Assembly: GCA_030704615.1 (NCBI GenBank)
Contig: CM060733.1
Span: 35,216,001-35,280,000, forward strand
DNA: 64,000 bases
Reading direction: 5' to 3'
DNA from: Takakia lepidozioides
Lineage: Eukaryota > Plantae > Bryophyta
Shown here: in pieces, positions 1 through 64,000 of the stretch
How the letters are laid out: each line of letters begins with the position of its first letter
How positions within the stretch are numbered: the stretch's first letter is position 1
Notes under the pieces: generated by a model
Seen by the model: the letters and a program-made list of their open reading frames with translations, nothing else
Told to the model about the DNA's origin: nothing
Databases searched by the model: none
Program-made: the position numbers and the translations under genes

Positions 1-191
1 GCCTGCACTCTTAATGAGTCCAATTGGCACTGATTTGCTCAGTAAATAGACGGCGACCGAACTAGTCTTTTAGATTCATATAATATGTCACAATATTGTA
101 TGTCGGACATGCTCACTACTGCATGTCTGAGTCCTCAACTTGAATCAGAAACAGCTAAGTTTTTGTTGAATCCCCCCCTCCGTGCTAGCAG

Positions 192-1064
192 GCGACAAGG
201 TTCAGGTGTGGTGGGTTCGCATTCGGCGTGGGCCTTAACCATGCGTTTATGGACGGCATCGCATTCATACAGTTCCTACATGCTTGGGCTGCTATAGTGC
301 GTGGAGACAGTACCCCTTTGAGTGCTCCATTCTTAGACCGTACAATCTTTCGCCCACGAACTCCACGTCAGATTGACTTTCCACACCATGAATATGACGA
401 GATGGATCTGGCAGAAAATGTCTTGGGTGATGATTTTGTATACAACACTTTCCATTTCACCCGTGAAACCCTCACAGAGTTAAGACAACAAATATTGGGA
501 CAGCCTGGGGGATATGTGAGCAAGTGCTCCACTTTTGAGACGCTCGCAGCCCATGTTTGGCGCGCGCGCACGAAAGCACTTGGAATGGAGCCATCCCAAG
601 AAACCAGACTCCTCGTGGCAGTTGACGTTCGTTCAAAGTTTTCTCCGCCCGTTCCGTCCGACTATGTTGGTAACTCATCTTATGCAGCTTGCGCTATGAC
701 CACAGCTGATGAGCTCCTATCCAAGCCTCTGTCTTATGCAGTGGGCCTTATACAAGAAGGGATTGCTTTGATCACAGACAAATACTTGAGATCCGTACTT
801 GATTACATGGAGGACGTAAAGAAGAGGCCAACTTCGGTCAATTACTCATTTGCAATTTCCGACTGGTCCCGATTGCCGTACTATGAGCTTGACCTTGGGT
901 GGGGAAAGCCATTTTACAATGGACCTCTCACTCGAGGCCTGCCGCCTGAGGCAGTTTACTTTACATTGCCAGATGGAAGTGAGGGGGAAAAGAAAAATTT
1001 GAAAGTGCTGATCGGACTCCCTCCGAGAGCTATGGAGAAGTTTATAGAGGCAATACGTATTTGA
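192..1064 (+). CDS. BAHD acyltransferase, final exon (5' exon lies left of the window)
   Basis: After the acceptor cag at 189-191 the frame reads ATRFRCGGFAFGVGLNHAFMDG, giving the catalytic HxxxDG motif at the conserved BAHD intron position. DLGWG (DFGWG motif) lies near the C-terminus. The frame is open to the stop at 1064. Confidence 0.93.
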   Translation, partial: ATRFRCGGFAFGVGLNHAFMDGIAFIQFLHAWAAIVRGDSTPLSAPFLDRTIFRPRTPRQIDFPHHEYDEMDLAENVLGDDFVYNTFHFTRETLTELRQQILGQPGGYVSKCSTFETLAAHVWRARTKALGMEPSQETRLLVAVDVRSKFSPPVPSDYVGNSSYAACAMTTADELLSKPLSYAVGLIQEGIALITDKYLRSVLDYMEDVKKRPTSVNYSFAISDWSRLPYYELDLGWGKPFYNGPLTRGLPPEAVYFTLPDGSEGEKKNLKVLIGLPPRAMEKFIEAIRI

Positions 1065-1806
1065 ATTGCAGCTCGTCTTTAGTTACTAATCACTTACTAC
1101 CATATCGTAGAAAAAGGCGTGTATCTCGCAGCTGGGATATGTCGAGAGCATCTTGTAAATGCAGTAGCACGCACAGACATAGCACGTCGTGTAGAATCAT
1201 GAGAGCACTGAGAGAATGCTAGCATGTGGCATTCTCTCATGAGTGTATGACTCTCATGCAGTCAGTAGCAGACTCTCATTCATTAGCAGTCAGTGGTTGC
1301 TAAGAGGCTCTACTCTGAAACTTCCTGCCCAAGAAATCTTTGTATCTCTCTAGTAGATTTGTGACCTGTGACACTCTTCAACACATGAATGTACAAAATG
1401 TGCCAAGAACATGAGCTATTATTATGCAGACCGTGACAAGTTTATGACCATTTGCTCATAGATCTCGAAAGACTCTCGATCATCGCCTTCCATGACACCA
1501 TATTTCATTGAGCCATATTGTTGAAAAATTCTATCACCCTGGACCTTGCTACTTACAGGAGCCCATTTTGCTTGAACAGCACATGCTTAATATGGATAAT
1601 GTCAGTCTTTCCCTCACAGAAAACTGCATAGCACTTTCTCACATGACACCCCAGACATTGCGCAAGTGGCAAAATTACTAGATCCAAGAAGGAACTTAGT
1701 ACTAACTATTGCATGATGTGGCGGTAATTTGTTTGATCCGTCCTAGTAAACTTGGGATTATGGAAGGAGCCACAAGCAAGGTCCTCTGCAGTCAAGGTCC
1801 TCTGCG

Positions 1807-4800
1807 CTACAGGCATCTCTTTGCAATTCTCAAGAGCAGCCCCTTTTTCAGACGTGGGAAGAAGGGGTAGGCGGTGATTTCCTCATTGGGGTCGACAAGT
1901 GACCATTGTAAGCGTCTAACCAGTTGATCCACAAACACCAACATCGCCAACCGCGCCAACTCATAGCCAGGGCAGCTGTGTATACCTCCTCCAAAGGGTA
2001 TAAACGTGTACTGAGGAGGTCCCGTACCTTCGAATCGGGAGGGGTCAAAGTTGCGTGGTTCAGGAAAGTACTCCGGGGCCATGTTGGAGCGATGTGATGA
2101 AAACATCACCTGCTAAACACAACAAACTGATGATTAAGATCTCTCGCATCAGAAATGAAGCTTTCCTCAATCGAGAATTGTAAATCTATGAGCTATTTTG
2201 GGCCTAGTCCTCAGAAAGCGTGAGGAGCATAATCATGCGAGTTACTGTGATATCCGACAGTGCTGATTGTTTTGGACGAGTTATTGACCACTTGAACTGA
2301 TAAGGTTAAGTGGTTTTGATCGATGAAGCCCATGACAAAAGAGTGCTTGGACCATTGGAGCCCAATATTGGGAATTAGATGCTAGTGGGTGGATCTGAGC
2401 GGGATGTACCTTCCACCCCTTGGGAATTGTAAAGCCATCGAACTCAAAATCGGTAATAGCCTCCCGAAAGAGGAGTGGCACCACTGGTACTGTGCGCATA
2501 CTTTCTTGGATAACGCGCCATGTGTACTTCATCTGCCTTGTGTCTGTCCAGTTCAGTACTGCTCCAGGTTCCCTCGCTGCCTCAATCTGTCTTAGCTCTG
2601 GAAATTCATACATTTAATCAGTAAGCAGTTCTACTGGAAAGAATGTACTCATAAGACGTTGTTTCCCGTACCCTTGTGGTCATTGACCCAGCGCCCAGTT
2701 TGAGCGGAACACAAAGAGACAGAAACTACCTTTGTCAGGGGCTGATGCTGATAGTATGACTTACCTTGGAACAGACAATTGATCCGAGTTTTCCAGAGAT
2801 CCTCTAAAAATCCCTTTACACAAGCATCGATCTGCTGTGTACGATTTGCCCAATAACTAGGCCCCAAAAGGGCCAGAGCTTTTGGGTCAGCCTTGAGATT
2901 TTCAAAGTTGGTAAACAGAGGTACAGGCACAAATCCCTTGATGGATTAGAAGAGGGCGTCTCTCTGGTGAGTACCCAGGACAATGAATCAGAAAATGAAT
3001 TTTGTCTTCAGGTTGCCCACACCACAGGCACTTGCAATCCCCTCTTCCTCTCTGCATCTGTTTGCTGTTTAAAGGTAGGCTGTATTGAGAGAGTGGGTAA
3101 ACCCTTGAGGTAGGCAACAGACATGGCTTTGGACACTACAGCCTCTAAGTCAGATTTTTATGCAGCGGGTCAGGACTTGCGGACTTAAGATTCAGATTCT
3201 TTGAGAATCTCTTGTACCCTCTTCCGCCAGGACTTAGCCTGTTTGACAGGCCCATGATCCTGCTTCCAAGATATAAAGTCGATTAACTTAGGGTATCTGA
3301 TATTAGTCATACGTTGCAGCTGACCCCACCATCTGACCTTGAATGCTTAAGGGAGGGGAGGGATGCCAAACTCACCCCGAACAGCCACATTAGCTGTTTT
3401 GGAACATGCTGACATGCACTCCTTAAGCACCCCACTTGCATGGATTCTACAGACTTAGCCTGGTTGGAGTTATCAATCCATACTGCAGATGCTTACTCAA
3501 GGCAGAACTGACTTCAGAGAAAGAGAAGACGAAGGTCAACTCCTGCTGAAGCAAGTCGTAAGCCGAGTAGAAAGTGAAGAGAGATGATTTGATAGCTAGA
3601 GTAACTTGTTTCACTTCTTTCTTAACTAAGCTTATATTATGAGAGTTCGCTGGTATACTAGAGACTTCATGATTCTGTATTGAGACTGAGCTCAGCCTGT
3701 AAGCACCATCGAAAGCGTCAAGATTCTATAGTTGGGAGGTGAGCTTTTTCAGTATACTTCTCATCTTTCTAATCAATTTGCTTGTCGTAAAAGCCTTCAG
3801 ATTTTTTGGCTTTGTTAAAATTAGGGCTTCCCTGACAGGAATTTTCCCTGGCACGTGATTACAGGTTTTTGCCCCGGGACGGGGCTGTAATCTCAGATTA
3901 TGGAATCTGTCCCCCATATTTTATGGATCTATTATTCTTAATATAGGGCAGACGATTTTCAAACTTGGGCAGCGATTGTTGTAGTACGTGACGATGAAAC
4001 CCTGGTGGCAACGCAGAGGAGAAACGGGCAGTATCGAAAACGGGCAACTTCGTTTTTTACGTAAGAGGTAAAGCCCTCGCCCTTGGACTTTCCTGGATTT
4101 GAGGCGCCTGTCCCGAGGGCAGGGGTCGAAAATCCAGGAAAGTCCTCGGGCAGCTTTACCTCTTACTAATATCAATGATGTCATAGGAAAGGTACTTGGG
4201 ACAATGTGGCATGAGATGAAGGCTACCTTTCAAAACCTCGTTCAAGCAGGTCGGATTATCAGCCAAGAGGCGCAACGTCAAGGAAAGGGAGGCGGCAGTG
4301 GTCTCGTGGCCAGCAAACATGAGGACGACGAGGTTGTCTAGGATGGCAGTCTCGGTGAGGAACTGTCCATTCTCGTCCGGCGTCGTCAGGAGCACTGACA
4401 GAAGGTCTTGAGGTGGCGATGCAAGTTTGTCTTCGAGTTCCTGCCACGGTACAGATCATCCATGGTGATAACAATACTTTCAAGAACAATCACTGATCTC
4501 TTGAAAGAACCAAGGTAATAAATATCCAGCAGGGTCTTCAGCAACTAAGATAATCTTCGGAAGTCTAAATTCACCCCTGACTGCCATGTGTTGCCAAGAT
4601 CTCATATAAATCGGTCATCCAACTAATGAGGTTGAGTTGCAATATGTAGCAAGCGGGAAATTATATGGTGGATTCCACTTTGAGGTTCTCTTGTTACCTG
4701 GCGCCTTCTTGTCATGATGGCGCTCAGGCCACTGAGGAGGATCTTACGAGCGCGTTTAGCTTTCCAGAAACGAGTGCCCGGGATATCAAAGGGAAAGTCC

Positions 4801-6321
4801 ATAAGGCCATCCACCAAAGTAATGAATGCATCCAAAAGATTGTTGAGTTCAGGGCCCTCCTTTAAGCTCAAGAAGAGATCGCATGCCGAAACAAATGCAA
4901 ATCGTTTAATGCACTCAGATCCTGTCACTTGGTCTTTATTCTCCCAATGCTTGGATATGTGGGCAGCTGCAAATACCTCCATTCTTGGCACAAAGCTCTG
5001 GATCGATTCAGGATTGAGGAAGGTCATGATGATGCGGCGGTTGCGTCTGTGCAATCTCCCCACAGTTGAGATTAGTTCAAAGTAGCAGCATTGCGATCAC
5101 CTGTGAGTCTAACTTTCAGGAATTCTTATTGTGGGTCATATTGTCTCGCAATATTGGCAAGGTCGAGCACAGCCTGTTGTGTATGAAGTTGTTGACTTCC
5201 TGCATGCCAGTCTAACTTGTCTAAGTAGAGCAGTGATCATCATACCACACGCCGCCATGTGGTGTGTACACAGACATGTTGCAAATTCGAGACTAACTGA
5301 ACACTGTTGAAATAGGTAACAGTTCCAAGGAAGTTCTTAAGCAAATCGTTCACTTGCTTTGGCAGGTGTCCAGGCTATTTGTTTTTTCCAAGTACACCCA
5401 AGCCACTGGCACTGGGCCATTGAGAGTGAAAATTAACCCCCTTTTGGAGCCATTGAGGCACGTCCAGGGCTATTATTCTGAACACTTCACAAGTTTGTCC
5501 ATTTCAAAGCAATTAAAGGAGTATTATTTACCTGTAAGAGTCGGGCGTCCCCAAGGTATAGCTTTCTTTCCCAAGAAGGATGGAAAATGAGCTGGGCCAG
5601 CAATTTCGAACCAGTTTGTTCTCATTCGCAAACACGAACTTGTTTCCAGCAGGCGCGGGCAAGCACACAGTCTTGTCACCCATTAGCGAGGTTTTGAACA
5701 CCACTCCATATTTCTTCTCCCGAGCCTGCGACCGGATGAAACCATGAGATCATTTGGCAGAATCTCATATCACAGCTCTGAAATCTACGTTGAGACTTCG
5801 AAATTGACCTATTGTTTCAGCACCGTATCTCACTCATACTACGTGGATGATCGATAAGTGGATCCAAAGAATTGGCAAAATATTGGGCACCACGAATCTC
5901 AGAATCAGCTGCTCGTGGCAGAACATGCCGTACACGGTTTCTCAGAACATAGCTCAGCCGCATACAACAAGACCTTCATCATTCGAGTTCATGTATGTCT
6001 AGTCTAAGCATCTAAACTAGCTGCATGATCTAGTGGCTTCATTGGCATTGCCTGAAAGAAATCTTGGGGTCTGTAGATGCGCATCGCTGAGAGGTAGCTA
6101 AGTGTCTCCCCAATGACTGGAAGCCCCAATCGACCCGGTGGAAGTGGGGGCCGGCCTTTGAGCCGATTCTTCTCTGATTGCGAAGGAATAATCCAGAAGA
6201 CCAGCCACAACACCAGAGTCCCAAATAGCAGTGCAAAGAGTGAACCCAACGTTGCCCCATGTCTGATCACTGTTCCCGTATACACTTGCCACGGTCTGTC
6301 GATCCCAACCAAGTTTGTCAT
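1807..6321 (-). CDS. Cytochrome P450, CYP85 clan (CYP716/725/728-like), 6 exons, ~505 aa
   Basis: Exons 6321-6052, 5725-5532, 5046-4698, 4440-4227, 2597-2410 and 2109-1807 total 1518 nt with consistent phases. Motifs: N-terminal TM helix, [17 protein letters not shown]-helix AGHETT, K-helix ESMR, FDPSRF and heme motif [10 protein letters not shown]. Family assignment is by eye. Confidence 0.92.
2636..3500 (-). mobile_element. Decayed LINE 3' portion inside P450 intron 4
   Basis: Minus-strand remnants [16 protein letters not shown] and a C-terminal Cys/His motif [17 protein letters not shown] typical of LINE ORF2 ends. The 3' end matches copies at 35.7, 52.2 and 55.0 kb. Confidence 0.6.
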
Positions 6322-6737
6322 CCCTACTGTTAGGTGCCAATGGAGCTCGGACTGGTACTGTGAACCAGTTCTTTTCTGTGCAGAGTCAATCTTTGTAAAT
6401 CAAGCGAACAGCTCTTTGAAATTTTGGAGTTGGGTCCTATCACGGTTCCTGTCACTGTTGAGAAATGGATTGGACTTGTGCTAAGATTGAAATCTAGTGA
6501 GCAACGTGATACCTACCCACTGAGCTCTCTATTAGAATCTACTCAAAAACTTCATGCCCTGCAGCTTCGCGTCTCAGGCTGTGCACTTGAACTAATAAAA
6601 TTGAATGTCTATGTGTGACATACCAGAACTATAGCGAGCTGAGGAACTCCAAAGCCACAAAGGAGGCTCACCTAAGTGCTCAGAAAGCGGGCTGTCAGAT
6701 CTTGCATATGCGAGGAACCCTGCCTGGGTATTAACTA

Positions 6738-7146
6738 TTAACCCCTAAAGCGCCGGGAGTGTTTTTGGTGGGCCACCTTAAAAATGGGACCCACCCTCAT
6801 GGATCAGGCCGTATCTGCTAGCAGGAGTTCATCCAGAAAATGAACCTTACCAACTGGCAAGCTACCTAACTACATGCAAGTGGGAAGAAATGACCCTCAC
6901 GTTTGGGAGATTATAATAAATTACCATGGTGGATTTGAAAACTCCAAGCAAATCTTGAAGGAAAAATGAGCTTTGACCAAGCAAATTTGCCCTCACAATG
7001 ATATTTCCTGAGGCCCGGACCACCTCAATCAGAAAGAGAAGAGGGTTACAGGTGTCCTCATGAAATTGGACCTCTTTGGATCAGCACCTGGCGAAAATCG
7101 TCAATTTTATTTTTTTAAATAAAGGGAAACAGAGCCTGGGGGTTAA
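6738..7146. mobile_element. Possible non-autonomous piggyBac-like element upstream of the P450
   Basis: Bounded by TTAA-CCCC (6738) and GGGGG-TTAA (7146). The terminal match extends only ~4 bp beyond TTAA. Confidence 0.25.
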
Positions 7147-8816
7147 TTAATCTGGCCACTTCCCAGAGATCAAGTTTAACAAAGATTTTAACTGAATGAT
7201 AAGTATGTCTTAATTATTAATTTTCCAATGAGAAAGATAGGGGGACGGTGGTTGGTGTGAATGGTGTACAACCTCCAAGGCACGGCCTTCATGGGGATTC
7301 TCTGATATTCAGCTTCTTCTGCTTAGGGATGTTGTGCAGAGGGAAGGCGTGAATGTGGAGCAACAGCCAGTCCAATAGGATCAGTCAAGGTAGATTGCAG
7401 GAAGCTGTACAATACCAATGGCTGCCTGCAAGGGTTTCAAACCTGATCTGCTATGAAGATATGATGAATATGAAGGCAGAGCTTTGCAAAAGAGAGCAGC
7501 TCAACTTCAAACAAAGAAGATAGAAAGCAAGACACAAGAAAAACATCAATCGTGAGGTTTTCGGATATAGAAAGCGAGAACATTAGGTGATTTCTTGTAT
7601 GTATGCGGAAAGAATTGGATGTCCAGTCTAGTTTGGTTCAACCACTTGGGAAAGCAGACATAACATTCGTATTATCGACCTATAGATAAGTTCCGGCCCC
7701 CCTTGTGATGTAATGAAAAGGCAGTGTATAGGGAGCGTATAGGCCTTCCGAGTTTATTTTCTTAGAAGCAAAGAATGTGGAGTAGTTCAAGAAGACTATT
7801 CAAAAGAGCTGCTGTCACAGGAACGTTTTAACTTCCCCAGTTCATTTAAGTTCAGCTAATTTGATTACATGTTCTTGTGTTTTTGGAAGTGGGGTGCGTG
7901 CACTCAATTGCACAGTGCAGATGCGAAGATGGTGACACATCATGCACGATGACTACTCTTGTATGTTCGTTTCCTTTTTGTGCCCCTCTCTCGTGCTGTA
8001 GCTACTGGCAAGGCTACATCAAGGGATGTTGAATGAGTACAATTGGCTAAATGGAGGTTGATGAATGCACACTGCACACTCCAGCTTCAAGTCGGTATTG
8101 GGTACCAGCCTCTCATGAGAGCTCGTCACAGTAAGGGGTGGCACTGACCATATTGACAAGGTGTCTTTGATAATTGTGACATTTTTAACAAATGCATGGT
8201 ACATGCTTAGCCCTGCCCTTTATCATCTCAGAGTAAGGTTGCTATTTTAAGGTTGCTATTCCAAATAATAGTGTCCATCATATAATTGTAATCCTGTCAA
8301 TTTGGGATCAATCTATCCCATACAAATTTGAGACTATAGCCTTGAATCCGTCCAGTCAGTCTTCCATTGTTTATTTTCATGCAAAGAAAGTAGAGATTAA
8401 TTCTGTATTGCTACCCACATGTCACTCATTCTATGAAATGCCCATATGTTGTTTCGGTAACTACTATGACCCACTGCCCATACTTTTTCTCTTAACTTGA
8501 CACTAAAAGCAGCAAACAGTAACAAGCACATATATTCATCCAACACCAAAATATAAGTATTCCATCTAGACACAATCATCCAGCAACATTGGTCCCTTGA
8601 AAGCTGGTCCGTAACTTGTAAAATTATAAGTGGGGAGAAACCATTGCGTATTCTCTGCATGTCTAGGTATTGATTCACAAATGAAAATTGTACTAAGTAC
8701 TACATACCCAATACTACAATAACGTATGAGTTGCGTATGAAAATACTACTCCAAACCCAACACTAGTTGCAGTACCACGTCCAAGAATTCAACCCTCATA
8801 TGTCGTATTTGGGAAC

Positions 8817-10445
8817 TCAAATTCTATCCGAAGAGAATGAACTCGAGAACTCGAGGAGTCTACCGTTCATGCACGTCCCATTGCATGCAGTCTTAACACC
8901 CAAATTAGGGTTGTGATATCCACTGCGGAGCGCAGCCAGGGCATATGCAGTTGTCGTGATCTCGTTCCCGAACCAGCTTTTGGGGTCGTTGTAGGAATAG
9001 AAGGGACAGACATCCCATGAACCATCCACGTTCTGCAACCGTGCCAGCTGCTTCCGATCGCTGGTGTTCCCGATGCCGCACAACTCGCAAGCTATCAGTC
9101 TCATTGCCAGGGCAAGAGCGCTCCCTTGCATTCCAACATGCTCGCTCACCCGCTGCGCCAGTAGTTCCAGAAAGCCTGTCTTTTGGAAGTGCTCCTTGAA
9201 CTTGTGAGCAAGGCCAGCAAGCTGACACAAAAAGGTCTCTGGCAGGGGATAGTATATACTCCCCCGCAAATATGCTCTGCTCTTGAGCAAGTTGTACAGA
9301 AACTGTTCGGTCTTCTTCACAGGTGCGGGTCGGCCTGCTAGGTGAAATAGATAACAGATGCTGGCCTGACTGACCGCATCTATCCTTGGACGCGAGGGGT
9401 CGAAGTACGCCTGGAAAATGCCATCCTCGGTCCTCATATCTAGCATCTTGTCCAATACGGCGTTGATTTGTTTCAAATCTACTTTCGAGAACTTGTACAA
9501 GGCAACTAGCGCCACTGCGGTTGTGTCGAGATCATCTGGGAAAGCTTTGTGGGTGGCCGCGTTGGTATTAACATCTCTTTGGACCAGCCTTTCCTCTGGA
9601 GGGAAAAAGTTAAACGTCCCGGTTGCTGGAGCTGTATGCATGGGAAGGAAGTCTGGGTCCTCTAGCAGATCCGCCATCACAAAGTGGTCGAAGTGGACTG
9701 GGACTCGAAGGCCATCGGACGTAAGAGAGGGACATCTATCAACTGATCCTCTCCTCCGCAACAAATAATCAGCAGCGGCTAACAGCCTCTCTTCATCAGT
9801 GCGAAGATGGTACAATACAAGGTTGACCGTCACCTTGACGTCTTCCGATCCGACAAGAACACCAGTGAAGCCCAAGGACTCAGCAGCAACCACATTCTGT
9901 AGTGTGTCGTCGATGAAAATGGTTTCTGATGCTTTGCAACCCGTCTCGTGCAAAACGTGCTGGAAATAACCGAAGTTGGGTTTGCGAATCCCAACGGCAG
10001 CGGAATAGAACACTCTATCAAACTTCTGGAAAAGATCTGGGAATCTCGCGAGGAGGTAGTCGTAGTCTTCTCTAGCAGCATTAGTCATGCAGAAGAGTTT
10101 GAGCTTGCCCGTAGAAGCTAGAGCATCTACCAGTTGGAGAATTGCACTAACAGGACGGAGAGAGCCTCTCGCTCTGTCGACGAATGTTTGAACATCTTCT
10201 GCATTGAAACCGTTGTCGAGGGACACCCTGTGCAAGGTTTCCGCCCAGGACAGCTTGCCCTCAATATATTGGAACCAAACATGGCTGCGCAGTATACGCT
10301 TGAATCGAACGGGGTGCAGCGGCGTGCCGTGACTGTTGTCTAAGTTGGGCACCAGCAGAACTCCGCCGATGTCGAAGCATACACTTTTGAATGGACTGTT
10401 GCTGCAGCTGAGAAATGGGAAAAGCTCGGTATTCAGACTGCCCAT
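8817..10445 (-). CDS. Intronless HAD-like hydrolase / class II terpene cyclase fusion (drimenol/albicanol synthase type; AstC/DrtB-like), 542 aa
   Basis: N-terminal HAD domain: FDIGGVL, TN, RKP, FIDDTLQNV. C-terminal class II cyclase domain: FPDDLDTT (DxDTT), YFDPSRPRID, RGSIYY and QW motif QNVDGSW. Single uninterrupted ORF. Confidence 0.9.
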   Translation of the reverse strand: MGSLNTELFPFLSCSNSPFKSVCFDIGGVLLVPNLDNSHGTPLHPVRFKRILRSHVWFQYIEGKLSWAETLHRVSLDNGFNAEDVQTFVDRARGSLRPVSAILQLVDALASTGKLKLFCMTNAAREDYDYLLARFPDLFQKFDRVFYSAAVGIRKPNFGYFQHVLHETGCKASETIFIDDTLQNVVAAESLGFTGVLVGSEDVKVTVNLVLYHLRTDEERLLAAADYLLRRRGSVDRCPSLTSDGLRVPVHFDHFVMADLLEDPDFLPMHTAPATGTFNFFPPEERLVQRDVNTNAATHKAFPDDLDTTAVALVALYKFSKVDLKQINAVLDKMLDMRTEDGIFQAYFDPSRPRIDAVSQASICYLFHLAGRPAPVKKTEQFLYNLLKSRAYLRGSIYYPLPETFLCQLAGLAHKFKEHFQKTGFLELLAQRVSEHVGMQGSALALAMRLIACELCGIGNTSDRKQLARLQNVDGSWDVCPFYSYNDPKSWFGNEITTTAYALAALRSGYHNPNLGVKTACNGTCMNGRLLEFSSSFSSDRI

Positions 10446-10512
10446 GCTTCAAGGAGGCCACGGCCGTGCAATCGAATGGGTCCGACCTCCTGCTGAGTAG
10501 TATCTTCAAACC

Positions 10513-10539
10513 GGGTTCAAACTTTATAGGTTTGAACCC
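10513..10539 (-). promoter_or_regulatory. Putative TATA box of the terpene cyclase gene inside a 10-bp inverted repeat
   Basis: gggttcaaac-tttatag-gtttgaaccc; the minus strand reads CTATAAA about 80 bp upstream of the ATG at 10445. Confidence 0.45.
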
Positions 10540-11139
10540 CTTGGTGCGCCCGGTGGCTTAACGTCTTGGCAATACGTCGCTTTGCACCAGCGCTTCTTTT
10601 TTAGGCGAAATGGAGCCTAGAAGCGATAAAAAACAAAGGGCTGCGACAGCCCTATGTAAAATCCTGGGAAAAAATACAAAAAATGCGCCAGAAAATAGGG
10701 GCGCGCGCACGGGCTGGTGCCAGAAAGCTCTAGGGGAATATGCGTGTTGCGCCAGAAATACACGTTCCCCACAGCCCTACATCTAGCGGCTGTCGCCCCC
10801 ATTGCGCGATCAACGGTGGAGATCTCGTCATGGAGCACGACCTGGCTTTGGACTTCTTTGATTAATTATTTTAGATTTCAGATTGTGAGTGGGCTCAAAT
10901 CGCCATATTGCATGCAAATGAAATAGCCTGTAGCCAGTTGATTTTTAGCTAAGCATCTATGTCATCGCCACCTTTGCACTTAGCTTTCAAATTTTGTAGC
11001 CATCTACGCTTCTTAGCCAAAATGAAAAAAAAAGCCCTGCTTTGCACCTATGGCAGATACTTGAGAACTTGGCTCTTGCATAATTTTCGAGGAACTTGGC
11101 CTCCATCGATTGTGTGAAGATTTATTGGCGCTGTCCCCG

Positions 11140-11400
11140 CCGGCCGCAAGGGATCGAGGCATTGTGGAACAACTTGCCTAGGCGGCGAACTAGGCTTATC
11201 CATCCATTAAGCCTAGTCTATGGAGAGTTGATGGGACCCGCAAGGGATTGTGGAACATCTTGCCTACGGAGAGAACTAGGCTTATCCATCCATTAAGCCT
11301 AGTCTATGGAGAGTTGATAGGCATGATTCATGAAACCGTGGAAAAAGTATAAAACAACAACCCCATACAATCAGCAAGGACAGAGCCTCTTGTGGCGGAG
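11140..11400 (+). repeat. Dispersed repeat with internal tandem duplication and hairpin
   Basis: actaggcttatccatccattaagcctagtctatggagagttgat occurs twice (about 11189 and 11275). A reverse-complement copy lies at 38048-38225. Confidence 0.7.
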
Positions 11401-12280
11401 CCCCTTGTTGACTCTGGAGTTGCACGCGAGCCTGCTTTTTCTGGGCCCTGTCCAAAACCAGACATACCCTCATGGGTGAGGGTATATCTCTCATTTGACA
11501 CACATCCGACGGGATGAACCGTACCAAAGTGATCCTACCTACTTCATACACCTCATGTAAAAATATCAGGAGATTTGACCATCTAATTAGAAAACAATGC
11601 TAGGCCAAATTTTCTACCATTTTCCATTTTCATAGTGAAAAATTTTGTTTGACCCTACCATTTAGAATTTTCTTTGATACATGCTACCCAGATTTTAATT
11701 GTATGGCACCTACAACATGTCCACCCAAAAATCTAGAGAAAAATGCCAAAAGTTCACAAAGGTTGCTTTGTATGGGAAAACAAGGGGGTAAAGATGGCCA
11801 TTTTTATTATGGGACCCCCAAATAACCCCAAATGTGTCCCAATTTTTGAGGGAAGCAAAATTCCTCTGGTCATGTTGTTACTTGCCTTCATACTCACTAC
11901 CCTGAAAAAAATTGAAACCATGGCAAAGATTGCAAAAAAAGGGATTTCCTACTTGAATCCAACTATTGCCTGAGCCCCGTAGATAATTCCGGCAAAGGAA
12001 AAGAGGCCACGTCATCATTACCAATGAACTCAAGGGGCTGTTTTGAGGGTGTTTAGTGGGAGCCCGTTTTTGGTGCGCCCACGCAGACAAAGCCGTCCAG
12101 CTCCATCTGCCTACCACCTGATAAAGTCAACCCTGCTGGAGGGCCCCAACCCATCGAAATTTAAATTCCTGACGGCAGTCGTTTAAGTTTTTTAGGGTGC
12201 CATCAACGGAGCGGGTGCAGAACTTAATGAGCTACATCTTTCATTCAGGGCTTGATTTCATCTTCATCCCAAAGGGTTAC

Positions 12281-12535
12281 TGCGTTCCACTAGGAAGGTG
12301 GACACATTTGTGACACCAAGGGTGGGTTGAACCCACAACCACTTCCGAGGTGGTATGTGCATTCCGCTAGGAAGGTGGACACCTTTGTGACTCCAAGGGT
12401 GGGTTGAACCCACAACCACTTCCGAGGTGGTATGTGCGTTCCGTTAGGAAGGTGGACACCTTTGTGACACCAAGGATGGGTTGAACCCACAACCACTTCC
12501 GAGGTGGTATGTGCCCATTACCACTGGGCTACACC
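12281..12535 (-). repeat. Three tandem 77-bp units of a tRNA-derived SINE-like head
   Basis: Units start at 12281, 12358 and 12435 (period 77). The minus strand shows an A-box TGTAGCCCAGTGG once and a B-box GGTTCAACCC in every unit. A related single copy lies at 40531-40605. Confidence 0.75.
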
Positions 12536-12606
12536 TTGGTTAGCACGGCCAACATCCTACACCAAGCTACAATCCTCAACACTTCCCACAATCCAATCCT
12601 TTTAAT

Positions 12607-12740
12607 ACTAGGGCTTCGTGTTGCTCCGCACTACTAGCGACAAATTCTGAGAACTACGTTCAATTTTTCACAAAAAAGAGTGGGTCATGCCCACTGTGTT
12701 ACATGAAGAGATCCCGTGTTTTGTTTTTTCCTGGAAGAAA
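12607..12740 (-). mobile_element. Helitron-like 3' terminus
   Basis: Minus strand gtgcggagcaacacgaagccCTAG|T, plus ~120 bp of subterminal similarity to 17366-17490. Confidence 0.5.
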
Positions 12741-13239
12741 AATGGCGGATCTGCATTTCAATGTTCAATTTTCACAAGCCGCATCAATCAATATCAACAG
12801 ACCCAAATAACCTTACATTCACTATATGAACTTTCAAGCATCCACAGTGGGATTGGATCTTGGTGGGTTAAGGGTAGCTTTTGACAATATTCATGTAAGT
12901 TCATCAAGGGCTCCATCCAAAGCCACACCACGAGAAACAAACAAACATGTCCAAATTTAAGATGCTGAACAAACTTGTGCACATGGCTGCCCCTCTCATC
13001 AAGCTCATTAAAATTCGTATCCACTTCCATCTTCAAGCTTTGGTGAAGCTCCACCACCCAAACCTAGAATTAGGACAGTACTCTGATTTCCATCCATTGT
13101 CACCAGAATCAGTCAAAAATCACCCCTTCAGTCAAGTGCAATTGTGGGCTAACTTCCTCCCTATGCCGGGTAGACCCCTCTATCAGGAAATGGTGGATGG
13201 TCTGAGTGGCTACACAAATCAATGAATGAAGCAAGACAC

Positions 13240-15770
13240 CATATCCTGCGATCATCGCATTCCACGACACCACATTTCATTCAGCCATATTGTCAAATCC
13301 TCCCTTTGCATCCTCATTGCACTCACATTTGGTACAATTCCAGCTTTGATGATGTCACCATGAACCTCTTTGTCCTTTTCCAGGGCTGCCAGGCTTGCAC
13401 ACGCATTGCAAACGCATACAAACGTGATGTGGTCGGGCTTCACCCCTTCCCCCATGCCTCCATCCCGCACACCTGCTATGCATATCCTACAAGCATGGCG
13501 TTCCATGACACCAAATCTCGTTCAGCCATATTGTTGAACACTCCCTCCACATCCTCGATGCTCCCACATTTGGCATACATGTTTACGAGGGTATTGTTCA
13601 GAATCACATCTGGTACAATTCCAACTTCGGCGATGCAACCATGCATCTCTTTGCCCTTTTCCAAGGCTGCCAGGCTTGCACACGCATTGCAAACACAAAC
13701 AAATCTGATGTGGTTGGGCTTCACCCCTTTGCGCAGAATCTGCTCATAGGTCTCAAAAGCATTCCTACCACACCCATGCTTAGTAAATCCTGCCAACATT
13801 ATACTCCACGTGATCAAGATCGTTGAGGCATTCTGTTGAATGCTTCCGCATCTTTTGCTCATAGGTCCCCAAAGCCTCCATCCCACACCCATGTTGGGCA
13901 TATCCTGTGATCATCGCATTCCACGACACCACATCCCGTTCAGCCATGTTGTCAAATACTCTCTTTGCAACCTTCATGCTCCCGCATTTCGCATACATGT
14001 CAACAAGGCTATTGTTCAAAATCAGATTTGGTACAAGTCCAGCTTTCATATGTCAGCATAGACCTCTTTGCCGTTTTCTAGGGCTGCCAGTCTCGCACAA
14101 GCCTTGAGAATGCAAACAAATGTGACCTGATCGGGCATCACCCCTTGCTGTATCAGTTGATCATATGTCTCGAAGGCATTCCTACCACAACCATGCTTGG
14201 TATATCCTGCCACCATATTGTTGAACACTAGACAGGCCTCCCTTACACTCCAATATTTGGCATATGTCATGTTAACAAGGGCAGTCTCCCAATTAAGGTA
14301 TGACGAAATTCCAGTTTTGATAATGTCAGCATGGATATCTTTGCCCTTCTCCAGGGCCACCATGCTGGCACCAACATTGAGAACACAGATGAATGTGGCT
14401 TGCACACGCATTACAAATGCACACAAACGTGATGTGGTCGGGCTTCCCCCCTTCCCCCATCATGGACCTCTTTGCCCTTTTCCAGGGCTGCCAGGCTTGC
14501 ACATGCATTGCAAACGCTCACAAACGTGATGTGGTTGCATTTCACCCCTTCCCCCACCATTTGCTCATAGGTATGATCCAAGGCCTCCATCCCGCGCCCC
14601 TGCTATGCATACCCTGCAAGCATGGCGTTCCATGACACCAAATCTCGTTCAGCCATATTGTTGAACACTCCCTCCGCATCCTCAATGCTCCCACATTTGG
14701 CATACATGTCCACGAGGGTATTGTTCAGAATCACATCTTTACAATTCTAGCTTTGGCAATGCAACCATGCACCTCTTTGCCCTTTTCCAGGGCTGCCAGG
14801 CTTGCACACGCACTGCAAACGCACACAAATGTGATGTGATCGCGCTTCACCCCTGCCCCCATCATTTTGCTCATAGGTCTCCAAGTCCTCCATCCCACGC
14901 CCTGTTGTGCATATCCTGCAAGCATCACATTCCACGACAACAAATCTCGTTCAGCCATATTGTTGAACACTCCCTCTGCATCCTCAATGCTCCCACATTT
15001 GGCATACATGTCCACCAAGGCAGTGTTCAGGATCACACCTGGTACAGTTCCAGCTTTGGCGATGCAACCATGCACCTCTTTGCCCTTTACCAGGGCTGCC
15101 AGGCTTGCACACGCATTACAAACGCACACAAACGTGATGTGGTCGGGCTTCACCCCTTCCCCCATCATTTGCTCATAGGTCTCCAAAGCCTCCATCCCAC
15201 GCCCCTGTTGTGCATACCCTGCAAGCATCGCGTTCCACGACATCACATCTTGTTCAGCCATTTGAAAACTCCCTTCGCATCCTTCATGCACCCACATTTG
15301 GCATACATGTCCACCAGGGCAGTGTTCAGGATGACATCTGGTACAAATCCAGCTTTGACGTTGTCACCATGGACCTCTTTCCCCTTTTCCAGAGCTCCTA
15401 GGCTTGCACACGCATTGCAAACACAAACAAATATGTTGCGGTTGGGCTTCACCCCTTTGCACATCAATATCTTTCGCGCATCCACCAAACTCCCACACTT
15501 GGCATACATATGGACAAGGCTAGTTCCTACATAAACATCTGATTCAAATCCAGCTTTGACAATGTGGGCATGAAGCCCCTTGCCCTGCCCTAGAGCTGCT
15601 GGGCTGGCACACCTTTTGAGGATGCAAATGAGAGTGACCTTGTCGGGCTCTACACCTTCTTGTGGCATTTGCCCAAAGAGTTCAAATGCATCTTCACCAT
15701 GCCCTTGCTCAGTACATCCTGCAATTATTGCAGTCCAAGAGACCACGTCTCATTTCGGCATTTTGGCATC
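13240..15770 (-). pseudogene. Frameshifted PLS-class pentatricopeptide repeat (PPR) array
   Basis: Repeated P-L-S motifs (DVVSWNAMLAGYAQQG, KPDHITFVCVCNACASLAALEKGKEVH, NTALVDMYAKCGSIEDA) are split across several frames. No E/DYW domain was seen. Confidence 0.88.
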
Positions 15771-16669
15771 AAATGCCAAAATCCATGCCTCTGCACAAAT
15801 CATGCATTCATCTTTTCCCTTGCTGCTAGCAACTGACAATGATAACCTAGGAAACACCCAATCACACTAGTTCCTATGCTGAATTGCGTCTGCTACTCTC
15901 TGTCATCTAACAGGGATTCAACTTTTTGCCTTGGTTGTCCCACCATTGACTGGGGTCAACAAAGTATTTATTCCACACCTTCTCTCTATTACCTGTTTTC
16001 GGATACTTTCCTGTTATCACATTAGCAGTATCATGTCAAAGTCACTCCAAACCCAATTCACTCAACCAGCTAACTTGCAGAATTCAGCATGGAAATTTAG
16101 GGCTGACTTTGACAAGAGGGAAAAACAGGGTGAAATGTGTTGAAGAAGGTGCCTGAACATTAGCAGTGCCTTGTTCTATCATTTGTGCTGCTGCCGCTGC
16201 TGTTTCCAGTTGACCATCTACCCAACGACCTAACTTGCAGAATTCAATATGCATCTCAGGGCCGAGTCTGATGAGAGGGCAAAACAGGCTGAAATAGGTC
16301 GAAGAAGAAGGTGCCCTCACCATGTCATTGTCCTTGATCTTGTGGCATGATCGATGGAGGATTTGACCATCAACCCAAAAGGACCCCTTGTGTGTGCTGC
16401 TTGTGTCAGGTGATGTCGGATTGGTCTATGAGAACCAACACGGTGCAGCTGAGCAGGCATAGATTGAAACACAACCTACTAAGACCGAGCTGACTCCCAA
16501 GAACCTTGTAAACATAATCAGGAAGAATATCAAATCATGATACTAACAGGAGCTAAGAGCCCACATGTGCAGGATGGACAAACTTCTTCACATCGTACAT
16601 TAAGAAAAAGCCACACCTTGCGATTGCGGTTGTCCCACCATCGTGAGTGACATTATGAATGACATATGG

Positions 16670-17110
16670 AATTCCAGCTTTGACGATGTCACCATGGACC
16701 TCTTTCCCCTTTTCCAGAGCTCCTAGGCTTGCACATGCATTGCAAACACAAACAAATCTGATGTGGTTGGGCTTCACCCCTTTGCGCAGAATCTGCTCAT
16801 AGGTCTCAAAAGCATTCCTACCACACCCATGCTTGGTAAATCCTGCCAACATTATATTCCACGTAATCAACATCGTTGAGGCATTTTGTTGAATGCTTGG
16901 TGAGCATCCATGATGCTCCCGCCCTTAACATACATGATGACAAGGGTGTTGAGTAGAAAAACATTTGGCGTGAATCCACTTTGGATAATGTGCGTGTGCA
17001 CCTGCTTTCTAGCTTCCAGACCTTTCATCTTGATGCACTTAAGCAAGAGACAGACATAGGTAGAGCCTCTGTCAGTTTGTCTGCCTCACAAAGCATCTTC
17101 ACATGCGCAG
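16670..17110 (-). pseudogene. PLS-PPR N-terminal fragment
   Basis: LITWNIMLAGFTKHGCGRNAFETYEQ...; 16720-16900 is nearly identical to 13660-13850. Confidence 0.8.
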
Positions 17111-17335
17111 AAGTGCTAGAAGAGGTGTTGTGGACTCTCTCTCGATCCTCTTTCAGAAGCTCGAGCACGCGGGGGCATCCCTTCCCCGCGCTGCTTTTCG
17201 GGCATTTCGGGCAGGTTCCAAAGAAATTGACGACGACGATGACTTGGCTACGATGACTTGGCTACGATGATGTGTCTATGATGACGTGTCTACGATGATA
17301 TGGCACTATGGCACCCTATTCCTGCTCTACGCTAA

Positions 17336-17490
17336 ACTAGCTTTCGACCTTCGGTCGTCGCTGGAACTAGGGCTTCGCGTTGCTCCGCACTACTAGTGAC
17401 GAAGTCTGAGAACTACGTTCAATTTGCACAAAAGGGGCTGGGTCATACATACATACATCCCATATATTTCATTGTTTTCCGGAAGAAGAA
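17336..17490 (-). mobile_element. Two stacked Helitron-like 3' termini
   Basis: Minus strand: gcggagcaacgcgaagccCTAG|T (17366), then hairpin cgacc-gaa-ggtcg followed by aaagCTAG|T (17336). Confidence 0.55.
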
Positions 17491-18248
17491 AAGTCAAATG
17501 CGCATTAGCCCTGAAACTCAAATGCACGTGTGCTTTGGAAAATGTGACCAATCACTCTATCAGACCCTAATTGTACTACACCTCAGATTATGTGACAACT
17601 GCTAAAAAGGTCCTCCTGCAGTTTTTCTGTCTGTTTATATCAATCTTTCTAATGCTAAATCAACAATTATAGCTAAAATGTGGTGGTAAAACCAATCCCA
17701 AACCCATGTAATTGATGACTGGACATTTGTGCCCAATTACATCCTTATGGCAGATCACCCAGCACAGCCATAACCGATATAAAAGATTGACTATACACCA
17801 CTAATACAAGGTGATTGCCTGCCCGAGAGAGATAGGAGTGAAAGACCAACCCCATAAAGAATGCGGACTCTTATGTAATGACAACTTCATCTCACACTGC
17901 AATTCCTTCCTGGCTTGCTGCAAAGAGCTCTGCCAACAATGTTACAGTTCACCTCTATACTTTTCAAACATAGAAATTGGTCTCCTCAATTGCGCTCCTA
18001 CCATTCATAATGCGTCCACAATTAATTACAAGAAAAATTAAATATGCATTAAAAAATGTGCTCTATATACATCACCAAAGTAGCAAGCCAGTGAAAGTCA
18101 TGGCAAAAATCTGTGGGCCAGCATCAACTGGCTTGATGGGGATCTTAAACATACCTACTCATGTAAAGATTGGCCTGGTGAGTTGAACAGAAAAATAGTA
18201 TTCATAAGCATGCTTGACAGCAACCAGATCTGTAAATGGTGAGATAAT

Positions 18249-19041
18249 TTAGAAGTCCTCCTCTGCACTGAAGACATGGTTTCCCAAACCACCACCTAAA
18301 TTGACATGACAAAGGCTTTTTGGTACTCCCCCACTCTCTTCTCGAAAAATTTGGTCTTACCTTTGCACACAAACCAAAAAACACAAATTGCTCAATCCAA
18401 TCTCCTACACGTTCATAGTTTCAATTCCATAGAAACCCAGACATGCATCAGTCCAAGAATAGTCTGATTTCCCTGTCCCTCAATTCTCACAATTGATTAT
18501 GTAAGGTGCTGGTGAGTAGACATATTGTAAGGAGATCAGCTCCATCCAGTTAAACGGATTCTGGACATTGTAGACTTTGTTGTAACCCAAGGCAACCTGC
18601 ACATGGAAGGACCAATATTTATTCTCAAAATAGACTATAAATGACTAGGCTATTAGCAAGCTGCATGATGGACAAGAACAACATAGTAGTCAATGCCAAA
18701 ACCAGACTACTTGACCACTTGAAAAAGTCACTTGACCTCATGATCAAGGGTCACATATAGAACCAAGATGTGCTGGAATCATTATAAAGAGCTAACATAC
18801 CCAGGAAATTTGAAGAAACATGAGAGACAGATGCTAGAGAAAGACAAATCTGAAAGCCAAAACCCAGCCATCTGTCATGGCATGAAATTCTCTAACCATG
18901 TTACCAACAGGAAGCAAGCTTACGTGTAAAGCAAACAGGCAAAGTCACAGTGGAGACCCTCATCTCTTGAGATGAGCTCATTGGAGAAAGTGAGGCCAAG
19001 CATTAGCCCCCTTTTCTCAACCAGAAAATCGCACAAAAGCT
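18249..19041 (-). pseudogene. RNR2: 3' fragment of ribonucleotide reductase small subunit (R2), with introns
   Basis: Not in the ORF track. Three exon remnants: [38 protein letters not shown] (19041-18925), VALGYNKVYNVQNPFNWMELISLQ (18596-18525) and GKTKFFEKRVG/YQKAFVMS...EEDF-stop (18360-18249). Frameshifts, damaged splice sites and one internal exon apparently missing. Confidence 0.85.
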
Positions 19042-19169
19042 GCCAAGACAACAACAAATGTTAAGATCATAGATAGATAAGCCTAGGCAGCTCAGGCACT
19101 ACGTGCATACAAGATCAATTTGACGCCAGATAAAGTTAGTATGCAGATTTATCTTCCAGAAAAGAAAAT

Positions 19170-19686
19170 GCCCTCCACGACACCACATCTCGTTCAGCCA
19201 TAATGCTGGAAACTCCTTTCACATCCTTAATGCACCCACATTAGGCATACATGTCCACCAAGACAATGTTCAGGATGAGATCTGGTACAATTCCAGCTTT
19301 GACGATGTCACCATGGACCTCTTTCTCCTTTTCCAGAGCTCCCAAGCTTGCACACGCATTGCAAACCCAAACTAATTTGATGTGGTGGGTTTCATCCCTT
19401 CGCACATCATTTGCTCATAGGTCTCCAAAGCCTCCATCCCACACCCTTGTTGTGCATATCCTGCAATCATCGCACTCCACGACACCACATCTTGCTCAGC
19501 CATACTGTCGAACACTCCATTTGTATCCTCGATGCACCCACATTTGACATATATGTCCACCAGGGCAGTGTTCAGAATGACATTGGGTACGAGTCCAAAT
19601 TTGAAGATGTCACCATGGACCTCTTTGCACTTTCTCAGGGCTGCAAGGCTTGCACACGCATTGCAAATGCAACAAACGTTATGTGG
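19170..19686 (-). pseudogene. PLS-PPR fragment truncated by LTR insertion
   Basis: CNACASLAALRKCKEVH...NTALVDIYVKCG...DVVSWSAMIAGYAQQG; the sequence abuts the LTR at 19687. Confidence 0.82.
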
Positions 19687-20760
19687 TGTAATATCCAAGA
19701 TCTACACAAACTAGAATAGAAGTACTTCTCAACTTTTTCCCAAAACAACTCGATGTCTTCTAGGCTTTCATTGCATGTTTATATATCCTTCACAATATGA
19801 TTATTTTAAAGGTTTGACTTGAGAACCTCAAGTCAAAACTTCCTAGGTTTGACATATTCTCCACAATATGACTTTATCAAACATTTGACTTACTCTCCAT
19901 AATATAAATATCTTATAGGTTTGACTTGAGAGCCTCAAGTCAAACTTCTTTAAGTCAAATTTCCTAGGAACCTTCCTAGTTATTTTGAAAACTTCTAGGG
20001 AACTTTTCTCTTCCATCTAGAACCTTCTAGATTCTACCTTGTTACAATCCTCCCCTCTTTCAAGAAGCAACGTCCTCGTTGTTCGAATTTTCAAAAGCTT
20101 GAATTGTCACTTGAGCATTTGTGAGATTTTGCACCAGTTCCTAGGTAGCTTCATGTAATGGAAATCCTTTCTCTAAAACCAAATACTCCAACACCTCATG
20201 TCACCCTCGTTTGTATGTACGTTTTTTCAGAACACATCGACCTCTCACTCTTCATTTCCATCTATCAACTCTGGTAAAGGTTGTGGTTATTGATTATCTT
20301 TGAATATTGATGGTCGAGGTTCGTAACGACGTAGTAGAGAAACGTGAAATACCGGATGGATCTTTATATGTGGTGGTAACTATAGCTTGTATGCTACTGC
20401 TCCAATATGTTTAATAATCGAAAAAGGACCAATGAACCGAGCCCCTAGTTTTTGCGATCCAATGATGTGTAAATTGGTTGTAGACAACCACACTTGATCG
20501 TCAACTGCAAACTCCTCATCCCGTCGATGTGCATTTGCATACTGCTTTTGGCGATTTTGGGCAACCATCAGCTTCTTTTTAGCTTGACGTACTTCCCGTC
20601 GAATTTGTTGCACAAATATGTTAATCGCAGCTACCTTGGATAATTCCTTATTTGGTAACTTGAACTTTGTAAGAGTTGTTGGCACATTTGGGTGTTCGCC
20701 ATACATAAAAAAGAAATGAGTTTCTTTCGTTGACGCGTTGACCGAGTTATTGTATGAGCG
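19687..20760 (-). mobile_element. Ty3/gypsy (chromovirus-like) 3' remnant with 3' LTR
   Basis: Integrase C-terminus (QNRQKQYANAHRRDEEFAVDDQVWL...FIGPFSII...VAYKL) and a decayed chromodomain. Polypurine tract aagaggggaggat precedes a 360-bp LTR, TGTAAC...TTACA (20046-19687). Confidence 0.85.
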
Positions 20761-21574
20761 TAAAATAAAGAGGCGTAGAAGGAGAGAGGTGCAGCCGGTG
20801 GAGGGCATTAGCGGGGCAACAAAAGACAAGGGAGAGGTAGTTCAGAAGAGCGTGGAAGAGGTAAAGACCTCGGGTCCCCGCAACCTTGATTTGCCAAATA
20901 TGAAGGTGCCCCCCTGGGTGAATGTAGGGTTGACTGGACCAAAATGGATGTTACCAGCACAGTTTTAGATGACTATAATTGATGGTGTCATCAATTGAAA
21001 TTGAATTAATTCATTAAAATCAGCAAATATATATGTCATTGATTTTCTAGCTTCAATACGCACCCATAGCAACTCTCCAATCATGAATCCGATAAGAAAT
21101 GACGCCGCTATGGACTTTTGAACACCGTCATTGTGGACTGTTACCACAATGAATGGAATTACAATGGACTCAAGTTCTCATATGTGCCATTGGTGAATTC
21201 CATTGAAATTTGGACATAAGGTGGTCATTTTGGTCCGCATCATAGGTATGGATTTGAAGTGGCAAAATCATTTGTCATTTGACTCATATGGACTAATATG
21301 TGTAAGAAAATAGGCATTTTTTGAAAAGTCCATGGTTCATCTTGTTTTTTGGATTTTGGGTATCATTTGTTTTCTAGAAGTATAAAAACCTATAATCTTC
21401 AATGGCTAAGTGTCATATTGAATTGTTTTTGTAATCTCTAATTTTTAGTTTTTCATAATTTTTATACTAAAATATTTGGGGTATGACTCTTTACTAATAT
21501 GTTCAGTATACCATTATCTATCACTAAATTTTTTTTTGGAATAGTATCCTCAACTTTTTTTTGGTCATGGACTT

Positions 21575-23566
21575 TCATGGAGCAGGATCTGCCGTTTCTG
21601 GTCCATTCAATCCTGCAACTGCCCCCCTTAGAGACCAATAAGGTCGGTGACCCCATTGGTAAATATTGGGAGGCCATGAAAAAAGTAGTCTTCGACTTAG
21701 CGGCGAGGTGGTTCCCTTGGCATATTGCATGACCACGCCAATCACATCGCCATAGGCAAGCATTTGTGCAAGCACTTGAGGGCACATTTCTGGGTGAGTG
21801 GAATGAGGGGAAGCTCTTGGAGCTGGTGGGAAAGAACCTCAAGGACAAGAGGTACCGTGCGCGACAAACCATTCGCAAGACACTCAAGGCGGGGGTTGAA
21901 CCAATGACCATGCCACATGGAATAACCAAGGTAAGACGCACTTCACTTGTCATTGGTGTCTTTGAATGCATGTTCATTGCGGTATGGAGTTCATTAACAT
22001 TTTTAGTGTCTTTGTTGGGGCTGGACAGGAATCTTGGGAGGCTCTCATCGCAGGGGAGAGAGAAGAGCTGAAGGCGGAGATCTTCGCAAGGGGATGTGCG
22101 ACAACTACAGCCCGCCTCGAGAAGTGTGCGGAATCAACACACAGTGGGGCCCCGGCGGAAGCAAGAGTTTTGTCATCCGATTCATAAATGTTCTTTCTCT
22201 TGTCATACCCATTTTTTTTTTTAGCTTCTCCCTTCCATTATGAATTCTGACCTGTCATTGCATTTGTATGTCATGTGCAGAAAAAGAAGTTTCAGAGGCC
22301 TCCCTCCGTCATCGAGCACAACTTTTGCAAGACTCAGGGGTGGAAGGCCCTTGTAGCCTCAATGGCCAAGACGCCACAATTGACGGAGGATAGTGCATCT
22401 GTAGGGGTGGGGATGGGTAGTTCAGTGGCTCGGCCGGATGGGGGAGAGCCAGTAGTAGGAGGTGGTTCGAAGGATGATATAATCTCGGACTCGGCCTCAT
22501 CATCCTCCAAATTGGAGGCCAGCGTAGCTTGCATTCCTCGGACAAGTACACCTATGACTCAGGTGATGAGGAGTGAAGGATGGTTCCCAGTTAGAGTACT
22601 CACTTTATGTATATATTTTTTCAGTTGCCATTTCGATCCTCGTTCTAGCCTTAATGGACATGTGGATTTGGTGTGTCGACATGTAGATTAGAATGCATGC
22701 ATTCATGCAAGCACGAGGCACATCCCAACCCCCAAGAAAACCCCACACAACCCCCCCCCCCCCCCTCTCCTCCCAAACGAAAAAAAAAACCCCAAAACCC
22801 CACCCCAAATACCAGATAGCTACCCTCCCACCCAGCGACGTCGGCGCGACGGTCGGGGGCGACCAGCAACGCTCTTGCGATTCCCAGCAGTCGCAATAGA
22901 ACCACGCCAACGTGGAGCTAGCGACGCCGCCCAGGGGCTGCGACGTTGTTGCGACTGCAGGGAGTCGCATAAGAACGTGCCCTCCCATGGAGCTAGCGAC
23001 GGCCCCCGGGGGTTGCGACGTCCGTGCGATTCCCGGGCGTCGCTAGAGAACCTCCCTACCCATGGGGGTTTAGCCACGCCCCCAGATGGCAACGATGCCA
23101 TGGCGATTCCCGGGCGTCGCCAGTCCCCTAGGCAGAATAGACCCCATTTGCGATGTTCAGGCATCGCAGAGCGGGGGCTTTAATGTCCTAGGGTGCGACG
23201 TGCCGGCGACGCCGGCGCGTGGCTATTTCTGGGGATGGGTGACGTCCTTGCGACTGCCCCATGACACAAGGGGAGGGATGGACCCCCCTCCTTGCCATTT
23301 GTTGCGACTCCCGAGAGTCGTCATATTGCGACGCCCCGGAGGGGCGGTGTCATTCCGTCGTGACTGGTCGTGGCCAGGGGAACCCGGGGGATTAGCGATT
23401 TCCGTAGGTTGCTAATCTGCGACGTTCCGGGACCGACGTCGGACCGACGTGGCGGCGACTTCCTGTCGTCACCATTTGTTCCTGGCGCTGTAGTGTATTT
23501 CCATCGGTAGGCGCTGCGTTTGGAGGTCGCTGAGGCATCGCTAAACCCCCCTCAAACGTAGTAGTG
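21575..23566 (+). mobile_element. CACTA (En/Spm) remnants with two nested termini
   Basis: Termini ggcgctgTAGTG (23495) and aacgtagTAGTG (23566). GC-rich subterminal gcgac/gtcgc repeats span 22830-23490. Spliced TnpA-like fragments at 21575-22560 are a tentative call. Confidence 0.65.
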
Positions 23567-23827
23567 AAAGGTGTCGGGTTCTTTAGGCTTTACCTTAAAC
23601 TTAGCCTGAGAGGAAGTGGCATTAGCCGCCCTCATCACATCTTTCAATGTCCCTCCAAACTGGGCCAACAACCCTTCCCAAAAGGCTGCTGGCATGGGAG
23701 GCATCTGTTGGTCTGGCGGAGCCTCCGGGAAGTCCTCGGGTTCTAACTCCCCAGATTCCTCCCATTCTTGAGCGGCCTCGCTTTCATAAGCATAAATCGC
23801 CTCTTCCAATTGTCGCTTCGGTGACAC
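23567..23827 (-). mobile_element. Retrotransposon gag N-terminal fragment interrupted by CACTA
   Basis: ORF ends FKVKPKEPDTF, a gypsy gag-like motif, exactly at the CACTA terminus. Confidence 0.5.
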
Positions 23828-23892
23828 GTTGCCCCTACCGAGCTCACGAGGATCATCATCTTTCTAGATGTTGTTATTAGGAGTCGTTGTTA

Positions 23893-24070
23893 ATAGTGCG
23901 GAACAACGCGAAGCCTTAGTTCCAGCGACGACCGAAGGTCGGAAGCTAGTTTAGCGTAGAGCAGGAATAGGGTGTCATAGTGCCACATCAAAGTAGCCAG
24001 GTGATCGTAGACACGTCATCGTCATCGTCATTTTTTTTTGGAATCTGCTCGGGATGCCCGAAAAAACCAA
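23893..24070 (+). repeat. Inverted copy of the Helitron-like double 3' end and its flank (17195-17395)
   Basis: tagtgcggaacaacgcgaagccttagttccagcgacgaccgaaggtcggaagctagtttagcgtagagcaggaatagggtg is the reverse complement of 17310-17395. Confidence 0.8.
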
Positions 24071-24659
24071 AAATGACTTCTTGAGCTCAAGCTCAAGTGC
24101 GGTCTCTGCAAGATTCTTCGACGCTGCGCCACACACTCCTATAGCTGATTTTTCATGGACTAAACGGGGGTAAGTAGCACCTCCACCATTTGTATGAGGC
24201 TCTCCAGCTTAGAGAATCTCTTGATGTTGAATCAGATTTGTGGGGTTTTGATTGTTGACAGTGGGTTCACAAGGAAGCAACTATGCTGCCCAACCGCAAT
24301 CACAAGGTGTGGCTTTTTCTTAATGCACGATGTCAAGAAGTTTGTCCATCCTGCAAATGTGGGCTCTTAGTACCATGATTTGGTATTCTTCCTGATGTTT
24401 ACAAGGTTCTTGGGAGACCTGGTACCAATCTAGCAGACCAATCTGGCATTACCTGACTATAGACACAAGTAGCACACACAAGAGGTCCTTTTGAGTTGAT
24501 GGTCGGTCAAATCCTCCATGAGTCATGACACAAGTTCAAGGACAATGGGGTGAGGATCCACCTTCTTGTTCGACCTATTTCAGCTTGTTTCGTCCTCTCA
24601 TCAGACTCAGCCCTGAGGTGCATATTGAATTCTGTAAGTTAGCTCATTGGGTGGATATG

Positions 24660-26020
24660 TGGTGCGTTTGGGAGCTCTGGAAAAGGGGAAAGAGGTCCAT
24701 GGTGACATCATCAGTGTTGAATTGTACCATACGTCATTCTAAACACTGCGCTGGTGGACATGTATGCCAAATGTGGGTCATGCATTAAGGATGTGAGGAG
24801 AGTTTTCAATACTATGGCTGAATGAGATGTGGTGTAATGGAACGCGATGCTTGCAGGGTATGCACAGCAGGACACGTGATATGGAGGCTTTGGAGACCTA
24901 TGATCAAATGATGGGGGAAAGGGTGAAGCCCGACCACATCACGTTTGTGTGCATTTGCAATGCGTGTGCAAGCCTAGCAGCTCTAGAAAAGGGCAGATAA
25001 CAGAGATAATGAGAAGCTCTGGAATGAACATGTTTCTGACCGCAGTCAAGGGTGGAACAATCGAGGCAAAAAGGTGAATGCTTGTTGGAAGTGCAAGTCA
25101 GCATAGGAACTAGTATGATAATTAGGGTTGCGGTATTTGTTAGAACAAATCTAGGCTATCATTGTCAGCTACTAGCAGTGGCATAAGAACTAGTGTGATT
25201 GGGTTTTTCCTAGAGCAGATCTAGGCTGTCGCTGTCAGCCGCTAGCAGCAAGGCAATGATGAATGAATGATTTGTACAGAGGCATGGATAGCTAAAGGAG
25301 CAGGGATAGAATGTGGGTCCAGATTCATCCAAGAGGGCCAGATTTCAAGCACAAGATTACCTACCTGTGGATCAAAAGCTGCAAGAAACCTGCATGGGTA
25401 GATGGTTAATTGAAGGCAACAGCTGCAGTGGCACAACTGATAAAATCAGGCACCTCAACCATGACCACAGCTTCTGGAAGAGGATCAAGAGAGGGAGTCC
25501 ACAATGCCTCTTATGCCACTGCTGGGCATGTGAAGATGCTTTGTGAGACAGACTGACTGAAAGAGGCTCTACAGACTTTAAACCAAGTAGGCATTTCAGC
25601 AGATTTAGATACGTACGTCTGTCTCTTGCATAAGTGCATCAAGATGAAAGGCCTGAAAGCTGGAAAGCAGGTGCACACTCACATTATCCAAAGTGGTTAC
25701 ACTAAATATTTTTCTACTCAACACCCTTGTCAACATGTATATTAAGTGCTTAAGCATCATGGATGCTCACCAAGTGTTCAACAGAATGCCTCAACGATCT
25801 TTGATCACGTGGAATATGATGTTGGCAGGATGACAGCCGAGGGAGTTTTCAACACTATGGCTAAATGAGATGTGGTGTGGTGGAACGCGATGCTTGTAGG
25901 GTATGCACAACAAGGGCGCGAGATGGAGGCTTTGGAGACCTATGATCAAATGATGGGGGAAGGGGTGAAGCCCGACCACATCACGTTTGTGTGCATTTAC
26001 AGTGCGTGTGCAAGCCTGGC
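24660..26020 (+). pseudogene. PLS-PPR fragments (24660-24995 and 25530-26020), inverted paralogues of 13-17 kb
   Basis: WNAMLVGYAQQGREMEALETYDQMMGEGVKPDHITFVC; contains in-frame stops. Non-coding flanks match 15.8-17.1 kb in reverse. Confidence 0.8.
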
Positions 26021-27819
26021 ATGTCTTGCCTTGAGGGCAAGGGGTCCGAACACAAGAGGAGCTGCCTCTGTGGTGGGGGCAGTGACAACAATAGGTACGG
26101 GGGCTGAAGCACCCTTGAGTGCCCAAGGCACTCAAGGAGGTGGAGGTGCTCACTAGGTGGAGCCCCGCACACCGGGTTGGGGTGGGGGTGGTTCCACGAG
26201 GGGTGGTGGTAGCTTAGTGGGTCTTAGTGGGGTGGCGTAGGACTCATCATGGGGCGGAGACCTTGTGGTGGGAGTCGTGGGGAGTCTTGGGACTCATCAC
26301 GGTCCATTGGGGCCGTGGTGGGTAGACCAAGACTCACCACGACTCATCATCAGGAGTCAAGGTTCTTCGTGGTGGTTCGCCATAAAAGGATGGTGTTGTT
26401 TGTGCACATTGTCCATGAATTGTTAAGTTATTTATGGATCTATTCAAGTCTTACGAAAAGATAGACCATGCTACATTTTGATACATTGAGTAGTTCTGGA
26501 GTGGGAATGTTGCTTAGAACCATTTTTCGGTCATTTATGCCTTCTCTAGAACGGGTTCTCATGGGAGATATCGAGAATCTGTGAGTCGTGGTATGTCGAT
26601 CATTTTTGTTAGGTGTTGTTTTATTTCAGTGGGCAATATTTTATTTGCGGGCATGTTGGAAATTAGAACTGTACGGCAAGTGTTCCCATGTGTTGCTGAC
26701 CTATATGGCATGATGATCATTCGATGAAAAATTGTCATATATTGCATCCGTTATGTCTTGATAGGTAACTTCTTGAATTTCTTCATTTGTAATAGTATGT
26801 TTGTTGTCAATTTCCGACATTGATATGGTTGTATGAATATACACTGCAATCCGAACAACAACTTTGGATTTGCATGAGTGTCATGCAGGTGGCCAATGTG
26901 ACAAGTGAGCTGGTCATTGGTTGGGAATATACTAGTAGTCTTAGATACAAATAATAAAACGACGTTCATCCATTTCCTAGCATGCAAGGACTTAGTATGA
27001 AACCACGTCTAAATGGATGAAACAGATGGATGGAATGGACATAACAAATGTCATCTGCAATGACTGAAAAGGGTTAATCAATCCGCGAAAATAGGCTCCT
27101 CCCGCGGAAATAGGCCCTGCAAGTTTGGAATTCTATGTTGACATGGTGTGAGCCTATGCTGGGCTCACGGGCTCCTAGGCTCATAGGCTCATGCCTCCAG
27201 GCTCGCGGAATAGCAACCTTGTCTGGTAAAAACACCTACATGTGAGCGCGACCTTGAACAGACCCCTATTTTTGCGTATGAAAGTGACTACAGAGGTCCT
27301 TGAATGGATGGACAGAATCCAGTGGTTTACTTAAGGTCTACCAATGGCCAGAATTGACTACAAATAGGGTGGTTTTACGACTCAACGTGTATACATCCAT
27401 GTACTTATTGGATTTGTAACAACACCGTTATTAACAAATCAAATAGATTACTGTAATCATAATTTGCACTTAATTAATCACCTAAAGAGTAGGCATAGGC
27501 CAGATTTGGGGCAGATTATGTTTCAAAATACCATGAGGGCTGCTCCATTCAAACACAATGGCTGCTCCATTTAAAATGGACCCGTTGACCATTCAAAGTT
27601 TCAAACTCTAAAACCAAGTATAAACGCGGGGCCCACATGTGCAAAAGGCCCAGCGTGCGATCCATAAAAGTTCTAGGACGGAAGTAATTTAAATATTTTT
27701 AGATATGGCAAGTATATTAAGACTTGTTTTGGGTGCATGTATGGATAAGCTATGGACTTAGGGCAGTTTAGTTTTCATTTACTCGGGCACGTTGTCACAC
27801 ACTATCATGGGTCAGCATA

Positions 27820-27938
27820 GGCCATTTGGTGCGCCCTTTTAGGTGCATTAATGTTTTGACTTTGGATACATAGAGTACAGGCCACTTGGTGCTCCTTTTT
27901 AGGTGCATTAATGTTTTGACTTTGGATACATAGAGTAC
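27820..27938. repeat. 60-bp tandem duplication
   Basis: ttttaggtgcattaatgttttgactttggatacatagagtac occurs twice, with period 60. Confidence 0.8.
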
Positions 27939-30322
27939 CCTAAAGGGAGCATGCCACCTCATGAACATGTCCTTCCTTTTTGGATTCACAACTTGTGCAC
28001 CTTAGGCAGTTTCAAGCTTTACATTAGTCATTTCTCGGGTTCACAATAGTTGGGTCTACCGCTTACATATATGAAGTTGTTAAGTACCACGTTGAAAATT
28101 AATATCAATTCATGGTTGTGGTCAAAAAAATTGTAATTGATAGGAGGACCTCTTTGTCTAGTTGCTAATCCAACGATACATATATATCTCCTTGCTAGAC
28201 CTTTTCTACTAATAGAACTGCTTAAACGCACACATTTAGGTGTTACTACCTTATAGGAACAATGACTAGAGAAGGTTGGGGCTTGGTGAGAGTGGGACCA
28301 GGTGGGATCGCAACTTGGGGCTCGTCTTCAAGGTGGAGCGTTTGGGGCTGGTGGAGGGTGGGACCAGCTGCGTGAAGTGCTTGGGTGAGAGTGCTTGGGG
28401 TTGACAAAGTAGGGTTGGGGAATTGGGATCGTCGTGCTTATAAATGGGACTCAATATTGCTGTGTTTGCCATATATTGCCATGTTTGGAAGTTTTGTCGT
28501 GTTCACCTTTTTTTCCAAAATATACACTTCCACGGTAATAAGACCCCCTCTAAACCCTATCTTTGGTTATAGGACTTGCTTCTCCCTCCTCTAAACCCTG
28601 GGCTCACACTTAGAGGGCAAAGCGTGAGCCAATCTCCTGGGCTCGCGCGGCTACACGCCGTAGCTACGTCCATCCATAACAGCTACATGCAACAAATTAT
28701 GAGCAACCCCCTTCATACTCATTCTAAATATTGCCACCTTAAAATTCTCAGGAACTCCATTGACTGTAGTTATAACTTCAAATATGTGTAAGTACTAATC
28801 AAAATCTTCCCCCATAGTATATTCTGGAGAGGGTTGGGTTGTCAATAGCGGTATAGCATGACAAGGGGGTAAGCTATGCATGTTACCTGGAGTGGATAGA
28901 CTATGAGCAGGGCAACATGGAATTAGAGCATAATTCTGAGCAGGGCCAGGATTAATAGTGTGCATGGTATTCACGGTAGGGACAAAGCTTTGACTCACAA
29001 CATTGCTAGCAGGAGCCACACTAGTCACAAATGGCAGACTTGGGGGCAATGTCACCACACCCACTTAAGAACATGGGACATTGGTCGCAGTTGAGCAGGC
29101 TGACTGACATACATAGCTTGGGGCGGTACCGCCCCACTCATAGATGGAATGGGGTGGTATTCCCGTTTGCTGGATAGACACAGAGCCTAGACTGTGCTAG
29201 CATTGACAGGAACAGAATTAGCATGCAGGCCTACAGTCGCACCAGGAGTCCCAAACGTCAAGGTCCCTCCCCCTAAAGTGGGACAAAGACCATTCAAAAC
29301 AGAGCCATGCATTATACAAGGTGCCACGTTAGTATGGACAGCAACAGGGACCGACGCACCGCTCACAATAGCCATTGGATCTTGAACAGACACAGTCCCC
29401 CTTTTTACACTACCACCCACAACACCCACCACCTGGAGAGGGTAATTGGGTGGTGTACCTGTGAACACCACCCGTTATGGATGATCCTCAACTTAGTTGG
29501 ACCGGAGTAATTGAGTTGGACTGTTTCACAAAATTCTCAGTCACGCACCTACAAGCCAGGTGAGTCGCTATGGCAATCTTACCTTGACTTGAAATTGCGT
29601 TGCGAGGGGCTAGAGGCTGACCACGCGGCGCCTCTTTTAAGCGCCCTAGGAGCATACGGTCAAGATGAAGCCAACATCTAAACTAACCCCTAACTAAACT
29701 ATAAATGTAAAGGTTAAATGGTACACTAAGGCGAAAAATTATATTGGATGGATGAGTATAGACGGATGGATGAAATAGGAAAAATAGTAGCTAGGAGAAA
29801 ATGGGTCTTCACATGCTTTCGCAATTTATAGTGTATATCTGGCTTGTACCAAGAACCTCATCTCTTTGAAGTGGATCATGTACTGAGGACAGTTATTGAT
29901 CTTGATACCTCATGCCATTCACCCCTCACATAGAGTGGCAAAGAGAAAGAAAGAGTAACTCAGTTTGTGTTGTGACAGAAACCGGCAAATTCTCAGCTCA
30001 TTCATCCAGACCTTGACCGTTGTTGTTGTTGCCGTCATCTGTCTCGGAGAACAAAACTACTGTACCAATTGCTGGAGTTTTTTTGGAGGTTGAGGTCGAA
30101 GAGATCTTTGTGTTTCCAACGGAAGGAACCTACTCCACAAGAGACTCCATATTAGGACCACAGCAGACCCTTAAACTTTACAAGCTTTGGAGATGGGGAC
30201 TGCCACACGGTTGGCTGGGGAGTAGTATCACCAAAGCTCCTTTCTTGGGAATTTGCAAGAATAGTTTGTACTGGGTTTGACCCGGCTCCTCGTTACAGCA
30301 ATTCCTGCTTCATGAGCAGGGG

Positions 30323-33300
30323 ATGGGATCCAGATTCAATCCGGTGTCGCTCGACTTTGATAATGATTCCGACGATTGTTCTGTGCTCGATTATTCCTCT
30401 CGTGAGGAGGGCTTGATCACCAACGCCAGAGAGACGCTTTCGGCTGAGCAGAAAAAAATTGTCGAGCTGGTCCAGGATGGCAGGGTAAGAGAGATTAACA
30501 GGGTCTTATTTGACAGTAGTTTAGGGGCTGAGGGTCGTTACAGCCCGGACTTTGGCGCATGAAATGTCTCTCTGCACGGCTAAGAAGCTATTTCGTTTTC
30601 ATGTTCCCGTGTGTTTCTTTACCATAATTCAATCAGCACGAGGGGGAAGGCCTTTTCCTAGAGAGAGGGAATGTAGAAGGAGTGGCATAGTTTGTGCTTC
30701 AGACACTCGGAGTCTTTAGGACTTCCGGGGGAATATATGTGAGGAAGAGTATTAGTAGTCATGTTCTCTTTCGTCTTTGAAAATTGCAACAGTGCAGTTC
30801 CTCGCTTGCCGAACCACTATCATGCACACCATTGTCGCTGAAAGCTGTCATCTTCAGGTTCCATGAATATAGATGTAACTGGCTAAAAAGATGGCAATGA
30901 ACGTGGACAGGCTCCTGGAACCTGAAGATCCCGTCCCCTTATTGAAGCTTGAGTTGGCACTCTTAATGGAAGCATAGCCTTGGACCAGACGTTCAATTGA
31001 TCATAGCTCATGACATCTTTTTCTTCCTGAGCGATGAAGAGAGCCGAAATCAGGTCATAAGGTAGGGTTTAAGCTAAAATAGAGTTTGACTTCAAACCCT
31101 GAATCCTTGTTTGTATTCTCTTAGTGGGTCTGTCGTGTGTATCTAAGCAATTGTGTGAACTTGTACAGAACGTTTTCTTCTCTGGCCCTGGTGGCACAGG
31201 CAAGACATTCGTGCTTCAGCATATCCTTCAAATACTGAAGGAGAAGTTTCACACAGATCACATCAAGTCTGATCTCCTTCCTGGCAAGATCCATCCTAAA
31301 AAGCAGAAGTACCAGTGCGATTGTTATAGTTGCAGTGTGGCAGTTACAGCATCCACAGGCATCGCAGGTGGTGTGCTGTCTGAATGCATTTTTTGCCACT
31401 ATTCTATTTCCCAAGTTGATTGAGTAGACTGCATAATTGTTCTTATGTAGTACATATCGCAAAATGCACAAGACCACGTGGTTCTTAACTCTATGTGATG
31501 GGTCATGACTAATCCTGCACACTCTGAGACATTGGAGATAAGGTATATCAGACAAAATGATTATTGGTAATAATGTGGTTTAGATCTGCTTGTCTGCCTC
31601 ATAACCTTGTTCATTTCGGTGTTGCAGCACTGGAGATTGAAGGCACTACTCTGCATTCGGCAGCAGGAATAGGTATCCCACGACGTTTTCAAGATTTTAA
31701 TCGCATGTTTGAGCACAAAATGAGGATCAAGTGGCGCAACCTGAGGGTTCTGATTGTTGACGAGATATCAATGATCAGCGCTGAATTTCTTGAGTACTTG
31801 GAGCAGACAATATGTAGAGTTCGTGGGCCATCAGAACCATTTGGGTCATCAAAACCATTTGGCGGCCTTCAGGTAGCAACATATCAAATGTTTCTTTGTC
31901 AGCTCTGGACATAACTAGGTGTACTAATGATCAAAATTGCAGGATTTCACCTTCAGTCCATGTTAGCCATTGCGTGGCTGGGAGCATGATCATTACACAG
32001 GCATATTCTCTCCAGTCCATGGCAGTAAAGCAGTACAATCTTTTGATGAGAAAGAAAGAAAGAAAGATTGGCAAAAAGAAAGAAATTCATTCGGCCCAAG
32101 TACTGTTGTTTTCCTGTGTTGCTCTGGGTTGGCCTTCTCAGTTTTGTTTTGGGTAGAGTGAGACAGGCACAATCGTCCTGCTAGATAACGAGTTGAGTTG
32201 ACTGTGAAGTCTTGGTCCTTTGGTGCTGGCTAGTAGTCTTTGGTTTCCCTCTGAATTCAGCTGGTTGCTGTGTGGAGAAGGTGGTTACTCAACCGCTCTC
32301 CACTCGTCTGTTTGGGCTTGTTGTGTTTCTTTCACCCCTCAGGGTGGGCTTCCAATGGCTTGTCGAGGCTTTGTCCATGGTTATTGATTTTTTTAGTTTG
32401 CTCTAGAGTGTTTCCCCCTTTCCTCCCAAAAACTGATGTCCATGGGAACAAAACAAGAAAAGTGGGGTCCCCCAAAAACCAGCTACCTCAACCAGAAGAC
32501 TACAATTCAACTTTAAGAGATGTTCTAAGGTGGAGAGCCTCATGACGACATCTCTGATCCTCATAATGGCACACCTCTGTCAGCGCTTGGCTGTCACTAA
32601 GAAAAGAAACAGACGTATTATGTCCATGGGAGGTACGTAGTGCATGCGGCTGTGAGAGAACACTGTTTTAGGTATTGGACTGTGGGGGAGGGGGGGAGCA
32701 ATAGCATCCTACTCCAGTAGCACGATCTTCAAACATGAAGTTGATTGAGAAGTTACTTATTGTCCACTAAAGCATTTTGCCATATCTTCAATTTGATTAT
32801 GGCCCATAATCACATCCAAGCAGCAGGGTATTCTTGAACTGGGTGCAAGAAATGTAGTGACAAGCAATTCCCGATTCTATTCAATGACTATTCTGAGGAA
32901 GTAGCTCTATTTCGAAGACTAATAGCTTGCCATCCTCTCCATCATCCCAACAGTCAGCCATGTGGGTTCCCTTTTTGTTTGCTACAGGTGATTTTTGCTG
33001 GAGACTTTTTCCAGTTGCTTCCAGTACAGGATAAGCCCCCCAATCAGTTTACAAATAAGGGGTTTGCATTTGAGGCACCGGCATGGAACAAAGCAAATTT
33101 GGAGTGCGTCATGTTGAAAACTGTCTTCCGTCAGGTACACATCAAAAAAAAATTCACCTGATTTGGTGAGGCATAATATAACAATCTCTAAAGAATAATT
33201 CTTGCTCCCTACAGAAAGTGTGGAATTTCTTCCCAATTACAGATTTACAGTAACATGGGTGGGTTCAAATCACGCTGCAGGGTGATAGAGAGTTTGTCCA

Positions 33301-36300
33301 GATGCTGAATGATATCAGAACAGGGGAAAAATCAGAAGCACTCGAAGAAATTGTGAGGAGGTGCTCGAGACCACTTGACTCACATGAGGGGGTCCTGCCA
33401 ACATTGCTATTTCCGAGGTGAGATGCGTCATGGGTTTGCAGAGTGGGTTTGCTGATCACTTTGGAGTGTTTGCAGGTTTTAGCTTACAATCAACAATTTC
33501 ATCTGACCCAAAGGGACTTAGTTCGACCCAAAACAGCTGTAAAGGAGATTTCAGTTTTGTTGATTAGTCCTGGGTTTTGAGCAAGCAAACAGGAATTATA
33601 TTTCTAGCTCCTTCTTCTCTCCCAAAAGATCTTGAGTAAGAATAATGAAAAGTTTATTGTCCAGCACTAACCAGATTGATGTGGTAATTTGGATTGGCAG
33701 GAACAAGGATGTGGATAACCTGAATGCAAGTGAGTTACAAAAGCTACCGGAAAGAGAGGTTGTTATTCCTTCAACGGATGTAATCAGGACAGAGGAACAG
33801 CGCAAAGAAGAACATGGAGGAGAAATGAACCAGGAAGAACATCAATCTCAGTTCAACAAATTGAAAGAAAATGTGTTCTGGTCAACCTGCCTGGCCGCAT
33901 CAGAAATCAGCTTAAAAGTTGGGGCGCAGGTGTGAGATCTGTGTGGATGTTAATTTGTCTGTCATGAGTAGTACATCAAGGGCTCTATGGGCTCAATGTG
34001 GAAAGTTAGATAATATCAACGAAAATTGATGTACAGAGCTTGTAGTACCACAACATTGCTTTTGTCAAGATCCTTGAACTGAACTACATGTACAAGCATG
34101 TTATGATATCAGTTGCAGTGAATATATTATTCAGTTCAATGAGGGATCTTCATAGTCAAGACAGAGGACTCGAGAGTTCTTGCCAGGAAGAAGACCAATG
34201 TGAAGCTCCTCCAGCAGATCTTGGAACTCTTAACGCCGTCATTATAAGACTTTGATCTGTTGCAGGTGATGCTGTTGCGAAACCTGGAGCTTGGTGGAAG
34301 CAGAGATATGATGCTGGTAAACGGCTCGCGTGGTGTTGTTGTGAGGTGGAAGTCGAGAAAAGAGTTGTTGTCCCAACCTCCCCCATCCAAACCACTGAAC
34401 CCAGAAGAGTGGAGACTGAAGCGGACATATGAAAAACTGCAGATAAGTGACGTTCAGGAGGTTCCAACTGTGAGGTTCAAAAACGGGCGGGAGGTTGACT
34501 GTGTCCCAGAAGCGTTCACATACCCCATGTGGAATGTTGGTGATTGCACAAGGCTTCAGGTGTACAGAATGCCAATGATCCTTTTTCTTGTTGGTTTGTG
34601 GAAGGTTGATTGATTGTGAGGCTGCACACAGTGGCTCTACTACAGGTATCCGGAAGATCACTAATTTGTCCACAATATACCAAATTAGAAAGTCAATATG
34701 CTACATCAGGATCTAGGCACCTGAAAGCTATACCTCAACTTAGTTTTTCCCTAACCTGCTTGTCGTCAGAGACGTATGGTTGGATCATGACACATATTGC
34801 ATTGTTTTCAGGTTCCATTGAAGCTGGCATGGGCCCTAACCATGCATAAGTGCCAAGGTAATTTGGATTTCTTATCAATGTTTGGGGTCCAGAGTCTGTC
34901 TTGAGTTACCCTCCTGGATTGTAGTCCAGGTACTTTAGCTTGCAAGATTGTGGAATGCTTTGAGGTTTGGTTACTGGGCACTGAGGTGTCGCTTTCCCAG
35001 CTTGCTAAATTCATTGACATTGCCTTGTCTTGTATTGACACTGCCTTGTATTTGTTTCGGGCCCTGCTGACGGCGAAACTGCTCTAGTGTGGGAGTTGGA
35101 ATATCATGAGGGTGGTCTTAAGCGGATGAGAGGAGGATTAGCTGACAAACATGGAGTGTACTAGCTGCAGTAGTGGGCATCTTCATCTTGAATCTAGTGC
35201 TAAGGTCGTGTCAGTGCAGCCTGGTTGATCTGACGTGCTTCCCCAGGATGCTGCAGGAATGACACTTGATTACGTGAAAGTGTCACTTCAAAATGTTTTT
35301 GCTGAGGGGCAAGCTTATGTGGCACTCAGCCGAGTGCGCTCTCTGGAGGGCTTGCAGATTGTTAGCACCAGCCAAGTCAATGTTGTCAGGTACTTTCTAA
35401 TACAGACACACTCTTTTTCTCTTATCAATAGGAAAGGTACAGTACCCCAGATCAATGCTTCAATTAAACCTCTACAGAACATTACTTAAACTTTTCCTGC
35501 CAGTACTATGAGATTATAGGATATAATTGCTGCTTTTGCTGAGGTTGATTATCCTGGCAGAGGCATTTTGTTAGTGTTAGTTAATGTCACTTCATTCATG
35601 AAGCGTTTGTCAGAACCTCTAGCCTCAGCTTCATCCCGCAAGACATGCAACTTTTGATCTGCGTTGAGGAAATGTACTCAGATGTTGTTTGCTGTAGCTT
35701 TGTGGCCATAGACCCCAGGGCGTAACAAGAGGGAACAGACACTACCTATGCTCACTCCAGTAGTGGCACTTACCTTTATATAAACAATTAGTTCGGGGCT
35801 TTCTAGCTGTCCACTGAAAGCCCTTCACACAAACATCAATCTGCCGTGTGAGCTGCCCAGGAATTAGACCCCAACAGGGCCAAGGGTTGATCGATGTGGA
35901 AGGACTATGTTCTTGATGGTCCCGTTCTCTGAGAGAGAGAGAGGGATAGGGCTCATCTTGTCTTGACAAGAAAGGATCTGTCTATTCTTGACTAGATCAA
36001 GCTTCATAAACAACAACACAGCCTTCAAGGAAGGCACCATCTTGATCCAGACTCAATATTGACTCTATGTCAATGGAGTGATGGGGGTGGGTGGTGGTGT
36101 ACCTGTATATGATCAAATACAGGTTTCCCTCCCATCTTAGACTTGCCACAGAGGTAGGCAGAATGCTTCATCTTTTTTCATGACTTGAGATGGCTCTGTG
36201 TAAATGCAGATTGCTGCTATGTCAACCAGCATAGTATCGTAATTTGTTTTCAAACAACACCTCTATCAAGTCATTGGAAACTGACCACACATTTGGTTTG

Positions 36301-36856
36301 CAGGAAACTTGATTATAGAGCTCAGAGCTTGGACAGCTTAGGTTATGGAAACTGGCTCATGATAAGATAAGATATCTCATAGTTGCCTAAGCACTATATC
36401 ACTAATCTAACAGATTGAAAAACCTCAAAGTATAGGTTAGATCCCTGAAGATGGGCCACCAGCTGTCATGGTTATTCTTTCTTGAAGTCTGGCAAGTGTA
36501 GTCCTGACATGGTAGTGGGCAATTTATTGACAAAGATATATCTGATGTACAGGGTGAATGAGAAGGTCAAGCAATTCTACGAGGCCTTGGAGAAGGAGGG
36601 AAATCTTCTCAACACCCCACTTACATTTACCACCTTGCAGTTTGAAGGTGCAGATGTGGGTTATACTGGTCCACCTGCTACCACAGCAAGGAGTGCAGGT
36701 GCTTGCAAAAAACCAGGGTTGAAGCCTGAGAAGGAATTTCAAAGAATTCAGATTCGCTTTGAAGAAAAGGATGGTATATGTTATCACTGCAAGACAAGGG
36801 GGCATCCTGCCTATGCGTGCCCTAAGAGACCAAGCTTGTGTAGCGAGGCCTTGTAG
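30323..36856 (+). CDS. PIF1: PIF1-family 5'-3' DNA helicase with C-terminal CCHC zinc knuckle, 10 exons, ~631 aa
   Basis: Exons 30323-30484, 31169-31367, 31628-31872, 32988-33134, 33281-33417, 33701-33929, 34266-34559, 34812-34857, 35257-35389 and 36553-36856 total 1896 nt; all introns are GT-AG. Motifs GPGGTGKT, TASTGIAA, TLHS, DEISM, GDFFQL, VFRQ, LKVGAQVML, LVNGSRG, HKCQGMTL, GQAYVALSR and CYHCKTRGHPAYAC. Confidence 0.92.
35668..35900 (-). mobile_element. LINE 3' end fragment in PIF1 intron 9
   Basis: QIDVCVKGF...RTNCL matches [10 protein letters not shown]...RINCL at 2.8 kb, followed by the same 3' UTR. Confidence 0.65.
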
Positions 36857-38047
36857 AGAAATTAAATCACAAATCTTGTCCCCTTCCCCCAAACCCACCC
36901 GTACCCTCCTAAGATAGCTCTAAGTGTGACCAGTTGCAAGAAACTAATCTCCACGGGAGGATTCCAAGTTCTTTATACGTGGAAGACTTCAAGGCCCTGT
37001 CCATTAGAAGCCCTCTGTTCAACAGTTGTGAGGTGATCCTTAGAAGTCCCAAGCGATGGCTATCTTGCACTGCAGGCATAGGATGATGCGCGGGAAGTCA
37101 AGTTGATGGGTGGCTGTACATAACCGTGTCAAAGGATTAATTTTCGGCATTGCCAGCCCCTTGTACGCTCTGCTGCATACTTCATCCCAGTGACTAGGAA
37201 TGTTGATATATGAAGGGAAAAAGTGGCTCCTCTGCAGCATCCCTACTGCCTAATAACCCAGAACGTCTGAAAATCTTTTCCAAACATGACAGTCATAGAC
37301 TTCTTAGGCAAGCTGGAGGAACTCCACATCAAGTGGACCGATAAATCGGTAACAACTAAGTCACAGTTTGCTCAAGATTGCCTTCCTTGTCCTCCACAAG
37401 GACAGAATGTTACAGCCCAATTATTTCTGTTTCTCTCTCTCCTCCAGGCAATAGCATGATTGAGGGTGGCTGATAGCCTGAGGAGGAGACTGGCATATGG
37501 AGTAGGCTGCAGCATGTTGAACGCCTTTGTACAGCTTGAGCTAGATGTACAGGCTGGAGATTAAGATTGAAAACGTTTCTTCTTTCCCTGTCCTCTACCG
37601 AGACATGGGCACTGCTTTTGCCTGTCTAGAGAGCCAGTCCCAGATAGAGGTGTTCCATCACAAGGATCAGAAATGCCTGCAGTATATATCCACAAGCCTT
37701 AGTGAATCTCTTGAAGTTGAGCACAGTTTTCTGGTTTTAGTGGTGGTTGTTAGGGCCCTCCCTTCTATCGTGTTTTCTGTTGTCCTTCACCCGATAGACT
37801 TTATGAAGTTTTTTTCTTTCTTTCCTTCACTCTTCTTCATTTCTGTCCTGTAATGTATTATTGTTCCACAAGCCATTCGGCTTCATCCAGTTCCTTCTCC
37901 GGCTTTCTTGGCCTCTGGGCAATAGTTTCCTTTTCTTTGCTTACTAGATAGTGATAACCGGGAAGTGTCAATGAAAACCCATATAGCCGCCCAACATCAA
38001 TTGTAGCTTGGGGGTTGGTATTGTGGTTACTGCAACATAACGAGTGG

Positions 38048-38225
38048 CTCTGCCACAAGAGGCTTTGTCCTTGCTCTTTCCTTCAGTGATTTTGGGTTGT
38101 TGTTTTATACTTTTTCCACGGCTTCATGAATCATGCCCATCAACCCTCCATAGACTAGGCTTAATGGATGAACCTAGTTCTCCCTCTAGGCAAGATGTCT
38201 CCACAATGCCTCTATCCCCTTGTGG
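38048..38225 (-). repeat. Second copy of the 11.1-11.4 kb repeat
   Basis: gttgttgttttatactttttccacggcttcatgaatcatgcccatcaaccctccatagactaggcttaatggat is the reverse complement of 11290-11360. Confidence 0.75.
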
Positions 38226-39827
38226 GACAGAGCCAACAAAGGGAAACAAGAGCTTATAGAGAGGGTGGAATTATGGGGATGTTGATGTCTGCATAATTTT
38301 GACCTCTATCCAAAATTTAGCAATTTGGCTTTTACATTATATGAAGGGAGAACATAGGTACGAGGGAGGGAGGAAATATGTTGACGCCCATGTAAGTTAT
38401 TTCTATTATGTTTTGTGTCCCTATGTTGCAACAAATTTTCAAAAAAACAGACTGATGATGCAAATAAGCTACCAAGCTCTAAGGGAAGAGACATTTTACT
38501 TGTACATTACTCTCTTCATTACTCCTCCCCGAATTGGTGGTGGCATGCAATGCCTCAGTCCCCTTTCATTGGAGAGCGAATATGTAAGTATATAAAGAAT
38601 GACAAGATGAACTATATGTTACCACGAAATGTGAAGTGCCAATACTTACTTGTTAATAATGTGCATAGTAGTCTATAGATGCGCGATATTCCCTAGGGGA
38701 CTAGCACCACGTCGGCAAGAGCATAATACTACTCTTTCTCATTGGCATGCATTTTGGCGATATAGTCCATCCAAGCCTACAACCTGTGGTTGCCATACAA
38801 CACAAAAATATTACCCATGAATGTCTTTATCAAGGGACTCTTTGCAACCATTGCCTCCAATTCCACATTGGTTTCTTGCCAAAATGGATCCCATCCCTAA
38901 ATACTAATCTCCTTCACCAATTTGCCTCAATCTTATCTGAATCCGTCATTGACACATAAAACACATGCGAGCCTAAGCGGTATCCATGCACGAAGTCACC
39001 CTCTAGTAATTCATCGCAATCTCATAGCTCTTTGAACACCCTAAGCAAAAGATTGGAAAACCAAAACCAAAACCAAAAAAAAACAAGTACGCGAGTTGCC
39101 AAACAAATATAACTTATAATGACACTTATAGAATTCTTTGGTTTTGCCTTCTTCATTTCTAAGCATCTTTGTTTTCGCTCTAACCTTTGCCAGTTTTAGG
39201 GCAAAATGCTTCCATTTTCCAGCTGATAATCAAGTATTTCTAACGAAAATAGATCCTCCCACCGTCTTTGGGTATATGGTGTCTTTCTAATAGCACCACT
39301 ATGTGCTCAGGACTAAGTGTCATGCTTAGGCTCACGCTTAGTGGGTCAACCGTGAGCCTAGGCTCACAAACTAACGTGAGATGGTGTAGCCTCCCTCTTT
39401 GAATGAGGCAATTTATTTGATGGGATTGAAACGTCCTACTCAGGTGACATGCCTGTCGTTGCCTACACCCTCTAATTTCCAATACCTTTGTCGTCGTCAA
39501 GCAGTCGAGAATTTTGGCTAGGTTCAAAAGAAAAGGAAGGGGATCCTCTTGGGTTTTCTATGGAGGTCAACAACCTCCTTCACATTTTTTGTGTGGCTTG
39601 ACTTTCAGCCTAGTTCTTTTAGTACAATGAGGTTGAAGAGCCAGCTTGCAAGGTTGTAAGGTAAAAACCAATCTGTCCTCTTTATTTTGGAGAGTTGGGG
39701 ACTTTGGGTTCTAAACCAAGTCCAGTTTCTAACTCCTTTCGTAGCTCCCAATGTGTCACAAAGTGAGGATGGTTTTGGGGTCTTGGGATCCACTGTGAAA
39801 ATCATGGTAATTTGTGATCTACATTTG

Positions 39828-39935
39828 AAGACCGACCACATCACGTCTGTGCGTTTGCAAGCCTGGCAGCCCTGGAAAAGGGCAAAGAGGTGCATGGTTG
39901 CATCACAAAAGCAGGAATTGTACCAGATGTGAATA
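39828..39935 (+). pseudogene. Small PPR fragment
   Basis: gaccacatcacgtctgtgcgtttgcaagcctggcagccctggaaaagggcaaagaggtgcatggttgcatc matches the L motif of the 13-15 kb array. Confidence 0.7.
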
Positions 39936-40231
39936 TGGCAATGTCAGAGAGTCAACTTGGGACATTGTGGCTGTATGCGCGAGCTGTATCTTGTATCTTT
40001 TTTTAGGGGCTTTGGCGTCAGAATCAGCATCATCGGATCAGATTGTAAACCTTGACAATGACATGTCTTTGCACTGTCATTAAAATGTTGGGGCTTGGAC
40101 CTGATGTTGAACTGCTTGATATTAAATTGGGAGAGAATGGCATTGACAGTTTTGATGACGATTCTGAGTCTTAAGAGATGATAGAGAAAACCCTCATGTT
40201 ATGTTGACAATCCAAACATGTGGGAATATTC

Positions 40232-41069
40232 CAGTGTTGTGCGGGTCTGGGTTTTGAAGGCGGGTACCCGGCGGGTTAGGATCAGGGTTACTTGGACCCG
40301 CACCCAGACCCGGGTTCATATTAGAAATGAACCCGGAACCTGACCCGCCTGCTGGGTCCAGAACCAGTTATACCCTCTACCCAGGGGCCAATGTAGGGGC
40401 TCAGGTCCGGGTCTAATTTTAGATGGGGCATGCGGGGTCCACCATAGATCTGGTAGGTTTTGTCATATGTGTGGAGGGGACGAGCAGCAATAGGCCACTG
40501 CACCAGCCAGCCCCACCACGCCCACCACGTTGTAGCCCCGTGGTAATGGCCACATACCACCTCAAAAGCGGTTGTGGGTTCAATCCAGGGCCTGGTGTCA
40601 CAAAGTTGTGCCCTATGGGACCATAATTTACAAAAAGGAGGCGTCTTATATTATTATTAGGCCAGATCCCACACATCCATGCTATAGTGATCTATCCTTG
40701 AGGCATGTTACTATTCTTAACATGTTTAAGAATTGATATTGAAAAATAAAAAATGGAACTCAAACTTCTATTTTAATTCTTGTGTTAAATGAGCAATACG
40801 TATTCATGGTATATTTTGAAGGAATGTCTCTTAAAATAAAATTCATTATTAGGATTTAAAGTTTTTTCCAGCCAAAAATAATTTTATCCCTAATTAATCT
40901 TATTTTTCTAATTTATTTAATCAATTAATTAGGACCCGGATCCGAACCCGTGAACCCGCCAATATTTCCCAACAACTACCCGGACCCTAACCCGAGTCTG
41001 TGTTGACAAACCCAGACCCCAACCCGGACCCGGCAGGTTCCTTAAAAAGGCAGAACCCGCACAACACTA
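40232..41069. mobile_element. hAT-type MITE, 838 bp, with 8-bp TSD
   Basis: TIRs cagtgttgtgcgggt and acccgcacaacacta. TSD gaatattc at 40224-40231 and 41070-41077. Subterminal acccg repeats. Confidence 0.9.
40531..40605 (+). mobile_element. tRNA-derived SINE-like head inside the MITE
   Basis: tgtagccccgtggtaatggccacataccacctcaaaagcggttgtgggttcaatcc has A/B boxes and is homologous to the 12.3-12.5 kb units. Confidence 0.6.
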
Positions 41070-41286
41070 GAATATTCCTTGAACATGAGAGCAATGCCTG
41101 CCATGAGCATGGTTTGTATGAGTAACCCGAAAAATGGGAATATTGGCCTTATGCTCTCATATTCAAGGATGATATGTGGAATTCTAGAGCCATTGAATTG
41201 CCTAAGGTAAGATTTGTCAGTCTTGTCCCTGGACCAAACCGTGCTTTAGTACAACATAATATTAGGTACTAGTCTTTTTATTCCCC

Positions 41287-41790
41287 ATGGTATGTGCATT
41301 CCCAACCAAGCCCGAAGCTCTTTCACAGTTAGATCATACCAACACTGATCTCCTATTGTTGAGGGGCCTCGCATACATGTTTGTCATCATTATCACCTAT
41401 CGCATAAGATGCAAGCCAAAAAAATTTGAAGAAGTCCATTGGAACAACATCATCGGGCAAAGAGTGGTAAGTGGTGATTTTTTCAAGTGCCCTACTTTAA
41501 GGTGGATTATAAGTAAGAATATGTGGGAGTCAATTCTTCGTTGTCCACACCTTGTGGACAACTGTCTAATATGTTTTGACAGTATTGACCCTACCTTTGA
41601 TAAGCTTGTTAAGAGTATATGGCTCTAAGACTCCAAGAATCAGTTGTATGCCAAAGGTATGCCAAGTGCATGACCTCCGAGCAGAATGTGACTGTCGATG
41701 AAATGATGGTTAAATACAAATGTAAATATTGTCGCATACAATTACATGTTCAAAAAACTAGTCAAATGGGGTATATAAATTGGGTGTCTA
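41287..41790 (+). mobile_element. Decayed piggyBac-like transposase
   Basis: ILRCPHLVDN...DPTFDKL and NVTVDEMMVKYKCKYC resemble the DDE_Tnp_1_7 core; frameshifted. Confidence 0.7.
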
Positions 41791-41814
41791 TTTCTCGTTT
41801 TGTGAGGCTTCCTA

Positions 41815-44800
41815 TTGATGTGGAGGGCAATTACTTTTCTGTCAAAAGTTTGGAGGATTTTTCATGGGCGACATGTTACAATTGTGGTCAATATGGACAC
41901 ACTAAGGCAGACTGCCCCAGACCAAAGAGGAAGAGAGCCTCTCCGAGGTAGGAGGTTGTTACCCTCCCGCCGTAGGCTGATATCTCATCCACTTCTCTGG
42001 ATCCACCCCCCAAAGAGTTACACAACTCCATTTCAACACTAATTTGGCTCACACCTCTCAATCTCACCAGCTATCCTCTAATGAATGGGACCAATCAGCT
42101 CAACACTTGTCGTTCACGCCGCCGGCAAAAAAGAGGAAAGACACCTTGGATCCCATGATTCTATAGGCCGCATTCCACGGTACAATCGATAGAAAGGGCA
42201 AAGGTCTACTTGAAATGGAAATTAAATCTCTGTCGATCCTCCCCAGATTGTCCAATCTGTCTCTGCAGCAAAAGGTCACTGCTATCATACTTCTAAAGGT
42301 CCATCCCCGATTGCGCAAAACCAGGTGGTGGCCAAGATCTGCGCCAAGCTCCACACCTTTCCTTCACTGGCACTTCGCGGCTGCTCCAGGCAAAACTCTG
42401 CTTCTGATCCCAAGGCTATCAGCATATCGCCACTCATCTTTCGCAGGAATCCCCAGCCAGCATTTCTGATATCTGCCAAGGACGGTATTAACATGGAGTC
42501 AATTTGGGTGACATCACAGGATGTGCAATCTTTCCTGGATAAGTCTCCAATGGACAGCAGCCTGGTCCCTACGTTGCGCAACAAGATAAATGATTACCTT
42601 CATTCCAACTAGAATCACTACTCCCTTGGTCCTCAAACCCACATAACTCGGGGTGCATATGTGGAAGAATTCCCACGGTTGCATTCAGATCTCTCCCCCT
42701 CGACACTCATCTAGTTGGCATAGGTAGAGGGAAAGGATTTGTTGACTGGGGGCCCGACGGAACAGGGAGCTTGTGTGCAGCCTGCCAGTTTCAACCAGCC
42801 CACAACAACAGATGCCATTCTGGCTAGATCAAGGGACATTGCTCACAACGGTTTCACTATTCTCCGTGCAATCCTAGAGACCGAGATGCACGACCAAAAC
42901 AAAATGATCAAGCTGCAGCGCCATCATATAGGCCAATGGACTCGCCGATTTCTTTGACCTCCTCCGAGGACCAGCTTTCGCAGCCCCTGTCTCAGCAAGC
43001 CCCAATGCCACAACCCTATAGCTATCCCTCTGCGCCAACTCTTTTCTCGCCCACGCCTCTAGAGCTGGGAGAGGCCTATGACTCTGTAAGCTCTCTCTCT
43101 CTCTCTCTCTCTCCACAAACTCTCTCCTCCCCCATCCCTTCCCTGCTATTCCACTCATTATTTTCTTCCCTCTAGCCAGGAACCCCCGTAAATGCAGAAT
43201 TTTGTGTGTCAAACCCTCGAAACCCTGTTCAGCTTCATGGAAAGTTTTACCATCTATCCTCTACCTCCCATGAGAAGGCCCTTTCACCGTCACATTCGGC
43301 TCTGGTATCCTTCCCTTTAGCACGGCAATCCCCCTCAAACTCATTCTTCTCTCGTACTTTTCATGCAAATTATGTGCCAAGTCAGTCCTTGCCCCTCTCT
43401 CTCGCTTCCAGCCTATAAGCCAAAAAGAAACAAGCCCCTTCACCTTCGTCTTGCTACTAGAACTCAGCAGGGCTGAAGCTGCTGCCCCAATAAACCACTA
43501 TTGGATTACGGCTCCACACCCTATGGACAAGAGGACTAAATTCAGGTTTCAAGCAACCAGACCATCATTTGAGAGCTGCCCTCTCAGCCTATACTTCTCG
43601 GACGAAGCAAATTAATTATCTTCGAACATAACGGGGATAGGCTTAGACCAATTGTCGCTCAAAAAACTTAAGGTGAGTGCTTGGCTGGCCCCCCTAGTCC
43701 CAACAGAATCGGTGGTTTTCCTGCAAGAACATAAATTGTGCGCTGACAAAATCAAGGAGCTCACGGATCAGCTCTGGCCTCACTCCAATGCTCTATGGAA
43801 ACCCTCATTTGAGGGTACTAGAGGTGGGACCGCTATTCTCCTTTCGCCCTCTCTGAAGCGATTCGTGGTCAAGGATGAGGTTTAGGAGCCTGGAAGGGTC
43901 CAATACTCCTTACTAAAGCTTTCGGCTGACTCTGAAACAATTGGTCTACTAAACATCTATGCTCCCAACACTCCCTCGGAAAGATCGGCTCTTTGGGACA
44001 GTCTCAACCCCAGGATGATAAATGAAACCGACACTCATAAGTGGGGATTGGCGGGAGACTTCAATATGGTGGAGAATGAAATTGATAGAAGGGGCCATGG
44101 CTTCCAACACCTCGACCAAGAAGAAGAAAGACTCTGGCAGGTACTGCTTCAAACCCACAGCCTGTCAGAAATCGAGGGTCCTACGCCGGACCCTGCGGGG
44201 ATTGATCCCTTCTTCACATGGTCAAACAATAGGGGTTTGGCAGATCTTAGCATGGCTCAGTTGGATAGGATTTACATCTCTATGTCCATGTCCAATGGGG
44301 CCCATACACATCCCCAGGAGCCCATTCCCCAAGGTTTTGACCACGCTATGGTGGCAGCTTCCATCCCAATTTCCAATGTCTATAGGCGTGGCAGAGGCTT
44401 GTTTAAGCTCAACACCATCCACTTAAAGATCCCATCCTTCGTCCTTGCGGGACTGCATGTGGCATGGAAAGAGGCTGGTAAACACCTGCTCTGCCCCATC
44501 CAAAAATTCGAGGTTGAGCTGGTGGCAACCAGCAAGGTCAGTCAAAACCTGAGCAAAAGAAATTGTTGCCGCTCGGAAAAGAAGAACAACAGCCCTTAGG
44601 AAATGCTTGGGTATCTGTCAGAAAAAAATTGAGGCCAACAACTGCGATGACCATACCTTCCAGAATTACCTGGAAGCCCGCCATAACCTAGACCTGACTC
44701 TCATTCACTTGGAAAAAAGATGCAAATCCAAGCAGGGGTGAACTAGTCCACAAAAGGTGAGAAAATGTCCAAGTATTTTTTCCAGAAGGTATGGCCAACT

Positions 44801-46150
44801 CAATTAAATCCACTGGTGTTATGCCATCATCTGTGTCCCTAGGGGTGATCTCTTTGCTCTTCAAGAAGGGGGATAGGGCAGATATGGGTAACTACAGGCC
44901 CATAACTTTGCTGGCGCTTCATCTACATGAGCCTCTCCTTCCTAAAGTTATCAGAATTGGACAAGCCTGTGTGCAGATCCTTCTCTCCTAATCGTCCAGC
45001 AGGGTCACTATCAATGGCCATATGTCCAGGCCATTATGGCTGGAAAGATCTGTGAGACAAGGTTGCCCATTGGCCCCCTTCCTCTTTTATTTGTGGCAGG
45101 CACATTGGGCAACATGCTCGATAGCAATATGCAGGTTGAAGGGCTAAGGATAAAAATCCCCAAATCACAGCTATGGACTCAAGTTAAAAACTCCATGTTC
45201 GTGGATGACGCCTTTCTGCTTCTCGATGCCAACCCTCTCTCCTTCCTCTCTCTCTAACTGTTGCAGAGAAAACCTTACAGGATTTCTGCCGGGTCTCAGG
45301 CTTTAGGGTCAACTGGACCAAGACTAAAGCCATTTGGTGGGAGACAGAGCCAGATCTACTATTGGGGTGTGCCCTACCTGGGAGAATAACTATGGCATAG
45401 TTTGGCTGAAAGAAGGGGAGCCAACAACCCTTCTGGGGCACCCCTTTGGTCTCAATTTAACCGAAGAGCAGAGGATGGGTCCTACAATTGCCAAGCTAAA
45501 AAAGAAGTTAGCATTCTGGGGTTCTAAATACCTCTCCATCACGGGGAGGGCTCTAGCTGCCAACCAAGTTCTTCTCACTGGTATTTGGTACTTTGCATCC
45601 ACTTGGAGCCTAGGTAAGAAATAAATTCAAGAGGCGAAGAGATGCATTAGAAATTTCATATGGGGTGCCCATGCAGTCTCCCAAAACAAGAAACCGCAGG
45701 TCTCCTGGCGCCAGATCTGCTTGCCCAAGAAAATGGTGGGCCTGGGTGTTTTAGATCCAGAAACTCAAATTAAGGCCCTTCTAGGCAAATGGCTTCCCTG
45801 TTATTTGGGCCCAAAAAGGGGCTGGTGGAAGCTAATGGTTGCTGGGACAATCTCTCTCTCCTCCCCCTATCGCTCCACTGTCTGGGAGTTGCTTCAGATC
45901 AGTGGATTACTCAGCTGCAATCTGAAAATCCCCAGGCTCTCCTCTCTGGAACTCTATATGGTAGGCTTGGGCCAGCTTCCGGCCCTTTCTTCCCAAACTG
46001 GAGCCAACCACATTTCAAGAGGTGCAAAGGGAGCATCTGTTCCTCAATAACCCCCAGCCATCTGTCACTGAAAAGGCTTGGGCTAGGATAGGGGCAGCAT
46101 GGGAGACAAGAGGGATTGCCCTGGGGGGTGCACTCTTCATAAAAAGACCA
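41815..46150 (+). mobile_element. Decayed L1-clade LINE
   Basis: ORF1 knuckle CYNCGQYGHTKADC. Endonuclease motifs FLQEHK, NIYAP, AGDFN, FTWSN and LDRIY. RT motifs LLFKKGD...NYRPITLL, SVRQGCPLAP and MFVDD. Many stops and deletions. Confidence 0.88.
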
Positions 46151-46729
46151 TATCACGTGCGTGCATCAGCCAATAAACAATACCCCTGTATATAGCTTAA
46201 TTCATGAATTTATCATATATATACATATTTTTAAAACTTTATTAAAACCCCTAAAGTATTTATATAAAACAAACAATTAATGAATAACAATAAACTGCTG
46301 TATGTAATCATGTGTTCATTGAGAATATAAAAACCCTTTATTTAGGTATAATTTTTAATACAAAATTATGGACAAATTGTAGATCGGATTTTTAAAAAAT
46401 CAAAATAACTTGTGTAACATTAGTATAAAACTTATTTTCCGTTTATAAAATTGTTAAAAACATGCTGAAATGTGTTGAGAAAGGTGCTTTCATTAGCAGT
46501 GCCTTGTTTTATCAATTGTGTTGTTGCCGCTGCTGTTTCCACTTAGGCCAAAACAAAAAGATTTTTCTCTTAAGAAACGGAGGGGGGGATTTGCTGCTGC
46601 TCCTCCTCTCTCCCTCCCTCGTTTTCCTTGGCCTAGTAGGGGGGAGAGAGACAGCAGCAGCAGCAACTGCTGCTCTTTCCCTGCTTAGGCAAACAAAAGG
46701 AAAAAAAACAATAATAGTAATAACAAATC

Positions 46730-47150
46730 TCGTTGCTCCCACATTTGATATACATGTTGACGTGGGTACTGTTCAGAATGACACCTGATCTAACCCTGTT
46801 GTCACCATGGACCTCTTTGTCTTTTTCGAGGGCTGTTTGCATGGTTGTTCATGCATTATAAACACAAACGAACATAATCTGGTCCAACTTCAAGCCTTCG
46901 TGCATCATTTGCTCATAGGTCTCTATGTCAAAGTCTTCATCCCACACCCCTCCTATGCATATCATGCATTCATCACATTCCACAACACCACATCTCGTTC
47001 AGCCATATTGTCAAAACACTGCATCTAGTTAAACCACCTTGATGCACCCGCTCTTGAATTACATGTCCACCAAGGTAGGGTTCATAATGACATCTGATAC
47101 AATTCCAGCTCTTACGATGTCACCATGGACTTCTTTGCCCTTTTCGAAAG
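46730..47150 (-). pseudogene. PPR fragment
   Basis: ALEKDKEVHGD...ILNSTHVNMYIKCGS; the neighbouring 46465-46520 matches the PPR-associated flank at 16130-16205. Confidence 0.7.
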
Positions 47151-47163
47151 GGTATCAGGAGAG

Positions 47164-47169
<6 letters not shown>

Positions 47170-47196
<27 letters not shown>
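47170..47196. repeat. (CT)n microsatellite
   Basis: Direct observation; similar tracts at about 43091-43112 and 52343-52357. Confidence 0.85.
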
Positions 47197-47616
47197 CCTT
47201 AAGCTCCCGACACGATGAATTCGAGGTCAGATGGTGGGGTCAGCTGCAACATATGACTAATTTCCCATGGCTATAGGCTCCGGTTGAAAGAACTCGAACG
47301 ATTTTCGACGTTCACGTACCTTGTGTTCAAAACTGTATACATGTCGTATAGACAATGCCAGTAGTGAAGGTCCATGTAAGACTGGGGTATATTTAGAACG
47401 CACGGTCGAATTTGGAAATTGTACAAAGTGTATAAAGTGTACAAAACATTGCCATTCATTTGATCATGACGTGGGGTAGGAGATGGCTTCTGAGTCAAGA
47501 AAGTGATGCCATCAAATAGCCTGAAGCTTTTTCATACAAATGCGCGACTTTGCCATCTGTCATCGGACATCACAGAAAAGCAGCCCAGGCTTTGCAAGGT
47601 CATGCTCGAGAACATC

Positions 47617-48096
47617 TCAAACTCGTGCAGTACTATCTCGCTCAAGTAGTGTCATAACATCAGCTGGCCCTAACGTACATTGGTGAATGTATGTGTCTCT
47701 TTTTGGATCACAAAACATCCTCTGAATGTACATGTAGTACAAATGTTTGCATGACACAAATTTACCTCTCTTTCCTAGAGAACTGGAGATTGTGTTTTTG
47801 AAGTCTGGGCAAGTGCAATCTGGGAAATTGGAAACTGTTACCTCGTACGTCCTGTTGTGAAGAACAGATCCCATCATCACCATACTATACACCCGTCCGT
47901 AGCCTGGTGGGGGAACATCGACAACGTGGGTGATCCGACACTGAAGGGTTTTCGCTAATTCAATCTTGTACTCGTGCTCTGCATCTGCCTCAACCCGCTG
48001 GACCACCTTTCCGTTTCTTTTCGTAGGCCAGTCGTTGCCAAGTGGAGGGCGCGCAGGAAACGGGGAAGGGAAATCATGCGAAGAATTAACCGTCAT
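47617..48096 (-). mobile_element. SWIM zinc-finger ORF, probably transposon-derived
   Basis: YEVTVSNFPDCTCPDF...CKHLYY fits CxC-xn-CxH. The upstream region is broken by stops. Confidence 0.6.
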
Positions 48097-49232
48097 GACA
48101 GTTTGGTCCTCTTGGGAGCCAAAATCCTACATCTATTGACTAGAAGGAGGGAAATGAGCCCTAACCTTGAGTATCAAAAGGGTACTTCATGGTTCTATCC
48201 CTACCTCTCCAATTTTGTCTTTGATGAGATATCTTGCCATTGCATGCATTCTCACCCTCTTAAGTTGATGTGCTTGGAAGTAGTTGATATCATTTATAGC
48301 TTATATCTCTGAAATGATGTTTCTTAGAGGACTTCTTCTATATTAAGCCTGTAGATAAGCTTGGTTAAAAGTAGAAATTGATAACAAGTGGGCTGGGCTT
48401 AAAATGCTTGGTATTCCACAACAGTCACTAACCTGTTGTTTGTGTGGGTGCTTGTGATGGGACCAGGTGAGGTTCCAGCCCTTTCTTTTAGGCTTGACTC
48501 CCCTATAGGCTCGCGGAAGAGACTTCAAAGAGGCTCTAAATCTTTGCCTCTTTGTGGTATTTACTGTCCTCAGTTCTTGTTGCATGTTGATGTACTTAGG
48601 AGCTTGAATAGGGCTGACCACATCCGTGAGATGCAGTGGTGGCTGTCCTCAATTGAGATTTCTATCTTAGGGAGGAAGAGAGAGGACCATGACAGGGTCA
48701 TGTCATGATCCTTTGGCTATTTCAGAAGTACTACTATTTCGAATCTATATTGGTATGTTGGTATCACAAAAGGTATCTACTGACCTATCTCGCATTGGAT
48801 TCTTGTGGACGTAACATTGTGTTTCTCGTTGTGTTACCTTGTCTGCCTTCCCTCCTGGACATAAGGTGATGGTTGTGTGACTTTTAGCCACCCTCCCACC
48901 CCCTTAGTCTTGGATAATAGCAAAAAAGAAAGTTGGTTTCTGCTTCTACGTAAGGTCTACATAGAGAGACCTTTGTTTTCTATGTGGTATTCTTAGGTGG
49001 AGTTCCAATTACCACCTACTTACTCACTATGACTTCATCTGTACATAACTAGTGGCTACTGGAGTTTGTTGATGGGGCCTTGTTTCATGGTTGAGGATGT
49101 CTTTAACTTAAAGAAGCATTATGATTCAGACGAATTCTTTACTAGTCTTGACATGACTATCCCTATCTCTCTTGTAAAGTGCCTAAAAATGGGTCCCACT
49201 GCCCATTGTGGCATTTAGTGAGATGTAACCCA

Positions 49233-49414
49233 ATTGGCCTGAAAGCTTTGCAGAGCCATGGTAGGTAAGGCTTCTAAAAGGCTTCTGAATACTGATTGGC
49301 CTGAAAGCTTTGCAGAGCCCTGGTAGGTAAGGCTTCTAAAAGGCTTCTGAATACTGATTGGCCTGAAAGCTTTGCCGAGCCTTGGTAGTCAAGGCTTCTA
49401 AAAGGCATTGGCCT
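49233..49414. repeat. 62-bp tandem repeat, ~3 copies
   Basis: attggcctgaaagctttgcagagcc... starts at 49233, 49295 and 49357. Confidence 0.85.
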
Positions 49415-50191
49415 CTTTGCAACAAGATCAGGCTGGCCCACCACCTCCACCTCATTAGCATAGGACTTCAAATATTTTTGGAATCCCCATGGAGATAGTC
49501 CCAATCATCACCAACCACCAACCTACGAGAAGTGGAACCCATAAACTCCAAGCAAATGCCACAATCCTCTTACTACCAGACTACATCTCAATCTTGCCAC
49601 AATTGAACCGTTTATTGGATATATACCAAAAACAAGGTAACACGGAGGGGTTGGATGTGTTGGGGCCTGCTGTCAGGTACTGCTCAGCTCCATGGGGCGG
49701 CGGGCCTCATTACCAAAGGCCACACAAAATTCAGACCTTATTAGGTGCAGCCAATACTATGTACAGATTTTGTTTTTAGGGAGTTATTCCAAGGGTCACT
49801 ATTTCAAAGAGGAAATTGAAGTCAAACATACCCACGAGGCGCATAGGCTTAAATTTTAATATCTCTGTGGGGTGCTCACCTTTTTGCCATGTGCGTGCTG
49901 TGTATTTGACACAAGCCAAACAAAGTCAATTTAGGGTTTGCATAAACAGAGCGCAGGGAACGTCAGAGGGACAATCCGCAGTCGAACACGATCTTTGTCA
50001 ACCCACCTCGGATTTCTGATACGAAACTGATAAGTACTAAGTAGGTGATTGCCTGACTTTTCAGCTTCTTCGTGGGTGCTGATCGCCATACCCATTGTGG
50101 GCATTGAGAACCATTTCAGTACCGTGGTGGTGGCTGAGAGATGCATTTGCCACGTGGGTATAGGATCTTGGGGAGGAGCTAAAGGGAAAGA

Positions 50192-51774
50192 ATGATTGGG
50201 GGAAACCAGGACCGTGCGGTTGTTTCAGTGCCCGTCGGCAAGTCTGGAAACTATGAGCAAGCAGTTATGATTCCAGAAGAGAATCTCCAAGAAGTAATTC
50301 CCGTACGCACCGTTGATAATGGCGTGATGGTGTCTTCTAAAGAGATTTTGCGGACACTGCAAAGAGGGCAGTCCTTGCAAGCGTTTATATATCTAGAAAC
50401 CAGCGATGGAGAGATTGAGGAGGTGGAACGAGAGGTGGCGCTACTCTCTCCCCTTGTACAGCGTGATGTTTTCCGACATTCCCGCGGGATGACACGCAAC
50501 AGGCCGGTGGTGCTTCCAAAACAGGTGCGGCAGTCTCTCTCTCTCGTTTATGTGGTTGGTTTTCTGTGGTTCTGTCTTGTCCTCACTTGGGCTATCAGTT
50601 GACGTTATAAAGTTTATTTGTTTTTCTCCTTCCTTCTCTGCATCCTTCTAAAGTAAAATTAGCGCCTCATTGCACCTAGTGGGCGAGACTATAGCGAAAC
50701 ATTGCAAGACGGGGAAAAATGAAAATTTAAGGGGCGCATGTACTTTTGCGGCTCAGTAAGTACTCCTACTTGGCCTTTTTCATCAATCTTAATATTTCTT
50801 CCCTGTTTCTCAGGCGTAGTGGTGTTACATTTGTTTGAAATGTGCAATTGTTGCAGGTCAGTCCTTGTGCGTTAAAACAAATCCTGGACTATTGCCGGTT
50901 TCATCTAGTACTTGGCCGCTCAGATAAAGAGCGCAAGGTGTTTGATGAAAAATTTGTGCGACTGGACACGAGGAGGTTGTGTGAATTAGCTTCAGCTTCT
51001 AGTAGCCTGGACATGGAACCTTTGGGAGATTTGACTAGCCGTGCTCTCGCCAGAATGATAGAAGGAAAGACTCCAGAGCAGGTACGGGAAATTTTTCATT
51101 TACCTGACGATTTGACTGAAGAGGAAAAACTGGAGCCCTTCAATATCAGTACAGGAGACCCCCGCATTAAGTTATTAAATCGGTTGTATGCCAGAAAGAG
51201 AAAGGAGCTTCAGGAGAAGAAGCTGCTGAAGAGTGGCAAGATAGAACCCACAGAGAAGCAGATCAGTGATGAACGCTCTGTAGAAGATTTGGTTTCATTT
51301 ATTGATGGAGGCAATAAGGACAACAGAGTGGGCAAGGGTAGGAGGAGCAAAAATCGACGAAAGAAGGAGCAGTCTGGGTGCAGTACCAACTTTAGGCAGG
51401 ATTATCATAGTGGGGAAGCTGTAGAGACTAAAGAGGAGAGAGATATTCTCTCAGTGGCCCCAGCAAGGACAAGGGGAATGACCAGTAGCATCAACCGTTG
51501 TAGGCTTCTTCCAAGAGACCAGGATATATTGTTTGAGGAGGAGTACGAGAGTGACGGGTTTGACCCAGCACTGAAGGAGGTGATGGACAGGGAGGTTGAA
51601 GAGTTTGCTCGGCGCTTGAATTCAGTTTGGTCAGAACGGACGCAAGAGATTCTTACCCTAGCTTCTAAGGGTCAAAAGGCTAGAGATACAGCATCATTTT
51701 TGGACCCAAGGCTTGCACGGTCCAATGCTGGTGATAGAGGCAATGGTGAAAGCGCCCAGCATCATGTACAATAA
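50192..51774 (+). CDS. SKP1-like protein, ASK20/ASK21 (type II) class, 2 exons, ~416 aa
   Basis: Exons 50192-50524 and 50857-51774 (GT-AG, phase 0). Motifs IYLETSDG..EEVEREVA, ILDYCRFH, FDEKFVRLDTRRLCEL, LARMIEGKTPEQVREIFHLPDDLTEEEKLEP, DPRIKLLNRLYA and DREVEEFARRLNS. Confidence 0.9.
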
Positions 51775-52221
51775 CGCCTGCCCAGAGACAAACTTGGTGG
51801 CATTGTGGCAGTAGGCTCTTGATGACATGGATAGGTGTTCCACCAACGTGCTGATCAGCCCAAGAACCCACAGCCAGCCGCTTGGTTTGGTGGGTGGACC
51901 ATTCCTTTTGTTCCTCATCCACATCATGTAATACAAAGCAAGTCTGACACACATACTCCTCCTTCATCTGGCCAGACATTCTCTTAAGTCCAGTTTAGTT
52001 TTCCTCCATATATCCTCTGCAACGAAATCCAGCTCCACCCTGGCTCCTTTCTGACACCTGTGTCCTGCATCATTTTCTCACCTTTGCTCTATCACCCCAG
52101 CATATTGACGGTCACCAGCATCCTGTAGATCCCACTCGAGAAGACATCCATATTACCTTCATTCCTGCAGCCACCAACCAATGTCACTCCAAGCTGAGAA
52201 GGGGCAGGGGCAGAGAGCTAG

Positions 52222-52335
52222 AGGATGTCCTTTGCCATAGCCTTGTGGCCATAGACCCCACGCCCAATTTTGGGCGGAACAAGAGGAACAGACACTACCT
52301 TTGTGAGGGGTGGTGGGACTTACCTTGGAGCAGAG
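52222..52335 (-). repeat. LINE 3' UTR fragment with hairpin
   Basis: gccttgtggccatagaccccacgcccaattttgggcggaacaagaggaacagacactacc matches 2.67-2.77 kb and 35.7 kb. Confidence 0.65.
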
Positions 52336-52879
52336 GAGGAGGGAGAGAGAGAGAGAGAAAGAAAAAAACTTAGAACATGCTAAAAGATCTTATGGGTAGA
52401 AAAACACATTAGAAAGAAATAAAGGCCTGGCAGAAGTCACTATTGCTGCTCAAAGATGGCATCTCTTGAAGGTAATTAGCTGTTTCTGAAATGGAGAAAG
52501 AGAGATTTGGAATGTTGTAGGATCAAGCACTAGGGCTCCTTAGGAAGAGACAGATGTAAGTTACTGTGATACTGGTGAAGGCTCTGATAGTCTTGTATTG
52601 CTTGCATACAGGTCAGCCAAGACAACTTTAGCAAAGGGAAAAGTTTGTCAAGGAGGGCTGGTGACTGAAGCTGGTGCGTGGGCTTCACAGCTTGGTTGAA
52701 CTAACTCTGGCTTTGGTTGGGATGAGAACAGCTGAAAGAGGTGTGGCACCTCAGGAACAAGCAAGATATTTTTGGACAGACTCAATACTTGTGTTTGTCT
52801 TGTGCCAGAGTGAATCGTAATAGAAAACCATGACACGCGAAAGGGTGCACACCCACCTTACGCAAAGTGGATTCAAGCC

Positions 52880-53330
52880 ACATATTTTCCTGTTCAAAAA
52901 GTGGGCAAGTGCTTGCTGCGTGCCTGTTGTTCAACAGCAAGATGTGTTTACATGGACAAATGATTGCAGGGAAAACTTATGGCAGGATATGTGAAGCAGG
53001 AGTATAGTTGAGAGGCTGGTGAGATTTATGGACAAATGATTGCAGGATATGTGAGCATGAGTGTCGTCGAGAGGCTGTTATGATTTATGAGCAATTGAGA
53101 CCAGAAATGCCGATGCCCTGCAAGGTCATTTTCGTTTGGTTTCTCAATACATGTGCCATCTACAAGCCCTGGATGAGGGCAAAGAGGTCCATGCTGACAT
53201 GATGAATAACTGGGATTGTGAGAGAGATCATTTGGGAGATTGCAGTGATGTGGGAGCATAAGGGTAGCACACGGTGTTTGACGATATAGCTCAATGAGAA
53301 GTGGTCTCATGCCATGCAGTAACTGCAGCT
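52880..53330 (+). pseudogene. Highly decayed PPR remnant
   Basis: gatgtgtttacatggacaaatgattgcagg, gagggcaaagaggtccatgctgacat and tgtgggagcataag echo S/L PPR motifs. Confidence 0.5.
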
Positions 53331-54550
53331 CATGTCATCATGGGTGACATAAGGAGGCTGTGCATGTACCTTTATCATGAGAGAGACAGAGAAGACGCCG
53401 GCTCTGCTGGCGTAACTACGCCTTGCAGCTATTACCCAATTCGGGGGTGGGCCCTACGTGTGAGCAGCTATTATTTTGCAGGAAGTCTGTTTTGGAGTCT
53501 CCCTGTGGCTTCCACAATTTTCTTATATTTTATTTTGTGAACAAATGGATTGCCCTTCAAACAGCAGGTTGAACAAGGGAAAGTTTGTATTTGCCCCTCG
53601 GACCATCGAGTCCATCTCACCTTGTCTGACTCAACAGTTGTTGTGTCTGTCTGCATATGGAACACAGCTTGGGATTCCCAAGCTGCTACATGATGCCAAT
53701 ACCTTCACAGCATGGACAGCCTGCTTTCACAATCTGCCCAAGAGGCCTGTCCATCAGAGGGCCAGCCCGGGAGTTTACCAAATTACCAAGAGTTGTAGGT
53801 CGAAGGGAGGTGATGAGCAAAACACGGAAGGCATGCAAGAAAGACCCTGAGCAACGGAAGGTCTGGGGATTGTGGAAAGTGAAAAAGTGGACTCTACATA
53901 TTATGAATTGCATACACAATAGGCTGGTACACTCTACTGCATACCAGTCCACTGATGCCTGCTATTTTAGCAAGGTCTGTCTTACTTTCTAGCAGGAATT
54001 TTTCGAGCTGCAAATTTCTCCCTCTTTTCTGAATGGTATGAGTCTCTTATCTCTGGTTTGAAGATCCCAAGATGTCTAAGCCATAGAAGAAAGCGTTTGC
54101 AGTTTGCACATACCAGTTCCAGAAGCAATTTTCTGGAAAGTTATCACTCCCTCTCTTCTCACAAGAAGAACTACTTTTCTAAGAATTCCCACAAGGAAAA
54201 GACTTTAACTGAACACGTAAAGCCTTAAATGAGTTGCCCTAATTAGAGGGGACGAGCCAGCTGGCACCACGTTGTCCCGGCCAGGAATATGACCGTTAGG
54301 TGCTTGCCCGTTTGAAAACCCCCGCCCTTGTCCCTCTCTCTGTTTCTTCTTCTTTCTCCTCCGCTGTCTCTCGGCAATTGCTTCCAACACCAAGATCTGT
54401 TCTCTGGTTTCGTTATCCGCGGGCTTTGTTTCACGGGCAACAGGATTCAGGAGCGCCAACAAGAGGGATCGATCAAGGTCGTTGCTGGTCTGTACTGTTG
54501 TTGTTAGATCGAAAGTAGGTGAAAGAGCAGAAGAAGCCGCATGCAAACAG

Positions 54551-57500
54551 ATGGGGATCACTGTCGCAGTCAAAGTGGAACATCTCCCGACCGCGAATGC
54601 TCCGGTCACTACTCCCGTATCTGATAGGTTTCGTACAGTGCTGGTGCCTAATCTGGATCACCATGGGACCGTCAAGGCCACCCTCAATACCTTCATTCGG
54701 GACCATCTCTTCATCCCGGAAACATTGCAGTTGCTTTCGGCGCCTCTGTTCACCAGATTAAGCGAGAAGGACAACGTGGAGGACATCTACAAGAGATATG
54801 CTTGCCAGGTACCTTGACAAACACTCACTGCAGGTGGCCATGTCTTTGTAGACGGGCGACTGTCTTAGGATAGTGCATCAGTAACGGGCTGGGCATTCGT
54901 GTGTTCGTATTAGGGGTTTGCAAGACTGCTCCTGAACTCTGGACGAGACAGAAAGTCTGGTGGTGAAAGAGGGAAATGAAGCTTGTACAGCAAGAGTAGT
55001 CCTGGCACCTCCGAGAGAATGGATTCATAAGATGTTGTTTGCCGTAGCCTTGTCGCCATTGACCCCCCGCCCAGTTTGATCGGAACACAAAGGGACACCG
55101 CGAGAGAGAGAGAGAATAAATGAATTGGCATAACGTCCGCCGAAAGCTCAAAGAGCTTATGGGACAAAAGGGAAAACAAGAAAGAAAAATGAGCTGGACA
55201 AAACACACAAAGAGAGAGCTAAAAGCAGCCCAAACGCAACTACTGTTCAAGAAATTGCCCAAGTGTCAAGGCCTCATGCAGATGAGCTGCCAAGCATTTC
55301 TTTTCCTCATGATGGAAGAATTCTGTGATAGATTGGGTTCCACTGAATAGACAATTGAATCTTCCAAGGATCTCATAGTAGAGAGGGAAATAAAAGTAGT
55401 GTTCTTAAGTTTTGCGCCCGGTGCATGTTGGGCATAGGCGGTCCTCCCATTGCAGGTTTTCCCATCTACCAGTCTCTATCCGTAGATTGTGGGAGCCCAC
55501 CCTGAACCGCCCCAATGCCCTCAGGAGGGAGGGAAAGGTGTCGAAAGGTAATTGGGCTGCAAGATTCTATCGTCACGGAGAAGCAAGAATGTCTCCCGAT
55601 CGAAATGGAGTTTTGTTGGGTGGGTTGGCTTCCATGTTCGCCTGACATGAAGTTCCAGAAGTTCTCTTTCGATGAGTCTGTTGCGTGTTCTGTTTGGATG
55701 TGATTTCCGCCCCTTCTGTATTTTGCGGCAGTAGGGAGCAACAGAGAGTCATGACGCTCAAAAGAACTGAAAAGGGAAGGGAATAAGAATAAATGCCCAC
55801 AACAGAAACTGCAAAGTATAGTTGATTGCACCTTGCTACTGCTGTGTGCTGGGTATGACAAACAAAAGTATGCTGGTACGGCAGGCAGACCTGGATGTCT
55901 CCGAGCTCCACCTGGACGAGGATACATTCACGATGTTTGGGCGCGAAGGTGGGCGATTTGTCGATCTTGTCGACGAGAAGCGGCTGGACGACTACCACAT
56001 TTTGGACAGAACAGCTCTACAGTTGAAGGTATGTTTCATGGCCTTCATGGGTTCGAGAGCAGAATAGTATGCAAAGAAAGACTCGCTGAATGAGTACAAG
56101 TTCCATGAAAAATGCCAAAGAAAGTTGACCTACAAATTAGTCATCAGAAGAGCTTGTAGAAAGAAGGAAAGCCCTAGACTGCTAGAAAGTAACAAATATC
56201 CCTGTCTGGAACGTGCTGCAGAGGCTTCCTCACCAACTTCCTGATATCGGGGGCCGCATTTTTGTGGAGACTAAGGATGGAATCTTGTCCTTGCTTGGAG
56301 TTACTCCTTCGACCCATGTAGCTGGCCTGAAGCACACTCTGGAAGAGTTGACTGGAATACCAGTGGCACAGCAGCTACTTTCGTCTGTAGGGCGTGTAAT
56401 GCATGATGAATTTATCATCAAGGATTTCAATGGGCTACACACTGTGTATGAAGATTCCTTACTTGATCTCTGCAAATCAGGTACATACTGGTGCCTTTTG
56501 AATGTATCTTGGTGACTGACTGCATAACCAGACATCAGATGCTTCACAGAATAGTGGCTTCTTATTGTGTCGTTTCCCGTGAAAACCCATTCATTTTTAC
56601 CATTACGTATCATATGGAAGTCTGATGATGGATTTTTGGATGCAGAGGATAGCAACAACGAGCAAGCTCACCGGCGCATGGTAGTGTTTGTGAATGTGAT
56701 GGGTGAAGAGGAATTTACACTTGTTGTGCAAGGCCGGGACTCGGTCTTGTCAATTCTCAAACTGGTCGAGTCTCGCACAGGCATAGCGCCATGGCAGCAG
56801 CGCATTACTTACTCAGGTGAGTTTTGTGTGTCATGTTGAGCTCCTGTTCAAGTGGCTTTTAGCTATCATGAGGCATGCATGATATGTGCTATTCTTCTGC
56901 TTCTGATATTGCTATTGCGTTGCTATTCTTCATATAGTTGATAATCGCTGCCAGAAGTTGCATGATGCACTCCTCATTGATAGGGGTCATCTGCATAGAT
57001 TGGGAAGAGTCTCCGTGGACTGCATATATGATCAAGATAGAAAAATGTAGATCAAATGATGCCACTTGTGATTCCTGTTTCTTACCAGATGACCCCCTAT
57101 CAGTGAGGGGTGCATCATGCAAGTGCTAGTAGTGATATTATCGACTACATGAAGAATAGCAATGCAGGTGGTCAATTGCAATTAATTATCTGCTTACACA
57201 TTCAAATTATACATTTAGAGTATCATGCAAACAGCAGTCAGATTGAAGTGCATATAGATTTCAACACCTACATGCCATGGCCCACTATTTGAGTATGTCA
57301 GAGCTCAGGAGGCATGCTGAGTATTTAACCAAATGGCTGGGGACACTTATTTGGGGGGTTAGGTAAGGTAATGCAGGAGAAAAAGACACTGGGGAGCTAC
57401 TTTGTGCAACCAGAGAGCACACTTCATATAACCATGTTCAAGAGCCCCAGCAAGCCTCCTCATTCCAAGAGCAGCTACATTTCTGAAGAGAAAGAAGGTA

Positions 57501-58916
57501 CTCTCAATGTTTGTCATTCTCATGTAAATATCATGGTGACAGACAATGCACCGTCGAATGCACTCTTTTTCCAAATGCTTTGACCAAAGTTTCTCTCCAA
57601 TCTACCGGCTGGCCTCATCAATTTCTCAAACCTGTCCTCTCTACAAATTGTGCAGAGCTACTGGAGGAGGCCCTGGGCAGGAAACCAGGTGCCAGAAAGC
57701 TGAAGTTGATGCGAAGCAGCAAGGGCCACCTGAAGGGAACACTCACCATTCCGGTTCTCACCACAGACACTGTCTCTGACCTGAAAAGAAAACTGCGACG
57801 AACTCTGCAACCCCTGGTTGAACGCAACTTCTCGCCGGCCAAAGACCAGACTCACATCGAGGTTACTCCCAAGACGCCTTCCATGAAAACCCCAGAAAGT
57901 GCTAAGAAGCAGGGTGAGCGTCGGACCCTCTCCTTCGAATCCAAGAATGTCGGCCGTTCCCTTTCGTTCTCCAAGCTTCTTACCAGAAGTCCCAACAAAC
58001 CCTCTGTTTCTCCTGCTCGCAATTTGCCCGCAGTCTCCTCCAGCCCCAGTCCTGCCTTTCCGGCTGCCTTGAAGTCGACCCTGTGTCCACTCCCTCTCTC
58101 CCCGGGAGCTTCCTTCTCGCCGCGTGGTTCAAAGAGTGGGCCACTGCTCCCTCGCAAAGCGTTGGACGAAATCTCTCCTGGTCAATCTCCACGACATTTG
58201 CCATCTGCCCCGTCTTCGGGGAAGCTCAGATTTGGGGAGCCCAAATTCCAGAGTTCGACTTCCCAGCGACAATTTGATCTGGTGAGCATTGTTATTCTCA
58301 TGGTTGCTGTTTGTGGAGCTCATTGTTTCGGAGCTCCCTAGCCAAAATTCAGTATTTGCTATGTGGGGTGAGTGGAGTGGAGCTTGATATCATTTGTTAG
58401 TTCCTGGACAGACAGGGAAGTTGAGAATGAGTTGTAGGTCCCTGGAATTGTATGCGCACCGCAGAGGATGTTTGTTCGGTCATCTGCCTGGTTTTTTCGA
58501 CTCGTCTAAAACCGAAGCTGTGGGTAACGGTTTGTAAAGAGCTTAGTCAGAAATTTGCAACGAGTTGTAACATTCTGTGTGTCTCTGGTCTCTTGAATTA
58601 TCAGCTGCAAGAAAGGTCTCGGGCAGATAATCAGAATGTGTTCAAAACGGGAGTCAATATCCTCACAGCAGTATGTGGTGATTTGCAGAGCCAATCGTCT
58701 TGTCGAGACCTGATGCCGGAGCTTCTGAGTCTGCCAGATCCTGACCCAAAGGAAAACCACATTCATTTACTAGTCCGAGAGAACACAGACTACGGAAACG
58801 AAAACAACTCGAAGGGAAGGTTTGGTGGTCTGGACAAGAAAAATATCAAGCAATGGTTTAGCACAGGAGTGGAGTCTCTGAAGGAGCATATTCGTGTGCT
58901 TGCTGTGGATGGATAG
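54551..58916 (+). CDS. Multi-exon protein with several diverged ubiquitin-like domains
   Basis: Exons near 55885-56028 (LVDEKRLDDYHILDRTALQL), 56223-56481 (IFVETKDG...LKHTLEELTGIPVAQQLL), 56646-56816 (VFVNV...VESRTGIAPWQQRITYSG), 57363-57497 (EKKTLGSYFVQPESTLHI), 57656-58281 (TDTVSDLKRKL plus a Ser/Pro tract) and 58605-58916 (HIHLLVR). The 5' exon joins (54551-54808, ~55456-55537) are unresolved. Confidence 0.7.
55020..55100 (-). repeat. LINE 3' UTR fragment
   Basis: cataagatgttgtttgccgtagccttgtcgccattgaccccccgcccagtttgatcggaacacaaag matches 2650-2715. Confidence 0.65.
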
Positions 58917-59299
58917 CGTGGTGAAGTGTCCGTTTGACCTAGTTTGATTTAACATGATTCCTTGTTATGTCTCGCTTTTCCAGGCTTGTGAATTTGCTAC
59001 ATCATTCAATTTGCGCAGAACAAGGTCTTCTTGTGATGCTGTGATAGAGTGCAGGATTTTAGTTAAGGGCAATTTGGCCAACTCTAGCACTGCTTGGGAT
59101 TTTTCCTCAGCCGCAGTGTCGGTTGATCGAGGGGCAATTTGAACTCAAATACGGTGTTCAAAACATGGTGTCCTCTCTTTGTAAAGAAATGCTCACGTGT
59201 ATTTTGACTCTCCGATGTATTCCTGTGATCTAAGGTAAGCTACAACAACAAGCTGTAAACCGCAGGAGGTCTGTCCATTGCAGCAAAAGAGAGGGGAGC

Positions 59300-62200
59300 T
59301 TAAATGAAAGGGGATGATATTTCTGTTGATACAAAAATAGGAATATTGTGTGGAAGTTTGTAAGCGATGTATATTGGTTTGTGATAGTCAGTCCAATATG
59401 CTTCTGTGGTACCGGATTTAGAGTCTTTCCCTAACACATTTGCCCATATGTGGTCTAATTGTGAGCCACTCTTTGTTGTGCTCATTTGAAATTGTGACTG
59501 AAGTTTATACGTATTCATAAAGTTGTGTAACTGTGAATTTTCAAAGTCATTGTCACTGATATGTAACAAATCAATATTGAAGTCCCCAATATTATTGTTT
59601 GGCACTGAGGAGGGGCCTTTAAAATGAAAGTTTCAAGATATTTTAAAAATAGTTTGGTGTTTGTAGAATGTGATCAATATATAGATATGACATATATTGC
59701 TTTACGTGTATTTATGTTGAAAGTGGCAGCTATGTACATGTTAATGTTTCTGAATAATTAAGCGTCATGTTTTTGTGTATAATATAAGAGCGCCATGACC
59801 ATCATAAGCTCCTGTATAATTAAATTTTTGTGGTATCTATGTATTGTTGTAACTCAGATGTTGAGTGATGAACTCTTGTTTCAGTAAGGCAAAAGATGTT
59901 AGATGATTGTCAATTGTGATCAGAGTTGATGTCTTTGTGATGTTGGCGAAGAGTCGTTGTGTTTAGAGCTTGAATTATGATATGGGAATATTGGTATATA
60001 CTTAAGTTAGGAACTAGTAGTTTCCATTTTGCATTTGATTTGAGTTTGAGCATCTCGTGATTTACAGAGTCATCAACTCGGAAGTTGGTTTGGTGCAATG
60101 GAAATAAAAGATATAACTTTTCTTTGGTGCGAACACGAGAAAGTGCTGTATAAGTTAGGCCATATTTACAAACGTTAGTAGGATCAAAAGCCATTTTATC
60201 CAATGATAAACCTTGAGATCGATGGATTGTTCTTGCAGCAGCAGTTGTAGTGGAAATTGGATTCGTGTGATTACATGAGAGTCAACGTTCCCTATTCTAA
60301 TTTCTTTTGTGATAGGTTCAATTGGAGTCCAAGTTGGGATTATATTGTCAATGTAAAAATGTTGGTTTTTATGTCTAGTGAGTAATCTTATTTTTGGATT
60401 TTGAAAATCAATCCAAATGATGTCTTTATTATTAGTAGATGTTGTTGTTTGAAATATACCATCTGCACCATTAACTAGACCATCAAATGTTTGATAGTTG
60501 CGAGCACATAGCTCCACCAACATATCTTTTTTTAACCGGATGATATGGTGGAGACCTGCTGTTTTGGATGGGTCTTTGCTTAAATTTAGAGATGGAGGGC
60601 ATGAATGATGTCGTACATTAATAGCTTCGAAATTATAAACTTGGCCTGAGGTTATGGAAAAAATATAATCATTATGTGCACGGGTTAATTCGTTAGTGTA
60701 GTATATGTATGGTAGTGTTGGGATAAGGGGTGGAGTCTTTAGGCATAGACTATTTATGGTATTTATATCTTCAATTGTTTGTGATGCTGTTCGAAACCGA
60801 TTGAGTATTTCAATAAATGTGTCATGCAATTCATAGCATTTGACATGTGTATGCCAACTGTGGGGCGCAAGGGCGTCTAGTCCAGATTGCAGTTTTTTAA
60901 ATATCCATCTCTTACCGGTGGAGCTTGATAGAAATCTCCAGTCATTATGACATCTAAGTTTCCAAAAAAATGGTTATGTATATGCTTAATATCGTAATCT
61001 TTGGTCAATGCTTCAAACATTCTGCTACCGACTAAGGATATTTCGTCAATAACTGCAAGTTGTAGTTGTTCATATTGAGCTGTCAATTTGTTTAGTGTAT
61101 CTGATGATAGTTTTGATATGTGTGTTAAATTTTGATTTATCGGTATACATAATGTGGAGTGTATAGTGGAACCATCAATGTTAAATGCAGCCTTCCTTGT
61201 ATAAGCCATAAGTATAGCTTTGATTTTAGTGGGATCAGACCCAAGCTGTTGGTTGTATAATCGTAATAAACCTTGAATAATTAGTTTTAATGTAAATGTT
61301 TTACCTGTACCAGCACCTCCTATTAGAAATAAATGTATTGGTTTAGTGGGGTGTACTCTTTTGCGGAACATACAATCGTCAAAAATACATCTTTGCTCTG
61401 GATTTAGCTGTCTTAGAAGACAACGAAATTGTTGTTCATCCATTAGGGTTGGGCATCTTGATAAAGAAGAGTTATCTTCATTGTGAACGGATGTTATGCG
61501 TGTATTACGAGGTCTAATGTAAAAATCATCGTGAATGTTATATCTCTTTGTATTACTATTATCTGTTATTGGAATAGCAAAGTGCATGTTGTCCTCGTCA
61601 TTGCTTTGACGATCAATGTTTGTCCACATGTTTTGGTTATGGTGGTTTGACAATTCAAATGAACAAGTTTGTAAGTCATCCCAACAAACATTGGAGTCTG
61701 TGTCCTGTTGTACATGAAGTTTATATGTAAAAAAGAGATTTTATTTGTGATATAGATTGGGCATGTTCAGAATATGCTTCATGCCATATGTTATGAATGC
61801 CTATTTGTTGTTCTTCTCGTCCTCAAAAATGATGGTATAAAAGAAGGTGTTCTCTTGCCCAGTTTTCTATATCTTTATGTTTATTGTAGTGAACAAATCT
61901 TAAAAATTTCATTTTTTTACATTTGATAAATTTATTCTTTATAATATATATGATGAAGAAAATTCAGCTAAAGATGAAGAATCCAATTCCATAGGCCTGT
62001 GTACGTACCTATCTATAATAGGGACACATAATGTCAGTGGAATGTGGATCTAATTTTTCTAATGCACTTTGAGGTTTTAGCACAAATGCCCTATTTTGAC
62101 ATGGTGAGGTATTAATAAACTTAAATGAGCGAGAGCTATGATGCAAAGGAAGTGATAAAACTAAGTAGGCTGCAAGTTGGGCAGACATTTGTTGAGAATT

Positions 62201-64000
62201 TAAGAAAGCATTACCCAACTTTATTATTCGTGTATCAGAATCTACTTTGTCAGCAACACATTTTTGGATGATTGTAAGTAATTCAGATGTTATTGTTTTG
62301 TCTAGTTTTGTCATGTAAAATGTACAATAAGTGGCAGCAGCATATGGATATAAAATATTCTGTATGTCGGTGTTTGCACACCATAGGTATGCTACATGTT
62401 TAGGAAATGCGTTCGTTCGTATATTTTTGGGAGTACGTTCAAGAAATATTGAACACCTTTCCTGGGTCGGATGCGGACTCCCACAAGCCGGACAGGGACA
62501 ACTTCTCCATGCCGCGTGTTCCATTTCATCAGAGTTAATCGACTTCGTAAAGCTAAGATATACGTGTTTTCGTCTAATGTTAAAGATTGCAAAAATTCAG
62601 TGAAAGTAATATCTTCACCCATATTCATTTCATGTAGTTTTAAGAAGAGTTTATTAGCTTGAGCTTGTAAATGAGCACATGATGTTGAAACTATTTCATT
62701 TTCTTAAGAATTTGAGTGGAAGGCATAGGTGGTAAAGGGTAATGGAATCTACATATAGGTTGTTTGTTTTTTCTACATGTACGTATGTGTTTATGGGATT
62801 GCACATCTTGTAAATGAAGTGGTAAAAGTGATGCTTCATATGAAATAATTTTTTGCACAAAAGATTGAATTTTATCATTATTATCAATTGTAAATAATGG
62901 AGCATCTTTGATCCAAATGAGACCATGGTCATGTTCACTTCCTCTGCTTTGGAACTCAGTAACGAAAAAGAAATCTTCTACTTTACCAAGAAGGTTGGTT
63001 ATTTTTTTTATCATTTTTTGAAAAGCTGTTGTACGATGGTCGGAGTATCAAGCACATGTTATAGAATCAGTTCGGATTAGTTCTGCAATATGTGTCGGTT
63101 CTAAATCCTCAATTTTGTTAGGTATATTTAATTTTTCATAGTTTAGTTTGTGAAGCGCTTGAATTAAAGGTTCCCACAATCGTTAGCACTAGTAAGAGTT
63201 ATGAAAAAAGTTGGTGGACCTAATTGTCGAATCATTTGTAAATAAGTTTTTTCATAGGTCTTCTAAATAATCTGGAGATGTTCTCAAGCTTTTTAAATCT
63301 CGAAAACCAATATATGAATTTAGAATTCGATCTATATTTGGATTACCACGGACTTCAGCGGCTATTAGTAGTCCTCCATTCAATATACCTTTCCGAATTC
63401 GAATCCAGCTTGATGACATGACTTTGGAAATACATACTTTAGAAGCTTTGAAAAACAAATTGGGTATATTTGTACAAAAGTTATGATTTTTGTGTAGTAA
63501 TTCCCATTGTGCTATTTGTTGATATGAAAAGTTTTTGTAAATATCAGGTTTTCGAGAACAGCCAAAAAATAAAGTTGAGAAATTCAATTCTTCAGTGTAT
63601 TTGTCTTTGAAAAGTCTTATGGGATGAGATTTTTCTGTTGGTGCTATGGACAAAATTTCATTTTCATAATCATGGATTGTTTCAGAATGTAAAAAATTGT
63701 GAATCATAGTATCTGTTTCAACATTGTCTTGTTCTTCTTCAAATGTATCATTTGTGTCATCAACATCTACATCTACGTCATGATCGTCACTCTGATTTTG
63801 ATTATGTAAAGCAAAAAGGCTTGCCCATTGAGGACGAATTGTTATATTTAAATCTACATATAATGGGGTTTGAAATAAGCCAACATAACAACATTAGGTC
63901 GAATGTTACCTGCTAGATATGGAGATTTATACTGTAGTCGTCTTTTAAGGTAAAGACCTAAAGTAGCATCATCGTAAGGGAGGCGTGGCAGTATTGTTTG
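59300..64000 (-). mobile_element. Decayed autonomous Helitron of the endonuclease-bearing (Helentron/Helitron2) type; continues beyond the window
   Basis: AT-rich and frameshifted. Rep motifs PPTFFITL, EFQSRGSEHDHGLIW (HUH-like) and YCTFYMTK. PIF1 motifs GGAGTGKT, IDEISLV, GDFYQAPP, LVNGADG and YTALSR. C-terminal AP-endonuclease-like GDFNIDLL, SQLDHIW and TDYHKPI. Confidence 0.88.

Follow-up and report, generated by a model that had tools for sequence, protein, structure and literature searches.

A candidate three-gene cluster for a drimane-type sesquiterpenoid ester around a HAD-type cyclase in Takakia lepidozioides

Described drimane systems and the layout of the locus

The drt genes of Aspergillus calidoustus combine scaffold formation by a HAD-type cyclase (HAD-TC), the drimenol cyclase DrtB, with oxidation by the P450 DrtD and acyl transfer by DrtE, an alpha/beta-hydrolase that loads polyketides from DrtA and accepts cinnamoyl-CoA (PMC8596746). 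The astellolide cluster of Aspergillus oryzae (AstC, AstI/K, four P450s, AstA, and AstG) has a cyclase of the same family; its acetyltransferase AstG belongs to the Transferase family, and the aryl ester is made by an NRPS (PMC5024094). The drimenol/albicanol synthases AsDMS from Aquimarina and AncC from basidiomycetes have been characterised as well (PMC12365925, PMC12232559), and the bacterial AsDMS cluster contains an FPPS and a regulator, without P450 or BAHD. In plants, a terpene cluster on a microbial-type synthase is already known from Marchantia, where MpMTPSL2-MpCPT5 joins a class I MTPSL with a cis-prenyltransferase at a bidirectional promoter to yield monoterpenes, without tailoring enzymes (10.64898/2026.07.16.738752).

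The flowering-plant drimenol synthases VoTPS3 and PhDS likely share their scaffold with the enzyme described here, but have the fold of class I plant TPS and are not related to HAD-TCs. The 2025-2026 papers that we compared place HAD-type cyclases in bacteria and fungi only and plant drimenol synthases among class I TPS, and drimanes and drimane esters have long been known from liverworts and ferns. Our literature search brought up nothing on HAD-TCs or HAD-TC clusters from plants, and we found the cyclase/oxidase/acyltransferase layout on a HAD-TC described in fungi only. We know of no report of such a HAD-TC cluster in plants. Industry patents reportedly cover HAD-like albicanol/drimenol synthases from Dryopteris fragrans and Bazzania, and the enzyme class may therefore be known in plants outside journals.

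Here, we analysed a 64,000-nucleotide stretch of Takakia lepidozioides DNA (the window), in which a cyclase, a P450, and a BAHD acyltransferase, three non-homologous enzyme genes, are closely linked at 192-10445 (Table 1). The preliminary description had named these enzyme classes, with which domains, motifs, and nearest relatives agree, and had given distances of ~740 bp and ~2.5 kb, which we measured as 742 bp between the convergent BAHD and P450 stops and 2495 bp from the P450 ATG to the cyclase stop. It had also seen no recognisable gene between members of the trio, and indeed no Pfam match came from 47 stop-free stretches lying between the genes or next to them up to 13 kb. From 13 to 31 kb rightward, the only features are an SH3 domain from a retroelement and degraded PPR fragments; a fourth pathway gene was sought between or right of the trio and not found up to 31 kb. 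Compared to drt, the locus shares a HAD-TC scaffold enzyme, oxidation, and acyl transfer, whereas its acyltransferase is a plant BAHD, its P450 belongs to the plant CYP85 clan, and the window contains neither a PKS nor an oxidoreductase. With assumed family fractions of ~0.8% of genes for P450s and ~0.2% for BAHDs, both would be nearest neighbours by chance at ~1e-5 to 1e-4 per cyclase locus, a figure for one cyclase locus alone that leaves the look-elsewhere effect over many terpene-synthase loci uncounted.

Table 1. Features of the cyclase, P450, and BAHD locus (positions in the window).
Feature	Position	Strand	Details
BAHD acyltransferase, last exon	192..1064	+	290 aa; HxxxD = HAFMD, DFGWG = DLGWG
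Gap between convergent stops	1065..1806	no strand	fully covered by RNA contigs (X5 record 13, X6 record 17)
P450 exon 6	1807..2109	-	PSRF, heme-binding stretch (10 residues), stop
P450 exon 5	2410..2597	-	ESMR, K helix
High-copy repeat inside P450 intron 4	2640..3500	no strand	DNA depth >100,000 versus ~40 for single-copy contigs
P450 exon 4	4227..4440	-	I-helix AGHETT
P450 exon 3	4698..5046	-	
P450 exon 2	5532..5725	-	
P450 exon 1	6052..6321	-	hydrophobic membrane anchor, proline-rich hinge, GC donor
HAD-TCβ cyclase	8817..10445	-	intronless ORF, 542 aa

The cyclase and its likely product

In the cyclase, a class II cyclase beta-domain follows an N-terminal HAD domain within one fused protein; as judged from its sequence, the enzyme is a true HAD-TCβ relative of AsDMS and AstC. 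These two are its closest solved relatives (AstC, E 8.5e-58; AsDMS, E 3e-51), a fold search placed AsDMS on top, and Atlas clusters named drimenol cyclase DrtB matched with a score of 0.97. It shares the two-domain fold and catalytic residues of AsDMS and AncC, but is ~25% identical to them, belongs to a separate plant clade, and differs at the acid-activating Asn and in its selectivity residues. Mutagenesis of AsDMS has shown D43, G45, N139, K171, D195, and D196, and likewise D331, D333, Y373, R378, Y426, and Y427, to be essential (PMC12365925); in the alignment, the first set corresponds to D25, G27, N122, K155, D179, and D180 and the second to D305, D307, Y347, R352, Y398, and Y399. While the HAD domain of AstC is dead and requires AstI/AstK (PMC5024094), the cyclase retains the full phosphatase set (D25, G27, T121, N122, K155, D179, D180, and N184), with the same DXG as AsDMS. 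The DxDTT acid/base motif, the supporting Tyr, and the phosphate-binding Tyr/Arg are also present (D305, D307, T308, Y347, R352, R354, Y398, and Y399).

Ser362 of the cyclase occupies the position of an Asn hydrogen-bonded to the catalytic Asp (N324 in AstC), which is Asn in 68, Ser in 5, and His in 4 of 80 homologues; the N324A exchange abolished AstC activity (PMC13244436). The pocket residues F281/Y483/Y485/F492 differ from those of AsDMS (Y/F/A/F), AncC (F/Y/F/A), and AstC (F/Y/Y/I). F281 takes the place of AsDMS Y319, of which the alanine mutant is dead, and is also F in AncC and AstC. Given a Ser at the Asn essential in AstC and selectivity residues unlike those of any characterised enzyme, a drimane is the likely rather than the established product.

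The locus had been viewed as a microbial-type cyclase joined to native tailoring enzymes. The class assignment holds, but a fresh import does not: in our tree, the cyclase groups with Riccia and fern proteins (support 100/98) and is a long-standing gene of seed-free plants, microbial in type and not recently transferred. Given that its subfamily is common to Riccia and ferns, a cluster would have joined long-resident genes. The missing introns and the mostly fungal and bacterial distribution of HAD-TCs might suggest microbial contamination or mis-assembly, which we nevertheless find hardly credible: next to the tree, GC/GC3 (0.51/0.58) equals that of the P450, the stretch is present in three studies of one organism, and the Riccia homologues also align as a single uninterrupted segment. 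Tree, GC, and multi-study presence likewise exclude recent horizontal transfer. The HAD core begins near residue 20, so that a plastid transit peptide would have no space, in keeping with the use of cytosolic FPP. A search for related loci returned nothing but stand-alone HAD phosphatases from genome contigs, and two short loci from metagenome contigs.

Synteny in related genomes, put forward earlier as a check on the cluster, was not found within 10 kb in Riccia sorocarpa or Adiantum nelumboides. Neither a P450 nor a BAHD lies that close to the Riccia sorocarpa cyclase homologues, and the trio linkage is likewise absent over this distance in Adiantum nelumboides; contigs of the closest relatives are shorter than 5 kb, and the comparison comprises these two species.

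The P450, the BAHD, and their expression

The P450 model spans six exons on the minus strand and encodes 505 aa without internal stop. In RNA runs X5 and X6, each of the five introns was recovered as a joint; DNA run X1 showed none of these joints. Intron 1 is of the GC-AG type, and its joint (5723-6050) was seen in both RNA runs. We considered a pseudogene, which is excluded by the intact frame and by splicing in the two RNA runs. Four exons searched singly gave taxadiene 5-alpha-hydroxylase as top or tied top match, followed by CYP120/CYP90B1. The enzyme, previously called CYP716-like, is thus, by exon-wise searches, a CYP85-clan member of the CYP716/725 branch. Partial copies of the intron 4 repeat occur at other places in the window.

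Of the BAHD, the window contains the last exon only, matching Pfam Transferase positions 139-429 of 434. The claim of three intact genes therefore stands for the complete frames of cyclase and P450, while that of the BAHD, with its 5' part left of the window, cannot be read from the window by itself. RNA contigs match the exon from ~189-192 and are spliced onto off-window 5' sequence, 719 nt of it in X5 and 252 nt in X6. All top matches of the BAHD carry the name omega-hydroxypalmitate O-feruloyl transferase (43-45% identity), and in a tree without liverwort reference it forms a long branch that falls into none of the supported FHT groups. Its nearest named kin thus agree with one half of the earlier concern, that the BAHD might be a cutin/suberin feruloyl transferase in a conserved block, but the long branch leaves its grouping loose, and no conserved block was found. 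This kinship points to a hydroxycinnamoyl donor. Seed-plant FHT/ASFT and MeHFT from the liverwort Marchantia emarginata are the nearest named type, with hydroxycinnamoyl-CoA donors and primary-alcohol acceptors; MeHFT esterifies primary alcohols with hydroxycinnamoyl-CoAs, although terpene acceptors are not reported for it (PMC6150198), and it is a possible rather than an established orthologue of the BAHD. In Bazzania, an albicanyl(drimenyl)-caffeate chemotype has been described (PMC6100190). Given that ω-hydroxyacid/alcohol feruloyl transferases are the nearest named kin of the BAHD, a drimenyl or albicanyl hydroxycinnamate would be the likeliest ester.

The P450 and the BAHD exon are both transcribed in two RNA studies (X5 and X6; contigs only), and the covered gap between their stops probably represents overlapping 3' UTRs. 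For 4200-10500, the word share in the RNA runs was 0.50 and 0.44, compared to an expectation of at most 0.19 for the P450 mRNA and 0.40-0.47 for P450 plus cyclase; being above that of the P450 alone, it implies cyclase expression. These data support three working transcription units. Promoter words common to the genes remained at chance level (42 shared 8-mers versus a median of 40). Paralogues of the BAHD and the P450, ~10-12% diverged, are present at single-copy depth in DNA, and that of the BAHD is also found in RNA.

The proposed pathway, its alternatives, and its meaning

Conserved residues and family chemistry suggest that the cytosolic HAD-TCβ would protonate farnesyl diphosphate via D307 of DDLDTT to give a drimenyl/albicanyl-type diphosphate, from which the HAD domain (D25, T121, N122, K155, D179, and D180) would remove the phosphates stepwise to yield a C11 primary alcohol. 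The ER-anchored CYP85-clan P450 may then hydroxylate or further oxidise the bicyclic skeleton, and the FHT-like BAHD may acylate the primary alcohol from a CoA ester, with caffeoyl, feruloyl, or coumaroyl as the most probable group. Of the scaffold-oxidise-acylate idea in the preliminary description, the enzyme classes, the geometry, and the logic of cyclisation, oxidation, and acylation hold, with the drimane scaffold likely only. We give about an even chance to the three genes forming a specialised-metabolism cluster that makes a drimane-type sesquiterpenoid ester. More tentatively, a complete drimane hydroxycinnamate-ester cluster may have been assembled and then duplicated, with native tailoring genes, a P450 of the CYP85 clan and a BAHD repurposed from the cuticle type, later joining the old seed-free-plant HAD-TCβ gene; it would converge on fungal drt/ast with non-homologous tailoring, and the cyclase-P450 link would recur at several places in the genome.

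The role of the BAHD can also be read otherwise: cyclase and P450 might make an oxidised drimane of the aldehyde or lactone type next to a bystander BAHD that produces cuticular alkyl hydroxycinnamates. The names of its top matches favour this reading, as does the fact that MeHFT itself is just 42-51% identical to seed-plant FHT/ASFT/DCF/FACT (PMC6150198). Given the long branch outside the FHT groups (in the tree lacking a liverwort reference), the transcribed duplicate, and the P450 only 742 bp away, we regard it as unlikely. Quite improbable is a working trio on another scaffold, where the class II product is monocyclic (monocyclofarnesane/striatane-like) or of some other kind and is then oxidised and acylated. 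The unique pocket combination and Ser362 speak for it, one pocket change switches the product among HAD-TC cyclases (PMC12365925, PMC13244436), and monocyclofarnesanes and a sesquiterpene caffeate occur in liverworts; however, the characterised HAD-TCs in the literature we compared all convert FPP to a drimane skeleton.

An equally improbable explanation is that the genes are coincidental neighbours in a repeat-rich region of specialised metabolism, co-copied by segmental duplication and working separately, or with a cyclase weakened by the N-to-S exchange. The genome contains many terpene, P450, and BAHD loci, so that some trios will arise by chance, and co-duplication by itself would account for a second copy; the linkage is not conserved in Riccia, and promoter motifs are not shared above chance. 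Against this stand the very short spacing with no gene in between, three intact and apparently transcribed frames, paralogues retained after ~10% divergence, and chemically compatible functions.

If the proposed cluster is real, it would supply missing genes for the drimane chemistry of bryophytes and ferns, and its product would probably be a defensive sesquiterpene ester from a small assembly line. Together with the Riccia and fern homologues, the locus points to a second drimane route in plants, and a long-standing chemotaxonomic question becomes open to testing on three genes. Seed-free plants, from which very few clusters are listed, would gain one with tailoring enzymes, and the case would cleanly illustrate how plants and fungi converge in cluster logic.

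Gene order of the trio and evidence of transcription

Re-derived from the window sequence, the cyclase, P450 and BAHD acyltransferase genes lie where the preliminary description had put them, and the spacings it gave as ~740 bp and ~2.5 kb measure 742 bp (BAHD-P450) and 2495 bp (P450-cyclase). Its view of three intact genes holds for the cyclase and the P450, whose frames are whole, whereas the BAHD gene is represented in the window by its last exon only. A Pfam search of 47 stop-free stretches between and beside the trio genes returned zero matches, in keeping with the claim that no recognisable gene separates the members. Given that the 13-31 kb part of the window contains only decayed PPR pieces and one retroelement fragment, the cyclase marks the right border of the group.

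Features of the locus and its neighbourhood (window positions)
Feature	Position	Strand	Remarks
BAHD last exon	192-1064	+	Transferase profile positions 139-429 of 434
Cyclase ORF	10445-8817	-	single ORF, 542 aa
Tandem repeat, 86-bp unit	11157-11321		two copies, just upstream of cyclase
Tandem repeat, 77-bp unit	12281-12514		three copies, just upstream of cyclase
PPR-encoding arrays	13000-16000 and about 25000-27000		frameshifted, strong GC skew
PIF1 helicase gene	31564-34613		split
SKP1-like (ASK21-type) ORF	50842-51774		intronless
Helitron-like PIF1 region	59000-64000		AT-rich

X5 and X6, runs from two separate studies, show a splice joint for each of the five P450 introns, intron 1 with its GC donor (GC-AG) among them, and the DNA run X1 does not; X5 and X6 are therefore RNA, and the P450 model (six exons, 505 aa, no internal stops) is right. 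In both RNA runs the BAHD contigs match from about 189-192 onwards and extend into as much as 719 nt of off-window sequence, as expected for the spliced upstream part. RNA contigs also cover the entire gap between the convergent stops (1065-1806), which suggests overlapping 3' UTRs; one X5 contig spanning P450 exons, gap and BAHD exon is most simply explained by overlapping 3' ends of convergent transcripts and is no proof of a single transcript. Contig mapping covered 5,991 bases outside the cyclase, the expression of which was judged by word share. X5 and X6 contain 0.50 and 0.44 of the words of 4200-10500. P450 mRNA accounts for no more than 0.19, whereas P450 and cyclase together should give 0.40-0.47, from which we infer that the cyclase is transcribed. 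The RNA contigs document presence of transcripts, not co-regulation.

Several features of the reads and introns were also recorded. The same BAHD and P450 places are covered in the DNA run both by exact contigs and, at similar depth, by contigs that diverge by about 10-12% (for example 2413-2662, 0 differences, depth 40; 2401-2685, 23 differences, depth 38), and diverged BAHD contigs are present in both RNA runs. An insertion of 27-28 bases relative to the assembly is present at 1474 in both RNA samples. One X6 contig uses an alternative junction (5673-6052, 378 bases skipped) that would shift the P450 frame, and RNA contigs with many differences, probably from a paralogue, cover a part of intron 1, at 5976-6041. 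Intron 4 contains a very high-copy repeat (2640-3500) and a MITE-like hairpin with 35-bp arms (4079-4151).

Class and ancestry of the cyclase

The closest solved relatives of the cyclase are the drimane cyclases AstC (fungal; E 8.5e-58) and AsDMS (from Aquimarina; E 3e-51). AsDMS structures also rank first in a structure search with its predicted model (pLDDT 80, pTM 0.80), and it scores 0.97 with Atlas clusters that bear the name DrtB. Published mutagenesis (PMC12365925, PMC13244436), mapped onto an 80-sequence alignment, reveals a complete phosphatase set (D25, G27, T121, N122, K155, D179, D180) and the cyclization set (D305, D307, T308, Y347, R352, Y398, Y399). Because the whole phosphatase set is kept, the enzyme, unlike AstC, should free the alcohol on its own. 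Architecture and main motifs are thus those of the HAD-TCbeta class, as initially proposed, but one conserved supporting residue differs: Ser362 occupies the position of AstC N324, loss of which abolishes activity (PMC13244436). This column holds Asn in 68 of the 80 homologues, including the nearest relative L004, and Ser in five. Since this residue deviates and activity is a prediction, we regard the enzyme as a relative of the drimane synthases rather than as a proven one. With the HAD core starting at about residue 20, the protein has no evident transit peptide, in line with cytosolic FPP as substrate; neither GPP nor GGPP was used by the bacterial enzymes tested.

The HAD-TC family tree, unrooted and hence silent on the donor lineage, has three clades, one fungal (100/100), one bacterial (97/95) and one (100/98) that unites the window cyclase with Riccia sorocarpa, Adiantum nelumboides, Ceratopteris richardii and several unlabelled assemblies. 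Given this clade, GC and GC3 equal to those of the neighbouring P450, and Riccia homologues aligning as one uninterrupted segment, the cyclase is best read as a long-standing seed-free-plant gene; the same evidence rules out recent import. The liverwort Riccia provides the closest named homologue (49%), so that by this gene the host resembles a liverwort; unlabelled relatives are nearer (67-68%). The closest of these, L004:2138-3347 and L046 (about 67%), have an intron after residue 344 that is missing from the window cyclase and the Riccia genes. In a fern-containing subclade (P0009, P0013, P0014, P0264), the HAD catalytic residues are degenerate, as in AstC, with E for the nucleophile or the DD lost, and these proteins probably release diphosphate in AstC-like fashion. 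The related cyclase L003:255-1792 (run SRR2148099), which a frameshift splits around residue 290-300 and which has Ile in the Asn column, is probably a pseudogene or assembly error.

One HAD-TC inside the plant clade (L006:2935-3195 and P0001, JGI 3300041965), with 54% to the window cyclase, is found beside IS66, integrase and TerB-like pieces on a bacterial-looking contig of 65% GC; the gene itself has a GC of 0.51. Placement with the bacterial HAD-TCs was rejected (AU p 0.0007). The gene may have passed from a plant to a bacterium, may mark a donor lineage, or may sit on a chimeric contig. The two records may lack independence.

A candidate pathway and its alternatives

P450 classification relied on exon-by-exon searches, the joined model serving only for the frame check and comparison with related loci. 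Taxadiene 5-alpha-hydroxylase was the top or tied-top match for all four exons searched singly, followed by CYP120 and CYP90B1, and AGHETT, ESMR, PSRF and heme-binding (10 residues) motifs were found. These matches assign the enzyme to the CYP85 clan and, within it, to the CYP716/725 branch, which is known for terpenoid oxidation; the searches do not fix the family rank CYP716 of the earlier "CYP716-like" label.

The analysis establishes how the genes are built, that the P450 is spliced and the BAHD transcribed, which motifs they carry and where they come from. In the chemistry proposed, the bifunctional cyclase would turn FPP into a drimane-type alcohol, the P450 would oxidize it, and the BAHD would acylate the product, probably by hydroxycinnamoylation, to a defensive ester. 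We give this three-gene pathway about an even chance of being correct. Hydroxycinnamoyl transferases lead the solved-structure matches of the BAHD, and the liverwort enzyme MeHFT, of the same type as its best matches, uses feruloyl-, caffeoyl- or coumaroyl-CoA to esterify primary alcohols (PMC6150198). Drimenol and albicanol are alcohols of this kind, and Bazzania has a recorded albicanyl(drimenyl)-caffeate chemotype (PMC6100190). The same evidence may also suit a cuticle enzyme, so that a working cyclase-P450 pair with the BAHD as bystander is conceivable, if unlikely. The preliminary description had named, as one result that would refute the cluster, a BAHD that groups with conserved cutin/suberin feruloyl transferases in a separately conserved syntenic block: the top matches are indeed named omega-hydroxypalmitate O-feruloyl transferases (43-45%), yet in a tree built without a liverwort reference the BAHD forms a long branch within no supported group.

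A genuine cluster making a C15 skeleton other than drimane is unlikely. It draws on the selectivity positions F281, Y483, Y485 and F492, a combination unlike those of AsDMS, AncC and AstC, because of which the product isomer cannot be predicted from the protein, nor, with lower odds, the skeleton. Chance neighbourhood we judge equally unlikely. Three enzyme genes with such short gaps show the linkage used to define plant clusters; in relatives, no P450 or BAHD lies within 10 kb of either Riccia sorocarpa copy of the cyclase or of the Adiantum copy, which speaks against conserved linkage. An artefact is very improbable.

Recent papers list HAD-TCs from bacteria and fungi only, and our literature search for plant HAD-TCs found no report. 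Patents are said to cover HAD-TC-type enzymes from Dryopteris and Bazzania. A Marchantia cluster that likewise contains a microbial-type terpene synthase (10.64898/2026.07.16.738752) is a precedent for such clusters. As the preliminary description had suggested, the trio would converge on the cyclise-oxidise-acylate logic of the Aspergillus drt and ast clusters: linkage and enzyme classes agree with it, the drimane chemistry is predicted, and, in contrast to the fungal clusters, the tailoring enzymes are plant-type.

Follow-up and report, generated by a model that had tools for sequence, protein, structure and literature searches.

The analysed stretch of Takakia lepidozioides DNA, 64,000 nucleotides in length (hereafter, the window), most probably carries a genuine, transcribed nuclear gene for a HAD-like class II sesquiterpene cyclase-phosphatase of the AstC/DrtB/AsDMS family, whose origin lies in an ancient transfer; we assign this reading a probability of about 0.7. 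The coding sequence occupies positions 8817-10445 of the minus strand. In the ORF list it is one uninterrupted frame of 542 amino acids with an ATG start, and its annotation as a single-exon HAD-like class II terpene cyclase is based on full-length matches to AstC and AsDMS and on a contig from sample X5. An exact look-up of the 542-residue protein found no identical record.

Contigs covering the gene were found in two samples from two other studies, X5 and X6, which are RNA-like and were classed as RNA by inference. In X5, one ungapped contig of 1978 nt spans the coding sequence with 2 differences. The contigs of both samples are confined to 8509-10512, that is, to the ORF and its UTRs, and neither sample has any depth in the single-copy flanks. 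Such ungapped contigs, limited to the ORF and UTRs, indicate that the gene is transcribed without splicing. The 5' UTR (10446-10512, minus strand) is delimited by contig ends at 10486 (X5) and 10512 (X6); read directly, its sequence is free of upstream ATGs, and a TGA stands in frame two codons ahead of the start codon, which is the first AUG of the transcript. A possible TATA box, TATAAA, lies a short way upstream of the transcript ends (10523-10528, minus strand). The 3' UTR (8509-8816, minus strand) is covered by the X5 contig to 8509 and by the X6 contig to 8593. At codon 411 (9213-9215, minus strand), the window has GGC (Gly) and most reads have CGC (Arg): in DNA run X1, G stands in place of C at position 9215 in 324 of a total depth of 365, and both RNA-like contigs have G there as well. 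Arg is the family consensus at this residue (27 of 35 members), and Gly411 is probably an assembly error or a minor allele. A retrocopy origin of the gene was also considered but found no support, as neither a poly(A) tract nor flanking direct repeats were present.

The N-terminal part of the protein is a HAD phosphatase domain (residues 20-202; 9840-10388, minus strand; Pfam PF00702/PF13419), which Pfam sets at residues 20-200, with a PF00702 match at residues 20-192 (E 1.1e-10). All four HAD motifs are intact: D25-x-G27 (I), T121 (II), K155 (III) and D179-D180 (IV), which align with D33/G35, S128, K161 and D185-D186 of AsDMS, respectively. It is followed by a class II terpene cyclase beta domain of the AstC-like_C type (residues about 236-510; 8916-9740, minus strand), delimited by the AstC cyclase-domain match and the structural model. 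The AstC cyclase-domain chain 22ty matches residues 238-508 in a phmmer search of the PDB (E 7e-30), and homologues of the protein carry PF28380 (AstC-like_C). In the same search, AstC (22tz) is colinear with residues 17-508 (E 8.5e-58) and the bacterial drimenol synthase AsDMS (9mhs) with residues 18-506 (E 3.1e-51). The sequence-only reading, which had proposed an N-terminal HAD and a C-terminal DxDTT/QW class II cyclase domain and kinship to fungal and bacterial enzymes, is thus borne out by these end-to-end matches. The AlphaFold2 model (pLDDT 89.5) has an all-helical cyclase domain and a disordered C-terminal tail. In a Foldseek search, the model retrieved AsDMS chains first (E about 1e-31), then HAD phosphatases and class II cyclases; the matches to the HAD domain include YihX and the sEH phosphatase. 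All structural matches are to HAD and class II beta-domain folds, and no Pfam match to the terpene-synthase alpha-domain family was obtained at E up to 1, in agreement with the earlier view that the protein has no kinship with canonical plant TPS or class I MTPSL enzymes. The absence of a transit peptide, also proposed earlier, holds as well: the first HAD beta-strand begins at residue 21, as at the N-termini of AstC and AsDMS, which leaves no room for one. Since an N-terminal extension is absent, a cytosolic location, as the same reading had suggested, is reasonable to assume. Peroxisomal and plastid signals were considered and rejected: the protein starts without any such extension, and -DRI, the last residues of its disordered C-terminal tail, is not known as a canonical PTS1.

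The catalytic residues were mapped onto positions tested in published work (PMC12232559 and PMC13244436). The DLDTT motif (residues 305-309; 9519-9533, minus strand) aligns with D271/D273/T274 of AstC and D321/D323 of AsDMS; Asp307 is presumed to act as the general acid and Asp305 as the base. Of 35 family members, 33 have retained Asp305 and 34 Asp307; Tyr399, the acid-positioning partner corresponding to Y361 of AstC, is likewise present in 34. The diphosphate-binding positions R352, R354 and Y398 are kept and match R368, R370 and Y416 of AsDMS. A QW-type motif lies at residues 471-477, where Q471, D474, G475 and W477 occupy invariant or nearly invariant columns of the family. In the family alignment, Ser362 (codon AGC; 9360-9362, minus strand) stands at the position of AstC Asn324, which is Asn in 31 and Ser in 3 of the 35 members; all other members of the plant clade have Asn here, and Ser is also found in two members of the fungal clade. 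Both RNA-like contigs carry Ser362. In AstC, Asn324 is a hydrogen-bond partner of the catalytic Asp, and the N324A replacement abolishes activity (PMC13244436); the Takakia copy may be weakened or may yield a different product. Ile397 occupies the position of AsDMS Arg415, and the product-steering residues H447/Y448/A449 of AstC correspond to S484/Y485/N486, because of which the product is not predictable from the sequence.

Plant genes are located within 2.5-5 kb on either side of the cyclase ORF. On the minus strand, a CYP85-clan-like P450 gene is broken up into several exons (between 6321 and 1807), including the PPGxxGxPxxGE region (6004-6321) and an exon with the heme-binding FGGGxHxCPG motif (1807-2109). 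A PPR gene has no introns, and of a BAHD acyltransferase gene the window holds only one ORF of 278 amino acids; its search returned angiosperm matches only, with 41-46% identity. Therefore, the earlier description of a single-exon ORF among intron-containing neighbours applies to the ORF itself and to the P450, but not to the PPR gene, and the BAHD gene contributes a single ORF. PPR genes are usually intronless.

To place the protein among its relatives, we collected 171 proteins, comprising the 150 best representatives together with cluster members and word-search hits. Among the Atlas clusters, the nearest bear the name 'Drimenol cyclase drtB', and 100% of their members have AstC-like_C; bacterial family members were named by cluster look-up. 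Three trees were built and read without a root: a site-mixture tree with support values from a short search, an 89-row FastTree, and a bootstrapped LG+G4 tree from a careful search. All three agree on the plant, fungal and bacterial groups. Plants, fungi and bacteria each fall on one side of a branch, with UFBoot/SH-aLRT supports of 100/99, 100/97 and 100/99, respectively. The Takakia protein belongs to the plant-only clade together with Riccia (a liverwort), Adiantum (a fern) and plant-like contigs. This clade splits into a bryophyte branch, containing Riccia and the Takakia protein, and a fern branch with Adiantum, and it stands apart from every sampled fungal or bacterial group rather than nested in one. 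About 18 of the 171 proteins are plant-like, Riccia and Adiantum being the only named plants among them, and the remainder belong to the clades of fungi or bacteria. All representatives with E below 1e-23 could be assigned to plants, fungi or bacteria, either by tree or by best match. Plant sequences are the nearest relatives, with 49-66% identity, compared with about 30% for fungi and bacteria. A canonical GT-AG intron of 938 bp is present in a relative on L002, which was compared exon by exon and shares 63-72% identity; in the tree this relative is represented by its exon 1 database protein P0005 only. One further relative adjoins PPR genes. The Riccia and Adiantum homologues are annotated only as 'hypothetical proteins'. 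The sequence-only reading had stated that fern and lycophyte homologues were already reported; we found no such publication, and these unannotated Adiantum and Riccia proteins are all that could be found.

Several other explanations of these data have to be weighed. Bryophyte samples are rich in microbes, and the read evidence at the locus consists of short assembled contigs; hence one might suspect a contaminant or a chimeric assembly, in which an ORF of a plant-associated fungus or bacterium was misjoined to plant DNA. However, the depth of DNA run X1 is continuous over both ends of the ORF, and a DNA contig (8634-8934) bridges the stop codon without differences. An independent 'plant metagenome' run contains pieces of the ORF and both flanks at an equal low depth of 2-3. 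Moreover, the UTRs of the transcript are eukaryote-style, homologues are found in Riccia on chromosomes of 32 Mb and 52 Mb and in Adiantum on a contig of 704 kb, and all fungal and bacterial proteins share no more than about 36% identity with the Takakia protein. We consider contamination or a misassembly barely credible; with plant genes on both sides, the bridging contig and the independent DNA sample, the true integration assumed in the sequence-only reading stands. A different question is whether the expressed copy is catalytically impaired or neofunctional, either because the paralogue is decaying or because its substrate or product is a different one. Ser362 at a position where AstC requires Asn324 is unique among the plant-clade sequences, and the product-steering residues are unlike those of every characterised enzyme. 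Yet the frame of 542 codons is intact, the catalytic Asp residues, Thr308, Tyr399 and all HAD motifs are kept, serine is still able to donate a hydrogen bond and also stands there in the two fungal-clade members, and the gene is transcribed in two samples. On balance, loss or change of function appears unlikely.

As to the origin of the gene, a recent horizontal transfer confined to this one lineage, with a fungus or bacterium as the donor, would account for the intronless ORF, for the microbial nature of the closest characterised relatives, and for the absence of the family from named seed plants and model bryophytes among the matches. Nevertheless, intronlessness is weak evidence of transfer, because the relative sharing 63-72% identity does have an intron; the nearest relatives are plant sequences; the plant clade lies outside the microbial groups; and the composition of the gene (GC 51%, GC3 58%) is within the range of the neighbouring plant exons. 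Neither nesting in a donor clade nor foreign composition, the marks of a recent transfer, was found, and we regard such an event as highly improbable. What was found is the pattern of an ancient transfer: the family is patchy in plants, and the bulk of its diversity lies in microbes. It could also be argued that there was no transfer at all, the family being ancestral to eukaryotes or to a plant-fungus stock and subsequently lost many times, since rooting on the bacterial branch would make plants and fungi sister clades. Against this, the representatives with E below 1e-23 include no named alga, animal, protist or seed plant, the gene would have had to be lost independently very many times in eukaryotes, and the fungal clade mixes Ascomycota and Basidiomycota against the species tree, which points to a mobile gene family. 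Purely vertical descent is therefore improbable as well. From the plant-only clade, the intron of the relative and the neighbour-like base composition, it follows that the transfer, if any, is ancient and not specific to the Takakia lineage, as far as can be judged from sequences. No donor can be named, because the clade is not nested in the sampled fungal or bacterial groups. The sequence-only reading had described the gene as HGT-derived: an ancient transfer at the level of the family is likely, but not one that is private to this moss or recent, given the strongly supported clade shared with a liverwort and a fern. It had also set homologues across plants against a transfer, and the bryophyte and fern branches of the plant-only clade agree with that outcome in part. 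The direction and date that we infer are those of a single early microbe-to-land-plant transfer, which is most likely, followed by loss from the seed plants and from numerous further lineages. One early gain is the simplest account, the alternatives to it being several transfers or plant-to-plant transfer.

From the conserved residues, and by homology, a hypothesis regarding catalysis by this enzyme may be proposed. Farnesyl diphosphate would be bound in the C-terminal beta domain of the presumably cytosolic protein, its diphosphate being held by Arg352, Arg354 and Tyr398. Asp307, positioned by Tyr399, would protonate the terminal double bond to give a bicyclic drimane-type cation, and Asp305 would assist in the removal of a proton. 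The drimane-type diphosphate would then pass to the N-terminal HAD domain, which with Mg2+ would strip the phosphates, yielding an alcohol of the drimenol or albicanol type.

We found no publication on HAD-like terpene cyclases in plants; the papers found, up to 2026, concern bacteria and fungi only. Plant terpene synthase surveys seek the canonical TPS fold and class I MTPSL genes. A bryophyte survey used PF03936, PF01397, TRI5 and an MTPSL profile only, a set that would miss HAD-like cyclases. According to the literature, drimenol is made in plants by a class I enzyme that has no relation to this family. Drimanes have long been known in liverworts and in a fern, and reviewers take them as a chemical link between these two groups (PMC13364417). 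Tentatively, and at somewhat less than even odds, we propose that the plant sequences form a so far unreported class of land-plant terpene synthases, a clade of HAD-fused class II cyclases peculiar to plants, which was acquired a single time around the origin of land plants and persists in some mosses, liverworts and ferns; that liverworts and ferns use them as their missing synthases of drimanes (drimenol, albicanol, polygodial-type); and that in Takakia the gene is joined with the P450 and BAHD genes in a cluster convergent with fungal drimane-ester clusters. If true, an expressed plant clade of HAD-like cyclases would add a further terpene route in land plants, would be a candidate source of the drimane defence compounds of liverworts and a fern, and would be a second case, besides the MTPSLs, in which the chemistry of seed-free plants was shaped by an old gene from microbes.

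The closest comparisons are with the characterised microbial enzymes. AstC of the astellolide pathway of Aspergillus oryzae (22tz/22ty/22ua) has the same order of a HAD and a cyclase beta domain, and shares with the Takakia protein the DxDTT acid/base pair and Y361 (equivalent to Y399); its basic K314 corresponds to R352. However, AstC has lost the HAD nucleophile (VELKD versus FDIGG), whereas the Takakia protein keeps the four HAD motifs. Without this nucleophile, AstC is phosphatase-inactive and releases drim-8-en-11-yl diphosphate (PMC13244436). It also differs in having Asn324 instead of Ser362 and H447/A449 instead of S484/N486, shares only about 30% identity, and belongs to another clade. 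AsDMS, the bifunctional enzyme of Aquimarina spongiae (9mhs, 9m7d-f), is the best structural match of the model and has in common with it the HAD DxG and DD motifs, the general acid D323 (equivalent to D307) and R368/R370/Y416. It is bacterial, with 26-27% identity, and its gene has those of an AraC-type regulator and an FPP synthase as neighbours; DxG is followed by Asp, in contrast to Gly in the Takakia protein and all members of the bryophyte branch.

The fungal enzymes DrtB, AncC and AacA, which form drimenol, albicanol and albicanyl-phosphate, respectively, are of the same family but of the other, fungal clade. Their HAD domain is active, which is also the prediction for the Takakia protein, and the fungal genes are clustered with P450s and acyl-transfer enzymes. 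The tailoring neighbours in Takakia, by contrast, are of plant families (the CYP85-clan-like P450 and BAHD); thus a cluster, if there is one, arose within the plant and did not arrive as a unit. MTPSL genes occur in bryophytes and ferns but not in seed plants, and are attributed to old transfers. Their evolutionary pattern is the same as that of the present family, but MTPSLs are class I, ionising enzymes with the alpha-domain fold and DDxxD and NSE/DTE motifs, which the Takakia protein does not have; it is of class II, the protonating type. Finally, the seed-plant drimenol synthases PhDS and VoTPS3 probably share with it the FPP substrate and the class of drimane alcohols, although they have the canonical plant TPS fold and no sequence relation to the Takakia protein (PMC13244436; bioRxiv 10.1101/2025.09.20.677545).

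The cyclase gene of the window (8817-10445, minus strand) is a single open frame in the ORF listing, beginning with ATG and encoding 542 aa. Residues 20-200 were assigned to a HAD hydrolase domain by Pfam, and this domain to subfamily IA variant 3 by NCBIfam. In a sequence search of solved structures the protein aligned colinearly with AstC of Aspergillus oryzae (residues 17-508, E 8.5e-58) and with AsDMS, the drimenol synthase of Aquimarina spongiae (residues 18-506, E 3.1e-51). A DLDTT motif occupies residues 305-309, and a QW-type motif is formed by Q471, D474, G475 and W477. The AlphaFold2 model, built with 35 homologues as input, has a mean pLDDT of 89.5, with disorder confined to residues 1-5 and the tail 512-542; ten AsDMS chains head its structural matches (E about 1e-31), and behind them come HAD phosphatases and class II cyclases, among them squalene-hopene cyclases and MstE. 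The two-domain architecture, HAD plus class II cyclase, proposed in the sequence-only reading is thus borne out by Pfam, both alignments, the motifs and the model.

Residues tested in the structure papers on AsDMS and AstC were transferred to the window protein via pairwise alignments and a 35-sequence alignment. All HAD residues are retained: the nucleophile D25 (AsDMS D33), G27 (G35), T121, K155 and D179-D180 (AsDMS D185-D186). Since AstC, which is without the HAD nucleophile, is also without phosphatase activity (PMC13244436), the window protein, judged by its residues, looks like the bifunctional type, cyclase and phosphatase. In the cyclase domain, the general acid D307 (AstC D273, AsDMS D323) and the proposed base D305 are retained, as are T308, Y399 (AstC Y361) and the phosphate-binding R352, R354 and Y398. 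Asn324 of AstC, whose replacement with Ala gives a dead mutant (PMC13244436), is Ser362 here, whereas 31 of the 35 aligned family members and all other plant-clade sequences have Asn at this position; Arg415 of AsDMS is replaced by Ile397. The product-steering H447/Y448/A449 of AstC read S484/Y485/N486, so the exact product is beyond prediction.

Two bases of the gene differ between sources. At 9215 the assembly has C, and G is found in 324 of 365 depth of contigs from the DNA run X1 and in the contigs of both RNA-like runs, X5 and X6; G turns Gly411 into Arg, and because most reads thus give the family consensus, the assembly base is probably an error or a minor allele. At 9436 both RNA-like runs have G and the window and X1 have A (Met337 to Thr), the simplest reading being a strain difference, as the samples are different.

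Of ten public runs available for window 6601-12600, four were compared with it; X5 and X6 come from other studies, and their RNA nature is a guess by the tool. One ungapped 1978-nt contig of X5 spans 8509-10486 with two differences, ungapped contigs of X6 lie at 8593-9845 and 9871-10512, and both runs have zero depth in the single-copy flanks 6801-7400, 7601-8000 and 10601-11200. Such coverage is the pattern of unspliced mRNA and not of DNA. No ATG precedes the start codon in the transcript, an in-frame TGA lies two codons 5' of it, and a TATAAA hexamer is found upstream at 10523-10528. X1 DNA depth is unbroken over both ends of the ORF, an X1 contig (8634-8934) bridges the stop codon, and in an independent 'plant metagenome' run the ORF and both its flanks are represented by near-identical pieces at depth 2-3. 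These short contigs support, but do not prove, contiguity over 6-12 kb; the gene is not contamination. Contigs of both RNA-like runs share a 40-nt piece, 7404-7443, flanked on each side by 200-255 nt of unrelated sequence; a short repeat or a micro-exon belonging to another transcript could account for it.

In a word-based search the matches were a protein from a JGI metagenome at 54% identity, two from Riccia sorocarpa at 49-51% and one from Adiantum nelumboides at 41%, besides fragments at 62-66%; an exhaustive search gave 89 representatives with E < 1e-30. According to cluster look-ups, Riccia is the sole named plant among the top ten; fungal members include Botrytis, Mycena, Lentinula, Marasmius, Arthrobotrys, Podospora and others, and bacterial ones Aquimarina and Streptomyces. 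Named seed plants, algae and model bryophytes were absent from the matches. Plants (100/99), fungi (100/97) and bacteria (100/99) each form one side of a branch in three trees: a FastTree with 89 rows, an IQ-TREE under LG+C20 from a short search, and one under LG+G4 from a careful search with bootstraps. In the plant group, the window protein and its metagenome relatives branch with Riccia (100/99), Adiantum branches with two transcripts (100/100), and one further sequence stands outside these two branches; ten more fragments are plant-like by best match. The Adiantum homologue keeps DLDTT and has a degenerate, expanded HAD domain, with Met at the DxG glycine and DA rather than DD in motif IV; judging by sequence, its phosphatase activity may be lost, like that of AstC.

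The family is overwhelmingly microbial overall and patchy in plants, whose members form one clade. The horizontal acquisition suggested earlier stands as an old microbial origin, this being the simplest history, but not as a recent or private gain: the plant clade, with its Riccia and Adiantum members, is separate from the fungal and bacterial groups. Early land plants would have received the family once, long ago, and losses would have followed, the same history as proposed for MTPSLs, the class I microbial terpene synthase-like genes of non-seed plants. If the root is placed among bacteria, fungi come out as the sister group of plants, and the transfer partner could then be an early or unsampled fungus, although direction and date are inferred. 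GC (51%) and GC3 (58%) of the window ORF lie within the values of the neighbouring P450, BAHD and PPR exons, and the Riccia copy, on a 32-Mb chromosome, consists of one 556-aa ORF. A relative on ENA contig L002 (63-72% identity) is interrupted after the equivalent of Q345 by 938 bp, a spliceosomal intron by its GT start, its AG end and its GC content of 40%, compared with 54% for the exons; four fragments, 83-91% identical to this protein, stop at about the same point. The L002 exons were kept unjoined in all searches and trees. Another relative, on L006 (Logan contig of SRR2148099), sits 1.8 kb from PPR genes downstream. This homologue (56-58% identity) changes frame at 1142-1148, between the equivalents of residues 286 and 302, which makes it a pseudogene unless the contig is in error.

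In papers dated up to 2026, the HAD-like cyclases described are all bacterial or fungal and are set against the class I enzymes with which seed plants make drimenol; the family is absent from the bryophyte HGT and TPS literature examined, and no report was found of the fern and lycophyte homologues that the sequence-only reading gives as published. The window gene adds a plant member to an enzyme family known from microbes; it is probably functional and apparently unreported in plants so far. Porella, Makinoa and the fern Blechnum are recorded as sources of drimanes (PMC13364417), which fits the distribution of plant homologues.

A very high-copy repeat (10600-12600), over which summed X1 contig depth climbs from about 150 to 10,000-85,000, begins roughly 100 bp 5' of the cyclase transcript; within this stretch a 77-nt unit occurs at 12281-12514 as three tandem copies that are 95% alike. 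Beyond it, a PPR gene (about 13200-15746, minus strand) has repeat units that are diverged and irregularly spaced (281-418 nt), and its frame is divided into overlapping ORFs (14731-15297 and 15243-15746), where a frameshift or an assembly error may be present. Farther away, a 310-aa ORF (50842-51774) contains only a Skp1 dimerisation fragment, and a PIF1-like helicase ORF (60877-61653) in an AT-rich region (60155-63707, minus strand, 34% GC) suggests a Helitron-type element. Directly downstream of the cyclase gene are a P450 and a BAHD acyltransferase. The former (1807-6321, several exons, minus strand as the cyclase) is CYP85-clan-like, with an N-terminal anchor, PPGxxGxPxxGE and a heme-binding exon, and contigs of X5 and X6 also cover 6601-6696, the expected site of its 5' end. 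The latter (228-1064, plus strand, C-terminal 278 aa) best matches angiosperm feruloyl-transferase-like proteins at 41-46% identity. This set of cyclase, P450 and acyltransferase is similar to that of fungal drimane-ester clusters, although the tailoring genes beside the window cyclase belong to plant families.
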